From: a virus
DNA length: 64,000 nt
Direction: 5' to 3' (one strand)
IMG/VR virus record: IMGVR_UViG_3300017613_002264
Coordinates: 1 to 64,000 of that record
The number at the start of each line of letters is the position of its first letter. Positions within the stretch are counted from its first letter, which is position 1. Shown here in pieces: positions 1 to 64,000 of this stretch. The translations under genes and the position numbers were made by a program. The notes under the pieces are model-generated. The model saw nothing but the letters and a program-made list of their open reading frames with translations, was not told the origin of the DNA and made no database searches.

Positions 1-2
1 AT

Positions 3-350
3 GAACCTTATCAAAACGGTCCAAAGTTATTACCGATGAATGATAAAGGAAGTTTGACTACTCCAACATTCTCACCGGCAGGATGTGTCATCTCAAGTCC
101 ATGTTTTATAGTGGATGGGAACCACAATGATTTCTACGCAGATCAGCGTTGTCTCATGGATCTTTATGGGGTATATGCTTTGGCCTGCGATGGTGTTCAA
201 TCTGAGGATACAGTTATAATCGATGGTGATCGTTGCCGAGTATTTCAAAATGTACATCGGGTTACGGCTTATGACTTCTTTGCAGTACCAGAAGTTGAGC
301 AAACTACTACAACTACAACGACAAGTACTACAACTACCACAACAACCTAA
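3..350 (+). CDS. 3' part of a virion-module ORF entering from upstream of the window; C-terminal poly-Thr tail
   Basis: The frame is open from base 3, with no stop before the ATG at 36 used by the ORF track. It ends ...EVEQTTTTTTTSTTTTTTT-stop and directly precedes the tail genes. Confidence 0.5.
   Translation, partial: EPYQNGPKLLPMNDKGSLTTPTFSPAGCVISSPCFIVDGNHNDFYADQRCLMDLYGVYALACDGVQSEDTVIIDGDRCRVFQNVHRVTAYDFFAVPEVEQTTTTTTTSTTTTTTT
303..347 (+). repeat. poly-Thr coding tract (ACN)n
   Basis: Encodes TTTTTTTSTTTTTTT at the C-terminus of ORF 3-350. Confidence 0.95.
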
Positions 351-360
351 GGAGTAATCA

Positions 361-1404
361 ATGTCCGGCGTAACTTACGAATATGAGAGTTTTGATAATG
401 TGGCAGGAGGCCCTGATTTACTCAGCAAACTCCGTTCATTTGCAATTGCTCAGGGTTGGACGTCTGTAGAATATGAGACAGATGTTGATTGGGCAGATCA
501 AGGTGGAGGTAATTATGATTGGGATCCGGGGACAGATTATTATCTCGAATTACTCAGTGATGGATATGGAAATCAAAGTCTCAGGTGGAGGTTTGGAGTA
601 GTTACAGCGGCAGGGGATACAGGCGATGCGGCAGACCATTGGTTTACACCAAGGGGCGCACCTTTAACAGGATATGCAATAACTACTACATCCTCGAAAA
701 AACCTTGGCTCCAAAAGAAATGGAATACGGGCGCATCGTCTGATTGGTTTGGTAGACTTGTTATTCCATCCGCTAATATTCACCGAGTACATTTTATCGG
801 CAATGACAAATTAATTTGTTGCGTGATTGAGTTAAATGCTCTTTCAAGTTGGTCTTTCGGTTTTGGAACTTGGGAACTTTTTCCAGAGTTCCAAGATACA
901 GATGAGGGAATGAGAGAAGCGAGTGGTATCAATTGGGCAAGGATGGATAGTTGGCAAACTTTTATAGGGTCACAGAATTGGGAGAGAAGTTATACGAACT
1001 TTTGTTTTTGTGATACGTATATTGTTTATCAAACTACTCACTGCCCTTGGTACATGTTTGGCGAAGCTCAAAGTTATCTCTCAGGCGGTCAATCAGTCCA
1101 AATGAGAAATGCTAATTATGCCAATGACTATGAGGATTTAAGTGGTGTAGGTTTGAGAATGAGAAGAGCATTTTGCAATAATGCCTTTTCAAATAAACGT
1201 CCTATGCTCCAGCCTGCGCTGTATTTGCAAAATATGGAAGGAGATGAGCGGTTACATTGTGTCGGACACGAACCACATTACTACATGGAATTTACCGGAC
1301 TAACAGTAGGTCAAATCTTAGAGAATGGTGCTGATAAATACATCTGCTTTCCTTGTACGGATCAGTGGAGAAAACTTGGTTGGGCCATGAAGGTGAATGT
1401 CTAA
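361..1404 (+). CDS. hypothetical tail/virion-module protein
   Basis: 347-aa ORF with AAGGAG 6 nt upstream of the ATG, packed head-to-tail with its neighbours. No motif I can name. Confidence 0.5.
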   Translation: MSGVTYEYESFDNVAGGPDLLSKLRSFAIAQGWTSVEYETDVDWADQGGGNYDWDPGTDYYLELLSDGYGNQSLRWRFGVVTAAGDTGDAADHWFTPRGAPLTGYAITTTSSKKPWLQKKWNTGASSDWFGRLVIPSANIHRVHFIGNDKLICCVIELNALSSWSFGFGTWELFPEFQDTDEGMREASGINWARMDSWQTFIGSQNWERSYTNFCFCDTYIVYQTTHCPWYMFGEAQSYLSGGQSVQMRNANYANDYEDLSGVGLRMRRAFCNNAFSNKRPMLQPALYLQNMEGDERLHCVGHEPHYYMEFTGLTVGQILENGADKYICFPCTDQWRKLGWAMKVNV

Positions 1405-2504
1405 TGAGTAGTTATAAAGGAAGAAATATAAACGGTTATCGAGAAGATAATCCGTCTATTGTAAGATCGAGTAAAAACGGTATGGGTACGAGATATCGGG
1501 CTCCAAGGGGTCAACAGCCTTTACTCAATTCCGCAGGGGATGAATATCGAAATGTTTTACTCGGTTGTGGTTTTATAAGAGGAGTTCCTGTTATTATCTC
1601 ATCATCGTATTGCTCAAATTTGGTGAACAATGTTGGCGATGAATCTATATATGGTCGGGTTTGGTTGTATCCTATTTTGATCGATGCTGGATTTATTACT
1701 TCAGAAACAGAACATACAATTTATATTTGGAATGCTCATCTAGATAAATCAGTTACTGTCTCATCAATTGCCGAGACAAATGTTACGGGAACTACTCTAA
1801 ACGCCGTGGTTCCTGTAACTATGCCCGTTGGCACTGAGTTGAATTGGACTTTAACTGTACTCGTTGACGGGCCGGTAAATCAAAACGCATACTACAAGCC
1901 GACCATCGATTCAGTTCTTTACTCTATAAATGTCATCGGTACGAGACTACTCACGATAAGTCCCGAGCCGAATTGGCAAACACCACCAAATGTGAAATAT
2001 GGTTTTCAAACGGTCAAGGTAGTAAACAAGTATTTTAGAGAACAGAGAAGACCATTAACAAATGATCCCAAAAGATTGGTCACTGCTTCCTTCTTAATGG
2101 AAGCAATGGAGGCTCAGCGAGTATTTAATACATTATCTTATGCTCACGATAAGGTACTGGCAATACCCATCTACAATGAGAAAATGTATTCTGATAATCT
2201 GACTGAGGGGCTTTCGAGAATAGTGTTTACCGAGAGTCATGAGTATTTGTGGAACTTCAATAATCTTTGTACTCACATTATTCTTATCAATCACAGTACC
2301 GGCGATACTGACGTTGAGGAGATTGACAATATTGATACTACTACGTCGGTTGTTTTAGATACACCACTACCAAGGGATTTTGATGAGGGATACGTAACTA
2401 TATACCCAGTTATGATAGCCTCAGTAAGATCATTGGCTTATAATGAGCAAACCGAAAACGTGCAGGAACTAACTGCAGAATTTGAGGAGTATTGGAGTGG
2501 CTGA
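1404..2504 (+). CDS. hypothetical tail-module protein
   Basis: The ORF track starts at 1353. The ATG at 1404 overlaps the upstream stop (TAATG), which suggests translational coupling, so I prefer it. No named motif. Confidence 0.5.
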   Translation: MSSYKGRNINGYREDNPSIVRSSKNGMGTRYRAPRGQQPLLNSAGDEYRNVLLGCGFIRGVPVIISSSYCSNLVNNVGDESIYGRVWLYPILIDAGFITSETEHTIYIWNAHLDKSVTVSSIAETNVTGTTLNAVVPVTMPVGTELNWTLTVLVDGPVNQNAYYKPTIDSVLYSINVIGTRLLTISPEPNWQTPPNVKYGFQTVKVVNKYFREQRRPLTNDPKRLVTASFLMEAMEAQRVFNTLSYAHDKVLAIPIYNEKMYSDNLTEGLSRIVFTESHEYLWNFNNLCTHIILINHSTGDTDVEEIDNIDTTTSVVLDTPLPRDFDEGYVTIYPVMIASVRSLAYNEQTENVQELTAEFEEYWSG

Positions 2505-3117
2505 TAGTATAACAGGAACCGGAACTACTCAATTTTTTCCCATAGAACCGAACTGGGTAACTCGTCCGCGGTCAACTGTTTTAATGTCTCGCTTAATAGC
2601 AAAGAGAGAAGGAACAGTCGATGAGATGAATTCTATTACTCCAGACGTGCCGGTGAAGTTAGATATGGGATTCAGTGTTTTTAATAAAGAAGAAGAATAC
2701 AGTATCATTGACTTCTTTAATGATAGAAAAGGGATGGTCGAGAGGTTTTGGGTTGTCTGGCCTAGGCAACAGTTTATACTCAATAGGCTTCATACTTCTG
2801 GAGAAGCAACCCTTGAGTGTTATGGCAACTTCGCCGACTTACAATACCGAGGATATGAGAGAATAGAAATACTCATGAACAATGGAGATAGGATTATTCG
2901 TGAGGTAACTGGAACCTTTGGTGATGCAGATGAGACAAGTTTGCAGTTGGATTCTGGGCTTGATAGGGATGTAGGCCCGGGATACTATTTAAGAATATCT
3001 CGTCTTCTACTCGTTCGTTTTGGTTCTGATCTTCTCGATCTAAGAGCATTAACAGACCATGTAGGAGAAATTCCTTTTACTTTTGTTGAACTGGTTAATG
3101 AGTACGGAGATGTTTAA
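2497..3117 (+). CDS. tail protein, DUF2460 / GTA-g12-like (tentative)
   Basis: The N-terminus reads ..FFPIEPNW.. and the gene lies immediately upstream of the DUF2163-like, NlpC/P60 and gpJ-like genes. The start is ambiguous: TTG 2482 in the track, or GTG 2497, which overlaps the upstream TGA and has GAGGAG 7 nt upstream. Confidence 0.4.
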   Translation: MADSITGTGTTQFFPIEPNWVTRPRSTVLMSRLIAKREGTVDEMNSITPDVPVKLDMGFSVFNKEEEYSIIDFFNDRKGMVERFWVVWPRQQFILNRLHTSGEATLECYGNFADLQYRGYERIEILMNNGDRIIREVTGTFGDADETSLQLDSGLDRDVGPGYYLRISRLLLVRFGSDLLDLRALTDHVGEIPFTFVELVNEYGDV

Positions 3118-3917
3118 TGAGTTATGAAACAGAAATAGCGAAGACGCAAGTCCCTGCCCTGCCTGAGTTATATGAATTTCTCACTGGAGGGATTTATCAA
3201 AGGTATACTTCCTTTCATGAGACAATTAGTTTTGAGGGAAGAGACTATACCCCATCTCCAATAAAAAGAGGAAACATAGAATTTACTACCGAACTCAAAC
3301 ACGCTGAGGTATCTATCACTGCCCCTGTTTCTTCTTTGTTTATCTCATATGTTGCGAACCAACCCATTGAACCGGTTACAGTGAGGATTATACGAGCAGT
3401 GTATGGAGATGAGGATGCTCAATTCGTAACCGTATTCAAAGGGCGAGTAAAAGGTGTATCAGTAGAAAACTTAACCGCTACGGCAAGATGTAGATCCGGC
3501 AACTCAATACTCGAAGCGAGGATTCCGGGAATTACTTATCAAAGTTACTGCAACCATGATATGTATGATGGAGTATGCAAACTGAATTCTCTCGATTGGC
3601 GAGTAGAAGCAACGGTGGACGCCATAAGCGGTTCTGAACTTGACTTTAATGAGATAAGTGGTTATGATGCAAACTACTTTACTGGTGGATACGTTGTCTC
3701 GGGAGATGATTCACGTTTGATAACTGCTTACTCAGGGATTACTCTTTCTCTACATATTCCTTTCGACTCTCGGGTCATCGTTGGAAGTGAATGCGAGATA
3801 TATCCGAGTTGTAGACAAGACCCGGAGTTGTGTTTGGATACTTATGACAACATTGAGAACTATCTTGGAATGCCTTATATCCAAAGCAAGAACCCGGTCT
3901 ACTGGGGTTTCAAATGA
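3117..3917 (+). CDS. tail protein, DUF2163 / BR0599-like (lambda gpL / GTA g13 position)
   Basis: N-terminal LYEF.TGG..QRYTS....I.F.GRDYTP.PI.RG pattern and a C-terminal Cys pair (YCNHDMYDGVCKLN), as I recall for this family. Start and stop overlap the neighbouring genes. Confidence 0.5.
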   Translation: MSYETEIAKTQVPALPELYEFLTGGIYQRYTSFHETISFEGRDYTPSPIKRGNIEFTTELKHAEVSITAPVSSLFISYVANQPIEPVTVRIIRAVYGDEDAQFVTVFKGRVKGVSVENLTATARCRSGNSILEARIPGITYQSYCNHDMYDGVCKLNSLDWRVEATVDAISGSELDFNEISGYDANYFTGGYVVSGDDSRLITAYSGITLSLHIPFDSRVIVGSECEIYPSCRQDPELCLDTYDNIENYLGMPYIQSKNPVYWGFK

Positions 3918-4396
3918 TTCCTTTTTTTAATAGACAAGAGAATTGGCTCAAGTATAGACAAATACTCGAGGACTGGATTGGAACTCCTTATCGCCATTTG
4001 ACAATGGTTAAGGGACGCGGAGCCGATTGTACTTTATACCTTGCCGCGGCAATGCTCGAGATGAAAATACTCACTAAGGTGGAACATGATTACTACCCGA
4101 AGGAGTGGTTTCGTCATACAACAAAGGAACTTGTGATGGAAGGATTCTTCGAGCATATTGAGAACAATATGACTCCCGGTCTCAATATGATTTGGCTAGG
4201 TAAGGATGCTGATTTGATGAGAGGAGACATTGTAGCATTCAGCACCGCCGGGATAGGAGCCACAAACCATTGTGCAATAATGATGAGTAAACAGAGAATG
4301 ATAAATTCAATCGAACAAGGCGGAGTTCAAATACTCACCTACGGCAGTTGGTGGGAAAGACGCCTTAAATCAGTTTTCCGAGTAGTGGAGGTTTAA
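3914..4396 (+). CDS. NlpC/P60-family cysteine peptidase, tail-associated (gpK / GTA g14 position)
   Basis: GTPYRH..GRGADCTLY gives the catalytic Cys context; GDIVAFS...TNHCAIMM gives the His context. Confidence 0.65.
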   Translation: MIPFFNRQENWLKYRQILEDWIGTPYRHLTMVKGRGADCTLYLAAAMLEMKILTKVEHDYYPKEWFRHTTKELVMEGFFEHIENNMTPGLNMIWLGKDADLMRGDIVAFSTAGIGATNHCAIMMSKQRMINSIEQGGVQILTYGSWWERRLKSVFRVVEV

Positions 4397-6682
4397 ATGG
4401 CAGTCGGAGCCGCAATAGCAGTCGGGTTAATAGTCGGAGCCCTAATTGTCGCGGCCATAGTATCTACTATGGATCAAGATGATCAAGACAAAGCGACACT
4501 AGATGATTTCTCAACTACTCAATGTCGTGAGGGTTCAGTTGTACCTATCGTTTTTGGAAAAGTAAAAATTGCAGGCAACATTCTTTGGTGGGGTCAAATC
4601 GCTTCTAAAAAAGTTAAAACTGATCCTCCAACTTTACTCGGTTTTAGAGTAGGCGATTCAGTAACAACTGGATACAAGTATTACTTGGATATATGGACGG
4701 CCATTTGTATTGGGCCTATAACACTTCACTCGGCATATATTAAAGATGATCCAAAGTCTCTCGCCTCATTATGGGCGAAATGTAAAAATGGCCATGAGAC
4801 AAATGATGGGACTGAGACAACTACACCGAAGACTCGTATGGAAGCGAAAGGTGGTTCTTTTCCTTATGTCACTAAACTACCTGGAGTTGCATGGACTTAT
4901 TTTGACAAGTTCTACTTAGGTGAGAATGTAACAAATGTTCCGACAGTTGCTTTCGTTGTCTCAAAGGTTTCTACTGCTCCAGTTAACCATGCTGATATGT
5001 CCAATGGAACCAACCCAGCCGCGGTTATTTATGAACTACTCGTACTGGGTGGGGCATTGTATGGTGATTTCGATATCGCATCCTTTAATGATGCCGCCGA
5101 CTATTGGTACTCAAAGGGTTACGCCCTCAACCTTGCAATAAGTAGACAAGAAAAAGTTCAAGATCAAGTCAAAAAGATTTTCACTTATGTAGATGGATGT
5201 CTCACTGTAGATGGTGACGATAAGTTTGTACTCACTGCTTACAAGGATTCTGGCGAGACACCAGTTACTACTATTGATACCGAGAAGTTTCTCTCATTTC
5301 AATTTACTCGGAAAGATTGGAGTGAGACATCTAACTATTTCAAAGGGGCTTATGTAGACGAAGACCAAGACTTCACGAAGAGAAATGTCGTTTGTAATAA
5401 CCCCGCAAATATTCGACTACTCGGTTATAAGAAAACAATGTCGGTAAGCCTTGGGGCTTTTAGGGACGCTGATACAGCAAGTCAAAGGCTTTGGGAGATA
5501 ATGAAAGCCCAGTCTTATCCGGCGGCTTCGATTAAATGCACCGTCGATTTGGAATACTCAGAAGTGAGGGAAGGACAACTTGTTACTATTAACAATACCG
5601 AGTATGATATATCGAATGCTGATTACCGAGTAATAGATAAAGACCTATCAGGTATTGAGAGTAATGAGATAAAGTTTACCTTAGCGCAATACATTCACGG
5701 CTTATTCGATGATGCTTATCAGGCCGGAGGGGATGCTCAAGGAGTTGTGCCAGATACCACTCCCGCCCAACTTGCTTATCGTGATGCATTTGAAATGCCT
5801 TTCATGGGAACTACTCATGAACCAACTTGGTTAATGCTCGGAGCGAGACAAGGCACTGAGTCTTTTATGGACTTACTGGTTTCGACCGACGGTGGCACAT
5901 CGTATGAGCAGTTTAGAAGAATAACCAACTTCGCTCAAAGAGGATTACTCGATGCGATATATCCAATTACTCATGAGATTGACGACGGCGAAGATGGAAT
6001 ACTCTATACTCCTTACAGAGAAGATCCAGACTTCGAGACAATTAGTCGCGCCAACTTATTCTTCTATGGTCGATTTATAGTAATTGACGATGAGGTAATG
6101 GCATTTGAAACGGTGACGCCGGTCGGGGAAACTCAATTCCGTCTCACCGGAATTGTGAGAGGTTTGTTCAATACCGCGATTGTGTCTCACTCGGATGCTT
6201 CTCCTATTTGGATAACTGATGTAGAAGACAATTTGATATCTGGTATTTCTGCTACTTCGTTTCATGTTAAAATGATTCCCGGGTTTGGAGATGAGCAAGT
6301 TGATGCTTCTGGAGCGAGTGCTAAGGCTTGTACCTTAACTAACAAGGCCGCGACACCTTGGCCGCCTACGAGAATTCAGGCAGTGAGGAGTGGGTCTAGT
6401 GTTACCTTTACATGGTGGCCAACTACTCAAGACAATGTTGGTGGCGGTTTGTTGCCGGGAGATGGTCAAGTTGATTCTTATCCTTTTCCATTTGACGGAG
6501 ATTTTTGGTTTGATGCGAGTGAAGGATCTCATGAGCAATTCGTTTCAAATACTACTTTGGGAATTACTCAATCCGGTGCGTTCACTGCTTACTTGAAATC
6601 AAGGAGGGTCGGATTCTTAAGTTCTCAAATATCACTATCTGTCGGAGCAGGCGACGGAACATACACAGGACCTAATGCATAA
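4397..6682 (+). CDS. tail-tip / host-specificity protein (lambda gpJ / GTA g15-like)
   Basis: 761 aa with a hydrophobic Ala/Gly/Val N-terminus (MAVGAAIAVGLIVGAL..). It follows the peptidase gene as in lambda/GTA tail-tip modules. Called mainly on synteny and size. Confidence 0.55.
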   Translation: MAVGAAIAVGLIVGALIVAAIVSTMDQDDQDKATLDDFSTTQCREGSVVPIVFGKVKIAGNILWWGQIASKKVKTDPPTLLGFRVGDSVTTGYKYYLDIWTAICIGPITLHSAYIKDDPKSLASLWAKCKNGHETNDGTETTTPKTRMEAKGGSFPYVTKLPGVAWTYFDKFYLGENVTNVPTVAFVVSKVSTAPVNHADMSNGTNPAAVIYELLVLGGALYGDFDIASFNDAADYWYSKGYALNLAISRQEKVQDQVKKIFTYVDGCLTVDGDDKFVLTAYKDSGETPVTTIDTEKFLSFQFTRKDWSETSNYFKGAYVDEDQDFTKRNVVCNNPANIRLLGYKKTMSVSLGAFRDADTASQRLWEIMKAQSYPAASIKCTVDLEYSEVREGQLVTINNTEYDISNADYRVIDKDLSGIESNEIKFTLAQYIHGLFDDAYQAGGDAQGVVPDTTPAQLAYRDAFEMPFMGTTHEPTWLMLGARQGTESFMDLLVSTDGGTSYEQFRRITNFAQRGLLDAIYPITHEIDDGEDGILYTPYREDPDFETISRANLFFYGRFIVIDDEVMAFETVTPVGETQFRLTGIVRGLFNTAIVSHSDASPIWITDVEDNLISGISATSFHVKMIPGFGDEQVDASGASAKACTLTNKAATPWPPTRIQAVRSGSSVTFTWWPTTQDNVGGGLLPGDGQVDSYPFPFDGDFWFDASEGSHEQFVSNTTLGITQSGAFTAYLKSRRVGFLSSQISLSVGAGDGTYTGPNA

Positions 6683-9600
6683 TGGGAAAACTTGCCGATA
6701 CATTACTCGAGAAAGTAGACACTGGAGTTCAGGGTTGGACTAAAATCCTTTCTGACAACATGCAGAAGTTGGAAGACACTTTACTCAAGATAAGCGGAGT
6801 ATTAGACGTTGACCTGACCGGGCTTAACAATGGAGATGTTATAGTTTGGAATGCGAGTAGTCAGAAATGGGAAGCAGGCAAGATTCAGCCTCCATCAACT
6901 TCTACTTCAACAACCACAACTGCACTACCCGAAACTACAACGACTACAACTACTCACACAACAACTTCTCTCACAACTTCCACTTCTACAACGAGTACAA
7001 CTACGTCTCTGCCAGTCACTACAACCACTACGACCACTACTTATACAATGACCACCACAACGACTACAACACTCATCTCGCCATACCTTGACCTGACTAC
7101 GTTTACGGAAGTTGATAGTGCAGGAGATATAACTGTTACAGAACCAAAGGCCGACTTCTCAACGATGAGAAGAGATGCTGTGAGTTGGGTGACTTATGAT
7201 TTTGGGGCAGATTATTTTGGAGACTTTGAAATTGAATTTGAAGTCGCTATCTCCGGAAGCACCTCCCAGGGATTTGTTGATATTTGCCAAGTTGCAGATA
7301 CTCCCGGGACGTATCAAGACCTCCTTGATAATAGTGATGGTGTTCACACTTTTATATATTCAAATAGTAGCGATATAAGTTTAGGTTTGAGAGATGAGAT
7401 AAATGATCTCGGTGCAGGATGGGATGCTTCGGGGTTAACTACAATGGTTAAAAAATATGCTACCTTTACTCGTTCCGGTTCAGATATGACAATTACTCTT
7501 TATGATGAAATTGAAAGGACAACTCCTTATCTCACGAGAACTTTGGCAGGAGTTGCAACGGATAAATTTAGATATTTGGGAGTTCTCGCGTCAAGAGATG
7601 ATGGTTCGGGTGCTAATGCTATTTCTGGTTATACTCAAAATTGGGAAATCATACAAGCCGATATAACAACTACTACAACGACAACTACTACAACTACGAC
7701 AACGACCACAACGACTACCACTACTACGACCACTACCACAACGACTACCACTACTACGACCACTACCACGACTGAGCCTCCACCCGAGTATATAGACTAT
7801 ACTACATGGGATGAAACAGATCCTTCTGGAGTACTCACTGTTACTGAGAATAAAGTACGATGCGTAGCTATGGACAGAGATTATGAGGGGTACGTTCAGA
7901 ATTATTTAGGGTCTGCAGGAGTAAAAGATTTTACATATCGATTTAAAGTAAGAATAGAAACTACCCTTGCCCATTCAGGTCTGGGCTGTTTGAGTTTGTC
8001 TCAGGTTGGCGGCACTTTACAGGATGGGATTGATGACAATGCGTGTACTTATGTAATGATTGAGAGAATATCAACTCAATATTATGTAGGTGTTTGGGAT
8101 GTCGAAACTGCCGAATCCTCTAAACGGCTTGTCGCGCCGAGTACTGATATATACGTTGAATTTGAGAGGGACGGTAGTACAGCGTATATGCGACTTTACT
8201 CAGATTCTGATTACACAACTCATATACAAACATACACAATCAATTGTGGAACCAAACCTTATCGTTATATGGGAGTTGCCAGTTTGGGCTTTTCGTCTGG
8301 AGGTTACTGTACTGCTGAAACTGAATATTTATATATAGTCGATGAGGAATATGGAACAACGACCACAACGACTACCACTACTACGACCACTACCACGACC
8401 ACGAGTACAAGTACTACAACAACTTCTCTCATTGTTGAACATCTATATGAGGATTTTACTACATGGACAGAAATTGATCCAAGTGCTGATCTCACTATAG
8501 CTGAGAATAGAATTGATTGGACGACGTTAGAGCGGGAGGTTGTAACCACTGTATATAAAGATTATCTCACTGGACACTTCGATGACTTTACTCTTCAATT
8601 CCATATCAATTTGGATGATGATGAGGTTTCCTCATATTGTGCCCCTTTACTCCTGTCAAATGCTGCAGCGTCAACGGTTGAAGATGCTGATGTTGCCAAT
8701 GATGGAATTATGATTCAACTCTCAAGAGCTTCAGGTGGTGCGAGAGAATTGACGATTAGGGACTTCTCAAATGATAATGAGGATAGTTACGTTCCAAGTT
8801 TGGATACAGATTATTATTGTGAACTTGAACAAAATGGAACGACCCTGACGATGAAGATTTATTCAGACAGTGATTACTCTTCTCTCGTAGATACACTAAC
8901 CATAACGAGTGGCGGCAATGCTTATCGTTATCTCGGTTTCGCAAGTAGGGAAGCTTCAGTTGGTGGTTATACAACTGGATGGATTGAGAATTTAGAAATA
9001 ATCGATCCGCCTACTTTACTTGAGGACTTTGGAGATTTTACTGAGACTGATGCAACTGGAGATTTGACAGTTACAACATTTAGAAGTGCCTTCGATACAA
9101 TGAGAGCCGATTCAGTTTCACGGCTTATAAAAGATTATGGAACAGATTACTTTATTGATTTCTCAATCGATTTTGAAATTGAGATAACTGCACAGGATGT
9201 ATCGGCAAATGTATTACTACTCGGTCTTTCAAATTTATCGGATGCTACGTTTGGTGAAATAGAAGCTGACAATGAGGGTATTACTGTTTACGCAATTCAA
9301 AGTGGTGGCGTATTAGAAATCAGGATAAAAGATCAGAACAATGATAATAGAGATGATTTTACTCATTCTACAACAACGATTGGAAAAAGATGGCTAACAT
9401 TAACGAGAACTGGAGCTACTGCCACATGCACTATTTATAGTGATGCAGCGAGAACTACGGTTGTTGATACATTGAGTATTACTACCTCATCTGATAATTA
9501 TAGATACATGAATATTTCTACCGCCAAAGATAATAGTTCTCCTGCTGATGTTGAGTCAAGCGGTTTTGTCCAGAACCTTGAAATAATAAATCCGCCATAT

Positions 9601-10185
9601 GAGAACTTTAAAACTTTTAATGAGGTTGATTCTGGCGGTGATATTACTGTATCTAAGCGTAAGGTTGCATATGACTCAATGCTCAATAAGGAAACGAGTA
9701 GTAATACAAAAGACTTTGGAGCAGGACATTTCGATGAATGGGATATAGAATTTGAAATCGAAGTAACAGATAATGAGGAAAATGCTAATGTAGTAATGCT
9801 TGCATTATCAGATGTCGCTAATGCTACCTATGAGGATATTATTGTTGCGGGGAAAGGAATCGTTATACAATGCTCAGGCCAGTCTGGACCGCAGATAAAA
9901 TTAGGCCTCAAGGATTGGAATACTACCAATGGAGATGCGTATATAAGTGCGGGTGCTTATACATTAGCACAACGATGGTTGAAGTTTGAGAGAACTGGAA
10001 CAACTTGTACTCTCAAAATATATGACGATGCTGAGAGAACTTCTCTCGTCGATACATTGACTATCACAACGGCAAATGAGGATTATCGTTACTTGCATGT
10101 AGTAGCTACAAGAGATAATTTATTATTTGATCCTATTGAACAAACTGGATACGTGCAAAATCTTGAATTAATAAGTGTAAGCTAA
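6682..10185 (+). CDS. tail fibre / receptor-binding protein with five tandem paralogous domains and three Thr-rich linkers
   Basis: The N-terminal ~65 aa are shared with the two downstream small ORFs (..DTLLK.S..LDVD...L..GDV..). Thr-rich linkers lie at 6889-7075, 7666-7773 and 8356-8427. Five domains each open with (D/E)F(T/K)T(W/F)(T/N)E(V/I)D and close with (Q/E)N(W/L)E(I/L)I. Confidence 0.6.
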   Translation: MGKLADTLLEKVDTGVQGWTKILSDNMQKLEDTLLKISGVLDVDLTGLNNGDVIVWNASSQKWEAGKIQPPSTSTSTTTTALPETTTTTTTHTTTSLTTSTSTTSTTTSLPVTTTTTTTTYTMTTTTTTTLISPYLDLTTFTEVDSAGDITVTEPKADFSTMRRDAVSWVTYDFGADYFGDFEIEFEVAISGSTSQGFVDICQVADTPGTYQDLLDNSDGVHTFIYSNSSDISLGLRDEINDLGAGWDASGLTTMVKKYATFTRSGSDMTITLYDEIERTTPYLTRTLAGVATDKFRYLGVLASRDDGSGANAISGYTQNWEIIQADITTTTTTTTTTTTTTTTTTTTTTTTTTTTTTTTTTTTEPPPEYIDYTTWDETDPSGVLTVTENKVRCVAMDRDYEGYVQNYLGSAGVKDFTYRFKVRIETTLAHSGLGCLSLSQVGGTLQDGIDDNACTYVMIERISTQYYVGVWDVETAESSKRLVAPSTDIYVEFERDGSTAYMRLYSDSDYTTHIQTYTINCGTKPYRYMGVASLGFSSGGYCTAETEYLYIVDEEYGTTTTTTTTTTTTTTTTSTSTTTTSLIVEHLYEDFTTWTEIDPSADLTIAENRIDWTTLEREVVTTVYKDYLTGHFDDFTLQFHINLDDDEVSSYCAPLLLSNAAASTVEDADVANDGIMIQLSRASGGARELTIRDFSNDNEDSYVPSLDTDYYCELEQNGTTLTMKIYSDSDYSSLVDTLTITSGGNAYRYLGFASREASVGGYTTGWIENLEIIDPPTLLEDFGDFTETDATGDLTVTTFRSAFDTMRADSVSRLIKDYGTDYFIDFSIDFEIEITAQDVSANVLLLGLSNLSDATFGEIEADNEGITVYAIQSGGVLEIRIKDQNNDNRDDFTHSTTTIGKRWLTLTRTGATATCTIYSDAARTTVVDTLSITTSSDNYRYMNISTAKDNSSPADVESSGFVQNLEIINPPYENFKTFNEVDSGGDITVSKRKVAYDSMLNKETSSNTKDFGAGHFDEWDIEFEIEVTDNEENANVVMLALSDVANATYEDIIVAGKGIVIQCSGQSGPQIKLGLKDWNTTNGDAYISAGAYTLAQRWLKFERTGTTCTLKIYDDAERTSLVDTLTITTANEDYRYLHVVATRDNLLFDPIEQTGYVQNLELISVS
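6889..7075 (+). repeat. Thr/Ser-rich coding tract, fibre linker 1
   Basis: PPSTSTSTTTTALPETTTTTTTHTTTSLTTSTSTTSTTTSLPVTTTTTTTTYTMTTTTTTT (approximate bounds). Confidence 0.9.
7666..7773 (+). repeat. 36-codon uninterrupted poly-Thr tract, fibre linker 2
   Basis: ACA/ACT/ACG/ACC codons run from 7666 to 7773, followed by EPPPE. Confidence 0.95.
8356..8427 (+). repeat. poly-Thr tract, fibre linker 3
   Basis: TTTTTTTTTTTTTTTTSTSTTTTS. Confidence 0.95.
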
Positions 10186-10197
10186 GGAGAATGAGTA

Positions 10198-10410
10198 ATG
10201 ACATTATTGAGTACTGGTCTCGAGACCGCAAATTATAATATGCCCGGGTGGGAAAAGATCTACAATAAGAATGTTGAACTACTTAATGATACTTTACTCA
10301 AGGTCAACGCCTTGTTAGACGTGGATGTATCAACCCTTCAAGATGGTCAAGTACTCACTTGGGATGCGGGCCAGTCTAAATGGGTTCCCAGAACTTATGA
10401 AATGGTGTAA
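10198..10410 (+). CDS. stand-alone fibre N-terminal module protein
   Basis: 70 aa. Carries only the fibre N-terminal module (..NDTLLKVNALLDVDVSTLQDGQVLTWDAGQSKWVP..). AAGGAG RBS. Confidence 0.45.
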   Translation: MTLLSTGLETANYNMPGWEKIYNKNVELLNDTLLKVNALLDVDVSTLQDGQVLTWDAGQSKWVPRTYEMV

Positions 10411-10420
10411 AGGATTTTAA

Positions 10421-10693
10421 ATGGGATCAACACTACCAAATAGCGGGTTGAAAATTACAGACGACTATGGCGAAGAGACGTGGTATTCTGACTTCAATTA
10501 TAATTGGACGAGGCTTAATAATACTTTACTCAAGTTGAGCGCATTACTCGACGTCGATGTCTCTGGTCTGGGTGATGGAGATGTTCTACTTTATAATTCT
10601 GGGTCAGGTAAGTTTGAGGCTAACCCTCCAGTACGGCCGCCGTACCCTATAACCACCACAACTACAACTACTACAACAACCACTACTACGTAG
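10421..10693 (+). CDS. stand-alone fibre N-terminal module protein with poly-Thr tail
   Basis: 90 aa. The same module (..NNTLLKLSALLDVDVSGLGDGDVLLYNSGSGKFE..) is followed by PPVRPPYPI, 12 Thr and a TAG stop. Confidence 0.45.
   Translation: MGSTLPNSGLKITDDYGEETWYSDFNYNWTRLNNTLLKLSALLDVDVSGLGDGDVLLYNSGSGKFEANPPVRPPYPITTTTTTTTTTTTT
10655..10690 (+). repeat. 12-Thr C-terminal tail tract
   Basis: Tail of ORF 10421-10693. Confidence 0.95.
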
Positions 10694-10737
10694 AGGAGAA
10701 CGTATAAACCAATAACTCACATAATTAGGAGAGGAGA

Positions 10738-12000
10738 ATGAAAATAGCTATTCTCTCGCATTTCGGAAGCTTTCAGGCTTCGTATGCATTGCATGTCGGT
10801 TGGCAAGAACGAGCAAAACTACTACAACACTTTAACCAAGATTTCGATTTCCTTGTAGACAAACATTGTAAGGAGGGTTTATTCCCAAACCAGATAAACG
10901 CCCTATCAAGACGAGTAAAGACAAGTCGTAACTATAAGGAAAGAGCCGAATATTTCCGAGACCTTTATAAGGAGGTACTTGCTGACTACGACGTAATACT
11001 CACCGCAGATATTCTTTATCAAATCAAAGCAAACTTTCTTGCGTACAACCAAGGGATGCGCTGGGCGGCTCCACATCTAAAAGCTAGGTGGTGTCATTGG
11101 ATACATAGTGGATGGATGCGCCGCCCGAATCCTCTTCCTCGTTATCCTGAAAGTCTCAGGTGGGAACTTCCTGAACCAGAAAGGGGAAATCACAAAATCG
11201 TTTATCTCAACTCATGGGAGTTGAACGACGTCGCCAGGATGTACAATACCACAGGCAAGAATGTCTACTGCGTTTATAATCCAAAGGATCCGAGAACATT
11301 TTTTGACTTCTCACCAATGGCCTGCAAGATTGTGAAGGCGTTGGACTTGCCGAATAAAGACATCTTTCAAATCTTTCCTCATTCCGCTGAGCGCATGGAT
11401 TCAAAAGGAATTGACTCTGTAATTAGAGTATTTGCAGCATTAAAGAGACTTGGTGCAAGGGTCGCGATTGTCTTCGCAAACGCAAACTCTCGCAGTGTTC
11501 AGAGTGAGATAATTAACAAGAAGTTAATAATGAAACAACAGTACAACCTCATTGAGAATGAGGATTATCTTTTTACTTCTGATATCATGAGAAATCGTAG
11601 ACCCCTACCACGGAAGGATGTAGCGGATTTATTTCGCATGAGTAATTTGTTTGTGTTTGGCTCATGGAGAGAAACGGTCGGCAACTGCTTTCAGGAAGCC
11701 AAGGCCAGTGGGTGTCTACTAGTACTCAATCAAGGTTTACCATCAGCCTGTGAGATGGGCGGCAAGGACGCAATCTTTTTTCAGTCTACTCACAAAACTC
11801 CGGGGATAAGGGACGGGTATCCTGGAGACACTAGAGTAGTTAACTACCAACCGAATGAATCTACATACTTCGATCACTATGCCAAAGAAATCACCGAAAG
11901 ACTCAATCTGACAACACCATTGGCCGAGCGATGGCAGTTCTCGTGGGAATGGATATGGGAAAATCAATTCAAACAATTAATATACGAAGGGAATGAGTAA
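10738..12000 (+). CDS. glycosyltransferase, GT-B fold (group 1 / GT4-like)
   Basis: The C-terminal half (..SNLFVFGSWRETVGNCFQEAKASGCLLVLN..) resembles the E-x7-E donor-binding region of group-1 glycosyltransferases. GGAGAGGAG RBS. Confidence 0.55.
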   Translation: MKIAILSHFGSFQASYALHVGWQERAKLLQHFNQDFDFLVDKHCKEGLFPNQINALSRRVKTSRNYKERAEYFRDLYKEVLADYDVILTADILYQIKANFLAYNQGMRWAAPHLKARWCHWIHSGWMRRPNPLPRYPESLRWELPEPERGNHKIVYLNSWELNDVARMYNTTGKNVYCVYNPKDPRTFFDFSPMACKIVKALDLPNKDIFQIFPHSAERMDSKGIDSVIRVFAALKRLGARVAIVFANANSRSVQSEIINKKLIMKQQYNLIENEDYLFTSDIMRNRRPLPRKDVADLFRMSNLFVFGSWRETVGNCFQEAKASGCLLVLNQGLPSACEMGGKDAIFFQSTHKTPGIRDGYPGDTRVVNYQPNESTYFDHYAKEITERLNLTTPLAERWQFSWEWIWENQFKQLIYEGNE

Positions 12001-12777
12001 ATGATACACGCCTACTTTACGAATGGAATGATTAACAACGCTGAGATATTCCTGAGGAGTTTATACAAAACAAACGGAGACCAATTTCCTGTTTTACTAT
12101 CGACGAGAGACTTAACTGTTGGGCAGATGGGCGACCTCCATTGTCTACATCCAAGATTAGAGATTGAAAATGAGACATTGGATATGGATAGCCTGGCTAA
12201 AAGAGCCCAAGTATCTACAAAGACCCTTTGGAAGTATCGCAGGCAAGTAGAGAATCAATATATCTCACCTAAAAACAAAGTTTGGAAATTAATGATCGCC
12301 GCAGAAGACCGGCCACGTGCGTTGTATGATGTACTACAAAGAGGAGGTAATGATTATCCTTTACTACATTTCGATATCGATACTTTATTTCGTAAAGATA
12401 TCTCTCCTCTTCTTCCTCACGCAATGGCGAATGAGTGTTGTTTACTACTTCGCCCGAATATACAACCGATTAAAGCGAGGATTACTATTTCTACAATGAC
12501 GTGGAGAAAGACTGACAATACCATGAAGTTTTTCGAGCGGTGGTTTCATTGGCTTGACGGTTGCCCTCCTCCATTCAGGCCCATTGGGTATGGGCAGACC
12601 TCATGCTGGTTTGCCTTTGAGGAGTTGGAAAAAGAATTAGTATACTATAAACTTCCGCCTGAGTGGGCTTACCCCGGCGGGAATAAACCATCAAACTTTA
12701 TTTGGACGGGTGCCGTTCATAAGTTGAGTAAAAAAGATTGTGCGATAAAGTTTGAGAAAGAGATGCAGGCATTGTAA
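12001..12777 (+). CDS. putative GT-A-type nucleotide-sugar transferase (weak call)
   Basis: LLHFDIDTLF is a DxD-like motif. The gene sits between a glycosyltransferase and a sugar-nucleotide enzyme, and its stop and start abut the neighbours. Confidence 0.3.
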   Translation: MIHAYFTNGMINNAEIFLRSLYKTNGDQFPVLLSTRDLTVGQMGDLHCLHPRLEIENETLDMDSLAKRAQVSTKTLWKYRRQVENQYISPKNKVWKLMIAAEDRPRALYDVLQRGGNDYPLLHFDIDTLFRKDISPLLPHAMANECCLLLRPNIQPIKARITISTMTWRKTDNTMKFFERWFHWLDGCPPPFRPIGYGQTSCWFAFEELEKELVYYKLPPEWAYPGGNKPSNFIWTGAVHKLSKKDCAIKFEKEMQAL

Positions 12778-13976
12778 TGAGAATACTTGTACTTGGTGGA
12801 GATGGTTTCGTTGGTTGGCCGGTCTCATTGTCCTTATCTAGTAAAGGTCATGATGTTACCATAGTAGACAACTTTGCTAGAAGAACCGCCGACGCTGAAC
12901 TCGGTTGTGAGTCATTGACTCCAATACTCTTTCTTGGTGAACGAGTAAAGGTTTGGAATGAAGTCACCGGCCGACACATTAAATTCAAGCGAGTAGATGT
13001 CGCGAGGAATTACTATGGGCTTTATGACGTGATTAAAAAAGTAAAGCCTGAGGTGATTATTCACCTCGCTGAGCAAAGAGCCGCGCCGTATAGCATGAAA
13101 AGCGAAAGCCATAAGAGATATACTGTCTCCAATAATACCGCGGCCACTCATAATGTCTTGTGCTCCATTGTCGAATCGGATCTTGATATCCACCTTGTAC
13201 ATATAGGAACTGCAGGGGTTTACGGGTACGGGTATCAAGACTCGGCAATACCAATACCGGAAGGATATCTCGAGTATCAGGTATTCGATCCAAAGAGTAG
13301 TGAGTATGTAGTAATGAGAGACTACTATCCAATGAACCCGGGCAGTGTCTATCATATGACTAAGACAATGGATAGTATGATGTTCAGATTTTATGCGAAG
13401 AACGACGGTATCCGTATAACTGATTTGCACCAAGGGGTTATATGGGGAGTAAATACTCGTGAGACAGAAATGGACGAGGGACTCATAAATCGGTTTGACT
13501 ACTGCGGTGATTATGGCACTGTACTCAATCGTTTTATTACTCAAGGCGCAAACGGCCACCCAATAACGGTCTACGGCACTGGTCAGCAGACTCGTGCTTT
13601 CATTCACCTTTCTAACTGTTGCGATTGCATCAACCTTGCTATAGAAAATCCATCGAAGAGGTTTGATGAAGTAAAAATATTTAATCAAACTACCGAGCAG
13701 TTGACATTGATCGACCTCGCAAATATAGTGAGTAAATTAACTGGAGGAGAAGTTCAACACTGTACCAATCCGCGAGTAGAAGCAGAATCCAATGATCTCA
13801 TTTTAGAGAATAAGCAATTTCTAAAACTTGGTTTGGATCCTATCAAGGTTGATAGTATTCATCTCACTGAGATATGTACACTAGCCCATAGATACAGGGC
13901 CAGGATGAAAGAAGAAGTAATATACTGCAAAAGCCCGTGGAGAAAGGATTTATCGTGCGAACCATTGAAATGTTAA
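12777..13976 (+). CDS. sqdB: UDP-sulfoquinovose synthase-like extended SDR (SQD1/SqdB/Agl3 family)
   Basis: MRILVLGGDGFVGW...VTIVDNFARR (GxxGxxG), ESLTPI, AEQRAAPYSM, SVYHMTK (YxxxK), NRFDYCGDYGTVLNRF, HPITVYGTGQQTR and NPRVEAE. These blocks match what I recall of SQD1 rather than ordinary UDP-glucose epimerases. SDR membership is near certain; the SQD1 subfamily assignment is less so. Confidence 0.65.
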   Translation: MRILVLGGDGFVGWPVSLSLSSKGHDVTIVDNFARRTADAELGCESLTPILFLGERVKVWNEVTGRHIKFKRVDVARNYYGLYDVIKKVKPEVIIHLAEQRAAPYSMKSESHKRYTVSNNTAATHNVLCSIVESDLDIHLVHIGTAGVYGYGYQDSAIPIPEGYLEYQVFDPKSSEYVVMRDYYPMNPGSVYHMTKTMDSMMFRFYAKNDGIRITDLHQGVIWGVNTRETEMDEGLINRFDYCGDYGTVLNRFITQGANGHPITVYGTGQQTRAFIHLSNCCDCINLAIENPSKRFDEVKIFNQTTEQLTLIDLANIVSKLTGGEVQHCTNPRVEAESNDLILENKQFLKLGLDPIKVDSIHLTEICTLAHRYRARMKEEVIYCKSPWRKDLSCEPLKC

Positions 13977-14022
13977 ATGAGAAAAGGCAATACGCTGAGG
14001 CCGCGTGGAAAGGGGTTAGATA

Positions 14023-14556
14023 ATGTACGCCCATACAAAGTTCCTGATCAAACTTTTGAAAAATGAACCAGTACATAACTGCGTAGAAGTTGGTGTATTC
14101 AAAGGAGACAACGCTTTTCATCTTCTCGGTAAACTTCCAATCGATAGGCTTGTAGGAGTTGATCCATATGTACGTTATAAGAAGTTTGTCAAAAGTCTAC
14201 ATAATCAGAACGGCGTTGTAGCAAGGGCAAACTTGAAAAAAGTCGAAAGAGACATGCTCAATAGGATGCAAATATTTAAGGGTAGGTTTGATCACATGAG
14301 ATGTTTTAGTGATGAGGCTTCTTATGTTTTCAGAGATAAGTTTTTTGACTTTATCTTCATTGATGGAAATCACAACTATCACTACGTTAAAAAAGATATT
14401 AAGTGTTGGCTCCCGAAAGTGAAGTCAGGTGGCATTCTGGCCGGTCATGATTATATAGACAGACCTAAGTACGGAATAATCAAGGCCGTTAAAGAACTAC
14501 TACCTGATCACGAAGCAAATTTGGGAGCCAAAGTTTGGTGGAAGAGAATTGAGTAA
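14023..14556 (+). CDS. class I SAM-dependent methyltransferase (Methyltransf_24-like)
   Basis: VEVGVFKGDNAFHLL (SAM motif I-like) and FDFIFIDGNHNYHYVKKDI..LPKVKSGGILAGHDY. Confidence 0.6.
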   Translation: MYAHTKFLIKLLKNEPVHNCVEVGVFKGDNAFHLLGKLPIDRLVGVDPYVRYKKFVKSLHNQNGVVARANLKKVERDMLNRMQIFKGRFDHMRCFSDEASYVFRDKFFDFIFIDGNHNYHYVKKDIKCWLPKVKSGGILAGHDYIDRPKYGIIKAVKELLPDHEANLGAKVWWKRIE

Positions 14557-15108
14557 TTACCATCTTTGAAATATCTTTTTCTCATGATAGATATGATAGA
14601 CATATAAGCCGGGCATACGGTAGTGAGCATACCCAGCCCGGCTTAATGCTTGCGAGTATTTATTATCGACACCGAGTAGTCTTCTTCTGCTTTCATCAAA
14701 TCCGCCACATTTCTTCCATGCAGTTTTATTTGTGAGAATCCAGAAGCCACTCATCGCCCCGAGACATCGTTCTACTTTATTTCCATATCGATTATACAAT
14801 GCCTTAGCATATAGACAATGCTCTTCGATGTCGTGAGACATTGGTGCGCCTTCCGCCTTTTGGTGAGGATTTCCGATACGGTTAGTTACCGCGGATATCC
14901 AGCCGGTATCTCTTCCCACTTGAGTAATAGCGGCTATACTCATTTGATACCAGTGAGGATTACATAAAAAGATATCGTGGTCGATGAACAGAACCCATTC
15001 CGATGTCGCTCGATCCATACCTCTATTATAAGCCGACGCAAGCTTACTATTGATATCGTAAGCAATCATTACCTGTATTGGTTCAGCGGTATTTTTTGTT
15101 TTACTCAT
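14557..15108 (-). CDS. glycosyltransferase family 2-like (GT-A)
   Basis: ..VMIAYDINSKLASAYNRGMDRATSEWVLFIDHDIFL.. shows a DxD-type DHD motif, followed by ..GGFDES... Confidence 0.55.
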   Translation of the reverse strand: MSKTKNTAEPIQVMIAYDINSKLASAYNRGMDRATSEWVLFIDHDIFLCNPHWYQMSIAAITQVGRDTGWISAVTNRIGNPHQKAEGAPMSHDIEEHCLYAKALYNRYGNKVERCLGAMSGFWILTNKTAWKKCGGFDESRRRLLGVDNKYSQALSRAGYAHYRMPGLYVYHIYHEKKIFQRW

Positions 15109-15775
15109 CTACTCTAGGCCCTCCAGTTATAGTTGGATCGATAAAAGAGATATCCTCAATTTCTTTTCCAATGAAATCAGAGACACTTTTCGCTGTCTTC
15201 CTTGTGTTATGAATAAGATCATGGAAGGCGACCATTTTGTGTCTTAACCCTGTCACTTCAATATTAGTAAAGAGACTAGAATTATATCTACCAGCCAATT
15301 CTTCAAACTGCCCCTCATATTTCTCTTTGTTACCCCTTGCCTTCATTGAGTTAGAAACTTCTCTCACTGGTCGCACCATAAAAATGAGACGAATTGAATC
15401 AGTTAAACTTACCTCACGAATGACACTCCACCAACTGAGTAAAGTCAAATTAGTTCTCGGGTCTTTCCATCCCCAATACTTATACTGACCGAACTCAGCG
15501 ACCAGTCTTTTCATGGCCTGCCTGTGATGTATGTCGTCCGTGGGTTTAATATGAGGCATGTCTGGATCGAATGATTTTACTTTATACCCGCTGTCTCCGA
15601 GTATTTTATCGTTGATCCTTCTAAATCTTACATTCTCATAAAACCCGAGAGGATTTTCTCTCATCGGCGGTGGATACCAGTCTTCAGGCTTCCCCATGAC
15701 AATACCATTTCCGTGTAACATTCCGGCCATTGCAGACGTTCCGCTTCGATGCATACCGCAAACAATAATAATCAT
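15101..15775 (-). CDS. sulfotransferase family protein
   Basis: N-terminal IIIVCGMHRSGTSAMAG is a PAPS 5'-phosphosulfate-binding-loop type motif. WGWKDPR and FMVRPVREVSNS blocks are also present. Confidence 0.65.
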   Translation of the reverse strand: MIIIVCGMHRSGTSAMAGMLHGNGIVMGKPEDWYPPPMRENPLGFYENVRFRRINDKILGDSGYKVKSFDPDMPHIKPTDDIHHRQAMKRLVAEFGQYKYWGWKDPRTNLTLLSWWSVIREVSLTDSIRLIFMVRPVREVSNSMKARGNKEKYEGQFEELAGRYNSSLFTNIEVTGLRHKMVAFHDLIHNTRKTAKSVSDFIGKEIEDISFIDPTITGGPRVDE

Positions 15776-15930
15776 TTTCTATTTCTCCTTTTACTCGCTC
15801 TCGCGATTTTACGTTTTCTTTTCTTTACTAGAAAAGGTTTCCTCTTTTTATTTTTAGGCTTCCAGTGAACAGGCATGTCTCGCCCCTGCTTATCCTGTCT
15901 GGTTCCTTTTATGTTTTTTGTGAATCCCAT
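15772..15930 (-). CDS. small highly basic protein
   Basis: Lys/Arg-rich ORF. The track start at 15975 overlaps the upstream gene by 67 nt. The internal ATG at 15930 (MGFTKNIKG..) has an AAGGA-like RBS, so I prefer it. Confidence 0.3.
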   Translation of the reverse strand: MGFTKNIKGTRQDKQGRDMPVHWKPKNKKRKPFLVKKRKRKIARASKRRNRK

Positions 15931-16103
15931 TTTTCCTTTTTCTCTTTTATTTTCTCTCTTACAGCAAGGTCGCATATCATACGGGTAACAAGGTCTGGAG
16001 TTTCGTCAATCATCTTTCTGAGGAAATAGCATCGGTTACATTCTGTCTCGCCATTTGGCAAATCAAAAAATGCTTGCTTGCTATCGCACCATTTACAACT
16101 CAT
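15909..16103 (-). CDS. small Zn-ribbon protein
   Basis: 64 aa with CKWC...CNRC. Confidence 0.35.
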   Translation of the reverse strand: MSCKWCDSKQAFFDLPNGETECNRCYFLRKMIDETPDLVTRMICDLAVREKIKEKKEKWDSQKT

Positions 16104-16609
16104 GGTAATGTTCCCCTCGTTTTAGGAGTCAAGATTACTGATGGTTCTGTGTAACGGTACTCCTCGGGATAATCTTTTACGAAGAAAGGCCTATCGCAAA
16201 TTATATCCGCTTGACCAGTGGAAAGCCTTAATACATGGGCTTCTACAGCCTCGCATATCTTACAAGGCAATTTTGGAGATAGTTTTTTATCGAGTAGAAG
16301 TCTCAATAATTTGCATGAACCGGCCAGTTTTTTCTTCTCATTACCTCCGCTGAGTCTGGATTTAAGTTTGAGAGATATTAATCTGTTTCGATTTTGAACG
16401 TAAGCATAAAGCCATTTCACTTCTTTTAATGCCGCCGATACAAGGGTCTTCTCGAGATTCATTTTTGCGGTGAGACAAAAGTTTCCCCATTCTTGCCAGA
16501 CTTTATCTTCACTCTCTCGTTTGTTGATAGCATAGACTCCATTGTGGTAGTGAGTATCTATTATTTTGATAGCGGTCATACTACTCATGTTTAGCAGATC
16601 CAACATCAC
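16100..16609 (-). CDS. hypothetical protein
   Basis: 169-aa ORF coupled to its neighbours. No named motif. Confidence 0.45.
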   Translation of the reverse strand: MMLDLLNMSSMTAIKIIDTHYHNGVYAINKRESEDKVWQEWGNFCLTAKMNLEKTLVSAALKEVKWLYAYVQNRNRLISLKLKSRLSGGNEKKKLAGSCKLLRLLLDKKLSPKLPCKICEAVEAHVLRLSTGQADIICDRPFFVKDYPEEYRYTEPSVILTPKTRGTLP

Positions 16610-17060
16610 TAGCCTCCTTAGCTCCTGCTTTTACTACATCATAGATAATAACGTCGGGCTCCCCTTTGTCAGGATCCCATTCTTTCGTTAAAGCCTCGAA
16701 CGCTTCGGCTTTACTGGCATACCTTTCCTTCATTGGAAACTTATCGTTGTTCCAAAAAATATCTATCCTTTTGTTTATGTAGTAATCATGTCTCTCTTTT
16801 GTGAGGTCAATGAATATTCTCATGCCGTCGTGAGGTTTGAAGTCAGGCATCTTTCTATCCATGTGCCAGAAAGAATGTTGCATGGATCCTTTACAATACC
16901 GGCAGTTGATCATGAAAGGAGTTACACCATCTCTAGAATTCCAGAGGATTTCCATTGATCCACAAACCTCGCAGATGTAGAGCATTATGTTGAAAGCCTC
17001 GCCATGAGTATACTCGGGTAATGCTTTAGTAGGGTCAATCGGAATTATTTTATCAGGCAT
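16581..17060 (-). CDS. hypothetical Zn-ribbon protein
   Basis: 159 aa with CEVCGS...CRYCKG. Confidence 0.5.
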   Translation of the reverse strand: MPDKIIPIDPTKALPEYTHGEAFNIMLYICEVCGSMEILWNSRDGVTPFMINCRYCKGSMQHSFWHMDRKMPDFKPHDGMRIFIDLTKERHDYYINKRIDIFWNNDKFPMKERYASKAEAFEALTKEWDPDKGEPDVIIYDVVKAGAKEASDVGSAKHE

Positions 17061-17343
17061 TTCCGGCTCCTTCGTCTTTTACTTCTACTACACGGTTAGG
17101 GTTGAACATATTCAATACCGACTGAACAGCATTGAGTATTTCTTGATGGGTTTTGGTTGTGATGATCATGACCGCCGCGAATATCTCACCATTGCAGTGA
17201 GGACAATTACTCGACACTATCTTCGTTATCTCAGGCTTGAAGGCATCAATCATGAGATGTAATTCTCTTTCACAATGCGGGCAGATATTCTTCGGCGCTA
17301 GTCCATAGTCTCTTCCAACTTCAATAATACCGTCTTGACTCAT
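17053..17343 (-). CDS. hypothetical Zn-ribbon protein
   Basis: 96 aa with CPHCERE...CPHCNGE. Confidence 0.5.
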   Translation of the reverse strand: MSQDGIIEVGRDYGLAPKNICPHCERELHLMIDAFKPEITKIVSSNCPHCNGEIFAAVMIITTKTHQEILNAVQSVLNMFNPNRVVEVKDEGAGNA

Positions 17344-17486
17344 TTTATCATGCCTCCTTTTACTTTTGTAAGTTTCTTCTTCTCTTCAAACTTGGGGCAT
17401 TTCTTATGCTCCCAGACTCCTTGCCGTTTTTGTTTGTTGGCACTTCCCGTCAATACCCTTGTTTTGCAGTATGGACAGATACTCAT
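17340..17486 (-). CDS. 48-aa ORF not in the supplied track (small Cys-containing protein)
   Basis: Translated by hand: MSICPYCKTRVLTGSANKQKRQGVWEHKKCPKFEEKKKLTKVKGGMIK. Its TGA overlaps the downstream ATG at 17343 (ATGA). Confidence 0.35.
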   Translation of the reverse strand: MSICPYCKTRVLTGSANKQKRQGVWEHKKCPKFEEKKKLTKVKGGMIK

Positions 17487-17499
17487 TACTCACTCCTTT

Positions 17500-17736
17500 C
17501 TAATACTTATGCCATTTGTAAACAGTTGTTCCGTCCAGTTGTGTTATACATGTCTCGGCGATGTATCCCCACAAGGTTATAGCAAACCCGTTGAAGGCTT
17601 CCAACGCCGCGGCTCTAGAATTCCATGAGTAATCTGCTTTGGCAACTACTCTTTTGTTTGTCTCAAATTTCCACTTCCATCGACCTGAGTTTTTCACCGG
17701 ATAGATAGTTACCTTATGTCTCGTTCCTCTTCTCAT
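17500..17736 (-). CDS. hypothetical protein
   Basis: 78-aa ORF with AAGGAGGAAATAATG start context. Confidence 0.45.
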   Translation of the reverse strand: MRRGTRHKVTIYPVKNSGRWKWKFETNKRVVAKADYSWNSRAAALEAFNGFAITLWGYIAETCITQLDGTTVYKWHKY

Positions 17737-17903
17737 TATTTCCTCCTTTTGATTTTTCTAGGTGCCTTGATCATAGATATACATTCACTGCATATATATA
17801 CCTGAATAAAATGCTTGGGTTTTTTCTGAGTGGTTCTTTTGAAAAACTTTCCTTTAGAGTCATCCTTCTTAATACCACACGTTGAGCATATCCAACTACT
17901 CAT
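17736..17903 (-). CDS. 55-aa Zn-ribbon ORF not in the supplied track
   Basis: Translated by hand: MSSWICSTCGIKKDDSKGKFFKRTTQKKPKHFIQVYICSECISMIKAPRKIKRRK. The start overlaps the upstream stop (ATGA) and the stop overlaps the downstream start (TAATG). Confidence 0.4.
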   Translation of the reverse strand: MSSWICSTCGIKKDDSKGKFFKRTTQKKPKHFIQVYICSECISMIKAPRKIKRRK

Positions 17904-18268
17904 TTATTTATCCTCCTAATTACTCTTCTCTTCGGTTTTCTTTTCAATCTCTTTATTGGTCGGCGTTTGTTACTATACCAATTAATGAAGTCGTCTATTT
18001 TCATTATGATAAGATCAGTTCCCTTCCACCCTATCATACCATAGCTATAGTCAAATCCAGTTTTACCTTTGAGACGTTCCATTTTATGAAAGGCTTTTCT
18101 ACCGAGTACTATTCTGATTTCCTCATTGTAATCTACTATGAGGGCGAGTTTCTTTTTCTTTATTTTATTCCATCGTTCAGCGATATCAGCGACATTATCT
18201 ACATTAGATAATATTTTCACATGAGTAGTTGAAAGAAGTTTTTTAATCTTTTTAATCTTGCTTGCCAT
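17900..18268 (-). CDS. hypothetical basic protein
   Basis: The ORF is open to 18337. I prefer the ATG at 18268 (MASKIKK..), which has GAGGAG upstream and the smallest overlap with the upstream gene. Confidence 0.4.
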   Translation of the reverse strand: MASKIKKIKKLLSTTHVKILSNVDNVADIAERWNKIKKKKLALIVDYNEEIRIVLGRKAFHKMERLKGKTGFDYSYGMIGWKGTDLIIMKIDDFINWYSNKRRPIKRLKRKPKRRVIRRINK

Positions 18269-18713
18269 TGTTCTCCTCATACAAATATATTTCGTCAAGT
18301 ATGTCGGTTTCGTTGTCGTTATACCCGGCGAATCCACTCAATGCGACTGGGTGATCATAAAAGGGACTCTCTTTATTTTCAAAACAATACTCACATAAGA
18401 AATGGTTTCCTTTTTTCTTCCTTCTTATGTTGCAACATGTACATAAATCTTTTTTATCTATACTACTCTTTTTCTCAGGGGCTTCGGGCCTTGTTCCCTT
18501 TATCACCGCGGCTATTAAATTCTTTGAGCAGTTAAATAATGCACAACATTGCTTGATTGTGTATCCCTGATCTAATCTACTCAATACGTCATCATTAGAG
18601 ATATCAAATCGATATCTTCTTATCGCCGGTTTTCTGGTAGGTCTACTATGCCCCTTGGGCTTGCTTGATCTTTTTAATCGTCGCAAACCTTTCATTGTAC
18701 TCGCCTTAATCAA
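18252..18713 (-). CDS. putative DNA-binding protein (HTH-like segment plus Cys cluster)
   Basis: Basic N-terminus, YTIKQCCALFNCSKNLIAAVIKG, and CTCC...CEYC. Confidence 0.4.
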   Translation of the reverse strand: MIKASTMKGLRRLKRSSKPKGHSRPTRKPAIRRYRFDISNDDVLSRLDQGYTIKQCCALFNCSKNLIAAVIKGTRPEAPEKKSSIDKKDLCTCCNIRRKKKGNHFLCEYCFENKESPFYDHPVALSGFAGYNDNETDILDEIYLYEENNGKQD

Positions 18714-19356
18714 TAATAGTTAGATTACTCATCTTGTTTGCATATTCCACATGATAGGCTCTATCACTAATTTCACTCAATTCTCTTTCATGAGTAACTA
18801 TTAGTAATTGGAATGCAAGGCGACTAGATAACTCACTTAAAATTTTCCCTACTCGTTTAAGAATTACTCCTTTTCCGACAAACTTCATCGGTTCATCCAA
18901 TACAAATATATTACGGCTTCGCGGATCCTCAATTGACCACAGGACAACTCGCAAAGCAAGACTAATGATATCGATAATACCTACGCCCATTTCATCTTTT
19001 GGAAAATACTCATTACCATCTTCTTTTATAATGGGAGTACAAATAATTCGATTATACTTCTTCTGCATAAAAAGTTCAAAGGTAAAGTTCCTGTCAAACA
19101 CGGACTTGACGGCCAGTGTTACCAATGAGTCAATTCTTTCTTTCAGATTGTGGTGAGTAATGTCTACTACTTTATTTATTATTTCTCTAGCCTTCAGATT
19201 ATTTTTAAGATTCTTCTTTACTACTCTTCTTCTGATGGTTTTTCTTTTTAACTTCTTTTTCAGTTCCTTCTTCTTCCATATCAGTTCATCAATGTCCTCA
19301 CTGAAGGCATTGAGTTTCTTTTTTAATTCATAGTAATTACTCATTCCTAGCCTCAT
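18706..19356 (-). CDS. sbcC: SbcC/Rad50-like ATPase, C-terminal half
   Basis: Coiled-coil N-terminal part, then ..GVGIIDIISLALRV.. (signature-like), RNIFVLDEP (Walker B) and LLIVTHE (His loop). There is no Walker A. Confidence 0.6.
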   Translation of the reverse strand: MRLGMSNYYELKKKLNAFSEDIDELIWKKKELKKKLKRKTIRRRVVKKNLKNNLKAREIINKVVDITHHNLKERIDSLVTLAVKSVFDRNFTFELFMQKKYNRIICTPIIKEDGNEYFPKDEMGVGIIDIISLALRVVLWSIEDPRSRNIFVLDEPMKFVGKGVILKRVGKILSELSSRLAFQLLIVTHERELSEISDRAYHVEYANKMSNLTIID

Positions 19357-19588
19357 TAAATTCTTCTATGGCGTCTTCTACTTCACCAATAACAGCCTCG
19401 ACTTCTGCTTCGAGTTCATTTGCTTTCTCTTCATATTCCAATTTTAATTTCTTGGCCGACTTAATATTTTTAACGCTATGATCCCTTTTCATTTTACTTT
19501 TTGTCTCTTTTAATTTTTCAACAAGCACCGAGTACTTGGCTTGTATCCTATCGATTTCGTTCTTGAGTGTATCAATCCTGTTCGGCAT
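19337..19588 (-). CDS. small coiled-coil protein
   Basis: 83 aa, E/K-rich and heptad-like. It lies between sbcD and the sbcC C-terminal half. Confidence 0.4.
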   Translation of the reverse strand: MPNRIDTLKNEIDRIQAKYSVLVEKLKETKSKMKRDHSVKNIKSAKKLKLEYEEKANELEAEVEAVIGEVEDAIEEFNEARNE

Positions 19589-20495
19589 CGATTTTCCTTT
19601 CGATTATCTCAAGTATGTTTTGGTTGACATTGATTTTAGCCATGTACAGGTATAGGTTTTCCATGAGGTTTGCTCGGTAGGGATCATCTGGATCGATTTC
19701 CTCAACTGCGTCGAAGAATGTACTCATTATAGATCCTATTTCTCGTTCCCTTTCGATATGGTCTCTACTCAATACCTCGTCTGCATCTTCTACTGGAATA
19801 TATTTCTTAGTTAGCTCTCGAGTTTTTGTGTCGAGTAAATAGAAATGAGGCTTGTGAGTAAAGTTATATTTGGTCGCTTCTTTCCTCATCATTGGGCCAG
19901 TATTTATTATCGTGGTTTTACCCAACTTAAGATTGAATGATCTGTGAATGTCTCCGCAAAGAATTAAGTCAAACCGGTCAACATGTTTTTTGAGATATGT
20001 CTTCGCGCCGATAACTGATACGCCTTTTACTCGGTCGACCGCTATTGGAGCATGAGTAATGAGTATATTGTAATCGTGCGGCAATACCAAAGGGTTTACA
20101 GGAGGTAGTTTTTGATTCCACCCTGCTCCGTAAAGGCATACATGTTTCTTGGAGAGTAGAGTAGACTTTACTATTTTAATATAGCCTATGTTGACAAGTA
20201 TTCCTATTGTAGTAGCCGGTGATCCATCTACTCGTAGGTACTTATCATGCTGACCTTCTACAGCATAAGTTTTCACTCCCTTATACTTTTTAAATAAGTC
20301 CATCATGAAGGTGAGTAGTAACCAATCCCTCGTTCTATCAAACAAGTCGCCGGTTTGCAATACATGAGCCTTTCTCTTTTTTGCGAACTTGTAGACGTAG
20401 TGAAGTTTACTCATGCACGATTGAAGATATTTATCTTTACGGGCAATGGGTTGCTGACTTGACGCATGGACGTCCGATAGTAATACTAATTTCAT
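19572..20495 (-). CDS. sbcD: SbcD/Mre11-like metallophosphoesterase nuclease
   Basis: LLSDVHAS, TGDLFD, EGQHD, ITHAP and CGDIHR, the calcineurin-like phosphoesterase motifs in order. Confidence 0.8.
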   Translation of the reverse strand: MKLVLLSDVHASSQQPIARKDKYLQSCMSKLHYVYKFAKKRKAHVLQTGDLFDRTRDWLLLTFMMDLFKKYKGVKTYAVEGQHDKYLRVDGSPATTIGILVNIGYIKIVKSTLLSKKHVCLYGAGWNQKLPPVNPLVLPHDYNILITHAPIAVDRVKGVSVIGAKTYLKKHVDRFDLILCGDIHRSFNLKLGKTTIINTGPMMRKEATKYNFTHKPHFYLLDTKTRELTKKYIPVEDADEVLSRDHIEREREIGSIMSTFFDAVEEIDPDDPYRANLMENLYLYMAKINVNQNILEIIERKIDAEQD

Positions 20496-21427
20496 ATACT
20501 CCTCTCAATTCTTCTTATCACCTTGGAATTAATGTCTCCAAAGCAAGTAGGACACAAACCTTTCTTCTTGATTAATTTTATGAACTCATTTTTCAACTTC
20601 TCTTTCCGTCTGCCCAATTGTATCTTCTCCATACTATCGAAAATAAAGGAGCCGAGTACATCGATATCATCATTTAATTCGTTGATCTGGTCATCTAGAT
20701 TGCCATATAGCACCATTTTACCATCCAATGTACGGATGGTACGTTTGAACATATTTAATTGAGATGAGTATTCCTTATAATCTGCTATGAGTGTTTTAAT
20801 ATCATCCCATTTCTTTACTACTCGGACTCTTTTAGATAAGGTTCTTTTCCCTTCCTTTATTTTGATCGCTGTAGAGTCAACAAACTCAAGGCTTTGCAGT
20901 TCCTTCTTAATACCCTTTATCTCCTCATCGAGAGTCTCTTCTTCTGATTTGAGGTCGTTAATATCCCGGGTCAATGATTGAATCCATTTGTCTACTTTTT
21001 CGGATTTGGTTATTCGGTTGATGGTCTTGGTAATTTCTCCACCAGAAGAAGTAACGAGGAAAGGCGGATCTAATTGGGATTGAATATTGATAGAAGACAT
21101 TCTGAGAACTTGAGTAACTTCCTCAGGAACTTTTGTGCCAAACTTTCTGAACTTCCTTTTATTTACGTAGTAGATTCTCTCGGTAGGTGTCTTCTTTATT
21201 TTGACCGTGTTTCCTTCATAAGTTTTTACGGTAACAGAAGTAGTATTCTCTCCATGTCTCACAAACCGACCGCCTGATGGTCGATTATTAATAACCAACC
21301 CGAGTGCCCGTAGAATGGCGGTCTTACCGGCTTGCGTCCTACCTACAATAAAATTAACTCCCTTGGTCAATCTGATAATAGTCTTCTTATGACTTTGAAA
21401 GTTTTTTATAACGATGCTTTTTAACAT
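20492..21427 (-). CDS. sbcC: SbcC/Rad50-like ATPase, N-terminal half ending in a CxxC hook-like motif
   Basis: MLKSIVIKNFQSH.., GRTQAGKT (Walker A) and a long coiled-coil. CPTC lies 16 aa before the stop. There is no Walker B or signature motif. Confidence 0.7.
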   Translation of the reverse strand: MLKSIVIKNFQSHKKTIIRLTKGVNFIVGRTQAGKTAILRALGLVINNRPSGGRFVRHGENTTSVTVKTYEGNTVKIKKTPTERIYYVNKRKFRKFGTKVPEEVTQVLRMSSINIQSQLDPPFLVTSSGGEITKTINRITKSEKVDKWIQSLTRDINDLKSEEETLDEEIKGIKKELQSLEFVDSTAIKIKEGKRTLSKRVRVVKKWDDIKTLIADYKEYSSQLNMFKRTIRTLDGKMVLYGNLDDQINELNDDIDVLGSFIFDSMEKIQLGRRKEKLKNEFIKLIKKKGLCPTCFGDINSKVIRRIERSI

Positions 21428-21704
21428 TTTTCCTCTTCAATGTCTTGCGAGTAGTTATAGTTATGAGTTCTATCACTTTTGGCTTGCGTTGCTTCGGTTG
21501 CTTAATACCAGTATCCAACTCCATCCTCATCCTGTTCCATTCTTCGAGTATTGAGTGAATGAAATTGGTTATCCTCGCGTATTGCTCAGGACTAGCATTA
21601 GTATTTTGGATTGTAGTAATTACTCGGTGCTGTTGCCCAGTGAGTTCTACTTTCCAATCGGTATCATACCTTATATGATGCATTTGAGTACGGCGTCTAG
21701 CCAT
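21387..21704 (-). CDS. hypothetical protein
   Basis: 105-aa ORF with no named motif. Confidence 0.4.
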   Translation of the reverse strand: MARRRTQMHHIRYDTDWKVELTGQQHRVITTIQNTNASPEQYARITNFIHSILEEWNRMRMELDTGIKQPKQRKPKVIELITITTRKTLKRKNVKKHRYKKLSKS

Positions 21705-21708
21705 TGAT

Positions 21709-21915
21709 TTATCTCCTCATTAATTTTTTGAGTAATGATTTTAATTCAGAAGCAAAATCTTCCCAAGCAACTCGAAGTTTAATACTTGATGCGATGAAAG
21801 ATCCATGAAAGGCTTTGACCATCTTATCATCGCTAACATCCATAGGGGTTTGCGTGTATCTTCTCAAACGTCTCACATACTTCTTGAAGGCTTTATGCGA
21901 AAGTTCCTCTCCCAT
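21709..21915 (-). CDS. hypothetical protein
   Basis: 68-aa ORF with no named motif. Confidence 0.35.
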   Translation of the reverse strand: MGEELSHKAFKKYVRRLRRYTQTPMDVSDDKMVKAFHGSFIASSIKLRVAWEDFASELKSLLKKLMRR

Positions 21916-22736
21916 CTTTCAAAATTCTCCTCTTTTAAAAAGTGTATAAATCTTAACTTATCAAAGGTGGATATAAACTTCTTTCTACTCAATCGATTTT
22001 TCTTGTAGACAAACTTTAATTCTCTTCCACCTAAGTAGGGAAGGTTTATCAACCTCATGTTGAGGTTAATCTCTTTTTGATTTACCTTTATATTCTCGTA
22101 AGCCTTTGTGGTTGTTGGGAGTATACCCTTTATATATTTGAGGGCCGTCTTTTCTCCGACCCCTGCAATACCCTTGATGTTATCAGAAGAGTCTCCTGCA
22201 ATGGATTTCACTCGAGACCATTCCTTCGGTGATATACCATATGCTCTTCTAAAGTCATCCACAGTAAATTCTTTTTTGGTTTTGGGATTATAAATACTCA
22301 CTTTGCGACCGAGTAGTTGATACAAATCCTTGTCTGTGCTTACTATAATAGTTTTCCTCTTGTAGTATTTCAAAGCATAATAGGCGATGAGGTCGTCGGC
22401 TTCGTACCCCGATTTTATCTTTATGTTTTTGAATCCCATTTGAGGAAGGATTTCTCTTCTGATTTGAGTCAACTGTCGGTGCATGTGATGTAGTTCAATT
22501 AGTTTTTCTTCGGTGAGGTCTTTATGGCGGGTGCCTTTGTAGGAAGGTAGTACTCGTTTTCTTATATTCTTTTTACTATCAAAACAAAATACCATAGCAG
22601 TACCATGTCTTTGAGCGATACTATTCACCATGTTGAGGAAACCGAACACGGTTCCGGTGAGTATTTCTCCATCGGCTAGTTCGCCCAAAGAATGGTACGC
22701 CATGTAAGCAATATTATTGGCATCAATAAGAATCAT
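21873..22736 (-). CDS. 5'-3' exonuclease / flap endonuclease (PIN-like plus H3TH)
   Basis: MILIDANNIAYMAYH, FDSKKN.R...LPSYKG.R, GYEADDLIA, VSTDKDLYQLL and SDNIKGIAGVGEKTALKYI. Confidence 0.9.
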   Translation of the reverse strand: MILIDANNIAYMAYHSLGELADGEILTGTVFGFLNMVNSIAQRHGTAMVFCFDSKKNIRKRVLPSYKGTRHKDLTEEKLIELHHMHRQLTQIRREILPQMGFKNIKIKSGYEADDLIAYYALKYYKRKTIIVSTDKDLYQLLGRKVSIYNPKTKKEFTVDDFRRAYGISPKEWSRVKSIAGDSSDNIKGIAGVGEKTALKYIKGILPTTTKAYENIKVNQKEINLNMRLINLPYLGGRELKFVYKKNRLSRKKFISTFDKLRFIHFLKEENFERWERNFRIKPSRSM

Positions 22737-22741
22737 GAGAT

Positions 22742-22996
22742 TTATACGTGGCCGGGAACTCCAACAGTTGTTATATTACTCTCTTCTAGTTTTGCTGATA
22801 CCCAATATCCCGCGGCGAATGCCCTGATGTTTACACCTACCACTGGCATCCCGGGAACTGTGGGCGGAATACCATCTGGCATCTTTGTAATAATGAGGTC
22901 ACCGTTTGGAGATATACCGAATCCATTGCCTTCAGTTACCTTTTCTGTTTCACCTTCTGTTCCTTTTGCTGGATTCCAAGTTCTGACTTCGATCAT
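22742..22996 (-). CDS. hypothetical protein
   Basis: 84-aa ORF with no named motif. Confidence 0.4.
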   Translation of the reverse strand: MIEVRTWNPAKGTEGETEKVTEGNGFGISPNGDLIITKMPDGIPPTVPGMPVVGVNIRAFAAGYWVSAKLEESNITTVGVPGHV

Positions 22997-23008
22997 GAGT
23001 AATTCTCC

Positions 23009-24055
23009 TTATGAAATGGTTTTTGGTTTGCGAGTAGTTCTAAATTTCTTCTGAACATTTCGCCATAATTCAACTGTTCTATCTCTGAGTTCTGTTTCGT
23101 GCTCATGCTCCTCAACCCAGTTTATTGCTTGATCCATACGGACATAATTCTTACTTATACAATCATACTTCGTCGCGCCGGTCATTGTTTTGCAGTATTG
23201 AAGATTACCTCGAATGTCGTCAATACCATAACCGAAGACGATGAAAATTGGTGCATCCCTGTGAGGTTCATCAATTGAGGATTTGGTAACGGTGGCCGTA
23301 CTTATAATACCCTCAATCTTTTTTACTTTCTTACCGCCGATCTTTTTCTCTTTATAGATTTTACCCTTTGGAAACTGGGGCGCAATGCGGATTCGCAGGG
23401 ATGAGTAGTATGGAATACCTTTGCCACCGGGAGTTGTAATACCAGACGGCCCCATCCTCTCCTGATTACTACACGCCACTATCCATTTATTGTTGGCGAT
23501 AATACGAGCAGTTTTCCTCAACCCTTCTGAGAAGTCTTTTGCTCGTTTCATACCGTAGGCATCGCCACCACCTAACTCCATTTCAGTAGTTAAGGCGGCG
23601 AGTGAATCAGAAGCAATAACACTGATTGCCTTCTTTTTCTTTTGTCTCGGTTCCCAACCATAAATATGATCAAACATCTCATTGACCAAGTTCGGTCTGT
23701 AGTAGTCTTTTGATTTCAACATCATTCCATAAATCCTCGAGTATTCCTGATTTAGTCTTGCTTCAGGATCTAGGAACTTTACCGCGCCACCTTTTGATTG
23801 AGCACTAGCCGCCAAAGAGACGAGTATTGCAGTTTTGCCTGCTCCAGAAGGCCCATATACCTCAATGATAATACCGCCCGGGACTCCGCCGAGTCTTTTT
23901 ACCTTTCCAGATATGGCAAGATCAAGTAGGGTACTTCCTGTAGAAATAAGTTTGGTCATTGCGGGCTTGACTAATGCAGGCGTGATTCTTGATGGTCTTG
24001 GTCTTCTACTCAATGTTCGACGAGTAGTTCTACTTGATCTTGTTAGTGTCTTCAT
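23009..24055 (-). CDS. RecA-family recombinase-like ATPase
   Basis: LLDLAISG..LGGVPGGIIIEVYGPSGAGKT (Walker A in a RecA-like context) and ISVIASDSLAAL (Walker B-like). Confidence 0.7.
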   Translation of the reverse strand: MKTLTRSSRTTRRTLSRRPRPSRITPALVKPAMTKLISTGSTLLDLAISGKVKRLGGVPGGIIIEVYGPSGAGKTAILVSLAASAQSKGGAVKFLDPEARLNQEYSRIYGMMLKSKDYYRPNLVNEMFDHIYGWEPRQKKKKAISVIASDSLAALTTEMELGGGDAYGMKRAKDFSEGLRKTARIIANNKWIVACSNQERMGPSGITTPGGKGIPYYSSLRIRIAPQFPKGKIYKEKKIGGKKVKKIEGIISTATVTKSSIDEPHRDAPIFIVFGYGIDDIRGNLQYCKTMTGATKYDCISKNYVRMDQAINWVEEHEHETELRDRTVELWRNVQKKFRTTRKPKTIS

Positions 24056-24075
24056 TATACCACTCCTTTAGGAAT

Positions 24076-24152
24076 GGGCGAGTAATTAATAAGCCGTCTA
24101 CACCGCTACCTCCGAATCTTTTGCTCGGCTCCACTCATTAATATACTCGCCC
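24076..24152 (-). other. intergenic hairpin between SSB-like and RecA-like genes
   Basis: GGGCGAGTAATTAATAAG (24076-24093) pairs with CTCATTAATATACTCGCCC (24134-24152). The stem is 18 bp with one bulge and one A-C mismatch, which is U-G in the minus-sense RNA. Confidence 0.5.
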
Positions 24153-24159
24153 AAGAAAG

Positions 24160-25368
24160 TTATCTGTTTCTCAGTTTACGTTTCTTCTTTCCTTTAGTAG
24201 AGGGTTTTCTTTTCCTCTTCTTAGTGGTTTTCTTTTTCTTCCTTTTGGTGTTCTTCTTTCTTTTCTGTTGCTCAGCGAGACATTCTTCCCAAACGTCACA
24301 CTCCTCGCAACCATCTAACTCATTTGTATCTGAGCCGAAGTCGCCACCGCCGGGACATTCTTCCTCATCGTCCTCATCGTCGTCGTCTTCGTCTTCGTCC
24401 TCATCTTCTTCCTCATCCTCGTCTTCGTCTTCATCCTCCTCATCGTAATCCTCATCCTCGTTTTCCTCATCCTCATCATACTCGTCTTCGTCTTCATCAT
24501 CCCCATCATCAATGGGTTCGCCATAATACTCTTCGTAGACGCTTTCATATGTAGGAATGTGGATTAACTCATCGAGTATTTGAGCATCCTCGAGGGTATC
24601 ATCATCTATCTCATAATCCCTTTCCTCGAAGCGGTGGCCGATATACTCAGCGAAATCGTTTCTGGTTTTTGGAGGATTAATAGTGAAGGCAATTGACTTT
24701 CCTTCATCGGGATCTGTGAAAGGAACTAAAGTGCCTTCTCCTCCGCCGGGTCTGCGACCCCTTCCTTTCATGAGGGTATCGAGATGTTTCTGCATGTAGA
24801 ACTCAGCAACTTCCCAAACCTGTACGCCTTTATCCTCTTCTCTGGATGAGTCAAAGCAAAGGATATTGTAAATGGCGCGTTTCTTTGGATACAAGGCTTT
24901 CCAGATATCCTCATCTGCTCCCTCGGTTCTGAGGGCGAGTCGATGTTCACAAATAGGACAAGGTTGGCCGAATGTCTCATAAAGACACAAGGCAGACTTG
25001 TCTTCATTTGATCCAATACCGTAATGGACTTTTACTCGGAGACTATAGGCAACCTTTCCTTCTTGAACTGTCGGATGATTTTCTCCGGCGAGGAAAGGGA
25101 TGAAATCGATCAAGTGGTCTCCACCTTCAGGCGACCAGAAATTGACTCCGGTATCCCCTTTGAATATACCCTTGCCGCCCGCGTCTTTACGGTCCTGATC
25201 TTCTTGCAACCGCTTGAGTAAATCTTTTTTCATCTTGGCACGAACGCCTTTTGATATGCGTTTGTTCTTGCGCTTCGGCGTGCGTTTTGGCGGAGTCTTT
25301 TTCCTCATAGACTTCTTGCCTTTCGTGGTTTTCTTTTTCGTGGTTTTCTTCTTTCTCCTTACTACCAT
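24160..25368 (-). CDS. putative gp32-like ssDNA-binding protein with long acidic tract
   Basis: H...C......CPICEH resembles the T4 gp32 zinc site. A D/E-rich stretch of ~50 aa follows. The gene sits between the recombinase and clamp-loader genes. AAGGAGG RBS at 25368. Confidence 0.45.
   Translation of the reverse strand: MVVRRKKKTTKKKTTKGKKSMRKKTPPKRTPKRKNKRISKGVRAKMKKDLLKRLQEDQDRKDAGGKGIFKGDTGVNFWSPEGGDHLIDFIPFLAGENHPTVQEGKVAYSLRVKVHYGIGSNEDKSALCLYETFGQPCPICEHRLALRTEGADEDIWKALYPKKRAIYNILCFDSSREEDKGVQVWEVAEFYMQKHLDTLMKGRGRRPGGGEGTLVPFTDPDEGKSIAFTINPPKTRNDFAEYIGHRFEERDYEIDDDTLEDAQILDELIHIPTYESVYEEYYGEPIDDGDDEDEDEYDEDEENEDEDYDEEDEDEDEDEEEDEDEDEDDDDEDDEEECPGGGDFGSDTNELDGCEECDVWEECLAEQQKRKKNTKRKKKKTTKKRKRKPSTKGKKKRKLRNR
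24358..24510 (-). repeat. Asp/Glu-coding low-complexity tract
   Basis: GAY/GAR codon run in the SSB-like gene (approximate bounds). Confidence 0.85.
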
Positions 25369-25495
25369 TGTGTTTCCTCCTTTCCTGTGAATCGAAGTAA
25401 CTTCTCATTACTCCTAATGTTAATACTCGTAACGCTAAGTATAACCCAAACAATGCTATTATGTACGTCAAGAATATTTTGATAACTTCTGCCAT
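25187..25495 (-). CDS. possible small membrane protein (doubtful extent)
   Basis: The N-terminal 35 aa form a hydrophobic helix (IFLTYIIALFGLYLALRVLTLGV). The rest overlaps the start of the SSB-like gene in another frame, so the true product may be shorter or spurious. Confidence 0.25.
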   Translation of the reverse strand: MAEVIKIFLTYIIALFGLYLALRVLTLGVMRSYFDSQERRKHNGSKEKEENHEKENHERQEVYEEKDSAKTHAEAQEQTHIKRRSCQDEKRFTQAVARRSGP

Positions 25496-25571
25496 GTCTC
25501 ATTCCTTGGTTTTTCAATTTTCACTTACCTCTATTATACCAGAAACAAACCCCAAATTGATATTTAATTTT

Positions 25572-26480
25572 TTATTCTGTCAATTCAGTTGCTTGGTAGC
25601 AAGACAATACCAAACCGGCTTTTTTCGAGTAAATGTAGGATTCACGGAAACACTCAAGGATAAAGGCTGTACGAGCCTCTCCATCGTCGAGAAGAGTACT
25701 AGTGAAGTATTTCAATATTCTATATCTCACCATTTCTGGTTCAGCATCTAATTCTTTTAATATGCTAGCTATCACATTCCATTTGGCGTTTTTATTTAAT
25801 GCTCGACAAAGTTCAATGATGGTCGCTTTCTCATTTCTCACTTCGTCAATTACCTCGTCGATATCCTCATCGTCCATGTTAATAACCTTCGCCAACATGG
25901 TCAAGGCTTGCCTTGGCGACCCCTCAGCATTTTTTACGATGGAAGCAATTACTTTTGTTTTGACTTCTGCTTCTTCAGCATCAATAACATCTTTAACTAA
26001 TGAGGTCATGTCTGGACGATTGAGTCTACTCACTTTAAATTGAGTACATCTGCCCAATACCGTCTCCAACAACTTCTCTGGTTCGGTGGTGCAAAGAATA
26101 AAATACGTGTTTGGTGGAGGCTCTTCGAGTAATTCAAGCATTGCATTTTGAAATTCTTTTGTAGCCATGTGAACTTCATTGAGTATTATTACTCGGGAAA
26201 CATCAAAAGTATGATAGAATACCTTTTCAATTATCTTTCGAGCCGCGTCAATACCCCGAGTGTCTGATATGTTGTACTCCTTGGGTTTCTTGCAACCGAG
26301 ATAAACACTCATGATCCTTGCTAGAGTAGTCTTTCCACAACCACTCGGCCCGCGTAGTAGATATGTTGTAGGCTTTACTTTATCGTCCATCAAGGTGATT
26401 AGGGATTCAACTAAGGTACGGTTGCCATACATCTCCTCGAAGTCACTTGGCCGGTACTTTCGATGTATTGGTAAACTCAT
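25572..26480 (-). CDS. clamp-loader AAA+ ATPase (DNA pol III gamma/tau or delta-prime-like)
   Basis: LLRGPSGCGKTT (Walker A), VIILNEVH and LLEEPPPNTYFILCTTEPEKLL.TVLGRC. Confidence 0.8.
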   Translation of the reverse strand: MSLPIHRKYRPSDFEEMYGNRTLVESLITLMDDKVKPTTYLLRGPSGCGKTTLARIMSVYLGCKKPKEYNISDTRGIDAARKIIEKVFYHTFDVSRVIILNEVHMATKEFQNAMLELLEEPPPNTYFILCTTEPEKLLETVLGRCTQFKVSRLNRPDMTSLVKDVIDAEEAEVKTKVIASIVKNAEGSPRQALTMLAKVINMDDEDIDEVIDEVRNEKATIIELCRALNKNAKWNVIASILKELDAEPEMVRYRILKYFTSTLLDDGEARTAFILECFRESYIYSKKAGLVLSCYQATELTE

Positions 26481-26686
26481 TACTCATCTCCTAGTATATC
26501 TTTTAATCTGTTGAGTAGTTCCCGAGCATGTAATTTACAAAGGAAGAACATTTCTTTACTACCTACTCGAGTAAATACTAGTTTCACAGTACCATCACTT
26601 TTATCGAATGCTTGGTCTTGGTCGTTATTAAAACACTCGAGACAAATTCTGGGTATGCCCGACTTTTTTATCCTCATGTCGTCCAT
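26480..26686 (-). CDS. hypothetical protein
   Basis: 68-aa ORF whose stop abuts the clamp-loader start. Confidence 0.4.
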   Translation of the reverse strand: MDDMRIKKSGIPRICLECFNNDQDQAFDKSDGTVKLVFTRVGSKEMFFLCKLHARELLNRLKDILGDE

Positions 26687-26876
26687 CCTTTTTCTTTTGC
26701 GTGTTGTTTACAAAACAGTCCGCCCGGACCGTAACCGACTTTTCTACTTCATTGATATGAAAGGATCATACAGCCTTGAGCCCATACCTCTTTCCTACAA
26801 TACCGAGGATCTAATTTACTACCCTCGGGATTGCCTGCCCAACTTCCATATCTTTTATCTTTTTTCAAATGTCTCA

Positions 26877-29495
26877 TTACCATTCTTCCTTTTTATACCA
26901 TGATTGATCGATGCCTGTCATTTCTATTTCGCTTTTTAATGGCACGATGAGGAAATCATATCTTTCCCTTACCTTGTTTTCCATGTACTCGCACATGGCG
27001 TCTACTACTTCTATTTCTTCTTCAGGATGTATATTCCAAACTAACTCATCATGGATTTGAACAATGAGTCTACTTCTAAAGTATCGTTTCGAGTAGGCAT
27101 TTAGTTTTATGTATGACCATAGCAGGCAATGGAATGCAGTTGCCTGAATTGGAGTATTTACAATCATGTTAGGAGTGAGTAATCCTCTTCTTTGGTGGCC
27201 GAACATTGTCTCTATATACCCATGCTGTTGATAGAAGGCGATAGATCTTTGTTGCCATTCCCTTACCTCCGGAAACTTTTCCCAGAAGTTTTTCTCTACT
27301 CCTTTTACGTGGTTCTCAAATCCTTTGAAATCACTTTTACTTTGAATTACTCCTTCCTCAATGAGATGTCTCCATACAGGAATATCTTCGCCTGTTTTAA
27401 ATTCACTACATAAGTGCCAAAGGTTTCTGGCACATGTCACATAATACGAACCATAAAACTCGGGGAAGACAAATTGATTCTTAGTATAGAATCTTAAATC
27501 TTTTGTGATGGTCTCATCGGTGAGTACAAATATCTCTTCTGCTTGATCCCTATGCATATCGGTTGTCTCATCTTCTACATAGGCAATGAGGTTTTCATCT
27601 TTAGTGTAGCAAGCGATAATACGGACCTCCTGACTTCCATAATCGCCAAAGCCTAACCGGCAACCCAACTCAGGCTTGAATCCAGAGCGAGTAGACTTCT
27701 TGGCTTCTTCTTCTCTAGTAGGAACATTTTGTAAATTTGGATCACTGGAACTACTTCTATATGACCGAGGGATATGTAGATCAATGAAGGCATGTATATG
27801 GCCGTCTACAATTTCCTTCGTAATTTGATGCATGTAAGTACCCTTGGTTTTTTTCAACTTCTTCCACTCAACTAACTTCTTTGCAAAAACCACATTCAAT
27901 GACTCCAATACCTCGGCCGTCATTCTAGTATTGCCTTTCTCGGTTTTCTCAGTTAGCTTTACTCCCATTACATTTTTAAACAATTTGATTTGATCGTGAG
28001 ATGATCCAAGATTAATGTCTCGTTTATACTTCTTTTTGAATTTCTTCGCCCACTTGCTGTCCATCAATTTACCTTCTAACTTTTCAATCTTCTCACCTAG
28101 TGAGATATCCTCCTCAATGTAGTAGAGTTCATCGACCGGAAATCCCCTTAGTTGAGTATCCGAAAATGCAAGCAGGCCACGATGAGTCAAATCATATGCC
28201 CTTGATAGATCCTCACTGCGCTTGATTATACCGCGTTGCAAAAAGAAAAGGCTTCTGGTGATAGCGGAGTCAAGGCCACAATACATGAGTAATTCTTCAA
28301 GTGGAAACTCGCCCAATCTATTTCTACCAGTACCCGGCACTTCTTTCATGTATGGCTTTACTCTTTTATCGTAGCCCACAATACCGAAATGGATGTATGC
28401 TTGGAACTTCAAGCCAGTGTAGTCTTTCCTGTCATCGATTATATGAGACGCGTTCATGGTACACCACAACCAACTAACTACTCGTCTCATTTTAAAGGTT
28501 ACCCTACTCCATATATCCTCAAACTTTAAGTTTTGAGCCACCTTCTTTATATTGGGATGTTCGAGATATTCAACCACGTAAGATATTACTATTTCGTAGT
28601 CGTCATTATCCCAATGAGTATAATCAATAGGGAAGGAGAATGTCTCACGAGGAGTTGAAATACTCATACACCATATCTTTCTCATTGGATTGAAAGGCTT
28701 GACCGCAGATGTCTCATAATCGAAAGTAGAAATCACTTTTATTTTATCGGCCCTAGAGAAAAGATCATTGAAACATTTCTGCAGGGTGATCATGTCAGTT
28801 ACTATTTTTACTTTCTTCTTGAAGTTTATAAATTTAGGAGGCTCCAGATCCAACCATTCAACGGCTTTATCAAGGTCTCTATCAATCAACCCCTCTATAT
28901 TTTTATCATAGTAGACATACCCTCGCTTGGTTTTCTTTTTCGACCTGAGTAAAAAGGAGGGATGATACATAGGGACTATCCACGCCTTTGTCTTCTTATC
29001 TGGAATGCATAATCCTCGCCATCTTGAAATACTCAATCTGGAGAATCTTCCTAAGTAAAAAGACTCAATAGCAGATGCACCTACTAACCATATAAATTCT
29101 GGTCTGAGTTTTTTAATGAGGTTATCTACGTAATACTCTTTACAACACTTGATTTGTTTGCGCGTAGGTTTTTTATTCTTTACTGGCCTGCAATTGACGG
29201 CATTGATTTTCCAGAAGTCTCTTTCCAGATCCAGATCATGAGGTTCTAACTTCTCACGAAATAAACTTCCTGATGAACCAATGAATTGAGTGCCCGGGTC
29301 AAAGTATTGGTTCCCCTCATCTTCTTCTCGGCCGGGAGCCTCGCCAATGAGTAATACCTTTAGCCTTCCTTTGCCAGTGACCTTCATTTTAGGAGTCACG
29401 CAACCCTTCCACAATCCACATATCTCACAATGGGTTTTGGAAACACCTGAACCAGTAGGCTTCTTGACTTCCTTCTTAGAAAAGAATCCTTTCAT
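26877..29495 (-). CDS. polA: family A DNA polymerase with N-terminal family-4 uracil-DNA-glycosylase-like domain and 3'-5' exonuclease
   Basis: UDG-like: CEICGLW..C....GKG..KVLLIGEAPGREEDE.....G.SG.LF. ExoI: FDYETS. Polymerase: SSDPNLQNVP, FGDYGSQEVRIIA (motif A region) and VQIHDELV (motif C). Confidence 0.9.
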   Translation of the reverse strand: MKGFFSKKEVKKPTGSGVSKTHCEICGLWKGCVTPKMKVTGKGRLKVLLIGEAPGREEDEGNQYFDPGTQFIGSSGSLFREKLEPHDLDLERDFWKINAVNCRPVKNKKPTRKQIKCCKEYYVDNLIKKLRPEFIWLVGASAIESFYLGRFSRLSISRWRGLCIPDKKTKAWIVPMYHPSFLLRSKKKTKRGYVYYDKNIEGLIDRDLDKAVEWLDLEPPKFINFKKKVKIVTDMITLQKCFNDLFSRADKIKVISTFDYETSAVKPFNPMRKIWCMSISTPRETFSFPIDYTHWDNDDYEIVISYVVEYLEHPNIKKVAQNLKFEDIWSRVTFKMRRVVSWLWCTMNASHIIDDRKDYTGLKFQAYIHFGIVGYDKRVKPYMKEVPGTGRNRLGEFPLEELLMYCGLDSAITRSLFFLQRGIIKRSEDLSRAYDLTHRGLLAFSDTQLRGFPVDELYYIEEDISLGEKIEKLEGKLMDSKWAKKFKKKYKRDINLGSSHDQIKLFKNVMGVKLTEKTEKGNTRMTAEVLESLNVVFAKKLVEWKKLKKTKGTYMHQITKEIVDGHIHAFIDLHIPRSYRSSSSDPNLQNVPTREEEAKKSTRSGFKPELGCRLGFGDYGSQEVRIIACYTKDENLIAYVEDETTDMHRDQAEEIFVLTDETITKDLRFYTKNQFVFPEFYGSYYVTCARNLWHLCSEFKTGEDIPVWRHLIEEGVIQSKSDFKGFENHVKGVEKNFWEKFPEVREWQQRSIAFYQQHGYIETMFGHQRRGLLTPNMIVNTPIQATAFHCLLWSYIKLNAYSKRYFRSRLIVQIHDELVWNIHPEEEIEVVDAMCEYMENKVRERYDFLIVPLKSEIEMTGIDQSWYKKEEW

Positions 29496-30535
29496 TATTC
29501 ATCCTCATCATCTTGGTCATGTAGTAGAGCAATTAAATGAGTAAAGTTCTCGGTCTCGAACTTTGCTCGGTCTTCCCCTAATACCATCTTGTGAGCATCC
29601 CTTATTATATGCATGAGGAAGCCCGGGTTGATGGTAAAGGTAGGGACTCTTTTCTTCAAGGCTTTCCTCAATACTACATCCGAAGTCGCTTCTCCAATAT
29701 CAGGATCTTTGGTTAAGAAGTTGATGTTCTTCTTTTTCATTTTTACTTCCATCCAAGAAAAACCGTGCTCATCTTCTATCGCCATAGGAGCCACGTACCG
29801 TATGGCTTCTACAGTAGCCTTGATTGGAAAAGTAATAGTAGTAATTGGATCAAAGTCGAAATGCTCTTTATAATCAGGAAACTCAGCGGTGATAATACGA
29901 GCACAGAATTTCCTCTTCTTACTTTCATCCGTAAAATAAATCCATCTATCCTTGATACAGTACAGGCTCAAACCCTCATACATGATCAATTCCCTGATCG
30001 ATTTGGCCGGTATCAATACTTCTTCATCAATACCATGTTCCATAACATATTCGGAAATCCTCACTTCGTCGGTGGCGGCTACTACATCATCATTGATGGA
30101 GACACAAGACATCGCCGGTTCATTCATCTCTTTAGAAGCGGACGGGTAGCACATGTTCAGGGCTCGCATAAAATCAGGAGGAGTAGTTTTCCATTTCCTC
30201 TTCTTCTTTATACCCATTGACTTCACTGACTCCATGAGTTCAGGAACTTTTACTACATTGATTTTAGCAGTAGTGTTATCTGTCTTGATAACCAACTTTC
30301 CCGCATCCACAAACAAGTCGGCCTTACCCGACTTGGGGAGAACCGAGTAAAACTTTTTCGCAGGCAAGGCGCACTCAAGGTTTGTTCTATGCTTTATGAA
30401 TACACAGATCCTATCGTTATAAGACACAATACCATCGCCAGTAAAGATGATGTATTTATAAAACTCCTCGGTTCTAGCATCATCCAAAGGTCTCAATACT
30501 TTTGAAATCAAATTACTCAATTCTCCGCAATCCAT
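29495..30535 (-). CDS. putative sliding clamp (DnaN-like)
   Basis: 346 aa, immediately downstream of and coupled to the polymerase gene. Size and context fit a beta clamp, but there is no diagnostic motif. Confidence 0.4.
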   Translation of the reverse strand: MDCGELSNLISKVLRPLDDARTEEFYKYIIFTGDGIVSYNDRICVFIKHRTNLECALPAKKFYSVLPKSGKADLFVDAGKLVIKTDNTTAKINVVKVPELMESVKSMGIKKKRKWKTTPPDFMRALNMCYPSASKEMNEPAMSCVSINDDVVAATDEVRISEYVMEHGIDEEVLIPAKSIRELIMYEGLSLYCIKDRWIYFTDESKKRKFCARIITAEFPDYKEHFDFDPITTITFPIKATVEAIRYVAPMAIEDEHGFSWMEVKMKKKNINFLTKDPDIGEATSDVVLRKALKKRVPTFTINPGFLMHIIRDAHKMVLGEDRAKFETENFTHLIALLHDQDDEDE

Positions 30536-30620
30536 TATTTGTCCTCCTTTATTCTAAAATGAGTATGTATTATACCATTATCATCTACCCATACTATTAC
30601 TTCTAACAACATAATACCTC

Positions 30621-31730
30621 CTATGTTCTTTTACTCAATCCAAAGCCTATTTTTTTCACCATCGCCTTCTTTTCAGGATCCATATAATCGGCTCCAGTTA
30701 TTTCCGCTTCTACTCGGTTTTTTATAATACTCACATTTGATTTATATAACTCCAACCCTACCCAACGGCGGTGCAACCTTTCAGCCGCCACTGCAGTAGT
30801 ACCACTACCCATGAATACATCAAGTACTCGGCAAGGTTTTATCTTCTTGGTTTTGCAGGAGCATTGTTTCTCCCATCCAACTGTTTCTCTATACTGCGCC
30901 GGTTCCCCATCTGCAAGGTCTACTGATGAACGTAGTAGTCCAATACCTCGCTCTTCTTTTTTGATGCGAGGCTTCCTTTTTAATTTGATCCTTTTAATCT
31001 TTCGAGTATATGGAGTTCCGCACTTGGCACAACATCCATGCTCGGATGTACCGGCCTTGATGCATTGAATAGGCAACTCTATAGGGAAGGTGGCCCAGTG
31101 TTTAAGATTCTTTTCCTTCTTATTACCCATGAGCCAAACGTCTCGAGGAAATGTACCGCGGGGAGTGAGTATTGCAAACTGGTCGTAATAATACTTCTCA
31201 TTCTTAGTTAATAAAAAGATATGTTCATGTGAAGACATGGGCCTATTCCTTACTGAGTTAGGCATGAAAGACTTTTTGTGCCAGATGATATCGGCCCTTA
31301 AATACCATCCCGCTTGTCTCATTGCAAAGGCGGTCAACCAAGGGATACCGAGTAGATCCCTTTTCTTTACTCCCGGTGCTTTCCTCGGTTCCTTTATTCT
31401 CGATACTCCAGATGATTGTCTTTTTCCACCCGGGTCGAAGTCACTTCCAAACAAGCCCGAGTCATTGTAGCAGTCGCCAAGATTCAACCATATAGTACCA
31501 TCGTCCCTCAATACTCGTTTGACTTTGCTGAATAGCTTTACTAGGTTGGCGACATACTCATCGGGAGTTTCTTCTTGTCCTAACTCGCCTTTGGTTTCCT
31601 CATCATCTAGGTCGTATGATCTTAGTCTCCAATAGGGAGGAGAAGTAATAACGGTCTGGATTGATTTGGATTTTACTTTTCGGATTGACTTGAGACAATC
31701 TCCTCGGAAGATTTTGCCGTGGGTTTTCAT
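30621..31730 (-). CDS. DNA methyltransferase, beta-class N6A/N4C (N6_N4_Mtase-like)
   Basis: Motif IV (VITSPPYW) lies near the N-terminus and motif I (DVFMGSGTTAVAA) near the C-terminus. Confidence 0.85.
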   Translation of the reverse strand: MKTHGKIFRGDCLKSIRKVKSKSIQTVITSPPYWRLRSYDLDDEETKGELGQEETPDEYVANLVKLFSKVKRVLRDDGTIWLNLGDCYNDSGLFGSDFDPGGKRQSSGVSRIKEPRKAPGVKKRDLLGIPWLTAFAMRQAGWYLRADIIWHKKSFMPNSVRNRPMSSHEHIFLLTKNEKYYYDQFAILTPRGTFPRDVWLMGNKKEKNLKHWATFPIELPIQCIKAGTSEHGCCAKCGTPYTRKIKRIKLKRKPRIKKEERGIGLLRSSVDLADGEPAQYRETVGWEKQCSCKTKKIKPCRVLDVFMGSGTTAVAAERLHRRWVGLELYKSNVSIIKNRVEAEITGADYMDPEKKAMVKKIGFGLSKRT

Positions 31731-31763
31731 TATACCATCTCCTTTTCTGAGGTAGGAAACACC

Positions 31764-31798
31764 AAGGCCCGAGTCACTTTACTCATGACCCGGGCCTT
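31764..31798 (-). terminator. GC-rich hairpin between the acidic-protein gene and the methyltransferase gene
   Basis: AAGGCCCG ... CGGGCCTT forms an 8-bp stem. The U-run after it in the minus sense is poor (GGUGUUUCC). Confidence 0.25.
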
Positions 31799-31830
31799 AA
31801 TTACTCACATGAACGAATGGAGACAGGTGG

Positions 31831-32736
31831 TTATTTGGTCATGTACCATCCTGCTTTCGTGAAAGCCTTTCTTACGGCCTTGACCTGACCATCAGTAGCA
31901 CCGCTTTCTTGGGCGAAGGTAACAACCTTTTTAATGACCAGTTTCAATTTCTTTTTGTCCGACTTCTTCGCCGGCATTTTGTAGGCTTTACCTTTCTCAC
32001 CCTCAAACTTGATCCGGAACTTGTCACCATCAACGGCCGCCGACATTTTCTTTGTGGCAACCCTTGTGCGGGTTTTCGGTGAGGAGTCGGCCTGTCCGCC
32101 CTTGGTTTTCTTACCTTTTTTCTTGATGGTTTTTTTGCCTTTCTTTCCCTTGGCGGTTTTCTTGGCTTCGGCCGCTTTCTTTTTCTCAAGGGCCTTTTCG
32201 ATTTGCTTGCGGGCCTTTTTGACATTTTTCTTGAGAACTTTTTTGATAGCGATTTTGAGTTTGTTCTCTTTGATGAAGATATTGAGTTCTTTTGGAGTCA
32301 TATCATGGATGTCGTCTTCTTCATCCTCCTCCTCATCCTCATCTTCTTCCTCATCTTCTTCCTCATCTTCTTCCTCATCTTCATCATCATCGCCATCGTC
32401 GTCCTCATCATCCTCATCGTCTTCGTCGTCCTCATCATCTTCGTCGTCTTCGTCTTCGTCCTCATCTTCGTCCTCATCCTCATCAACTTCCTCATCCACA
32501 TCATCGTCCTCTTCTTCCTCATTTTCAGAGAGAGAATTGTAGAATTCAAATGCATCATCCGGAAGATCATCGGTGAGACCTTCATCATCCAACTTCTCGA
32601 CATTGGCGACGAATTGTTCGACCATTTTGCCTTTCTTCAACCCGACCAGTTTGATCTTTTTCTTCATCAAACCAGAGTCGTTAAGTGATTTACAGGCACC
32701 TTTGAGTTGGTTAAAATTGATTGCTGACAAATCCAT
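31831..32736 (-). CDS. hypothetical protein with ~70-aa D/E tract and Lys-rich C-terminal half
   Basis: 301-aa ORF with an acidic run encoded at about 32311-32520, followed by KKAAEAKKTAKGKKGKK... Confidence 0.5.
   Translation of the reverse strand: MDLSAINFNQLKGACKSLNDSGLMKKKIKLVGLKKGKMVEQFVANVEKLDDEGLTDDLPDDAFEFYNSLSENEEEEDDDVDEEVDEDEDEDEDEDEDDEDDEDDEDDEDDEDDDGDDDEDEEEDEEEDEEEDEDEEEDEEDDIHDMTPKELNIFIKENKLKIAIKKVLKKNVKKARKQIEKALEKKKAAEAKKTAKGKKGKKTIKKKGKKTKGGQADSSPKTRTRVATKKMSAAVDGDKFRIKFEGEKGKAYKMPAKKSDKKKLKLVIKKVVTFAQESGATDGQVKAVRKAFTKAGWYMTK
32311..32520 (-). repeat. Asp/Glu-coding low-complexity tract
   Basis: ~70 consecutive D/E codons in ORF 31831-32736 (approximate bounds). Confidence 0.85.
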
Positions 32737-32921
32737 GTTGAACCTCCTAATATAAAATGATTAATGGAACATAAAAAACAATGGCCTTTTCCATTGTTGC
32801 TTCTAATTCTATTATACCAGAATCTTTTGCCAAAGTGCGATTTAATCTTTATTTATTTTGGACTCCTTTGGCATAAGCAAGAAGTCTCCCAGACCCTTTA
32901 TTCATGGGCTTTTACGGGACT

Positions 32922-34523
32922 CTAGTGATTGTCAAAAGGAGTATTGTACATCCATTCAGAATCGAAAACTGGATTTCCTATACCAAGGGCTTGAAGGGTG
33001 ATTACCTCTTTTCGCGTAATCTCGAAGTGTCTATGGTTTATCATTCCATATCTCATATACCCATTTGCCCTTTCCCGGGGCGTTTGGTTTAATGTAAACA
33101 TGGCGTCGCAGTGGGCCAATTTCCTCACATCTTCCGAGACATTTGTTTCACTCAGGCTTTCAATTTCAAAAGACTTTCGATTTCCTTGAGTCGCAGTGAC
33201 TACGAGACAATTGAACTCTACCGACAAGTTTTTTAAGTATTTCCATATATGGTCAACCCTGCCCCGTTCAGATAAAGTTCTCATCTCATCGGGTTCTAGT
33301 TGGATCAAATCGGCGTAATCCAATACCAATATATCTGGAGTTTTCTTTTTCGTTTTGGTTACTTCAATCATGTCGTTTCTTATGTTGGCAAGGGTTCCGT
33401 CAAATGAGTAAGACTTGGTTGTCAGGTCTCCTCCTCCGTGGATCTTAAAGTTTTTCATATGAGTAGAAACAATACGAGGAGTCATCTTCTTTGTTTTTAA
33501 ATTGTAATACCAAACGGCGGGAATGAACTTGTCTCTTATTTTTTGCTTCTCATGATTGCGACAGGCGGTGCATGGTTTATATCTCATCCGTGGTTTGAAC
33601 TCAGGTAGTATTAACTCGCCTTCATCACTCACTCCTATAGCAAGTTTTACTGGGTTCGTTCTTCTATCAAGTCGGCATGAACCATCTTGGTTACTGAGAC
33701 AATCGAAACAAGGCACTTTCGTCATACCGCCCTCATCACTCGTTCCTGTCATCATTTTATACATTCTTCTTGCTTGTTCCCGCGGCGACATTTCCAATGA
33801 GGCTTTGAATACAAATAAGCCTTTCCATAGTCCCTGCAGGCCTATATGATCAAGGTTCCATGACTTTCCTCTTTTCATCGGGGCGAGTATTGCTATCAAC
33901 CACTTGCGTTTCAACATACCGAGTAGTTCACCAAGGTCTCCATCACATTGTAGTAGTTCCTCGGTTCTATCCTCATCGGACGAATACTCATTGATAATAG
34001 CCTTGTTCATGGAGTCATGCATATCATCTACTTTATCGAGTCCAGTGAGACTATAATACCCGCCCTCCATATATAACTCCGTAAGTTTTTTCGCCCTATC
34101 AAACTTACCCGCTTTTGTAAGTCTACTCACGTCCTCAAGCATTACTATAATACCACGTTCCTGAAAATACTTATCCGCCTTCTTCAATAGGTATTTGTAA
34201 TTGAATTTCTTGCGGTAGACATACTCATCGGAAAGGTTTGATAGGAAAGCTTCTACAAGTAGTTGAGTAGTTGCAGTTAGGGATTCTTTTTCTAGTTCAA
34301 ATATAGTCTCTATTCTTTTCCTTGGTGCTTTGCCTTCTGAATCGAAATACTCAATACACCACTTCGTTATTATTGAGGAGTGATCCATCGCAAACAGTCG
34401 TGGGTTCAAATGGTCTCTTATTTTCTCCAAGAATTTGTGAGAGGTAATTATACCAGTGAGTATAAGTTTTTCAATTGAACTATCTACTAGTACTCGTCTT
34501 AGTTTTTTTCTTCTCATTATCAA
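32922..34523 (-). CDS. DnaB/gp4-family replicative helicase-like ATPase
   Basis: ILAPMKRGKS (Walker A), DILVLDYADLI (Walker B) and VVTATQGNR. A Cys-rich insert (CFDC...C...CTAC) lies in the ATPase domain. Confidence 0.6.
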   Translation of the reverse strand: MIMRRKKLRRVLVDSSIEKLILTGIITSHKFLEKIRDHLNPRLFAMDHSSIITKWCIEYFDSEGKAPRKRIETIFELEKESLTATTQLLVEAFLSNLSDEYVYRKKFNYKYLLKKADKYFQERGIIVMLEDVSRLTKAGKFDRAKKLTELYMEGGYYSLTGLDKVDDMHDSMNKAIINEYSSDEDRTEELLQCDGDLGELLGMLKRKWLIAILAPMKRGKSWNLDHIGLQGLWKGLFVFKASLEMSPREQARRMYKMMTGTSDEGGMTKVPCFDCLSNQDGSCRLDRRTNPVKLAIGVSDEGELILPEFKPRMRYKPCTACRNHEKQKIRDKFIPAVWYYNLKTKKMTPRIVSTHMKNFKIHGGGDLTTKSYSFDGTLANIRNDMIEVTKTKKKTPDILVLDYADLIQLEPDEMRTLSERGRVDHIWKYLKNLSVEFNCLVVTATQGNRKSFEIESLSETNVSEDVRKLAHCDAMFTLNQTPRERANGYMRYGMINHRHFEITRKEVITLQALGIGNPVFDSEWMYNTPFDNH

Positions 34524-35613
34524 TCATCCTTTGTCTGTGGGTTTCTATGGTAGGGGCTTCTTCTCTATCCCAACTCCTTTCGAGTCGGATGAACATATGT
34601 CTCGTTTTCTTTACGGACCGTTGAGATAGTTTTTTACTAAAGTTTTCATAAAGGAAGGGCATCCTCAATATTTTAGTACTACTCATTCCGGCTTCGCGGA
34701 CGGTATTAACAAACACCTGAACGGGACTAACTCCTTTTTGTAGTTTGTATTTACTCACCGTGTTGGAGAATAATTTTGATGATCGCATTAACTCCGGTAT
34801 TGTGGCCTTAAAACCAGTTGCTAGCAGTACCTCCTTTCCAATTGTTTTCGCCAACTTCTCATTTCCTTGTGAGTATTTATAGACAAGGCCGGTATTACCG
34901 CACTCCTCAAACCATGAATCGTGGTTGAAAGTAAATCCTGTACGCTGTTTTGTTTCGGTAGTGAATGAGAAGAATTCGGCGAGGTTTACTACAAGGCCTG
35001 GAGGGTGGAAGGGTATGCGATGCTGTAGGTCTGTTTTTGTGAGAAGCCAAAAGTATTTATCAATACGAGTACAAATGTCTTTGCGTGAGTAGTTCTTCAA
35101 TGCTCTTCTCACTTGTAAATCTATCTTGCTATAAAGTCTCGTCCCGCCGTTATTGTGTACGGTCAAGGGTTTACCTTTGGAGTTCCAATGCTTAAGAATA
35201 TACTTAGTCCAACTTCTACTACTTCGTTTAAGTTTTTGTCTACGTTGAGCAGGAGATAACCTAGTGGCGGTTTCCGCCACTATCTTTTCCGAAGGAAAAG
35301 ATTTCTTCTTATTCTTTATACTAGTACTAGTACTCTTAGTGGTGACATTTTTTGAAATGATAAAATCGGCCATTGCTCCAGTATTTATATGGTAGTAATT
35401 CTTTCTTTTCCAACCGACAGTTGACCGTTGTACTATTAATATTTTAAGCATCTCTAATGTTTTTATTTGACGAATAACTGTTCTTCTATTCATCTTTACT
35501 TCTTTCGCTATCCTGTTTATTTGAAAGAAGAATTTTTTATTTCCAAACTTCTTGCGGAAATAGTTTTGTTTCTTTTTGAGATAAAATAATAAGGTGAGAG
35601 TTGATTTACTCAT
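34480..35613 (-). CDS. hypothetical protein with N-terminal wHTH-like segment
   Basis: INRIAKEVKMNRRTVIRQIKTLEMLKIL. The rest is unassigned. Confidence 0.4.
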   Translation of the reverse strand: MSKSTLTLLFYLKKKQNYFRKKFGNKKFFFQINRIAKEVKMNRRTVIRQIKTLEMLKILIVQRSTVGWKRKNYYHINTGAMADFIISKNVTTKSTSTSIKNKKKSFPSEKIVAETATRLSPAQRRQKLKRSSRSWTKYILKHWNSKGKPLTVHNNGGTRLYSKIDLQVRRALKNYSRKDICTRIDKYFWLLTKTDLQHRIPFHPPGLVVNLAEFFSFTTETKQRTGFTFNHDSWFEECGNTGLVYKYSQGNEKLAKTIGKEVLLATGFKATIPELMRSSKLFSNTVSKYKLQKGVSPVQVFVNTVREAGMSSTKILRMPFLYENFSKKLSQRSVKKTRHMFIRLERSWDREEAPTIETHRQRMIDNEKKKTKTSTSR

Positions 35614-35852
35614 TAATAAAAGACTCCTTCCTTTATATGACTCATATACTCATGATCGATTATTTTTTCTTTACGATATCTCCATATAGTGGTTCTTGAT
35701 ATATTTAAGTCGTGGATAGTTTGATTAATGGTAGGAGTAATTCCTTCCCTTTCCGCCATTAACATGTAAAGACAATAGTTCTCAATTTTGTCTAGTCCTT
35801 CTCCCATAAGGGGAAAACCGTCGTCTATATTTATATTTGGTTTATATGCCAT
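35613..35852 (-). CDS. small HTH DNA-binding protein
   Basis: TINQTIHDLNISRTTIWRYRKEK. Confidence 0.5.
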   Translation of the reverse strand: MAYKPNINIDDGFPLMGEGLDKIENYCLYMLMAEREGITPTINQTIHDLNISRTTIWRYRKEKIIDHEYMSHIKEGVFY

Positions 35853-35910
35853 GTTTCACCGATGTTTCATATAGGTGCAATTTTTATCTATCAAGAGTAT
35901 AAAACACAAA

Positions 35911-36019
35911 AACCCCTACAATCTTAACTTGATGGATAGGCGATATTACAAGACAACGCCGCTTATCTGGGGAAGAAGGCAAATACTCACCTGTCCACCA
36001 AGTTAAAACTATAGGGGTT
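35911..36019 (-). other. 25-bp long-stem hairpin in the leader of the HTH gene
   Basis: Arms at 35911-35935 (AACCCCTACAATCTTAACTTGATGG) and 35995-36019 (CCACCAAGTTAAAACTATAGGGGTT) with a 59-nt loop. All four mismatches are A-C/C-A on the + strand, which are G-U pairs in the minus-sense RNA. Confidence 0.6.
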
Positions 36020-36073
36020 ATTTACTCCCTATATGCGCTGCCTTGTATTCACCATTCCCCAATGATGTTATAT

Positions 36074-36102
36074 ATTATGAATGAATTTATTAATTATGTC
36101 AA
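36074..36102 (-). promoter_or_regulatory. sigma70-type promoter candidate (TTGACA-17 nt-CATAAT) reading leftward
   Basis: Reverse complement: TTGACA (36102-36097), a 17-nt spacer, then CATAAT (36079-36074). It lies in the 282-bp gap upstream of the HTH gene. Confidence 0.4.
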
Positions 36103-36134
36103 TGATTTTTATACTCAATAAATTCAACGAGTAG

Positions 36135-36932
36135 TTATTTTGTGAATCCAAAGAGGATTTTAATACTACCCTCGACCTGCACTTTTACTCCCAATGTCTT
36201 CTCAAGCCCTTGTTTCATAAGGTCATAAAGGTCATTGGAGATTTCTTCAGATTCTTCTGCGTCCTCATTGAGTATTTCAATTACTTTTTTCTCGGTCTCA
36301 AGATCCGGTTGGTTCTCAGGTTCTACAGGAGGCTCATCGTTAAGGAATGAGTATTTCTTCATCCAAGGATACTTCTCGGTCAATGTATCATATGTGACCT
36401 TTTTATTTCGGCGGTTTGCAAGGTCGTATATCTCATCCGTGGTCATGTCGTAGGCTTCTTCTACAAGACCCCATGAGTAGATTGGTTTTTTACCGGCCGC
36501 GATATTCTTACGAAGCATGAGTCTTTGTAATGGGCTACGATATAGACCAGTGAGTATTCCCGGGATACCCAAGTCTTTCTTGTGGGTATAAATATTGAGG
36601 TTATCGTCTTCTCTGATTATGTCGTTAATTTCTTTTGCTCGTATTCTTCTTCCTGTCAATAGTAATGCGATTGTCTTCTTTTTCAAATTCTTCGATTTCA
36701 TGTTGTTCCTCCAATATTCACGATTTATTTGGCGTCTAGGTAGTAGAGTAGTTATTGTACTACGTCCATTTTTTTTACCTACTTTAGTTCTTGGACTATA
36801 ATAACGACTCGGCTCCTTCTCCTTTTGGTGGAAGTCTTTGAGTGATTCCTTCTTTTTGATATCGTCATCTTTCTCAATGAGATATTCGGTCAAAGCCTTC
36901 CCACCGACCGTAATACCGTTTTGTGCATTCAT
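36135..36932 (-). CDS. hypothetical protein
   Basis: 265-aa ORF coupled to the primase gene. No named motif. Confidence 0.45.
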   Translation of the reverse strand: MNAQNGITVGGKALTEYLIEKDDDIKKKESLKDFHQKEKEPSRYYSPRTKVGKKNGRSTITTLLPRRQINREYWRNNMKSKNLKKKTIALLLTGRRIRAKEINDIIREDDNLNIYTHKKDLGIPGILTGLYRSPLQRLMLRKNIAAGKKPIYSWGLVEEAYDMTTDEIYDLANRRNKKVTYDTLTEKYPWMKKYSFLNDEPPVEPENQPDLETEKKVIEILNEDAEESEEISNDLYDLMKQGLEKTLGVKVQVEGSIKILFGFTK

Positions 36933-37852
36933 AGTAGTAATCCTCTTATTGAGGAGATTGTTCTCATGTCTTGTTCATTAGGATCTCCTCGGTCTAGTTC
37001 GACAATTTCTACTTCCATAAAAGCAGACAATTTATTAGCGTACCGATACGCCTTTTCAATTGCATCCTCATCAGGTATAATAAAAACTTTTTTAATCCTC
37101 CTTTCTGTGAGTAGTAGTAATTGCTCATCGGTAATTAAAGTTCCAGACGCGCCTATTGCTCCTTTCCCTATACTCCATACATCTGTAACTCCCTCAACTA
37201 TAACGGCTTTGCGACCATGTACATTATCGATATTATAAAATGTACTCTTTATAGGTATGGCCGCTGATTCATTAGGACATGCGAGATATTTCTTCTCGGC
37301 CCTGTTGGTTATGTCTCGAGCAACAAAGTTGACTATATGGCCATTCAGGTAATATGGAATGATGATTCTGAATCGATATTTGCTTGTAGTATACACGGCC
37401 CTGATTTTATACTCATCTTTTAAATGTCTCAATGAGAAACCCCTACTCCTTATATATTTACGATGCGGCTTCGGAAACAAAGAAGAGGAAATGTTGGGGA
37501 GTATGCCTTTTCCGGCTGGAGACCGGCTGGAGGCAGAAGTGTAGGAGGACAAGTCCGTGGAACCACTTCCTAGGGCATACTCCCCGAGGTCTAATTCTTC
37601 TACTACATCTTTCGCATGACCCCAACTGCATTCGAGTATTTCTCTTATCAACTTTACTATACTACCTGTCTCACCACATTTCCAACATGAGAATTTTGTC
37701 TTGTCAGGAGTCACGCCAAGGTGGTTCAAGTCGTCATCGCAAAAAATGCAATTAAGACCAGTCCACCCTTTACTCACATTCTCACCTTCGGTAGAATATT
37801 CAATACCGTTATCTTCAAGCCACTCTATAAAATCTACCATTATTTGATCCAT
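36929..37852 (-). CDS. dnaG: DNA primase (Zn-finger plus TOPRIM)
   Basis: CIFCDDDLNHLGV....KFSCWKCGETG, then VIVEGVTDVWS and FIIPDEDA (TOPRIM E and DxD). Confidence 0.8.
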   Translation of the reverse strand: MDQIMVDFIEWLEDNGIEYSTEGENVSKGWTGLNCIFCDDDLNHLGVTPDKTKFSCWKCGETGSIVKLIREILECSWGHAKDVVEELDLGEYALGSGSTDLSSYTSASSRSPAGKGILPNISSSLFPKPHRKYIRSRGFSLRHLKDEYKIRAVYTTSKYRFRIIIPYYLNGHIVNFVARDITNRAEKKYLACPNESAAIPIKSTFYNIDNVHGRKAVIVEGVTDVWSIGKGAIGASGTLITDEQLLLLTERRIKKVFIIPDEDAIEKAYRYANKLSAFMEVEIVELDRGDPNEQDMRTISSIRGLLL

Positions 37853-39207
37853 CCTTCTCGATAATACACTGCCAACCTTTGAATGGTATGCTCCGCCAAA
37901 TACCGGTACGGGTCAAGGAAGTCTACTACTTCTACTTGTGACTTCTCATCCGTAACCCTAAAACCTCGCCCGATAGCTTGCAATGTCATTATCTCAGATT
38001 TTCCTCCGCAGGCATTTACTACTACGTCAAGCGAAGGTATGTTAATACCCTCACGCCAGACAGCAGTAGATATTACTACTTTTATTTTTTTACTACTCAA
38101 GGCCACCTTTGTCTCCTTGCGTAATACCGACGCCGTTGACCCCTGTACAAATGCAACCTTTACTCGAGCCCGCCTGAGTAGACTTCTTAATATGTCGCCA
38201 TGATCGATATCTTTGATCATTATCAATACCGACTTTTGTTGTTCTACTCGGTTATGGACTATTTGAACTATGCTCCCATTTCTTACCCTACTATTTACGA
38301 TCCCATGAGTATAAAGGTCTCGGTACTTATGATATTGACCGACCATCTTAGTTCTAGCAACCGGAACCAAAGTGATTTTGGGCTCTGCTAATACTTTACT
38401 CTTTATTCCTTCCTTAGTTGTGTACTCATACAATACTGGCCCGATGATTCCCTCAAGTGCCAACTTCTCTTTTCTACCTTCTGGCAGGGTCGCCGTGAAT
38501 CCCAATTTTACAGGAGCCAACATGCTTTGAACTACTTCTCCGAATTGGCAACTCCTCGAGTTTACATGGTGGCACTCATCTACTATCACCATACCGAAGT
38601 AGTCTGAGTAATCCATCGCATTTATTTTTGAAAAAGATTGGATGGTAGACATTATTATATCAGCATTATGATCAATTACTCTACTCATCCCTCCGCCTAT
38701 AATTTGAGGACGCAAGTGTGCCATGTGAATTTGGGATTCTTCAACCATTTGAGCGAGTAGATCTTTGGTATTGCATAGGAATAAAATAGGAGTATTACGA
38801 AAGACAGAACAAGCCGCCAAAATTATGAACGTCTTGCCTGAGCCGGTAGGTGAGAGGATTACTCCTCTTTGTGAAAAGATTATCCTGCGGAGTGATTTGG
38901 TTTGGTACTTTCTAAGAACGATATCCAAATCGTATTTTGAATGTCTCAATTTCTCAATGGGGTTTTTACTCACTGAGTATTTGATCCTTCTTTTATTGAG
39001 GTACTTCTTAACCTTTGGTAGTAGTCCAGTAAGGAACAACCCAGACCGCTTATCTATAAAGGATCTGGTTTTGATACTACTCTTTGTACCGAAGGCCGCG
39101 GCCCGAGTTACAGTTTCCTTAAAGGAAAGGCATTTGTAAATCTCGGACCGCAGGCTTTTGTCGGCGCGACAGTGTACGGTGTCTAGTATTTCTATTTTCG
39201 ATTTCAT
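37840..39207 (-). CDS. superfamily-2 DEAD/DEAH-box helicase
   Basis: LSPTGSGKTF (I), VIVDECHH (II), GFTATLP (III) and QAIGRGFR (VI). Confidence 0.85.
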   Translation of the reverse strand: MKSKIEILDTVHCRADKSLRSEIYKCLSFKETVTRAAAFGTKSSIKTRSFIDKRSGLFLTGLLPKVKKYLNKRRIKYSVSKNPIEKLRHSKYDLDIVLRKYQTKSLRRIIFSQRGVILSPTGSGKTFIILAACSVFRNTPILFLCNTKDLLAQMVEESQIHMAHLRPQIIGGGMSRVIDHNADIIMSTIQSFSKINAMDYSDYFGMVIVDECHHVNSRSCQFGEVVQSMLAPVKLGFTATLPEGRKEKLALEGIIGPVLYEYTTKEGIKSKVLAEPKITLVPVARTKMVGQYHKYRDLYTHGIVNSRVRNGSIVQIVHNRVEQQKSVLIMIKDIDHGDILRSLLRRARVKVAFVQGSTASVLRKETKVALSSKKIKVVISTAVWREGINIPSLDVVVNACGGKSEIMTLQAIGRGFRVTDEKSQVEVVDFLDPYRYLAEHTIQRLAVYYREGWIK

Positions 39208-39240
39208 GCTTTCATTATAACAGAATTTAATGTGAAATTG

Positions 39241-39657
39241 TTAATTAATTTTTTTGATGTATCCATTTAATTCGCTGAACACTTTCCTCACTTTTAATCT
39301 ACTACCCCACTTCTTACGAAAGAATTTCTTTATGAAATATGTATGGTCGTTTTTCCTTCTTCGTATAAGCCCAGTTTTAACGGATATACAGGCATTTACG
39401 AAATCCACAGGCGAATTGAGTATTGTCGAAATCACTTCTTTTGCTTCGTCTGAGAGTTTGTTATAAGTGTCATTTTTAATGACCGCTTCTTCGGGATTTA
39501 CTACATCGTCAGATATAATATCGTAGTCGTCTAGAATTTCTACTCCTCCCTCCTTTATTATCATCCAAGCGGAGAAAAGGTCACTATCGTCTAAATCCCT
39601 TTTTGCCCTTTGTCTTCTTAACTTTACCATCTTACGGGATCTTTTTAATTTTCTCAT
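39241..39657 (-). CDS. hypothetical protein
   Basis: 138-aa ORF with no named motif. Confidence 0.4.
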   Translation of the reverse strand: MRKLKRSRKMVKLRRQRAKRDLDDSDLFSAWMIIKEGGVEILDDYDIISDDVVNPEEAVIKNDTYNKLSDEAKEVISTILNSPVDFVNACISVKTGLIRRRKNDHTYFIKKFFRKKWGSRLKVRKVFSELNGYIKKIN

Positions 39658-39658
39658 G

Positions 39659-40168
39659 TCATGACGCCCTCCTTAAACGCTTAGGTTTTTTAAGGGACGT
39701 TCTACTAATTACTCTTTTTGGTTTTACGGATTTACTTATTTTTTTCAACTTCTTTGTAGCGGGTTTTCTCGTTAACTTCTTCGTTTTCTTTTTCCTCGTC
39801 AAAGCCTTTGTAGTCGGGGCCTTGGCGAAATGTTCTTCGGAATAACGAATTACTCTATCAATATGAAAATGTTGTCGGTCGCAACTACTACATTTTAATT
39901 TTTTAAATGTTTCCATCATGCCACTTGAACGTCTATTCTCGCACTCATTGAGTGTTATCCAATACTCACACTCATCGCACCAGAACCATTTGGCAGGGCG
40001 GAACTTCTTGCAACCTTTGTCTCTACTATCGACCCATTTGGCTTTAGGTCTACAATACCGTAATACTTTTTTAGGGTCTCGGATCTTTGCTTTTTTATGA
40101 CCGACACAATACCGACAAAATAATGTACTCGGTTTTACTTCAATTTTCCCTCTACTGATTTGTTTCAT
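39659..40168 (-). CDS. hypothetical Cys-rich protein with basic tail
   Basis: 169 aa with several CxxC pairs and a K/R-rich C-terminus. First gene downstream of hairpin copy 1. Confidence 0.45.
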   Translation of the reverse strand: MKQISRGKIEVKPSTLFCRYCVGHKKAKIRDPKKVLRYCRPKAKWVDSRDKGCKKFRPAKWFWCDECEYWITLNECENRRSSGMMETFKKLKCSSCDRQHFHIDRVIRYSEEHFAKAPTTKALTRKKKTKKLTRKPATKKLKKISKSVKPKRVISRTSLKKPKRLRRAS

Positions 40169-40221
40169 GTTTCCTCCTCGGTCTAAATTGTTAATATAAA
40201 ACTACTACATAAGTATAATCT

Positions 40222-40264
40222 CCAATGAGTACTACGAATGATTACTCACTCGTAGTACCGATGA
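40222..40264 (-). repeat. intergenic hairpin element, copy 1
   Basis: + strand: CCAATGA GTACTACGA atgattactcac TCGTAGTAC CGATGA. Lies 3 nt downstream of the stop at 40268. Confidence 0.9.
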
Positions 40265-40267
40265 TAA

Positions 40268-40510
40268 TTATACCTCAACTACTCGGCCCTGATGATCATC
40301 ACCATAAAACCCTCGAATAACTTCACGGTAGCAAATGTCTATCATCCGTTCAGCTTCTTCCTTTGTCTCATACTCATAAGGTTTTTCGTCTTTACCATTG
40401 GGCTTAATACTCACCCACTCATTGTTCGTGTTAGGTGTCTTCAACTGCATTTGCCATGCCATATAATACCTCCTTACATCCTTATGATATTGATTTCCGC
40501 CATTCCCCAC
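40268..40510 (-). CDS. hypothetical protein
   Basis: 80-aa ORF. The stop is followed 3 nt later by hairpin copy 1. Confidence 0.45.
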   Translation of the reverse strand: MGNGGNQYHKDVRRYYMAWQMQLKTPNTNNEWVSIKPNGKDEKPYEYETKEEAERMIDICYREVIRGFYGDDHQGRVVEV

Positions 40511-40698
40511 TTCTCGGGAACTCCCATTCCTTCAGGAACCGGCTCAATGCATTCCATTCCTACATTGCCACAAACAGTACAAATACAATAAATATCGCCC
40601 CAGTGATTTGTTCCTGTTTCTATTTCATTTCGACAATACTCATTTTTACATCTATAGGGCTTGATTGAGTATTTGCCTGTGACTGGTTTACTCGCCAT
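40474..40698 (-). CDS. hypothetical Cys-rich protein
   Basis: I prefer the ATG at 40698 (MASKPV..), which has GGGAGGTGA upstream, over the track start at 40782. Contains CKNEYC...CICTVC. Confidence 0.4.
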   Translation of the reverse strand: MASKPVTGKYSIKPYRCKNEYCRNEIETGTNHWGDIYCICTVCGNVGMECIEPVPEGMGVPEKWGMAEINIIRM

Positions 40699-41029
40699 CT
40701 TCGTCACCTCCCTGTATACTTTTAATTTTAGGGATAATACAATCCGACGTGTGTTCAGGATTCGCTTCTGTCCATTGACCACAATACCAACATTTATCTG
40801 CGATCAATGAGAAGTTCAAAACCTTATCGAGAATGTCTTCTACTTCGCCAAAGCCTTTCATTTTCAACATCCGATAGGCCTTGTTCGCAAAGTCGAAAAA
40901 CTCCCATTCCGTTTTACTCAGAAAGTTTTGACCATAACGATTAATTTGAAAAGTGTAATAGTCACTGTCATGGGCGACCGCCTTAATAAAACTAAATGGG
41001 TCTTCTACTTGTCGTGCTCTTCTAAACAT
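40688..41029 (-). CDS. hypothetical protein
   Basis: 113-aa ORF with AAGGAGGACAACATG start context downstream of hairpin copy 2. Confidence 0.45.
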   Translation of the reverse strand: MFRRARQVEDPFSFIKAVAHDSDYYTFQINRYGQNFLSKTEWEFFDFANKAYRMLKMKGFGEVEDILDKVLNFSLIADKCWYCGQWTEANPEHTSDCIIPKIKSIQGGDEDGE

Positions 41030-41076
41030 GTTGTCCTCCTTGGTTTAAGTTAACTACTTTACTACTCGGTAAGCCT

Positions 41077-41119
41077 CCAATGAGTACTACGAATGATTAC
41101 TCACTCGTAGTACCGATGA
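41077..41119 (-). repeat. intergenic hairpin element, copy 2
   Basis: Core identical to copy 1. Lies 4 nt downstream of the stop at 41124. Confidence 0.9.
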
Positions 41120-41123
41120 GGGT

Positions 41124-41366
41124 TTACTTCCATGCTTTAGGGATCATCAAGTCTTCCGCCATGTGCATGAACTTTGTTCCTTGTGCGTTCATGAGTATTC
41201 GGCCTTTTGGATTTACTACTTTGTGCGGGCCATAAGCACAACCGACCGAAACATGTTCATCTGTCAGGTATCGGCCTTGTAGAAATACTACATCGCCTTC
41301 TTCTACTTTTTTCCATTTGAGATGTTTGAATCCTTTTACTTTAATCTTCTCACCCATAATACTCAT
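41124..41366 (-). CDS. hypothetical protein
   Basis: 80-aa ORF. The stop is followed 4 nt later by hairpin copy 2. Confidence 0.45.
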   Translation of the reverse strand: MSIMGEKIKVKGFKHLKWKKVEEGDVVFLQGRYLTDEHVSVGCAYGPHKVVNPKGRILMNAQGTKFMHMAEDLMIPKAWK

Positions 41367-41611
41367 CTCCTTTTTGGTACGGGTTGAATGAGGAAATATC
41401 TCCCCTCATTATTATTAAGTGCATAATACCCTTTACTCGGTTTGTCCGGCTCGCCGATGAATATCTCGCCTTCTTCTATCTTTCGTCTTACCAGATTAAT
41501 AACTTCAAATTGATCTAGTTCGGTCTCATACCTTTGATAATACTGAGCCGCGGCAATAAAAGAAACAAAGTACGGCGATCCTGAAATAACCCTTCTACTC
41601 ACTAGTGGCAT
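41363..41611 (-). CDS. hypothetical protein
   Basis: 82-aa ORF with ATGA-type overlap with the next gene. Confidence 0.45.
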   Translation of the reverse strand: MPLVSRRVISGSPYFVSFIAAAQYYQRYETELDQFEVINLVRRKIEEGEIFIGEPDKPSKGYYALNNNEGRYFLIQPVPKRR

Positions 41612-41634
41612 TTTTATTCTCCTTTATAGAGGTT

Positions 41635-41988
41635 TTACCTAGATAATACCATCTCGCCAGTTATATCATTTTCCCACAACTTAGCATCTAGTTCCGCAGA
41701 AACGTAATTAATATCTTTCTGCTCAATACCCCATAAGGCGCAAGCCTCATTTAAAGTAAATCGATCATTTGAAGGGTTTTTATCTACTACTTTACTCAAT
41801 ACGTTTATGAACTCCAACGCCATCGCGGTTGTCATGCAAACAGAAAGATATCTGTCGTTTCCGGTTCTTTGGAACTCCATACGAATCAAGTCAGTTCCTT
41901 CTACTCGATCAATTCTTCCTTCACCCATTTTGTGCATAGGATCTGAGTGAGTAGTCGCAATACCAGTACTGATTTTTTTCACGATCAT
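41635..41988 (-). CDS. hypothetical protein
   Basis: 117-aa ORF with AAGGAGGACAAAATG start context downstream of hairpin copy 3. Confidence 0.45.
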   Translation of the reverse strand: MIVKKISTGIATTHSDPMHKMGEGRIDRVEGTDLIRMEFQRTGNDRYLSVCMTTAMALEFINVLSKVVDKNPSNDRFTLNEACALWGIEQKDINYVSAELDAKLWENDITGEMVLSR

Positions 41989-42035
41989 TTTGTCCTCCTT
42001 GGTTGTGGTTGTTATTGTACTACTTGGTTAAGCCT

Positions 42036-42078
42036 CCAATGAGTACTGCAGACGATTACTCATCTGCAGTACCGATGA
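42036..42078 (-). repeat. intergenic hairpin element, copy 3 (compensated stem)
   Basis: CCAATGA GTACTGCAGA cgattactca TCTGCAGTAC CGATGA. Both arms are changed together. Lies 4 nt downstream of the stop at 42083. Confidence 0.9.
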
Positions 42079-42082
42079 GGGT

Positions 42083-44740
42083 TTAACTCAGTACCGCCTT
42101 GGCGTTCTTCTTAATTGTTTTCGCTATTGAAGGAGTCAGCACCTTGCAAAGATCCTTAAGTTTGGCCTTCGCTATAATACCGATTGTTGTGAATCCCTTA
42201 TTATAAAGAGCAATTGCTCTTTTCCCGCCGACCATTTTGATTTTGGTCAAAGGAACAATTTCCTCGGAAACGCCATACTTAAATCTCAATGGCAATGTCT
42301 CCCAGATTTCACTTTCCCACAAAGCGTATTGAGTATCGATCAATTTGAGTGCTTGATTTATTCGTTGGATATCCCATATCAATTGACGTTGGAGACCCTT
42401 CAAAACATCAGGCACTTTCTCTTTTCCAGTGAGTGAGTAATGTAAAGCAATTGCTCCGCGCACTGAATTAATACTCGGGCGAATATCGAAGTCATTTGTC
42501 ATTGTACTCACAAAGTCACTGACCTCATTATATATTTGTTTTTGTTCGTATGGCAAGGCGTTCATGGGAACGTCGCCAACTGCCCAAGCGAGTAAAGCAT
42601 CATTCGTTTTGTCTACGTTAAAAACTTTATCGAAGTTTTTATACCACGCATAGACATCTGAGGGATGGAAGTAAAGCCAAGCACAGACCCGGCCTAGGCC
42701 GGTCGGGCTTATACGAAGACCATCGCCTTCGATCATTTCCATCTCACTGTATGAATTGAGTAGATGCTCACCTTGTTCTTTACTCATTGAGTTTTCCCCG
42801 GCCTGTAACGATGCCAGACTTCTGCCGTACCATTGGAGAAGTGAAAGGCTATCTTGAATTGTCTTTGTCTCAATTTCGGCAATGACATGGAACGGCATAA
42901 AATTATCTAGCACTGATAATACCGGCCTTGGGTTTGCAAACTTGTCTCGCCATGTAGATGTCTCATATGGCGGGATGAGAAGATAAACAAAACCTTCTTC
43001 GTCAATACCATAACGGCCCGCACGTCCGGCCATTTGTATGATATCAAGTTCGTCTACTTCGTTAATACCACGATGTATTCCTACTATGATAACGTTTCTA
43101 GCAGGAAGGTTTCTTCCCCATGCCAAAGTAGAAGTACTCACAAGAATTCTGATACCATTTTCTCGATCAGAAAACTTTCCTTCTACTTCCAACCTATCGG
43201 CAAGTTCAAGGTCGGCAGAATGAAAGTGAGCATTTTCACCTTCTTCCTGCAACCGCTTGACAAGACGACGGCCGGAACCTTTGTCATGTACGAAGATAAG
43301 GAACTTCTCTTTTGGTTTACTCATTGCAATTGCTATCGATGAATTTATTTTAACTGCCTGAGTTGCCCAGTAATCTTCCTGGCCACTTCCATAATACGCC
43401 GGAGTATACTCAACAAAATTATAATTGAGTTCAACCGGCCGCCATGTAGAAAAGACTACTCGTGTAGCTTTACCGTTCAACTGTTCGAGCCATGTTGCCA
43501 ACTCATTACAGTTGGGCATTGTAGCAGACAAGAAAAGTATTCGCGCCTTTTTATTAATAGAGGTAAATCTCATAATACCGGTCTCAACGGCATGACCTCG
43601 ATCAGTAGTGAGTATATGACTTTCGTCAACTACTACAAGCCCGGTTTGTTTGAGCCAGTAGTTTTTCTCAGACTTCATACGTCGAGTCCTTGAGTCGCAC
43701 ATTTCAGAAGTCATAACAATAATATGAGCATTTGAAAGTTCCTTCATTCGCTTTTCAGATAAAGTATAATCACCAGTGAGTATACTTATATTGTAATCAG
43801 CAAACCGAATCTTCCAATCCTCATATTTTTCCTGAGTCAAGGCCTTGAGTGGAGACAAGTAAATTACTCGCTTACCTTTACTCAAAGTCGCATCCATCAA
43901 TAGCTCCGCACATACAGTTTTACCGGCAGAAGTATTTGCTCCGATTATAAGATTGCCGTCCTCATTTGCATAAGGTAGTACCTCAGACTGAACCGGGTTG
44001 AATTTAGGAAATGAGTATTTGAATGGTTTGTACTTTTTGGTACTAACCAGTTTAATATCATTTGATTCATTTACTACCGGCTCATTGATTATATCCCTCA
44101 TTTCTTCGATGGATCTTCTTTCTTCTTCTTCAGTGAGTATTTCTTCTTCGGCTTCAGTGAGTATTTCTTCTTCGGCCGATCTATCAACCCACTCATCTTT
44201 AAAATAAGGATCATGTTTAAGTACCGTTGCTTCAAAAGTATTACGTCCCTTGGGATTCTTCTCGCCCAATACCCACGCCAACTGTTTATCAGAAAGAGTA
44301 TTACGTTCTTCTACTTGTTCAAGTAGAGAAGTTGCAAACTCAGACCAGTTAACAGCATCATGAGAAAGAATCGCCTTAACGTATGGAATATCAATGTCTA
44401 TAATTTCCAGAATATGGGCTTGATTATAGAACTCATCAATACGAGACTTGAGACGTTCGCCAATTGAAGTGGCTCCTTCTACTCGGAGTATCTTCTTGCC
44501 TTTACCAATAGGTCTATTGTTTACCTTATCCCAAAATACTACTCGGATAGCATCACTGCCAATCCGCCGGGTTACACCGGTTCTAATGTCGATAGTTGAG
44601 TAAACGCGAACGTCTACTTTATCGGAATTACTCGGTGTTTGATAAACAACTTCCTTGCAGTTAGGAACTTCTACTACATAAAAATTACGCGGCAGATGGT
44701 TCTCGAACTGCTCCTGTGTTAGTGTTACGAAGTTACTCAT
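42083..44740 (-). CDS. Ski2/Hel308-like superfamily-2 helicase with unassigned ~230-aa N-terminal extension
   Basis: GANTSAGKT (I), VVDESHIL (II), LSATMPN (III), TSTLAWGRNLPA (V) and MAGRAGRYG (VI). Confidence 0.8.
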   Translation of the reverse strand: MSNFVTLTQEQFENHLPRNFYVVEVPNCKEVVYQTPSNSDKVDVRVYSTIDIRTGVTRRIGSDAIRVVFWDKVNNRPIGKGKKILRVEGATSIGERLKSRIDEFYNQAHILEIIDIDIPYVKAILSHDAVNWSEFATSLLEQVEERNTLSDKQLAWVLGEKNPKGRNTFEATVLKHDPYFKDEWVDRSAEEEILTEAEEEILTEEEERRSIEEMRDIINEPVVNESNDIKLVSTKKYKPFKYSFPKFNPVQSEVLPYANEDGNLIIGANTSAGKTVCAELLMDATLSKGKRVIYLSPLKALTQEKYEDWKIRFADYNISILTGDYTLSEKRMKELSNAHIIVMTSEMCDSRTRRMKSEKNYWLKQTGLVVVDESHILTTDRGHAVETGIMRFTSINKKARILFLSATMPNCNELATWLEQLNGKATRVVFSTWRPVELNYNFVEYTPAYYGSGQEDYWATQAVKINSSIAIAMSKPKEKFLIFVHDKGSGRRLVKRLQEEGENAHFHSADLELADRLEVEGKFSDRENGIRILVSTSTLAWGRNLPARNVIIVGIHRGINEVDELDIIQMAGRAGRYGIDEEGFVYLLIPPYETSTWRDKFANPRPVLSVLDNFMPFHVIAEIETKTIQDSLSLLQWYGRSLASLQAGENSMSKEQGEHLLNSYSEMEMIEGDGLRISPTGLGRVCAWLYFHPSDVYAWYKNFDKVFNVDKTNDALLAWAVGDVPMNALPYEQKQIYNEVSDFVSTMTNDFDIRPSINSVRGAIALHYSLTGKEKVPDVLKGLQRQLIWDIQRINQALKLIDTQYALWESEIWETLPLRFKYGVSEEIVPLTKIKMVGGKRAIALYNKGFTTIGIIAKAKLKDLCKVLTPSIAKTIKKNAKAVLS
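44129..44176 (-). repeat. perfect 24-bp tandem duplication inside the Ski2-like helicase gene
   Basis: TTCAGTGAGTATTTCTTCTTCGGC twice (44129-44152 and 44153-44176). Encodes AEEEILTE twice. Confidence 0.9.
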
Positions 44741-44807
44741 TTTGTCCTCCTTGTTGTTGTTTTAATTAAACTTCCTCCCAATTATAACGCCTTTCACAAT
44801 TGAATCT

Positions 44808-44850
44808 CCAATGAGTACTACGAGCAATTACTCACTCGTAGTACCGATGA
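44808..44850 (-). repeat. intergenic hairpin element, copy 4
   Basis: CCAATGA GTACTACGA gcaattactcac TCGTAGTAC CGATGA. Lies 8 nt downstream of the stop at 44859. Confidence 0.9.
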
Positions 44851-44858
44851 TGATTCAA

Positions 44859-45248
44859 CTACTCAATATCATCTGTGCTGTGAAAAGATACTCGGTTCCA
44901 CTTCCGAGTAGTCTTCTTCGCCATGCTTTCAAACACGGCATCGCCCAACTCAGAACGGGCCTTGGTATTACTCACTGAAGCAAGCAGACCAAATTTCTTT
45001 GGCCCGACTTTCTTCTTCAGTTTCGCAGGGGAAAGAGTAAAAACATCTACGTCCTCAATTACTACGCATGATTTATTATACCCTTTGATAAACCCCTTTT
45101 CTGTTGCTTCAGCGTGGGTTCTCAAATCAGTTTTGATTTCGTCCAGTCTGGCAGTGAGGTCTTTAATATGGCCGGCGAGTTCCTTGCCTTCCGTAACTAA
45201 TTCTCTCACGCCCCGAATTCGTTTGAGTAATCTTTTTTTCTTAGGCAT
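44859..45248 (-). CDS. hypothetical protein
   Basis: 129-aa ORF whose start overlaps the end of the upstream GGCT gene and which lies just upstream of hairpin copy 4. No named motif. Confidence 0.45.
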   Translation of the reverse strand: MPKKKRLLKRIRGVRELVTEGKELAGHIKDLTARLDEIKTDLRTHAEATEKGFIKGYNKSCVVIEDVDVFTLSPAKLKKKVGPKKFGLLASVSNTKARSELGDAVFESMAKKTTRKWNRVSFHSTDDIE

Positions 45249-45654
45249 TGTTTTGTCTCCTTGTTTCTTTGTTCCATTCCTCTACTACTACAGCATTTTC
45301 AGGAATGGTGAAGTTAAAAACATACGTCCATGCTTTTGTCTCATCTACTACTATCTGGATTCGGTGATAAAAACTACCTTTCAAATCTTCCGGATTGTAT
45401 CCTTCGAGCCTGTCGCACTTTCTCAATGTCTCATCGATATCACTCACTTTCATGAGTTCTCCGATTACTCGATCTTTGCCTTTGGTCAATACCATTGCAG
45501 GGAACGGCCCGAGGTCGAAAAGTCTCGCGCCGAAGAAAATGCTTCTGGTAATTGTCTCAGTCAAGTTTTTCAAAAGGTACTCATAATTTGAAAATCCTTT
45601 TTTGAGCGTGCCATAGACAAAGATGTAGCCTGATTTTTTCTCCTCGTTGTTCAT
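45241..45654 (-). CDS. gamma-glutamylcyclotransferase (GGCT/AIG2-like)
   Basis: YIFVYGTLKKG, GPFPAMV, VIGEL and CDRLEGY. Confidence 0.8.
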   Translation of the reverse strand: MNNEEKKSGYIFVYGTLKKGFSNYEYLLKNLTETITRSIFFGARLFDLGPFPAMVLTKGKDRVIGELMKVSDIDETLRKCDRLEGYNPEDLKGSFYHRIQIVVDETKAWTYVFNFTIPENAVVVEEWNKETRRQNNA

Positions 45655-45700
45655 GTTGTCCTCCTAGTTGTGGTTAATAATGTACTACATGGTTAAATCT

Positions 45701-45742
45701 CCAATGAGTACTACGAGTAATTACTACTCGTAGTACCGATGA
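45701..45742 (-). repeat. intergenic hairpin element, copy 5 (extended stem)
   Basis: CCAATGA GTACTACGAGTA attac TACTCGTAGTAC CGATGA, a 12-bp stem. Lies 4 nt downstream of the stop at 45747. Confidence 0.9.
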
Positions 45743-45746
45743 TGAT

Positions 45747-46301
45747 TTAACTATTTAGAATCGCGTCAATGTCTTCTTGGCGCGGTCTATGGCGAATCAA
45801 CGTATGCTTTGAATGATCCAACTTCGCGAACTGTTTTGGAAATACTCTTTTGAAAAGATTGATTGACCATCTACAGGTCTGTTTCTCATTCTTTCCTAGA
45901 GCATGGCCAAATTCATGTAGAAAAGTAATTATGGAAAGATTACCACTCATAATTATTTCGTGCAACGCCGGGACATAACAACTCGATCCTGACTGGTTCA
46001 TTTTTGTCTCACGCACTGTCGCGTCAAGATCAATACCGCCACCGCTAATACTCGGTACTTCTATATCATACAGTGGTGAAAGTTCCTGAGCGAGTACAGT
46101 GAGACCTTCTAACCTTTGCCGATTTGTTTTACTACCCCATAGTTTTTTATCTCGCCATCGTTTGAGTGCGGGAATTACTCCCAACCGATACTTAATACCA
46201 TCATCGATTGATTCTTCAACCGTTTCAGGGTACGCGTTATCATTACTCATTGATGGAATGATAGATCTAACTATAGCGTCATTGTTTTCTGAATTACTCA
46301 T
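45747..46301 (-). CDS. putative zinc metallopeptidase (HExxH)
   Basis: FLHEFGHALG. I prefer the ATG at 46301, which has AGGAGGACAAAAAATG context, over the track start at 46364. Confidence 0.45.
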   Translation of the reverse strand: MSNSENNDAIVRSIIPSMSNDNAYPETVEESIDDGIKYRLGVIPALKRWRDKKLWGSKTNRQRLEGLTVLAQELSPLYDIEVPSISGGGIDLDATVRETKMNQSGSSCYVPALHEIIMSGNLSIITFLHEFGHALGKNEKQTCRWSINLFKRVFPKQFAKLDHSKHTLIRHRPRQEDIDAILNS

Positions 46302-46350
46302 TTTTTGTCCTCCTATTGGTTGTTGATTTGTTTTGCATACGTTTGATCCT

Positions 46351-46388
46351 CCAATGAGCCCCATGAGTAATACTCATGAGGCCGATGA
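46351..46388 (-). repeat. intergenic hairpin element, copy 6 (different stem, same flanks)
   Basis: CCAATGA GCCCCATGAGTA a TACTCATGAGGC CGATGA. The stem sequence is replaced but still self-complementary, with one mismatch. Confidence 0.8.
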
Positions 46389-46399
46389 TAAATCAAACT

Positions 46400-47917
46400 T
46401 TACTCATTGTACGACCGGCGTCTCCGCCGGGGCAGTGGGTTTCTTCTACTCACTCGATCAGGAACGTTAATACCAACAAGTTCCTCATCGGGTTCTTCTT
46501 CGCCGATTCCTAATTCATAATCGTCATCGTCATCGTCATCGTCATCGTTAGAGGTATTGTGTTCCTGTTGTTCCTCGGCACTTTCATTGAAAGCATAATC
46601 GCCAAGGTTGTCAGGATTTCTACGTCCCTCAAACAATTGAGCACGAGAAAGAAAAAACCGAACGGCTTCGAGTTGTTCATTACTGCAACTACTCATTTCA
46701 ACTTCATGTAGTATTTCTTCTTCAGGTTCTTCTACTACTTCTGGAACTGACCGAGTAATTGGTATTTCTTCAATACCAATAGGGAGAAGTCTGAACTTCT
46801 TACGATTCTTAATAATATTAAAACCGTATCCCCATTTGTTGTTTTTAAGGTTGGTCAATTGGCCTGAGACAAACTTCTTTTGAGCCCCAGTTCTCAATGA
46901 TCCAAACTCCTCATTGAGGGCAGTTACAATTTTCTCTTTTGTAACCCAATCACTCAAAAGCATCCTTACAATCGCACCCGTTTTGGCGTGGACTTTAGGA
47001 GGCTTTTGTTTCTTAGCCTCAGGATGAATAAACTTCTGAGCAAACCTTGACCTAGCAACATACGAATGAGCGGACCTTATAAAGTCTTGTTCGTAATTTG
47101 GCTCATCCGAATCAGAACTACTCGGCGTTGCCCGTTGAAGGGTTCGCCGAACCTGAATAGAACTACTCTTTAAGGCATCAATAAATTCCTTAAAGGTTTT
47201 GGTATTACTGGAAACGACACCACCGCAAAGGGCAATGTCAAGCCAGCGTTGAGTAATCAGGATCCAAGTACTCACTTTAGGCCACTCAACTGTTCCCGAA
47301 TGCAATCGCCATTCGAGCGTATTTCTCATTGAGATGGATCTAAAATTGAGTGAAGATCGCCTATCGCCAATATTGTTTCCGTACCAATAAACTGCTTGAC
47401 TTTGGCACTCGGGAGGGTTTCCCCATTGTCTACAGTAAGTATTACTCAAACGACTATTTGGTAATGCGTAATAGAAAAACTTCTCATCTACTCGCCAAGC
47501 ATTTGCTACTTTTACCAATTGCTCATCTGTGCAACCGCCTACATAATGGTGAACATGAAAGCCACAAGTTCTACTCGCAGTAGCAAATGGAGAACCAAAT
47601 CCATCGTCTAAAGCCTTGCAGACTACTTGTACTGCTTTCATTCCTTCCGTGCCTTTCAATACCGGTGAGACAATCTCCATGTTATATGGAAACTGACTAC
47701 TCATGTTCTCATTGAGTGCAATCACTGACCCGTCAGGCTTGATATGCCAAGTTGACTCATTCGAGGCATCTGTATCATGACCATAGGAGCCGTCGACTAC
47801 TACTTGATGATTAATCATGTTGTCTGAGAAGAATTGTCTAATCCTCTCAGCCATACGATGATCGCCTACGGATGAGTGACACTCAATCTCAATACCGAAA
47901 GTTCGTTCTTCGTTCAT
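46400..47917 (-). CDS. amidoligase (Amidoligase_2 / glutamine-synthetase-like COOH-NH2 ligase family)
   Basis: FGIEIECH, W.IKPDGS, MEIVSPVL.G and CGFHVHHYVGG, as I recall for the family. A long C-terminal extension ends in an acidic-then-basic tail. Confidence 0.7.
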   Translation of the reverse strand: MNEERTFGIEIECHSSVGDHRMAERIRQFFSDNMINHQVVVDGSYGHDTDASNESTWHIKPDGSVIALNENMSSQFPYNMEIVSPVLKGTEGMKAVQVVCKALDDGFGSPFATASRTCGFHVHHYVGGCTDEQLVKVANAWRVDEKFFYYALPNSRLSNTYCRQWGNPPECQSQAVYWYGNNIGDRRSSLNFRSISMRNTLEWRLHSGTVEWPKVSTWILITQRWLDIALCGGVVSSNTKTFKEFIDALKSSSIQVRRTLQRATPSSSDSDEPNYEQDFIRSAHSYVARSRFAQKFIHPEAKKQKPPKVHAKTGAIVRMLLSDWVTKEKIVTALNEEFGSLRTGAQKKFVSGQLTNLKNNKWGYGFNIIKNRKKFRLLPIGIEEIPITRSVPEVVEEPEEEILHEVEMSSCSNEQLEAVRFFLSRAQLFEGRRNPDNLGDYAFNESAEEQQEHNTSNDDDDDDDDDYELGIGEEEPDEELVGINVPDRVSRRNPLPRRRRRSYNE

Positions 47918-47967
47918 TTTGTCCTCCTTGTTGTTATTAAATATTTTCTCCAGTTTAAATCAAATCT

Positions 47968-48010
47968 CCAATGAGTACTACGAGCGATTACTCACTCGTA
48001 GTACCGATGA
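47968..48010 (-). repeat. intergenic hairpin element, copy 7
   Basis: CCAATGA GTACTACGA gcgattactcac TCGTAGTAC CGATGA. Lies 9 nt downstream of the stop at 48020. Confidence 0.9.
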
Positions 48011-48019
48011 TCATTTGAT

Positions 48020-48901
48020 CTACTCACCATGAACTACTCGTTTGGGATTGTTACCGATTGCCGTTGCCGGAGCAGGAACTCCAGTAACGTCAGGGTAATG
48101 CTCAAACTCGTATGTCTCTTCTGCATCATAGTCAACGGGTTCAACTACTTCAATTACCGGATCTTCTTCGTACCGGCCGAGGTTTTTGAACTCGAGTGTA
48201 TTAAGGTCAACGGTGTACATATGTAAAGGCTTAGTGAAAAAAGACTTTACTTTTTTGACCTTAATGTTGGTAAGACCGGCCGCGTTGGTGTATTGGATTG
48301 TATCTTGAACAAGTTGCTTAGTAGAACAAAATACTCGCACGCCCAAGGTCTTTCTCAAATCCATAATGCACATAGGCCGATGAAGGTCACGCGCAAAGAG
48401 TAATTCTCTATTAGCGAAGTTCATTGCCACCATTGAGTAGCATTCAACTTCTGAAAGAATTTCTTTTACGAATCCCTTCTTCTCAACACATCTAAAAAAT
48501 GCTTCCGTATCCGACTCACCCTCAATTTTCGATTTTACTCGATGAGTAGTTGCCAGTTCAAAAGCCTCAGTCATGGTGCCGTTGTGGACTATCGCCCACT
48601 CATCGCCGACATATGGCTGAGTATTTAATGTATTGACCGTACCTACACTCGCGTTCCGGTTGTGGCCGACGAATACTTGACATTGTTTATTTACTACACT
48701 GTCTCGGTAATACTCACTTCTCTCATAGAATTCTGATGCTTTCACCGCCGACTTCTCAGTGATCAATTCTGAATCACTTGTGGCGAAAAAACCAGTTCCA
48801 TCAATTCCCCTTGCTTCGGAAACGACGGCCAGGATTCTCATGAATTTTGCGAGTACATCCGCATTCTTCGGCTTTCCTACATAACCATAGATACCGCACA
48901 T
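48020..48901 (-). CDS. class II (Ntn) glutamine amidotransferase
   Basis: MCGIYGY (N-terminal nucleophile Cys), VGHNRNASVG, IVHNGT and ESDTEAFF. Confidence 0.8.
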   Translation of the reverse strand: MCGIYGYVGKPKNADVLAKFMRILAVVSEARGIDGTGFFATSDSELITEKSAVKASEFYERSEYYRDSVVNKQCQVFVGHNRNASVGTVNTLNTQPYVGDEWAIVHNGTMTEAFELATTHRVKSKIEGESDTEAFFRCVEKKGFVKEILSEVECYSMVAMNFANRELLFARDLHRPMCIMDLRKTLGVRVFCSTKQLVQDTIQYTNAAGLTNIKVKKVKSFFTKPLHMYTVDLNTLEFKNLGRYEEDPVIEVVEPVDYDAEETYEFEHYPDVTGVPAPATAIGNNPKRVVHGE

Positions 48902-48969
48902 ATTGTCCTCCTTTTGCCGAGATAATACTCGGCGTTTATAAAATTAAACTACTACGTACATTCAAGCCT

Positions 48970-49012
48970 CCAATGAGTACTACGAACAACTACTCATTCG
49001 TAGTACCGATGA
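48970..49012 (-). repeat. intergenic hairpin element, copy 8
   Basis: CCAATGA GTACTACGA acaactactcat TCGTAGTAC CGATGA. Lies between IR arm 49026-49054 and the GATase gene. Confidence 0.9.
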
Positions 49013-49025
49013 TAACTTGAATTTG

Positions 49026-49054
49026 ATTAAACAATTTATTTCGAGGGCCGAGTA
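49026..49054. repeat. left arm of inverted repeat bracketing ORF 49060-49326
   Basis: ATTAAACAATTTATTTCGAGGGCCGAGTA. The first 18 nt are a perfect reverse complement of 49350-49367. There are 3 mismatches over 29 nt. Confidence 0.85.
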
Positions 49055-49059
49055 TTTGT

Positions 49060-49326
49060 TTAGGGTCTATTTTTCATATGATAGAAACATACATCTAATT
49101 CTTTACTTTTTGTATGAACCATATTGAATGAGTATTCGAGATTTTCTGCTCCCCAATTCTTAACATGTTTTACTCGTTTGACCGGGCTATCTTTGTCAAC
49201 TACTACATGCACAGGGGAATTGCAATACAGACACTTTTTTGTGATGATATGCGGGCCGTGTTGAATCCGACGCAATACTCGTCGTCGCCTACTTGGTCGT
49301 TGATTTGATCTATATAATCGTCGCAT
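49060..49326 (-). CDS. small basic Cys-containing protein bracketed by a 29-bp inverted repeat
   Basis: 88 aa with an Arg-rich N-terminus and CLYC. Flanked by the IR arms at 49026-49054 and 49339-49367. Confidence 0.45.
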   Translation of the reverse strand: MRRLYRSNQRPSRRRRVLRRIQHGPHIITKKCLYCNSPVHVVVDKDSPVKRVKHVKNWGAENLEYSFNMVHTKSKELDVCFYHMKNRP

Positions 49327-49338
49327 AGATTACTCCTT

Positions 49339-49367
49339 TACTCAGCCGCCGAAATAAATTGTTTAAT
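49339..49367. repeat. right arm of inverted repeat bracketing ORF 49060-49326
   Basis: TACTCAGCCGCCGAAATAAATTGTTTAAT. Two of the three mismatches become G-U pairs only in the minus-sense RNA. Confidence 0.85.
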
Positions 49368-50379
49368 AAATTATAGCAGGCAGTGAGTAGTTCACATTGA
49401 CTTTCCTAGGTCTTAATATGCCCAGTACTATGCAATCCAAACAACCCACTACCCATGCTATAACGGCCTATCCATGAATTACTCATTAGACAATACCAAC
49501 ACGTTTCGCCCTCTAGTATATTTTTATATTGAGACTACTGTATTGGCGGAAATTTAATGAGTAAAACACTTCTAGTACCACGGACTTTATAGGGCCGACT
49601 TTCGTCTTTTCCGCTACCGCGATTCTACTCACTGCGAATTTACTATAGCGGTCAATTTTTCATGCTCAATTTTTAGACATTACTATCATGACCATTGCAT
49701 TTCAATTCGGTACGCCTACAGTGTTTACTCGCCTGCCGTTCCCTAGAGATTTTGGAGGTGCGGGATTATGAACTAAACCACCTAAGGAGGAGGAGGGCGG
49801 TGGATTTATTTTGTCCTAACGGGTTATGGCATTTGATTACTCATTCAGTTGGATGAATTATGCCGTCGGGAGTATCATGTAGGATTTCGTTTTTGAATCG
49901 TGCAACCTTTGTATGTAGTATTTTTCCGCTGATGATCATTCCCTACATACCGAGTAGTAGTTGCCATATACTCGACGTGGCGAATTTTGTTTCATTAAAG
50001 TCTCGCTACCACGATTAATTTTTTATTGGGATATTTAAAACCCCTTCCGACATGGTATTGGATTTCCATTTCGCCTACATCAATTATTAATGTCTACATC
50101 AAAAGACGATGCATCCTATTGCTCAGCGGTTATCAAAATGAGTAGTACTCATTAAGGAATGTTTTCCATACCTAGAAAGCCACCATGTCAGGTGCGGATG
50201 TTTTGAACCGGCCAGCTCCAGAGGGGATTTTGAAAAAATGAGTAAAACAAAATACTCGCAAAAGCCCGTGGGCGGCGGCCCCAACCAAACAACCGAATAT
50301 GTAAAAGAACTCAAAATCAGTGCATTTGTAACATTTTCAGGGACTTAAGTCAACCCCTTTTTTTCATGGGGAAGCCTCC

Positions 50380-50401
50380 AGGCCCAGAGTTGGGCTTTTT
50401 T
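50380..50401 (+). terminator. weak intrinsic-terminator-like hairpin on the + strand inside the ORF-free region
   Basis: AGGCCCA gagt TGGGCTT followed by a T-run (tttttt). The stem is short. Confidence 0.3.
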
Positions 50402-50671
50402 CACTCCTAACACGTTGAATTTATTGCATAAAATAGGGGCAAAATAAATGCAAAAAAAATGAAAAAAAGTGCGTTTTTTACCTTTCTAAGAGCATGATTT
50501 CATTGGGAAAAATGGCGGGTGTAGGTAGGTGATTTTATTAGGGAAAAGGAGTACCACAGGGTAGGGAATTAGCGGAAAATGGGCAAAAAAGGGCGATTTT
50601 AGCGGCTCTACTCATTTTTCGCCCATTTCTGGCCATATATAGCGGAACTACTCATTCGTCAAATAATGGAA

Positions 50672-50881
50672 CTACTCATCAAAGTCTCTATCTATATCAT
50701 CTACATCGTAAATGCCCATCAATTTATCATACTCTTCTTGATGATTTGTTATGATATGATCCATCAAGACATTGTAGTTATCTTTTTTTCCGCCGTATGA
50801 TAAAGTTCTCACTCGAGGGCAACTCCATCCGCAGAATTTACAGACATAATTATATTTTGGATTACTCATACCGTAACCCAT
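50672..50881 (-). CDS. small Cys-containing protein
   Basis: 69 aa with CKFCGWSC. Confidence 0.4.
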   Translation of the reverse strand: MGYGMSNPKYNYVCKFCGWSCPRVRTLSYGGKKDNYNVLMDHIITNHQEEYDKLMGIYDVDDIDRDFDE

Positions 50882-51393
50882 CCCTCATATTCCGACCAAC
50901 ACTCAGGACAACATGAGTGTTCTACATCGAAAGTAGTCTTATGAACTTTGCAACTCCAAATAGTATTTTCTACATATTCAAATCTCTCTTCTTGAATTTT
51001 ATCGAAGTAGCACATGCCCCTCATCTCCCCGTCAGAAGCACCATTATATTCTTGATCATAATTGATCAAATCTCCGAGGCTGTAGAATATAGGAATATTC
51101 AATCTATTCGCCACTACTATTTCTTTCATCACGCCTTTACTCACTCCGATTTCATGAACCAACATATAGTCGGATACTTCCAACCACGCCATTGAGTAGT
51201 CGTAATAGTTGCCTACATTCAACTTCTCATTGCGTTGCAACATCAAAGAGAAATGATAATCCAACCACGGAACAAATGGAGCATATCCTTTGAGTAGTAC
51301 TCGAACTCCAACCCTCATTCCCCGTCTCATGTTATCAAGTACAGATATCACATTGTCTGCCGAATACGGTCCGGCCACGTATACTTTTCTCAT
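50866..51393 (-). CDS. nucleoside 2-deoxyribosyltransferase-like (DUF4406-type) protein with C-terminal Cys cluster
   Basis: MRKVYVAGPYSADN.. at the N-terminus. The C-terminus carries CKVH...CCPEC. Confidence 0.45.
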   Translation of the reverse strand: MRKVYVAGPYSADNVISVLDNMRRGMRVGVRVLLKGYAPFVPWLDYHFSLMLQRNEKLNVGNYYDYSMAWLEVSDYMLVHEIGVSKGVMKEIVVANRLNIPIFYSLGDLINYDQEYNGASDGEMRGMCYFDKIQEERFEYVENTIWSCKVHKTTFDVEHSCCPECWSEYEGWVTV

Positions 51394-51752
51394 ATTGTTG
51401 TCCTCCCTTCTTCGTCTATTATTGAGTTCCCGATATGGGCTTCCTTAAACCATCTTGTGTAGTAGTTTCGTTTTCTCTCTACTACAAACGCTCCTGCTGT
51501 GTCCTCATGAGATAAGCATAAGTTGTGCCTATTAAAAACCTCCTCGATATCATTAAGGAAATATTCTACTTCAGCACACGTTATCATTTGTCTCATCGCC
51601 ATACTATACCTCGGTGTTATTGGTACATACTCATCATCTACTTCTTCTTTCCTCCTTTGTTTATAGGCGTTCACAACGACGCATACTCCTCCAAAGATAA
51701 CACAACAAACGATTGCCACAATAACAAGTACTACTATTCCTACGTCACTCAT
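51390..51752 (-). CDS. membrane protein (single N-terminal TM helix)
   Basis: GIVVLVIVAIVCCVIFGGVCVVV. Confidence 0.45.
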   Translation of the reverse strand: MSDVGIVVLVIVAIVCCVIFGGVCVVVNAYKQRRKEEVDDEYVPITPRYSMAMRQMITCAEVEYFLNDIEEVFNRHNLCLSHEDTAGAFVVERKRNYYTRWFKEAHIGNSIIDEEGRTTI

Positions 51753-51870
51753 TACTCATCCTCCTTTCATGAGTTTATTTAGCTTTCATAATATATGCCG
51801 AAAACCTATATTTCTGAGGTTTTCAAGAGTGCGATTTCATCAAGATCATATGGCGCATACTTTAATCTAC

Positions 51871-52041
51871 TCATAGTTCACATGATGTACTACTCATAAT
51901 ACCATTGCATACAACGCACTTAACTTCTAAATACATTGTATCTTCGCCATGAGGGATATCTAAAGGGTAATACTCAAGTACTATCGCTTCTTCAAACCCG
52001 CACTTATCGCAGTTAGTTACTATTCTATCTCCTCTTTTCAA
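51871..52041 (-). CDS. 56-aa Zn-ribbon ORF not in the supplied track (TTG start)
   Basis: Translated by hand: (M)KRGDRIVTNCDKCGFEEAIVLEYYPLDIPHGEDTMYLEVKCVVCNGIMSSTSCEL. AAGGAG lies 8 nt upstream of the TTG. Confidence 0.3.
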   Translation of the reverse strand: MKRGDRIVTNCDKCGFEEAIVLEYYPLDIPHGEDTMYLEVKCVVCNGIMSSTSCEL

Positions 52042-52045
52042 TTAC

Positions 52046-52201
52046 TCATCTCCTTAAGTTTATCTTATGACCACAATGAACACATATATATCCGAACTTC
52101 TTTTTTACCAAAGCCTTATCTTTAAGGCATTTACTACATTGACCTTCTTTACTCATCTCCATCTTCATCCTTTTCGTCAACTTCTCTTTTCTCTTTGCCA
52201 T
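52046..52201 (-). CDS. 51-aa Zn-ribbon ORF not in the supplied track
   Basis: Translated by hand: MAKRKEKLTKRMKMEMSKEGQCSKCLKDKALVKKKFGYICVHCGHKINLRR. AAAGGAGG lies 5 nt upstream. Confidence 0.4.
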   Translation of the reverse strand: MAKRKEKLTKRMKMEMSKEGQCSKCLKDKALVKKKFGYICVHCGHKINLRR

Positions 52202-52354
52202 AATACCTCCTTTGAATTAATAGATAACCACGCCTACCCTCAAGATCTTCTACAATGAATGCTAAACAAAATAGACAAGATTCTTGAGGATAGACGCAAC
52301 TACTGCCCGGTTAAGGGTCGTCTACATATTGTCCTCCTATTGTTATGAGTAATA

Positions 52355-52666
52355 CTAATCGCCATAATAATATCTATAATCGGCTTCTGTCCATGTCTCA
52401 TCAAACGGCGACTCCTCATCTATCTCTAGACTACTCAAATGTCGCCGCCTTAGATTATCTTCTATAAATAATACATCAAGAATATTCTCATGATCATAAA
52501 GCCACTGCTCCCGTTTCAATTCTCTTTCAAGGATATCGTACGGCTCACCATCTGATCTAAATAGACATTGACTTGATATAGGCATACTACTTATCTCACT
52601 TCTCCAATAGCGCCAAGGAATACAACAAATACCTCTATTTCTAATCCGTTGTCTTAGCGATATCAC
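52355..52666 (-). CDS. hypothetical protein
   Basis: 103-aa ORF with no named motif. Confidence 0.4.
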   Translation of the reverse strand: MISLRQRIRNRGICCIPWRYWRSEISSMPISSQCLFRSDGEPYDILERELKREQWLYDHENILDVLFIEDNLRRRHLSSLEIDEESPFDETWTEADYRYYYGD

Positions 52667-52832
52667 TGGAAGTTTCTTTCTTGATTATCTCATCTAATTG
52701 AGCAAATGTCTCTTCTACTCGCGCAGAAACAGATAACATTTTCTTCATTTGTATTTCCAACTGTCCTGCCGTAAATAATAGGGTATGTAGTTTCTTTCTA
52801 TACTCCTTCTCTAACTCCTCATTAGTAAACAT
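52641..52832 (-). CDS. hypothetical protein, first gene of the leftward block
   Basis: 63-aa ORF with AAAGGAG RBS, next to the divergent intergenic region. Confidence 0.4.
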   Translation of the reverse strand: MFTNEELEKEYRKKLHTLLFTAGQLEIQMKKMLSVSARVEETFAQLDEIIKKETSSDIAKTTD

Positions 52833-53050
52833 GTCTACTCCTTTTTAATATAAAATAATTGGTTTACCCAATATTGCCTGATACTACTCGTTGCTACCTG
52901 TAGAACCCCATTCTATAAGGGTTTATAACCTGACTTGGTACTATTTTAATTGTAACATATTTTATCACCAAACTGATATTTAATTTTAACTTTATTAATT
53001 TAAAAAAGGATGGTATTATAAAGGTAATAAATAACAACTTTGAGGTACTG
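52833..53050. promoter_or_regulatory. AT-rich divergent intergenic region between the leftward and rightward gene blocks
   Basis: A 218-bp gap from which transcription must diverge, since the gene on each side reads away from it. There are several TATAAT-like hexamers, but I could not fix a unique -35/-10 pair. Confidence 0.4.
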
Positions 53051-53767
53051 ATGAAACGTCTACGTAGAAATAAGAAAATACTCAAGCGCTTGCCAAGAAG
53101 GACAATGGTTCAACGCTTTGTGAGTACTCGGGGCTCATATATCGGCGATGGTGATGATCCCAATAAGCGGCTCACAAGGCTTCAAGCGAGGATGGTTGAG
53201 GAGTATGTAAAGGATTTCAACGGGTATAGGTCTTACTGCTCCGCCGGAGGAAAAGCGAGGAATGCAGCCGGTCGGGCGTGCGCCTCTCAAATACTTTCTT
53301 ACGCCCACGTACAAGCCCACATAAAGGAAAAGCAAAGAGAAATGCGTGAGAAGAGTGGAATTGAAGCGATGGACGTTATAAAGGAGTTAATGAGGATAGG
53401 CTTCGCCGACATGACCGACTTTGCTTCATGGACTTCCGGAATGGTAACACTCAAATCCTCAGAAGATCTTTCCTCATCCCTAACATGCGCCGTACAAGAG
53501 ATTACTGAAACTCCCGCCAAGTTCGGAAGTACCGTTAAAATCAAACTCCACCCAAAGATATCCGCACTCAAAATGCTCGGAGAACATCTCAACCTATTCA
53601 CCAAAGAGAAGATGGCCGATGAGGAAGGCGCGGAGGATAAGGCCCAGAAGATAAGGAAAGCAGTAAACGACATCTTCTCATCGGTACCTAACGCCCCTAT
53701 TGAAAAAGTAAAGACGAAAGCCAAAATACTTAAACTCACAAAGACAAAGGAGAAGAACGATGGCTAA
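53051..53767 (+). CDS. terS: terminase small subunit (Terminase_2-like)
   Basis: LTRLQARMVEEYVKDFNGYRSYCSAGGKARNAAGRACASQILSYAHVQAHI fits the small-terminase HTH region. It is the first gene of the rightward block, with terL 1.3 kb downstream. Confidence 0.7.
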   Translation: MKRLRRNKKILKRLPRRTMVQRFVSTRGSYIGDGDDPNKRLTRLQARMVEEYVKDFNGYRSYCSAGGKARNAAGRACASQILSYAHVQAHIKEKQREMREKSGIEAMDVIKELMRIGFADMTDFASWTSGMVTLKSSEDLSSSLTCAVQEITETPAKFGSTVKIKLHPKISALKMLGEHLNLFTKEKMADEEGAEDKAQKIRKAVNDIFSSVPNAPIEKVKTKAKILKLTKTKEKNDG

Positions 53768-54074
53768 AGGCAAGAAAGGCGGCGGTCGGAAAGTGAGTAT
53801 TACTCCACGTCAGCGAGCGGCACGTCGAAAGAACATGGCTATTGCAAGAGCCGCAAGATCACGGTACTCCAAGGCCGGAGGTGTTTTGAAGAGTGTTGGT
53901 AGGAAAGCCACCTCAATCGGAGGAAAGAATTTTCTGGAAGCCGCGTCTATGGGAAAAAGTAAACGTGGCGGCAGATTGTTCTCTACTATGGGTCATACCA
54001 GAAGAATCACTTCAGGCTTGAAAAAGGCCGGCGTTAGTTTCAAAAGGAAAGGCCAGATTATCCGTATCCAGTAA
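53760..54074 (+). CDS. small basic protein, distant member of the RAATKGLRP family
   Basis: 104 aa. The KVSITPRQRAARRKNMAIARAARSR segment parallels ..TITGAQRKARKINIAVARKAKK in the three close paralogues. Confidence 0.5.
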   Translation: MAKGKKGGGRKVSITPRQRAARRKNMAIARAARSRYSKAGGVLKSVGRKATSIGGKNFLEAASMGKSKRGGRLFSTMGHTRRITSGLKKAGVSFKRKGQIIRIQ

Positions 54075-54098
54075 ACTACCATGAATGAAGGGTCTACA

Positions 54099-54434
54099 AT
54101 GAGTAAATTACCTCTAGAACCATTAGACTGCAAGGGTTGCTATGAATGCTGTAAGTGGCTGACTTTTATCGTCGCCTTATCTCCTGAGACGTTTACTGAG
54201 CATATAGACTTTTATACTCGGAGAGGAGCGAAAATTCAAATACTCACAGGTTCAGTAGCGATCACAGTTCCTTCCCCTTGTCCTCACCTTATTGGCGGGA
54301 GTTGTAGTATCCATAAGGATAAACCTTATCTCTGCAAAAAATATGATTGCAGAAAAGATCCCTTTTTGAAAGGAGGGAAGTATTATGGCGGGGAAGAGAA
54401 GTCGAGCGGCAACAAAGGGTTTGCGACCGAGTAA
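54099..54434 (+). CDS. YkgJ-family CxxCxxCC cysteine-cluster protein
   Basis: CKGCYECC near the N-terminus, with later CPHL...C and CKKYDC. The track start is 54081; the ATG at 54099 has GAAGGG 6 nt upstream. Confidence 0.5.
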   Translation: MSKLPLEPLDCKGCYECCKWLTFIVALSPETFTEHIDFYTRRGAKIQILTGSVAITVPSPCPHLIGGSCSIHKDKPYLCKKYDCRKDPFLKGGKYYGGEEKSSGNKGFATE

Positions 54435-54714
54435 AACTATCACCGGAGCCCAACGCAAGGCTCGGAAAATTAATATCGCGGTCGCAAGGAAAGCAAAGAA
54501 GAGGAAAATTGCTTTCATGGGCAAGGGCCGTACTTTTCGATCCGGTGATAAGATAACTGTCTCAGGAAAGAAGGGAACTGTCATACCAAGTAAATCAATG
54601 CAGGCCTATGTGTTCAGGGCCAAGGGCTCAGTAAAGAAGGCGAAAAGACTCGGATTGAAATCTACTAACTATGATAGGCGTCTTTCCGGCATCGATATGA
54701 TGTTTATTAAATAA
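54385..54714 (+). CDS. small basic protein, RAATKGLRP family, paralogue A
   Basis: MAGKRSRAATKGLRPSKTITGAQRKARKINIAVARKAKK... Its 5' end overlaps the YkgJ-like gene by 50 nt. Confidence 0.55.
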   Translation: MAGKRSRAATKGLRPSKTITGAQRKARKINIAVARKAKKRKIAFMGKGRTFRSGDKITVSGKKGTVIPSKSMQAYVFRAKGSVKKAKRLGLKSTNYDRRLSGIDMMFIK

Positions 54715-54726
54715 GGAGAATTACTC

Positions 54727-55053
54727 ATGGCAGGCAAACGATCACGAGCGGCGACTAAGGGACTCCGACCGAGTAAAACTATTACTGCTTCGCAAAGGAA
54801 GGCTCGTAAGTTGAATATTGAAGTTGCTAGGAAGGCGAAGAAACACGGCAAGTCGGCGAGTCAAATAAAATCCAAGCTGAAAAGCGGGGCATGGAAAAAG
54901 GGAGGTAGTAGTTATTTGAGATCGAGTGAAGCGGCTTACTACCTACGAGAAAGAGGTCTTGGTCGCAGTAAATCAGTATCCCGGGTCAGAGCAATTAAAA
55001 GAACCGAGGGGCAAGCAAAACGCCTTATCAAAGCCGGTGTTTTCAAACCATGA
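54727..55053 (+). CDS. small basic protein, RAATKGLRP family, paralogue B
   Basis: MAGKRSRAATKGLRPSKTITASQRKARKLNIEVARKAKK... GGAGAATTACTCATG start context. Confidence 0.6.
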   Translation: MAGKRSRAATKGLRPSKTITASQRKARKLNIEVARKAKKHGKSASQIKSKLKSGAWKKGGSSYLRSSEAAYYLRERGLGRSKSVSRVRAIKRTEGQAKRLIKAGVFKP

Positions 55054-55070
55054 CAAAGGAGTAATACTCA

Positions 55071-56426
55071 TTGGCAGATATACTACCATTCAATAGAATG
55101 TACACTATGAGGTATCATCCTGAGCAGGCGAGACTTTGGTCTTCTACTGCTCGTTTTAATGTGGTGCCTGCTGGTCGTCGTTCCGGCAAGACCGAGATAT
55201 GCGGAAAGAGGAAACTCATTTTAAAAGCATTACTCGGTAGTGACTTTCCCGACCCTCGCTTCTTTGCGGCCGCCCCTACTCGAGATCAGGCGAAGAGAAT
55301 TTACTGGAAAGACCTCAAGTTGATGACTCCCAAAGAATTCATCACGAATATATCTGAGACAATGTTGTGTATCACTTTATTGAATAATGCCGAAATTCAT
55401 GTGCTAGGGATGGATAAACCTGAAAGGATTGAGGGTTCCCCTTGGGATGGTGGATGTCTCGATGAGTACGGCAACATGAAAAAAGAGACATGGGGCGAGC
55501 ATGTGAGACCTTCTCTTTCTGATAGGCTGGGATGGTGCGATTTCATTGGGGTTCCGGAGGGTAGGAATCACTACTATGATCTATATAAAGATGCTCAAGT
55601 CAAATGTCTCGACGATATCGGAAAAGGCATACCTCCCGAGTGGAACCACTTCCACTGGATCTCAGCAGACATCTTGCCCGATGAGGAAATCGCGGCCGCT
55701 AAAAGAGACCTTGATGAACTCACCTTCCAACAAGAATACGAAGCCTCATTCGTTAACTTCTCCGGCCGTGCTTACTATCCATTCGACGAAAGGAAACACT
55801 GCGCCGCATTAGAGTATGATAAAAGAGCCGACCTTGAGATATGTCTCGATTTCAATGTCTCACCCGGGGTTGCTTCGGTTATACAGGAGCAATGGCTTCC
55901 TACGAGTATTAATGAGGAAACGTGGGGAGATGGAATAATCGGAGAAGTCTACATCCCCAAGAACTCCAACACAGTAAGGGTTTGCGACAAGTTGATTCAA
56001 GACTTTGGTAGGCATAAAGGCAAACTCTACTTCTACGGCGATTTTACTGGTGGGGCGAAAGGCACTGCTAAAATACTCGGTAGTGATTGGCAACTTGTCA
56101 AGCATAAGATGTGGGCTCACTTCGGCCGGGATAGATGCATCTTTAATCTGAAGGCAAATCCTCGAGAAAGGGATCGAGTCAATTCCGTCAACTCCCGACT
56201 ACTCACTATGGATAACGATGTTAAATGCATGGTAGATCCAAGTAAAGCACCGAAGACAATAAGAGACTTTGAGGGTGTCGCTTTACTCGAGGGTGGTAGT
56301 GGAGAAATCGATAAAAACAAAAACCCTGAACTTACTCACTTATCTGACGCAATAGGTTATAGGGTTTGGATGAAGTACCCAGTGAAAAGAAGATATCAAC
56401 CATCAGGCCAACGTTATTGGAAGTAA
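55071..56426 (+). CDS. terL: terminase large subunit
   Basis: VPAGRRSGKT (Walker A), GGCLDEYG (Walker B) and IGVPEG, with an acidic nuclease-type C-terminal half. TTG start with GGAG upstream. Confidence 0.85.
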   Translation: MADILPFNRMYTMRYHPEQARLWSSTARFNVVPAGRRSGKTEICGKRKLILKALLGSDFPDPRFFAAAPTRDQAKRIYWKDLKLMTPKEFITNISETMLCITLLNNAEIHVLGMDKPERIEGSPWDGGCLDEYGNMKKETWGEHVRPSLSDRLGWCDFIGVPEGRNHYYDLYKDAQVKCLDDIGKGIPPEWNHFHWISADILPDEEIAAAKRDLDELTFQQEYEASFVNFSGRAYYPFDERKHCAALEYDKRADLEICLDFNVSPGVASVIQEQWLPTSINEETWGDGIIGEVYIPKNSNTVRVCDKLIQDFGRHKGKLYFYGDFTGGAKGTAKILGSDWQLVKHKMWAHFGRDRCIFNLKANPRERDRVNSVNSRLLTMDNDVKCMVDPSKAPKTIRDFEGVALLEGGSGEIDKNKNPELTHLSDAIGYRVWMKYPVKRRYQPSGQRYWK

Positions 56427-56439
56427 AGGAGAATTACTC

Positions 56440-56661
56440 ATGGGAAGACGATCGAGAGCAGCGACCAAAGGTCTCAGACCAAAGAAGTCAATCACTGGTG
56501 CTCAAAGGAAAGCACGGAAAGTAAATATCGAAATCGCTCGCAAGGCGAAAAAGAAAGGCACCAAGAAACATTTCAAGGCGGCCTATCAGGAGCAAAGGTC
56601 TCATGGAATGCCAAAGAAGATTGCTCGAAACGTGGCATGGGGAATAGTGAGGAGAAGATAA
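56440..56661 (+). CDS. small basic protein, RAATKGLRP family, paralogue C
   Basis: MGRRSRAATKGLRPKKSITGAQRKARKVNIEIARKAKK... GGAGAATTACTCATG start context. Confidence 0.6.
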   Translation: MGRRSRAATKGLRPKKSITGAQRKARKVNIEIARKAKKKGTKKHFKAAYQEQRSHGMPKKIARNVAWGIVRRR

Positions 56662-56997
56662 TTGAATAATATCGGCGTATGGGCAGAAACACTCAAAGCT
56701 ATTCCGTGGGTACTGATTCTACAGATATCCGTCATAGGCATAGTTGTACTCATCGCAAAAAAGTATTATGAGAACATCTCATCTTACTTTATGTTTCGGG
56801 CGAATAAGGATCTCAGCAAAAACGTCAAGGTTATTGTCAACGGTGATAAGGGAGTTATCTCATACTACACATGGAAATTTATCTACGTCAAATTGAGTAA
56901 ATCAGGTAATGAACTTGTAATCCCTATTACTCGTTGGACTTCCCTACGATGGGAGATTGATAAGAACGGCATTGAAAGGGATTTGAAAGAGACATGA
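56662..56997 (+). CDS. membrane protein (one TM helix)
   Basis: WVLILQISVIGIVVLIA. TTG start immediately after the upstream stop. Confidence 0.4.
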   Translation: MNNIGVWAETLKAIPWVLILQISVIGIVVLIAKKYYENISSYFMFRANKDLSKNVKVIVNGDKGVISYYTWKFIYVKLSKSGNELVIPITRWTSLRWEIDKNGIERDLKET

Positions 56998-57281
56998 AAG
57001 ATAATGTAATCCAATTAAAAGGCGGTTCTGCAGGAGCCGAGACATTACGTAAGTTAGCAGATTTACTCGAGCAAGATAAAATCACTTCACTCATTGTAGC
57101 CGCAAATGAACCATACAATGAGGAAAAGAGAAAAGAGTTTGACTCCCGAGGAGTCATCCATCGCTATTGGTTTAGTGGCGGGGATATGGGATGCCTTGAG
57201 TTAGTGGGGCTTTGCGACTACATGAAACAGTTAATACTCATTTATATGCTTGACGATGTTGACCTTATAAGAGGAGAATAA
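56994..57281 (+). CDS. hypothetical protein
   Basis: 95-aa ORF with ATGA overlap upstream. Confidence 0.45.
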   Translation: MKDNVIQLKGGSAGAETLRKLADLLEQDKITSLIVAANEPYNEEKRKEFDSRGVIHRYWFSGGDMGCLELVGLCDYMKQLILIYMLDDVDLIRGE

Positions 57282-57282
57282 A

Positions 57283-58941
57283 ATGGCTACGGATACGAAG
57301 AAGAAAAAGAGTAATACTATGTCTGCTGAGGAAACCAAACTCAGGGCAACTCATCCGATCCACGATAAGTATTACGATGAGTGGACATTTTTAAATGCGG
57401 CTTATGAAGGTGTCCGGGCCTTGATTGCGTGGGGAGCATTGTACAAACACGAACGGGAGAGTGAGACAAACTATCAGAGAAGATTGAAAGCCGCCTATGG
57501 ATTCTCATACTCCAAATCTGTCGTCGATATCTTCAACTCGTACTTGTTCAAAAAGGAGTTTCCCTCGGAGATCCCTGAGTCATTGAGTAATGATGAGCAA
57601 TGGAAGCAATTCCAAAAAGACTGCAATCTGGAGGGAAGCACCTTTGATAACTTCTTCGTGGATGAGCAAAGGAATGCATCTATACTCGGTCATGTAGGAC
57701 TACTCGTTGATAAGCCTCAATCGGAAAAGGCAACGGTTGCTGAGGAAAAGGAAGCCAACATATATCCTTACGTAGTCGCCTACAAACCAATGGCAATAAT
57801 GGATTGGAAGATTGAGCGAGACGAGTTCGGTCGGAAAAAACTTACTTATCTCAAAGTACTCGATGACGATGACCGCTATCGCATTTGGACTCCCGAGAAG
57901 TGGGAAGTATGGGAGTTGCAGAATACCAAGACCGGTGAGAGGATAGGCGTTACCGAGATTACTCAAGTTGGTGAGCAACCAACTGCCGCCGAGAATAAAG
58001 GTAAAGGCATGGCGGCAGTGAAAGTCTCAGAAGGAGATCACGACCTCAAAGAAATTCCATTTGTTTTACTCTATAATCAGAAGAGTAATATCGATAAAGA
58101 AGTCGGCGTGAGTGATATCACCGATATCAGTAGGGTTGATGGAAGTCTCATTCGTAACCTTTCGCAGATTGAGGAAATCATTGACTACGCTGCCTTTCCC
58201 ATGATGAGGAAACCAATGAAGGAAGCCGGTGCCTCCGCGGATCCTGCAGATGAGGTCGGGGCAACTGCAGTACTCGAATTTGATCCCGACAATCCTGATA
58301 GTAAATCAGATTGGCTCGATGCTGTAGTAGAAGGCCCGATTAAGGCGATCATAGAAGTCATCGATAAAAAGATAGGTGAAGTTTATCGAAGTAGTAATAT
58401 CGGCGGTATGAGTGCAACCGAAATGAGTACATCTGCCAAGTCAGGTGTCGCCCTCAAAACAGAATTCCAACTACTCAATTCCAAACTCGTAAAGAAAGGA
58501 AAGAATGTCTCTAAGGCGAAGTATGATGTAACAAGGCTTTGGTTAATGTGGCAAGACCAATGGGATAAGTATAAAGATGATGTACACTTTTATCACATTA
58601 AGTCTTTTGAGATTGAAGACCTTGCCACTGACCTTGAGAATATACTCACTTCCTCGGTCATCGTTACTCAGTCCGATACATACAAGAAGGAATACCAGAA
58701 AGTCGTGGTACGTATGATTCTACCATCGGTCGATGAGGAAGTACTCACTGCAATAGATAAGGAAATCGAAGATGGTACCTATACTGGACTTGGTGACTTC
58801 TTCGCCGGTCAACAAGGTGAAGACGAAGGCGGTGAATTTGGTAAAGAAGGCAAACCAGAAGAAGGAGCACCAAGTTCTGAGGAAATAGGTGCTAAAGCAG
58901 TATCGACCGCTAAGGCAAAAGGAAAAGAGGAGAGTAAATAA
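57283..58941 (+). CDS. portal protein (putative)
   Basis: 552 aa, downstream of terL, with an acidic and Gly/Lys-rich C-terminal tail. Called on size and position; the N-terminal YDEW.FLNAAYEG pattern is reminiscent of DUF4055-type portals. Confidence 0.65.
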   Translation: MATDTKKKKSNTMSAEETKLRATHPIHDKYYDEWTFLNAAYEGVRALIAWGALYKHERESETNYQRRLKAAYGFSYSKSVVDIFNSYLFKKEFPSEIPESLSNDEQWKQFQKDCNLEGSTFDNFFVDEQRNASILGHVGLLVDKPQSEKATVAEEKEANIYPYVVAYKPMAIMDWKIERDEFGRKKLTYLKVLDDDDRYRIWTPEKWEVWELQNTKTGERIGVTEITQVGEQPTAAENKGKGMAAVKVSEGDHDLKEIPFVLLYNQKSNIDKEVGVSDITDISRVDGSLIRNLSQIEEIIDYAAFPMMRKPMKEAGASADPADEVGATAVLEFDPDNPDSKSDWLDAVVEGPIKAIIEVIDKKIGEVYRSSNIGGMSATEMSTSAKSGVALKTEFQLLNSKLVKKGKNVSKAKYDVTRLWLMWQDQWDKYKDDVHFYHIKSFEIEDLATDLENILTSSVIVTQSDTYKKEYQKVVVRMILPSVDEEVLTAIDKEIEDGTYTGLGDFFAGQQGEDEGGEFGKEGKPEEGAPSSEEIGAKAVSTAKAKGKEESK

Positions 58942-58960
58942 ATAAAGGGGAGTAATACTC

Positions 58961-59860
58961 ATGTCTCACCAAACAATAAAAATATTCGACCGTGATACAG
59001 AACCACAAGGCTTAAACATCGACATCGATGGTAATGTAGGAGTAGTACTTTATGATCAGTACGGAGACCCTTTGGTTACAGACGATGGCAAGGTATTAAC
59101 TAAAACATATCTCGCAGATCATTTTACCGATGAAGCAAGGGGAGTAAACGTAGACCGTGAGGGGCACGTAGGAGTTGCCACTCATGGGGATGATCGAAAT
59201 GGTGATTTAGTTCCTATCAGTGTTACTCCCGGCGGAAAGATAATAACAAAATCATCTCATGATGATGCTGTTGACTCTGGTGAGATATTTTTTTTAAAGG
59301 ATTTTACAAGGCCATCGGGTGCTGATACAGAACAAACTTTTACTATAACGATTCCCGCAAACCCTTATGGGTCATACTCGGAAGTCCATTTACATTGGGC
59401 TGTTCATGCTGAAGCCGAATTTGAAATGAGAACTTATTATGCCCCGACAATAAATGCTCCCGGGACATTACTCACTCCTCTCAATAGAAATGCAAACTAC
59501 CAAGGTCCCGGTGGTCCTGTTCCCATTTCTCAATGGAGGCGGGATGCTACATTTACAGACTATGGTGCTGAAACATATGCTGATGTCGTTGGTAATGGAA
59601 AGAGAAATGTAGCAGGACATAGTTTTCAGGGCGAATTTATACTCAATGCGAATTCCCTATGGAGTATGGTCTTTAAGAAAGTTGCGACGGGTACTCATTG
59701 GCTATCGTGGGAATTTAACTTCTCAGAAGATTTATATGGGGCGCAATCTTCAACAACTACAAGTACTACAACTACTGAACCTGGACCTGAGACTTACTCG
59801 GTGAGTAGTGATGGAGACGATGTAGTTCATGAAGGCGATTCAGTTATTCATACATTTTAA
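58961..59860 (+). CDS. virion-module protein, paralogue 1 (YYAPT...W.W...EDL domain), Thr-rich segment near C-terminus
   Basis: 299 aa. Its C-terminal ~130 aa align by eye with ORF 60592-61341. Contains SSTTTSTTTTEPGPE. Confidence 0.5.
   Translation: MSHQTIKIFDRDTEPQGLNIDIDGNVGVVLYDQYGDPLVTDDGKVLTKTYLADHFTDEARGVNVDREGHVGVATHGDDRNGDLVPISVTPGGKIITKSSHDDAVDSGEIFFLKDFTRPSGADTEQTFTITIPANPYGSYSEVHLHWAVHAEAEFEMRTYYAPTINAPGTLLTPLNRNANYQGPGGPVPISQWRRDATFTDYGAETYADVVGNGKRNVAGHSFQGEFILNANSLWSMVFKKVATGTHWLSWEFNFSEDLYGAQSSTTTSTTTTEPGPETYSVSSDGDDVVHEGDSVIHTF
59749..59778 (+). repeat. Thr/Ser-rich tract
   Basis: SSTTTSTTTT in ORF 58961-59860 (approximate bounds). Confidence 0.8.
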
Positions 59861-59873
59861 AAGGAGATGAGAA

Positions 59874-60578
59874 ATGGCTGAAAGAGAATTAAAAAACATT
59901 ATGAAATCTGGTGAACTGCTTGCGTCCCTTGTTGGCGGGAGTGTTAATGGATTGAAGGTCAGGGAGGGAGGGCAAATACAGCGAGTAGGGGATGCTACCA
60001 TCTGGGATGATCTTCGAGGAGATATGCTTGGGACCAGACTGCACGCTGGACAGGGAAAGGTTGATTATAATCTCACTGAGAATACAGTTACGTTTAACCC
60101 AGGTGGTTCATGGGGAAGAGAAGCAGATATAGTAGGCATGAATATTCAAACTCCTCACTCCATGAAGTTAGGTTCGTTGATACATCCTCATCTCCATTTC
60201 AAACAAGAGTCAAATACTGATTATGTTTTTGAATTGAGATATAGGATTCAGCAGAACGGCCAGGCTCCAGTAGTCCCATGGACCACAATCATTGCCACTA
60301 CTGTATATCCTGCCGTTGCAGATGTTGGTCTCTTATTTGATCCATCCAGTTTGCCAATTAATAATATACTCGAGTTTGGAGCCATCGCAGTACCCGGACT
60401 TTCCACCGCTGTCCAGTTCCAAATGATACGTTCTGATGGAATTGGCGGTGATATTGAGACTTACTTTTTCGATGTCCATGTTGAGAAAGATACAGAGGGT
60501 AGTGGGCGTGAGTATTTGAAATTCGACACAACCACTACAACCACTACGACTACTACCACGACCACAACTACTACCTAA
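59874..60578 (+). CDS. virion-module protein with 16-Thr C-terminal tail
   Basis: 234 aa ending ..LKFDTTTTTTTTTTTTTTTT-stop. AAGGAG RBS. Confidence 0.5.
   Translation: MAERELKNIMKSGELLASLVGGSVNGLKVREGGQIQRVGDATIWDDLRGDMLGTRLHAGQGKVDYNLTENTVTFNPGGSWGREADIVGMNIQTPHSMKLGSLIHPHLHFKQESNTDYVFELRYRIQQNGQAPVVPWTTIIATTVYPAVADVGLLFDPSSLPINNILEFGAIAVPGLSTAVQFQMIRSDGIGGDIETYFFDVHVEKDTEGSGREYLKFDTTTTTTTTTTTTTTTT
60528..60575 (+). repeat. 16-Thr C-terminal tail tract
   Basis: Tail of ORF 59874-60578. Confidence 0.95.
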
Positions 60579-60591
60579 GGAGAAATGAGTA

Positions 60592-61341
60592 ATGTCAAAT
60601 GTAACGCCAAAATATAAGGTTGGAGATGAGGTATGGTTTTGGGATCCTATAGATAGCCCGAAAGAAATTGTTGGAACGCATATAGCAGAGGTTCACTTCC
60701 GTTTAGCAGATGAGACATACTCATATGAGTTGGTTGACTATGTGCATCAGTCAATTAGCACTGTTCTGTTCCCTGAGGCAAACTTATACTCAACATTTTT
60801 AAAAGCGAAAAATGCTTATGAGGGTCATCCTGTCGAGGAGCTTATTGGTAGCGGTGAGGAATGGTATAATAAGGATTGGCAAGACGTTACTGATTTAAAG
60901 GCTTTTCTCATTCGTATGCCTCAAGTCAGTGAAGGCGGATTATTTGAAACTCATTGGAAATATCTTCTCGGTGCTGAGGGAGAATGCTCAATAGCAATTT
61001 ACTACGCCCCAACCTTTACCAGTCTTGGAACGCCAATGAGAATTTGGAATACCCATGGTGGTGGACCTCAAACTGGATATTACTCACAGTTGTATGAAGA
61101 TCCTGTTATCACTGATAATGGTGTCCTTATCTACCGAGATATTATGGGATCCGGTAGAAAAAATGATATGGGATATAGACTCAAAGGTAATTTCTTTCTT
61201 GAACAAAACAGTATCTATATAATGATTGTAGATAAAATAAGGGCAGGAGGACGTTCTTGGTTTGCTTGGGAATGGAAGTGGACCGAAGATTTACTTTCTG
61301 GTTATATAGTTCCTTGGACGACCACCACTACTACTTCATAA
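60592..61341 (+). CDS. virion-module protein, paralogue 2, short Thr tail
   Basis: 249 aa with ..IYYAPTF..GSGRKN..G.FFLEQNS...W.WKWTEDL... Ends WTTTTTS-stop. Confidence 0.5.
   Translation: MSNVTPKYKVGDEVWFWDPIDSPKEIVGTHIAEVHFRLADETYSYELVDYVHQSISTVLFPEANLYSTFLKAKNAYEGHPVEELIGSGEEWYNKDWQDVTDLKAFLIRMPQVSEGGLFETHWKYLLGAEGECSIAIYYAPTFTSLGTPMRIWNTHGGGPQTGYYSQLYEDPVITDNGVLIYRDIMGSGRKNDMGYRLKGNFFLEQNSIYIMIVDKIRAGGRSWFAWEWKWTEDLLSGYIVPWTTTTTTS
61321..61335 (+). repeat. 5-Thr C-terminal tail tract
   Basis: Tail of ORF 60592-61341. Confidence 0.9.
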
Positions 61342-61353
61342 GGAGATGAGAAA

Positions 61354-64000
61354 ATGGTGAGGAAACGAAGAGTGAGAAAACCGAAAAAGGTTAAGAAGAA
61401 AAAGTCCAAACGAGTGGTTGTCCCAAAAGCAAAAACTACTCGCCAGCAAGCAAGATTTATGACCACGAATAAGCGAGTATTGAGAAAATTCGGGCGTATT
61501 ACACATAGGACTGGTGCCCATGGTAGTAGGCAGCGTTGGAAAGACCCAGTTGGCGCAACGACTACCACTACTACGACCACAAGCATAAGTACAACTACTT
61601 CTCTCCCTCTGGTTACTACGACAACGACAACGACATTGCCGGTTACAACTACTTCAACTACAACGACGTTGCCAGCCACGACAACCACTACGACCACTAC
61701 GTTGCCAGTCACTACTACCACTACTACGACTACGACAACGACCACAACTACTACAACCACTACGACTGCGGCACCTCCGGCTCCGGTGAGTACTTTGTTT
61801 ACTTGTGGTGAAAGTGATCGAGGTCAAATTGGACATGGAGATCTCGTTAGCCGTAGTAGTCCTACTCAAATTGGAGCAGACACAGACTGGGATGATGTTT
61901 CAGTCGGCTTTGATTATATGACAGCTATTAAAGATGGTGAACTCTACTCATGGGGATATAATAATTGGGGAAGTTTAGGTCTTGGAGATGTTACTAATCG
62001 TAGTAGTCCAGTACAAGTTGGATTACTCACTGATTGGAAATCTGTCTGGAACGGAAGCAGTGCGTCATCGGCTTTAAAAGATGATGGAAGTCTTTGGATG
62101 TGGGGGTATAATCAGGATGGAGAACTTGGATTAGGAAATGCTGGAGCTGGTACTTATAGATCATCGCCTGTTCAAGTTGGAGCACTTACAGACTGGTCAA
62201 AGGTTAGGCCAGGGAAAGGTGTCACTTTAGCAATTAAAGACAATGGAACCTTATGGACTTGGGGTAGTAATTCAAATGGAGGATTCGGTTCAGGGGAACC
62301 TACATCAACTAAATACTCATCTCCTGTTCAAGTAGGCGCATTAACTACTTGGGCTGATTTGGCAGTTAGTCACCAATCAAATACTTTTTGTGCAGCAGTA
62401 AAGACTGACGGAACACTCTGGACTTGGGGTGAGAATTTCTATGGCCAGTTAGGACATAATAATAGGACTGATATTTCTCTTGCTACTCAAGTTGGAGCAC
62501 TTACAGACTGGGCAAAGGTTTCTTGCGGGGATTATCATCTTCTCGCTATCAAAACAGATGGTTCATTATGGGCATGTGGTTCTGGTCAAGCAGGATGTAC
62601 AGGATTAGGCCATACTAATAATGTCTCATCTCCAGTACAAGTAGGCTCGGATACAGACTGGGATGATGTTGCGGCAGGAACTTTTGTTTCTCTCGCTATC
62701 AAAACTGATGGAAGTGTTTACTCATGGGGTAGTAATAATAATGGTGAACTTGGACAAGGTGATACTACCGGAAGATCAACGCCAGTACAAGTTGGATTAC
62801 TCACTGATTGGGCGGTTATTTCAACTGATGGTACTGCGTCGGCATTTTTAAGCGTGATTCCCATAACCACTACAACCACTACGACAACTACAACCACTAC
62901 GACCACTACGTTGCCAGTCACTACAACCACTACGACTGCGGCACCTCTTGTTGAAACAACCTTGTGGGCTTGTGGAGATAATTGGGATGGTCAATTAGGC
63001 CAAGGCACAAGTGGGAACACCGATGTTTCCTCACCCGTACAAGTAGGTGCATTGAGTAATTGGGAATCTATTAAAGTTAGCGGAAACGGCATAAGTCAAT
63101 TAGCAATTAAAGACGGTGAACTCTGGGCATGGGGAGCAAATACCTATGGCCAATTAGGCCAAGGAAATATAACTTCATATTCCTCTCCCGTGCAGGTTGG
63201 AGCAGGAACAGACTGGGCAATAGTTGACATAGGTAGTAATGGAGCAGTACTCGCTATTAAAGATGATGGAACCTTATGGTCATGGGGGAACAATGGCAAT
63301 GGAGAATTAGGACAAGGTAATACTACTCATCTCTCCTCACCTGTTCAAATTGGTTCTCTTGATACATGGGAATCAGCAATTGCTTTCTCTTCATCTTGTT
63401 ATGCTATCAAGACCGATGGAACCCTTTGGGCATGGGGTCGTAATAGCGAAGGTCAATTAGGTCAGGGTGAGAACAATAACAAATACTCATCTCCTGTACA
63501 AATCGGTGCGTTAACTACATGGGCAAAAATAAGTAAAGGCAACTCAACTTGGGCTCATTTTATTAAAGACGATGGAACCTTGTGGGCTTGTGGTGCTAAT
63601 GGATATGGAGTACTCGGTACAAATAGTATTACTCCTTACTCATCTCCAGTACAGATTGGAGCAGATACAGACTGGGCTGATGTTTTCTCAGGCACATATC
63701 ATTCCATCGCAGTCAAAACAGATGGTTCACTTTGGGCATGGGGCAGAAGTAATTATGGTCAATTAGGACAAGGAGATGAGACTACTCATTCCTCACCTAT
63801 TCAGGTAGGATTACTCACCGATTGGGAACAACCATCGGTGGGATCATATTCAAATCTTGTTATCAAAACCGATGGTTCATTATGGGCATGGGGAAACAAT
63901 GATCAAGGTCAGTTGTGCCTTGGTAATATTACTCCTTACTCATCTCCAGTTCAAGTAGGAGCAGATACAGACTGGTCTTATGTTTCTGCGGCAGATGCCT
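61354..64000 (+). CDS. RCC1-repeat (beta-propeller) protein with basic N-terminus and two long Thr-rich linkers; 3' end beyond the window
   Basis: This ORF is not in the supplied track. I translated frame 1 from the ATG at 61354 (AAGGAG 8 nt upstream) through to 63999 and saw no stop across 882 codons. It has at least 13 blades of the pattern DG.LW.WG.N..GQLG.G......SSPVQ(V/I)G...DW. Confidence 0.85.
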   Translation, partial: MVRKRRVRKPKKVKKKKSKRVVVPKAKTTRQQARFMTTNKRVLRKFGRITHRTGAHGSRQRWKDPVGATTTTTTTTSISTTTSLPLVTTTTTTTLPVTTTSTTTTLPATTTTTTTTLPVTTTTTTTTTTTTTTTTTTTAAPPAPVSTLFTCGESDRGQIGHGDLVSRSSPTQIGADTDWDDVSVGFDYMTAIKDGELYSWGYNNWGSLGLGDVTNRSSPVQVGLLTDWKSVWNGSSASSALKDDGSLWMWGYNQDGELGLGNAGAGTYRSSPVQVGALTDWSKVRPGKGVTLAIKDNGTLWTWGSNSNGGFGSGEPTSTKYSSPVQVGALTTWADLAVSHQSNTFCAAVKTDGTLWTWGENFYGQLGHNNRTDISLATQVGALTDWAKVSCGDYHLLAIKTDGSLWACGSGQAGCTGLGHTNNVSSPVQVGSDTDWDDVAAGTFVSLAIKTDGSVYSWGSNNNGELGQGDTTGRSTPVQVGLLTDWAVISTDGTASAFLSVIPITTTTTTTTTTTTTTTLPVTTTTTTAAPLVETTLWACGDNWDGQLGQGTSGNTDVSSPVQVGALSNWESIKVSGNGISQLAIKDGELWAWGANTYGQLGQGNITSYSSPVQVGAGTDWAIVDIGSNGAVLAIKDDGTLWSWGNNGNGELGQGNTTHLSSPVQIGSLDTWESAIAFSSSCYAIKTDGTLWAWGRNSEGQLGQGENNNKYSSPVQIGALTTWAKISKGNSTWAHFIKDDGTLWACGANGYGVLGTNSITPYSSPVQIGADTDWADVFSGTYHSIAVKTDGSLWAWGRSNYGQLGQGDETTHSSPIQVGLLTDWEQPSVGSYSNLVIKTDGSLWAWGNNDQGQLCLGNITPYSSPVQVGADTDWSYVSAADA
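61558..61767 (+). repeat. 70-codon Thr-rich linker with repeated T(n)-LP(V/A) units
   Basis: TTTTTTTTSISTTTSLPLVTTTTTTLPVTTTSTTTTLPATTTTTTTTLPVTTTTTTTTTTTTTTTTTTT in the RCC1 ORF. Confidence 0.95.
62866..62937 (+). repeat. Thr-rich linker between the two RCC1 propellers
   Basis: TTTTTTTTTTTTTTTLPVTTTTTT. Confidence 0.95.

Follow-up and report, generated by a model that had tools for sequence, protein, structure and literature searches.

Threonine tracts in the virion genes

Why should the particle proteins of a tailed phage carry long runs of threonine? The question is raised by a 64,000-nt stretch of IMG/VR virus record IMGVR_UViG_3300017613_002264, an uncultured tailed phage, which was analysed over its whole length and is referred to here as the window. 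A six-frame scan and a per-ORF table reveal 16 Thr runs of at least five residues, the longest of 36 Thr, all confined to seven plus-strand virion ORFs and absent from the ∼63 remaining ORFs of the window. Only ∼0.018 such runs would be expected by chance, because background Thr is 6.3% over 19,183 codons, and outside the virion-module tracts the six-frame scan finds just two instances of TTTT, one on the minus strand and one in a glycosyltransferase ORF. The original prediction of poly-Thr tracts in seven virion-module ORFs is confirmed, as is their placement, with minor corrections. The ORFs and their features are:

3..350, plus strand: 3′ end of a virion structural protein gene (phrog_687; 427 aa, full gene L140:8707-9990)
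303-347, plus strand: C-terminal tail of ORF 3..350, T7-S-T7
6682..10185, plus strand: fibre gene, 1167 aa (motif and self-BLAST)
10198..10410, plus strand: 70-aa ORF without a Thr tail, paralogous to the N-terminal anchor module of the fibre (DNA repeat family D3; PHROG tail-fibre-related matches)
10421..10693, plus strand: 90-aa ORF, an anchor module with a 13-Thr C-terminal tail (10652-10690) and nothing more (tract table, DNA repeats, PHROG)
58961..59860, plus strand: ORF of 299 aa that follows the portal gene and is paralogous to the 249-aa ORF 60592..61341 (tract table)
59874..60578, plus strand: 234-aa all-beta ORF with a 16-Thr C-terminal tail at 60528-60575 (tract table)
60592..61341, plus strand: 249-aa ORF ending in a TTTTTTS tail at 61318-61338 (tract table)
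61354..64000, plus strand: RCC1-repeat (β-propeller) ORF continuing past the window end (PF25390 at 7e-150; PF00415)

Two tails had been counted one residue short, that of the 90-aa ORF as 12 Thr instead of 13 and that of the 249-aa ORF as 5 instead of 6. The weakest tract, SSTTTSTTTT at 59747-59776, lies 27 residues upstream of the C-terminus of the 299-aa protein. In the fibre, an N-terminal anchor module of ∼65 aa is followed by five repeats of a ∼195-aa domain; a composite tract (6895-7071, 40 Thr in 59 residues) separates the anchor from repeat 1, 36 pure Thr (7666-7773) separate repeats 1 and 2, T16 followed by STSTTTTS (8356-8427) separates repeats 2 and 3, and repeats 3-5 are joined with no linker. 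The RCC1 ORF is similarly built from a very basic 68-aa N-terminus, an S/T linker with four LP[VAL] breaks (61558-61767, 52 Thr in 70 residues), propeller 1, a T15-LPV-T6 linker (62866-62937) and propeller 2.

Two genes lying before the window in the source contig also encode poly-Thr ends: the major tail protein (phrog_807; L140:4972-5523) terminates in TSTTTTTTTT, and the 57-aa product of an ORF immediately following the capsid gene carries a poly-Thr tail of 19 residues. A 159-aa ORF of that contig has a tract at its N-terminus; the capsid protein itself lacks a poly-Thr tail. With the source contig included, at least ten proteins bear tracts, of 6–70 residues and forming linkers as well as tails.

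Probable selection on the tract peptide

Comparison of tract lengths among relatives, as the original prediction had proposed, shows that tracts occupy equal positions but differ in length at 50–66% protein identity. The L001 and L049 homologues of the 3..350 protein likewise terminate in poly-Thr, and the 90-aa ORF has tailed homologues in L001, L151 and L152. Only two homologues of the 234-aa protein, for which the AF2 model is poor, were found, both of them tailed (8 and 19 residues). L002 has TTTTT..TTTT in the matching place of its 299-aa homologue and a terminal T7 in its 249-aa homologue.

All four Thr codons are mixed inside the tracts, as had been stated: within runs of at least four residues we count ACT 76, ACA 46, ACC 41 and ACG 39, near genome-wide usage. 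Neighbouring Thr codons are identical in 24 of 170 cases against 45.2 ± 5.6 expected, and the longest single-codon run is 3. Conserved tract positions, together with this avoidance of identical neighbours, point to selection on the peptide and strengthen that part of the prediction. Its argument against simple recent slippage holds for the codon mixing, but within the 36-Thr tract a 30-nt unit is repeated 3.3 times at 88%, indicating some recent duplication. It is very improbable that the tracts as a whole are neutral, functionless low-complexity expansions from replication slippage. This duplicated unit, a 9-nt periodicity and the varying length of the tracts among relatives would fit such an origin, but it is opposed by the restriction of tracts to virion ORFs, their retained positions, the scarcity of identical neighbouring codons and their distribution among related loci described below.

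Could the tracts instead be mainly recombination joints, in which shared (ACN)n DNA swaps domains or whole genes between virion genes and the peptide is tolerated? Modules have indeed been rearranged among relatives, the differences falling at tracts: the RCC1 propellers form one ORF in the window and are divided over two genes, in equal architecture, in L002; the 234-aa gene neighbours the portal gene here and the sugar cassette (see below) in L001 and L011; and the fibre has five domains in the window, where the L001 fibre is 747 aa long. Exact shared stretches reach 41 nt within the fibre and 35 nt within the RCC1 ORF. Between genes, however, they reach just 20–25 nt, at the edge of chance (null 95th percentile 20 nt), and tract-to-tract DNA identity is 60–88%, so that the earlier description of near-identical repeats was overstated; the domain shuffling it envisaged is weakly supported. 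Codon scrambling, moreover, reduces DNA identity instead of keeping it, terminal tails cannot join two domains, and no breakpoint is mapped to a tract. We therefore consider joints unlikely to be the main role of the tracts.

A sugar cassette adjoins the tailed genes

A context missed by the original prediction is a six-gene glycan cassette (10738-15775), which adjoins the last tailed ORF, that of the 90-aa protein, and begins 45 nt downstream of it:

10738..12000, plus strand: GT4-like GT-B glycosyltransferase (weak PF00534 and phrog_2170 matches)
12001..12777, plus strand: GT-A-like nucleotide-diphospho-sugar transferase with the DxD motif D125-I-D127 (PF03407 E = 4e-4, under the curated cut-off)
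12777..13976, plus strand: UDP-sulfoquinovose synthase homologue, SQD1/SqdB/Agl3 (NCBIfam NF041015 1e-96, positions 1-384/384)
14023..14556, plus strand: SAM-dependent methyltransferase, Methyltransf_24, O-methyltransferase-like (PF13578 1.5e-15; PF01596 1.8e-6)
14557..15108, minus strand: GT2-like glycosyltransferase, 183 aa (PF00535, PF10111)
15101..15775, minus strand: sulfotransferase, Sulfotransfer_3 (PF13469 7e-8, over the curated cut-off)

No cassette protein contains a transmembrane-like segment. The gene order is common to L001, L008, L017, L142 and L230, all of which keep the GT-A-like gene, its DID being invariant between the window and L001. The two minus-strand genes are inverted relative to relatives, the GT2-like protein being 70% identical to L001:15743-16279 and the sulfotransferase 56% identical to L001:15060-15743; the latter is also conserved in L005, L008, L017, L142 and L230. 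At 324 bits against an equivalog cut-off of 575 for NF041015, the third protein is an SQD1 homologue whose equivalence is not certified. It nevertheless aligns with SQD1 (PDB 1qrr) at E = 1.2e-82 over residues 2-390, its GTAGVYG and SVYHMTK matching GTMGEYG and SFYHLSK, with GTxGxYG, the catalytic Thr and YHxxK conserved.

The GT4-like protein is a divergent member of its family, scoring 24.5 bits against PF00534 (gathering score 26.4). Both Glu of its C-terminal EX7E motif (E312-x7-E320) are invariant in 14 sequences; in a wider set of 38, E320 never varies and at least 90% of the sequences retain E312. The AF2 model (pLDDT 94.2) has a two-Rossmann GT-B fold, and Foldseek matches it with probability 1.0 to GlgM, MshA, BshA, WaaG and PimA, with GtfA (PDB 4pqg) at rank 46, at distant fold level. 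GT4 enzymes use many acceptor types, and the fold of this protein is uninformative on the acceptor.

Tracts and the GT4-like family occur together

As far as searched, all 182 homologues of the GT4-like protein are on viral or metagenomic contigs, and none is in a cultured phage. S/T-tract virion ORFs lie next to a member of the family in 13 of the 22 viral loci, these being of differing phage types with GC of 33–56%, and tracts occur in 18 of 25 near-clade loci against zero in 55 distant tail-hub loci spanning 665 kb; because the co-occurrence loci are phylogenetically related, the Fisher P overstates independence. In L228 the GT4-like gene lies directly 3′ of a tail tube gene ending STTTTTS, and in the relatives L009 and L010 the (ST)n tracts reach ∼158 residues. 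Other glycosyltransferase sets fill the cassette slot in near-clade loci with S/T tracts (GT4+GT9+GT2 in L158, GT4+GT2+GT1 in L164). The association is incomplete: L155 and L163 have tracts and no glycosyltransferase within 10 kb, L167 has the glycosyltransferase and no tracts, and eight loci of the GT4-like family show no tract, their virion genes being out of view or unrecognised.

Poly-Thr thus also exists away from the enzyme, as illustrated by 120 IMG/VR loci (each ≤15 kb) chosen for at least 13 Thr codons, which contain no GT4-like homologue. This bears on the possibility that the tracts are unmodified spacers or entropic bristles and that the cassette is a host-acting auxiliary module merely syntenic with virion genes. 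Poly-Thr, extended, hydrophilic and protease-tolerant, would then set domain spacing and prevent particles from sticking, which would suit the linkers between repeated domains, and the cassette would make the sulfolipid SQDG or a sulfated envelope polysaccharide. SQDG is likewise made by SqdB together with a GT4 enzyme (SQD1/SqdB with SQD2/SqdX), and the SQD1 homologue and GT4-like enzyme of the window match this cyanobacterial pair. A viral UDP-sulfoquinovose synthase has been reported once before, when it was interpreted as an auxiliary gene, with no link to virion proteins (PMC7785012). Unlike typical host-derived auxiliary genes, however, the GT4-like family has no relative in a motif scan of 185,579 GTDB genomes, and the GT-A-like and GT2-like enzymes, the methyltransferase and the sulfotransferase would be superfluous for SQDG synthesis. 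In addition, L143, L228 and L229 have the GT4-like gene beside S/T-tract virion genes yet no SQD1, and the C-terminal tails of the 90-aa anchor-only protein and the tail tube separate nothing. We regard the pairing of unmodified spacers with a host-acting cassette as possible, though doubtful.

Putative glycosylation of the particle

On balance, we favour a role for the tracts as sites of O-glycosylation by the phage’s own enzymes, with a glycan that may be sulfated. Thr runs on at least ten particle proteins, beside sugar-adding and sulfur-sugar genes, make it probable that the particle carries a mucin-like sugar coat. The mucin-like acceptors of the original prediction gain substantial indirect support from the adjoining cassette, the virus-only family beside S/T tracts and the conserved tract positions; its interpretation as a whole is supported in part. 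Tracts, tract conservation, cassette, enzyme folds and motifs, and co-occurrence are direct observations, from which we infer the glycan itself, the action of the enzymes on the tracts, the sugars used and the benefit to the phage.

In this putative pathway the poly-Thr tails and linkers would be exposed, unstructured acceptor segments, O-glycosylated by the phage’s soluble enzymes in the cytoplasm of the host, either ahead of assembly or while it proceeds. The GT4-like enzyme, a candidate initiating O-glycosyltransferase, would attach the first sugar to Thr/Ser, and the GT-A-like and GT2-like enzymes would extend the glycan; UDP-sulfoquinovose would come from the SQD1 homologue, and the methyltransferase and sulfotransferase would decorate the product. 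As a result the particle would acquire a dense mucin-like brush, probably anionic, on the tail tube, head-associated proteins and small baseplate-anchored stubs and between fibre or propeller domains. This brush would stiffen and extend linkers and shield or alter the particle surface.

Comparison with known glycosylation systems

To our knowledge, a few mycobacteriophages are the only phages yet demonstrated to bear a mucin-like sugar coat on the virion. As cited in later articles, actinobacteriophage glycosyltransferases and an O-methyltransferase modify capsid and tail tube subunits in Che8, Corndog and Myrna (Freeman 2023, Cell Host Microbe, via PMC11600133, PMC12363180, PMC11256854). The window is similar in having phage-encoded soluble glycosyltransferases beside an O-methyltransferase gene (10738-15108) and surface subunits, including the tail tube, as predicted targets for an expected glycan layer. 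It differs in its GT4-like protein, for which tblastn detects no related sequence at E ≤ 1e-3 in 50,697 phage records, Che8 among them, in its at least ten tract-bearing proteins with linkers as well as tails, in the added UDP-sulfoquinovose synthase homologue and sulfotransferase, and in its low GC content. In Che8 the capsid protein terminates in NKTGS and the tail tube protein in YSDGS, with no poly-Thr, so the acceptor of this precedent is of another kind.

In the serine-rich repeat glycoproteins of Gram-positive bacteria, the GT4 enzyme GtfA, together with GtfB, adds O-linked sugars to long Ser/Thr-rich tracts in the cytoplasm, and further glycosyltransferases then extend the glycan. The window likewise has long S/T low-complexity tracts, a GT4-fold enzyme and further glycosyltransferases, predicted to act in a similar manner, whereas its putative acceptors are virion proteins with Thr homopolymers instead of SxSx repeats, and the accessory Sec export of GtfA-GtfB systems is irrelevant to a phage particle. 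Dense O-glycosylation also makes mucin domains and the Pro/Thr linkers of secreted cellulases stiff, extended and protease-resistant. The window shares with them Thr-rich segments between globular domains, its LP[VA]T breaks resembling PT boxes; mucin and cellulase linkers, however, are glycosylated by host enzymes in the secretory pathway or periplasm, while the enzymes proposed here come from the virus and would act in the cytoplasm, on tracts of almost pure Thr.

With the SQDG and Agl3 systems the cassette shares a full-length SQD1/Agl3 homologue with catalytic residues, paired with a GT4-like transferase; to judge by its Pfam scores, which stay under threshold, and by the genome motif scan, that transferase appears not to be an orthologue of the SqdX of the SQDG pathway and to be part of a virus-only family. 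We know of no case of sulfoquinovose O-linked to protein. Sulfolobus does use UDP-sulfoquinovose, made by Agl3, for a sulfoquinovose-containing N-glycan (PMC4388408). Giant viruses, which are eukaryotic and use other enzyme families, resemble the window phage in having their own nucleotide-sugar and glycosyltransferase genes and in decorating their own particles, as is proposed here. We are aware of no poly-Thr acceptor rule described for them. Their fibrils and capsids are glycosylated by virus-encoded glycosyltransferases (review PMC9614988).

More tentatively, an uncultured tailed-phage clade might build its own sulfated mucin-like glycocalyx with a virus-only GT4-like enzyme and a conserved six-gene cassette, adding sulfoquinovose and sulfated, methylated sugars to homopolymeric Thr tails on the tail tube, head-associated and baseplate-anchored proteins and to fibre linkers. 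If so, it would provide the first example of a sulfoquinovose O-glycoprotein and the first virion glycosylation system beyond the actinobacteria phages, and a poly-S/T tail next to such a cassette would provide a simple signature that could be searched for in viromes.

Threonine tracts are confined to virion genes

An uncultured siphovirus-like phage of ~83 kb is the source of the window, which has genes for a large terminase (55071-56426), a portal (57283-58941) and a GTA/phiJL001-type tail tip (1353-6682). A megablast search of 55000-64000 returned no close cultured-phage relative, pelagiphage, Rhizobium-phage and T5-like portals share no more than 31% identity with its portal protein, and no tRNA genes pointing to a host were found. 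The source genome is recorded as two contigs (82,998 and 83,017 bp) whose coordinates point to different starts, as a circular or circularly permuted genome could give. A six-frame scan recovered every (ACN)n tract where the original prediction had placed it, and the exact limits below come from a per-ORF table.

Tracts in the window, all in + strand virion ORFs
303-347, ORF ending at 350: T7-S-T7
6895-7071, fibre (6682-10185): composite, 40 Thr in 59 residues
7666-7773, fibre: 36 Thr
8356-8427, fibre: T16-STSTTTTS
10652-10690, ORF 10421-10693: 13 Thr
59747-59776, ORF 58961-59860: SSTTTSTTTT, 27 residues before the end
60528-60575, ORF 59874-60578: 16 Thr
61318-61338, ORF 60592-61341: TTTTTTS
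61558-61767, RCC1 ORF: 52 Thr in 70 residues, with four LP(V/A/L) breaks
62866-62937, RCC1 ORF: T15-LPV-T6

Sixteen Thr runs of at least five residues were observed against ~0.018 expected (19,183 codons, background Thr 6.3%); all 16 are confined to these seven ORFs, with none in the ~63 other ORFs of the window. Readthrough of tailed ORFs into the next ORF, or fusion with it, was rejected because Shine-Dalgarno sequences follow the stop codons and the next ORF starts in a different frame (e.g. stop at 60576, next start at 60592).

The fibre comprises a ~65-aa anchor module and five repeats of a ~195-aa domain, with poly-Thr at the anchor/repeat 1, repeat 1/2 and repeat 2/3 junctions. The anchor module is common to the fibre, a 70-aa ORF and a 90-aa ORF (63-71% DNA identity; 6778-6852, 10291-10365 and 10523-10597), has homologues across the near clade, that is, loci related by their tail-hub protein (small 70-aa ORF and fibre matches), and is probably a common attachment domain; the 90-aa ORF consists of this module and its 13-Thr tail, nothing more. 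The three ORFs that follow the portal gene have no family in Pfam, NCBIfam or PHROGs. The 299-aa and 249-aa ORFs among them are paralogues, and the 234-aa ORF is all-beta (AF2 from three sequences, pLDDT 45, no confident model), with no relative in IMG/VR by peptide-pattern scan; phmmer searches of the PDB with the 249-aa ORF and the fibre gave no useful match. The RCC1 ORF runs from a basic N-terminus through a linker, a propeller and a second linker to a second propeller. Its head (61354-61557, 68 aa) is Lys/Arg-rich (MVRKRRVRKPKKVKKKKSKR...), precedes the first poly-Thr linker and might anchor the protein to DNA or an acidic surface; two tandem RCC1 genes of the relative L002 have the same basic head-linker-propeller arrangement (L002:3867-4050 and 5218-5400).

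The source contig (L140), which reaches upstream of the window, encodes three further poly-Thr virion proteins just beyond its edge.

Tract-bearing proteins upstream of the window
L140:2816-2989, 57-aa ORF after the capsid gene: 19-residue tail
L140:3577-4056, 159-aa ORF: starts MASTTTTTTT
L140:4972-5523, major tail protein (phrog_807, 'major tail protein with Ig-like domain'): ends TSTTTTTTTT

Together with the seven window ORFs, at least ten virion proteins of this phage therefore carry tracts; the capsid protein of the source contig has none. An equation of the window's RCC1 ORF with a 1226-aa protein ending at L140:328 was withdrawn, as the coordinates do not decide it.

Two − strand ORFs of the replication module without known family (24160-25368 and 31831-32736) have acidic, low-complexity segments rich in Asp and Glu, encoded by long imperfect tandem repeats (24358-24511 and 32318-32522) with 6-39-nt units that are TCC/TCA/TCG-rich when read on the + strand. 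Also on the − strand, a single ORF (26877-29495) joins a family A DNA polymerase (PF00476) to an N-terminal uracil-DNA glycosylase superfamily domain (PF03167, 5e-21), and an Amidoligase_2 protein adjoins a class-II glutamine amidotransferase (46400-47917 and 48020-48901), a pair that suggests synthesis of a small molecule or of a modification of peptide type.

Codon order and repeats within the tracts

Thr codons in the tracts (ACT 76, ACA 46, ACC 41, ACG 39) approximate genome-wide usage, and the longest single-codon run is three; these are not simple trinucleotide arrays. Identical Thr codons adjoin in 24 of 170 pairs, compared with 45.2 ± 5.6 expected under random order (P < 0.0005), a depletion also found in L142 and visible as a trend in L001, both of which carry the sugar genes described below. 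Such scrambling fits a peptide under selection and, at the same time, selection against DNA prone to slippage. We give hardly any credence to the tracts being neutral products of slippage, against which codon scrambling, restriction to virion ORFs and conservation all speak.

Duplication has nevertheless taken place in the tracts despite codon scrambling: the 36-Thr tract contains a 30-nt unit 3.3 times, fibre linkers 2 and 3 share an exact match of 41 nt, and the two RCC1 linkers one of 35 nt. Exact matches from one gene to another reach no more than 20-25 nt, which borders on chance (null 95th percentile 20 nt, maximum 30 nt), so the earlier description of the tracts as near-identical repeats was overstated. 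Relatives do show module rearrangements, as would suit tracts that act as recombination joints, but the shortness of the between-gene matches and the terminal position of many tracts make this very unlikely as their primary role.

Conservation across relatives

Scanning IMG/VR with the tail-hub protein gave 80 loci, which we split at a hub identity of 34%. Ser/Thr (S/T) tracts are present in 18 of the 25 loci at or above this value and absent from all 55 below it (665 kb in total), and no in-frame tracts occur in five cultured phages whose tail tip is homologous. In three relatives (L002-L004) the RCC1 proteins and the counterparts of the 299-aa and 249-aa ORFs keep their tails or linkers; L001 and L011 keep tracts on the 427-aa protein (in the window, the ORF ending at 350), the fibre, small anchor proteins and the 234-aa homologue. 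The 234-aa protein has only two homologues in this comparison (66% and 59% identity), both tailed (8 and 19 residues). The trait is lineage-specific, positionally stable and variable in length.

Loci of other base compositions (L009, L010, L012, L015, L150 and L157-L161) carry (ST)n or Ser-rich tracts in place of poly-Thr, with (ST)n tracts in L009 and L010 of up to ~158 residues (the maximum in L009); the conserved feature is thus a tract of hydroxy amino acids rather than threonine specifically. The 234-aa tailed gene adjoins the portal block in the window and L002. Its homologues at L001:10001-10717 and L011:7459-8172 close the tail module, with the glycan cassette coming next; L001 has an HNH/NUMOD4 endonuclease gene in the gap.

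A sugar cassette follows the tailed genes

Six carbohydrate genes, a context absent from the original prediction, start 45 nt past the last tailed ORF.

Genes of the cassette
10738-12000, GT4-like GT-B glycosyltransferase (AF2 pLDDT 94.2; Foldseek)
12001-12777, GT-A-like protein with a DxD motif
12777-13976, full-length UDP-sulfoquinovose synthase homologue (NF041015, 1e-96; SQD1, 1qrr, 1e-82)
14023-14556, Methyltransf_24
14557-15108, − strand, GT2-like protein
15101-15775, − strand, sulfotransferase

Foldseek matched the GT4-like protein to GlgM, MshA, BshA, WaaG, PimA and GtfA; of the two EX7E glutamates, E320 never varies in 38 sequences and E312 is kept in at least 90% of them. The UDP-sulfoquinovose synthase homologue retains the catalytic Thr and YHxxK. 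No transmembrane-like segments were seen in the six proteins, and phmmer searches of the PDB with the GT4-like protein, the GT-A-like protein and the sulfotransferase gave no useful match. Five further loci (L001, L008, L017, L142 and L230) have the same six genes in the same order and co-linear, whereas the sulfotransferase and GT2-like pair (14557-15775) is inverted in the window. DNA glycosylation was considered as well and appears less likely: Pfam detected no hydroxymethylase among 20 large − strand ORFs.

Among 5.8 billion proteins, 182 belong to the GT4-like family, each from a viral or metagenomic contig, with none in 185,579 prokaryotic genomes (two-motif peptide scan) or in 50,697 cultured-phage records; nor did cultured phages contain an SQD1 homologue at E <= 1e-20. 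Of 22 independent loci that carry the family, spanning 33-56% GC and different phage types, 13 have S/T tracts on ORFs neighbouring the GT4-like gene, and these ORFs are virion genes wherever identifiable. There are seven to eight tailed ORFs in L142; in L143, tracts as long as 51 residues lie on three tail ORFs; and in L228 a tail tube gene ending STTTTTS is followed directly by the glycosyltransferase gene. Set against the 0/55 distant hub loci, this gives a Fisher P of 3e-9, which is indicative only since the relatedness of loci is ignored. Where tracts are lacking, the flanking genes serve replication (as in L017) or glycan synthesis again (L005), or the flanks lie outside view or are too short to judge; L005, considered as a cassette without tracts, is uninformative as a counter-example because its glycan-gene flanks hold no recognisable virion genes.

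Hub loci with at least 7 kb downstream point the same way, a like glycosyltransferase being present in four of six with tracts versus one of 24 without (P = 0.003, again indicative only, relatedness being ignored). The slot after the small anchor gene can hold other sets, GT4+GT9+GT2 in L158 and GT4+GT2+GT1 in L164, as would be expected of diversifying glycan synthesis. The association is not strict: no homologue of the GT4-like enzyme lies near poly-Thr in the 120 listed IMG/VR loci (at least 13 Thr codons; each at most 15 kb), L155 and L163 have tracts and no such gene within 10 kb, and L167 has the gene and no tracts.

A candidate system for virion glycosylation

We lean towards the tracts being sites to which the phage's own cassette attaches O-glycans in the cytoplasm. 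The product would be a mucin-like, possibly sulfated brush on tail tube, head-associated and baseplate proteins, and the linkers of the fibre and propeller protein would be stiffened by glycosylation. All of this chemistry is read from gene content and predicted folds, and the modelled GT4 fold does not itself tell the acceptor. The earlier proposal of mucin-like acceptors is upheld in part, by the cassette, its co-occurrence with tracts and their conservation, and it can be sharpened to poly-Thr tails and linkers paired with a virus-specific sulfo-glycan cassette. SqdB and a GT4 enzyme also make up a sulfolipid pathway, which would suit a cassette that acts on the host and tracts that are unmodified spacers, an arrangement we consider rather unlikely.

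To our knowledge, only for a few mycobacteriophages have glycosylated particles been demonstrated; there, glycosylation blunts antibody recognition. Passages in PMC11600133, PMC12363180 and PMC11256854, citing Freeman 2023, describe actinobacteriophage glycosyltransferases and an O-methyltransferase that modify capsid and tail tube proteins. The proposed glycosylation of the tracts would work in a like manner. Judged by the GT4-like protein in the 50,697 cultured-phage records, the cassette does not belong at the sequence level to the Che8 system, whose capsid and tail tube C-termini lack poly-Thr, so that the acceptor architecture differs; a sulfoquinovose synthase with a sulfotransferase is new in a virion-glycosylation setting. 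A further resemblance is to serine-rich repeat adhesins, whose glycosylation in the cytoplasm depends on GT4. In the literature we found a single viral UDP-sulfoquinovose synthase, read as an auxiliary gene directed at the host (PMC7785012); protein-bound sulfoquinovose is reported from a Sulfolobus N-glycan (PMC4388408), and our literature search found nothing on poly-threonine in phage virions.

These observations give a sequence rule, virion poly-S/T tails or linkers plus a virus-specific GT4-like gene, often with UDP-sulfoquinovose synthase and sulfotransferase, by which a phage lineage widespread in the environment becomes a candidate for glycosylated particles. The 90-aa (anchor plus tail) and 234-aa proteins are small, well-defined substrates for direct biochemistry. 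If our favoured reading is true, phage glycobiology would extend to uncultured phages and an anionic sulfo-sugar would join the repertoire of phage glycans. This would also matter for how stable the particles are, how they adhere to mucus or marine particles and how well they resist proteases or grazers. Moreover, what is read as a viral 'sulfur auxiliary gene' may really serve the virion.
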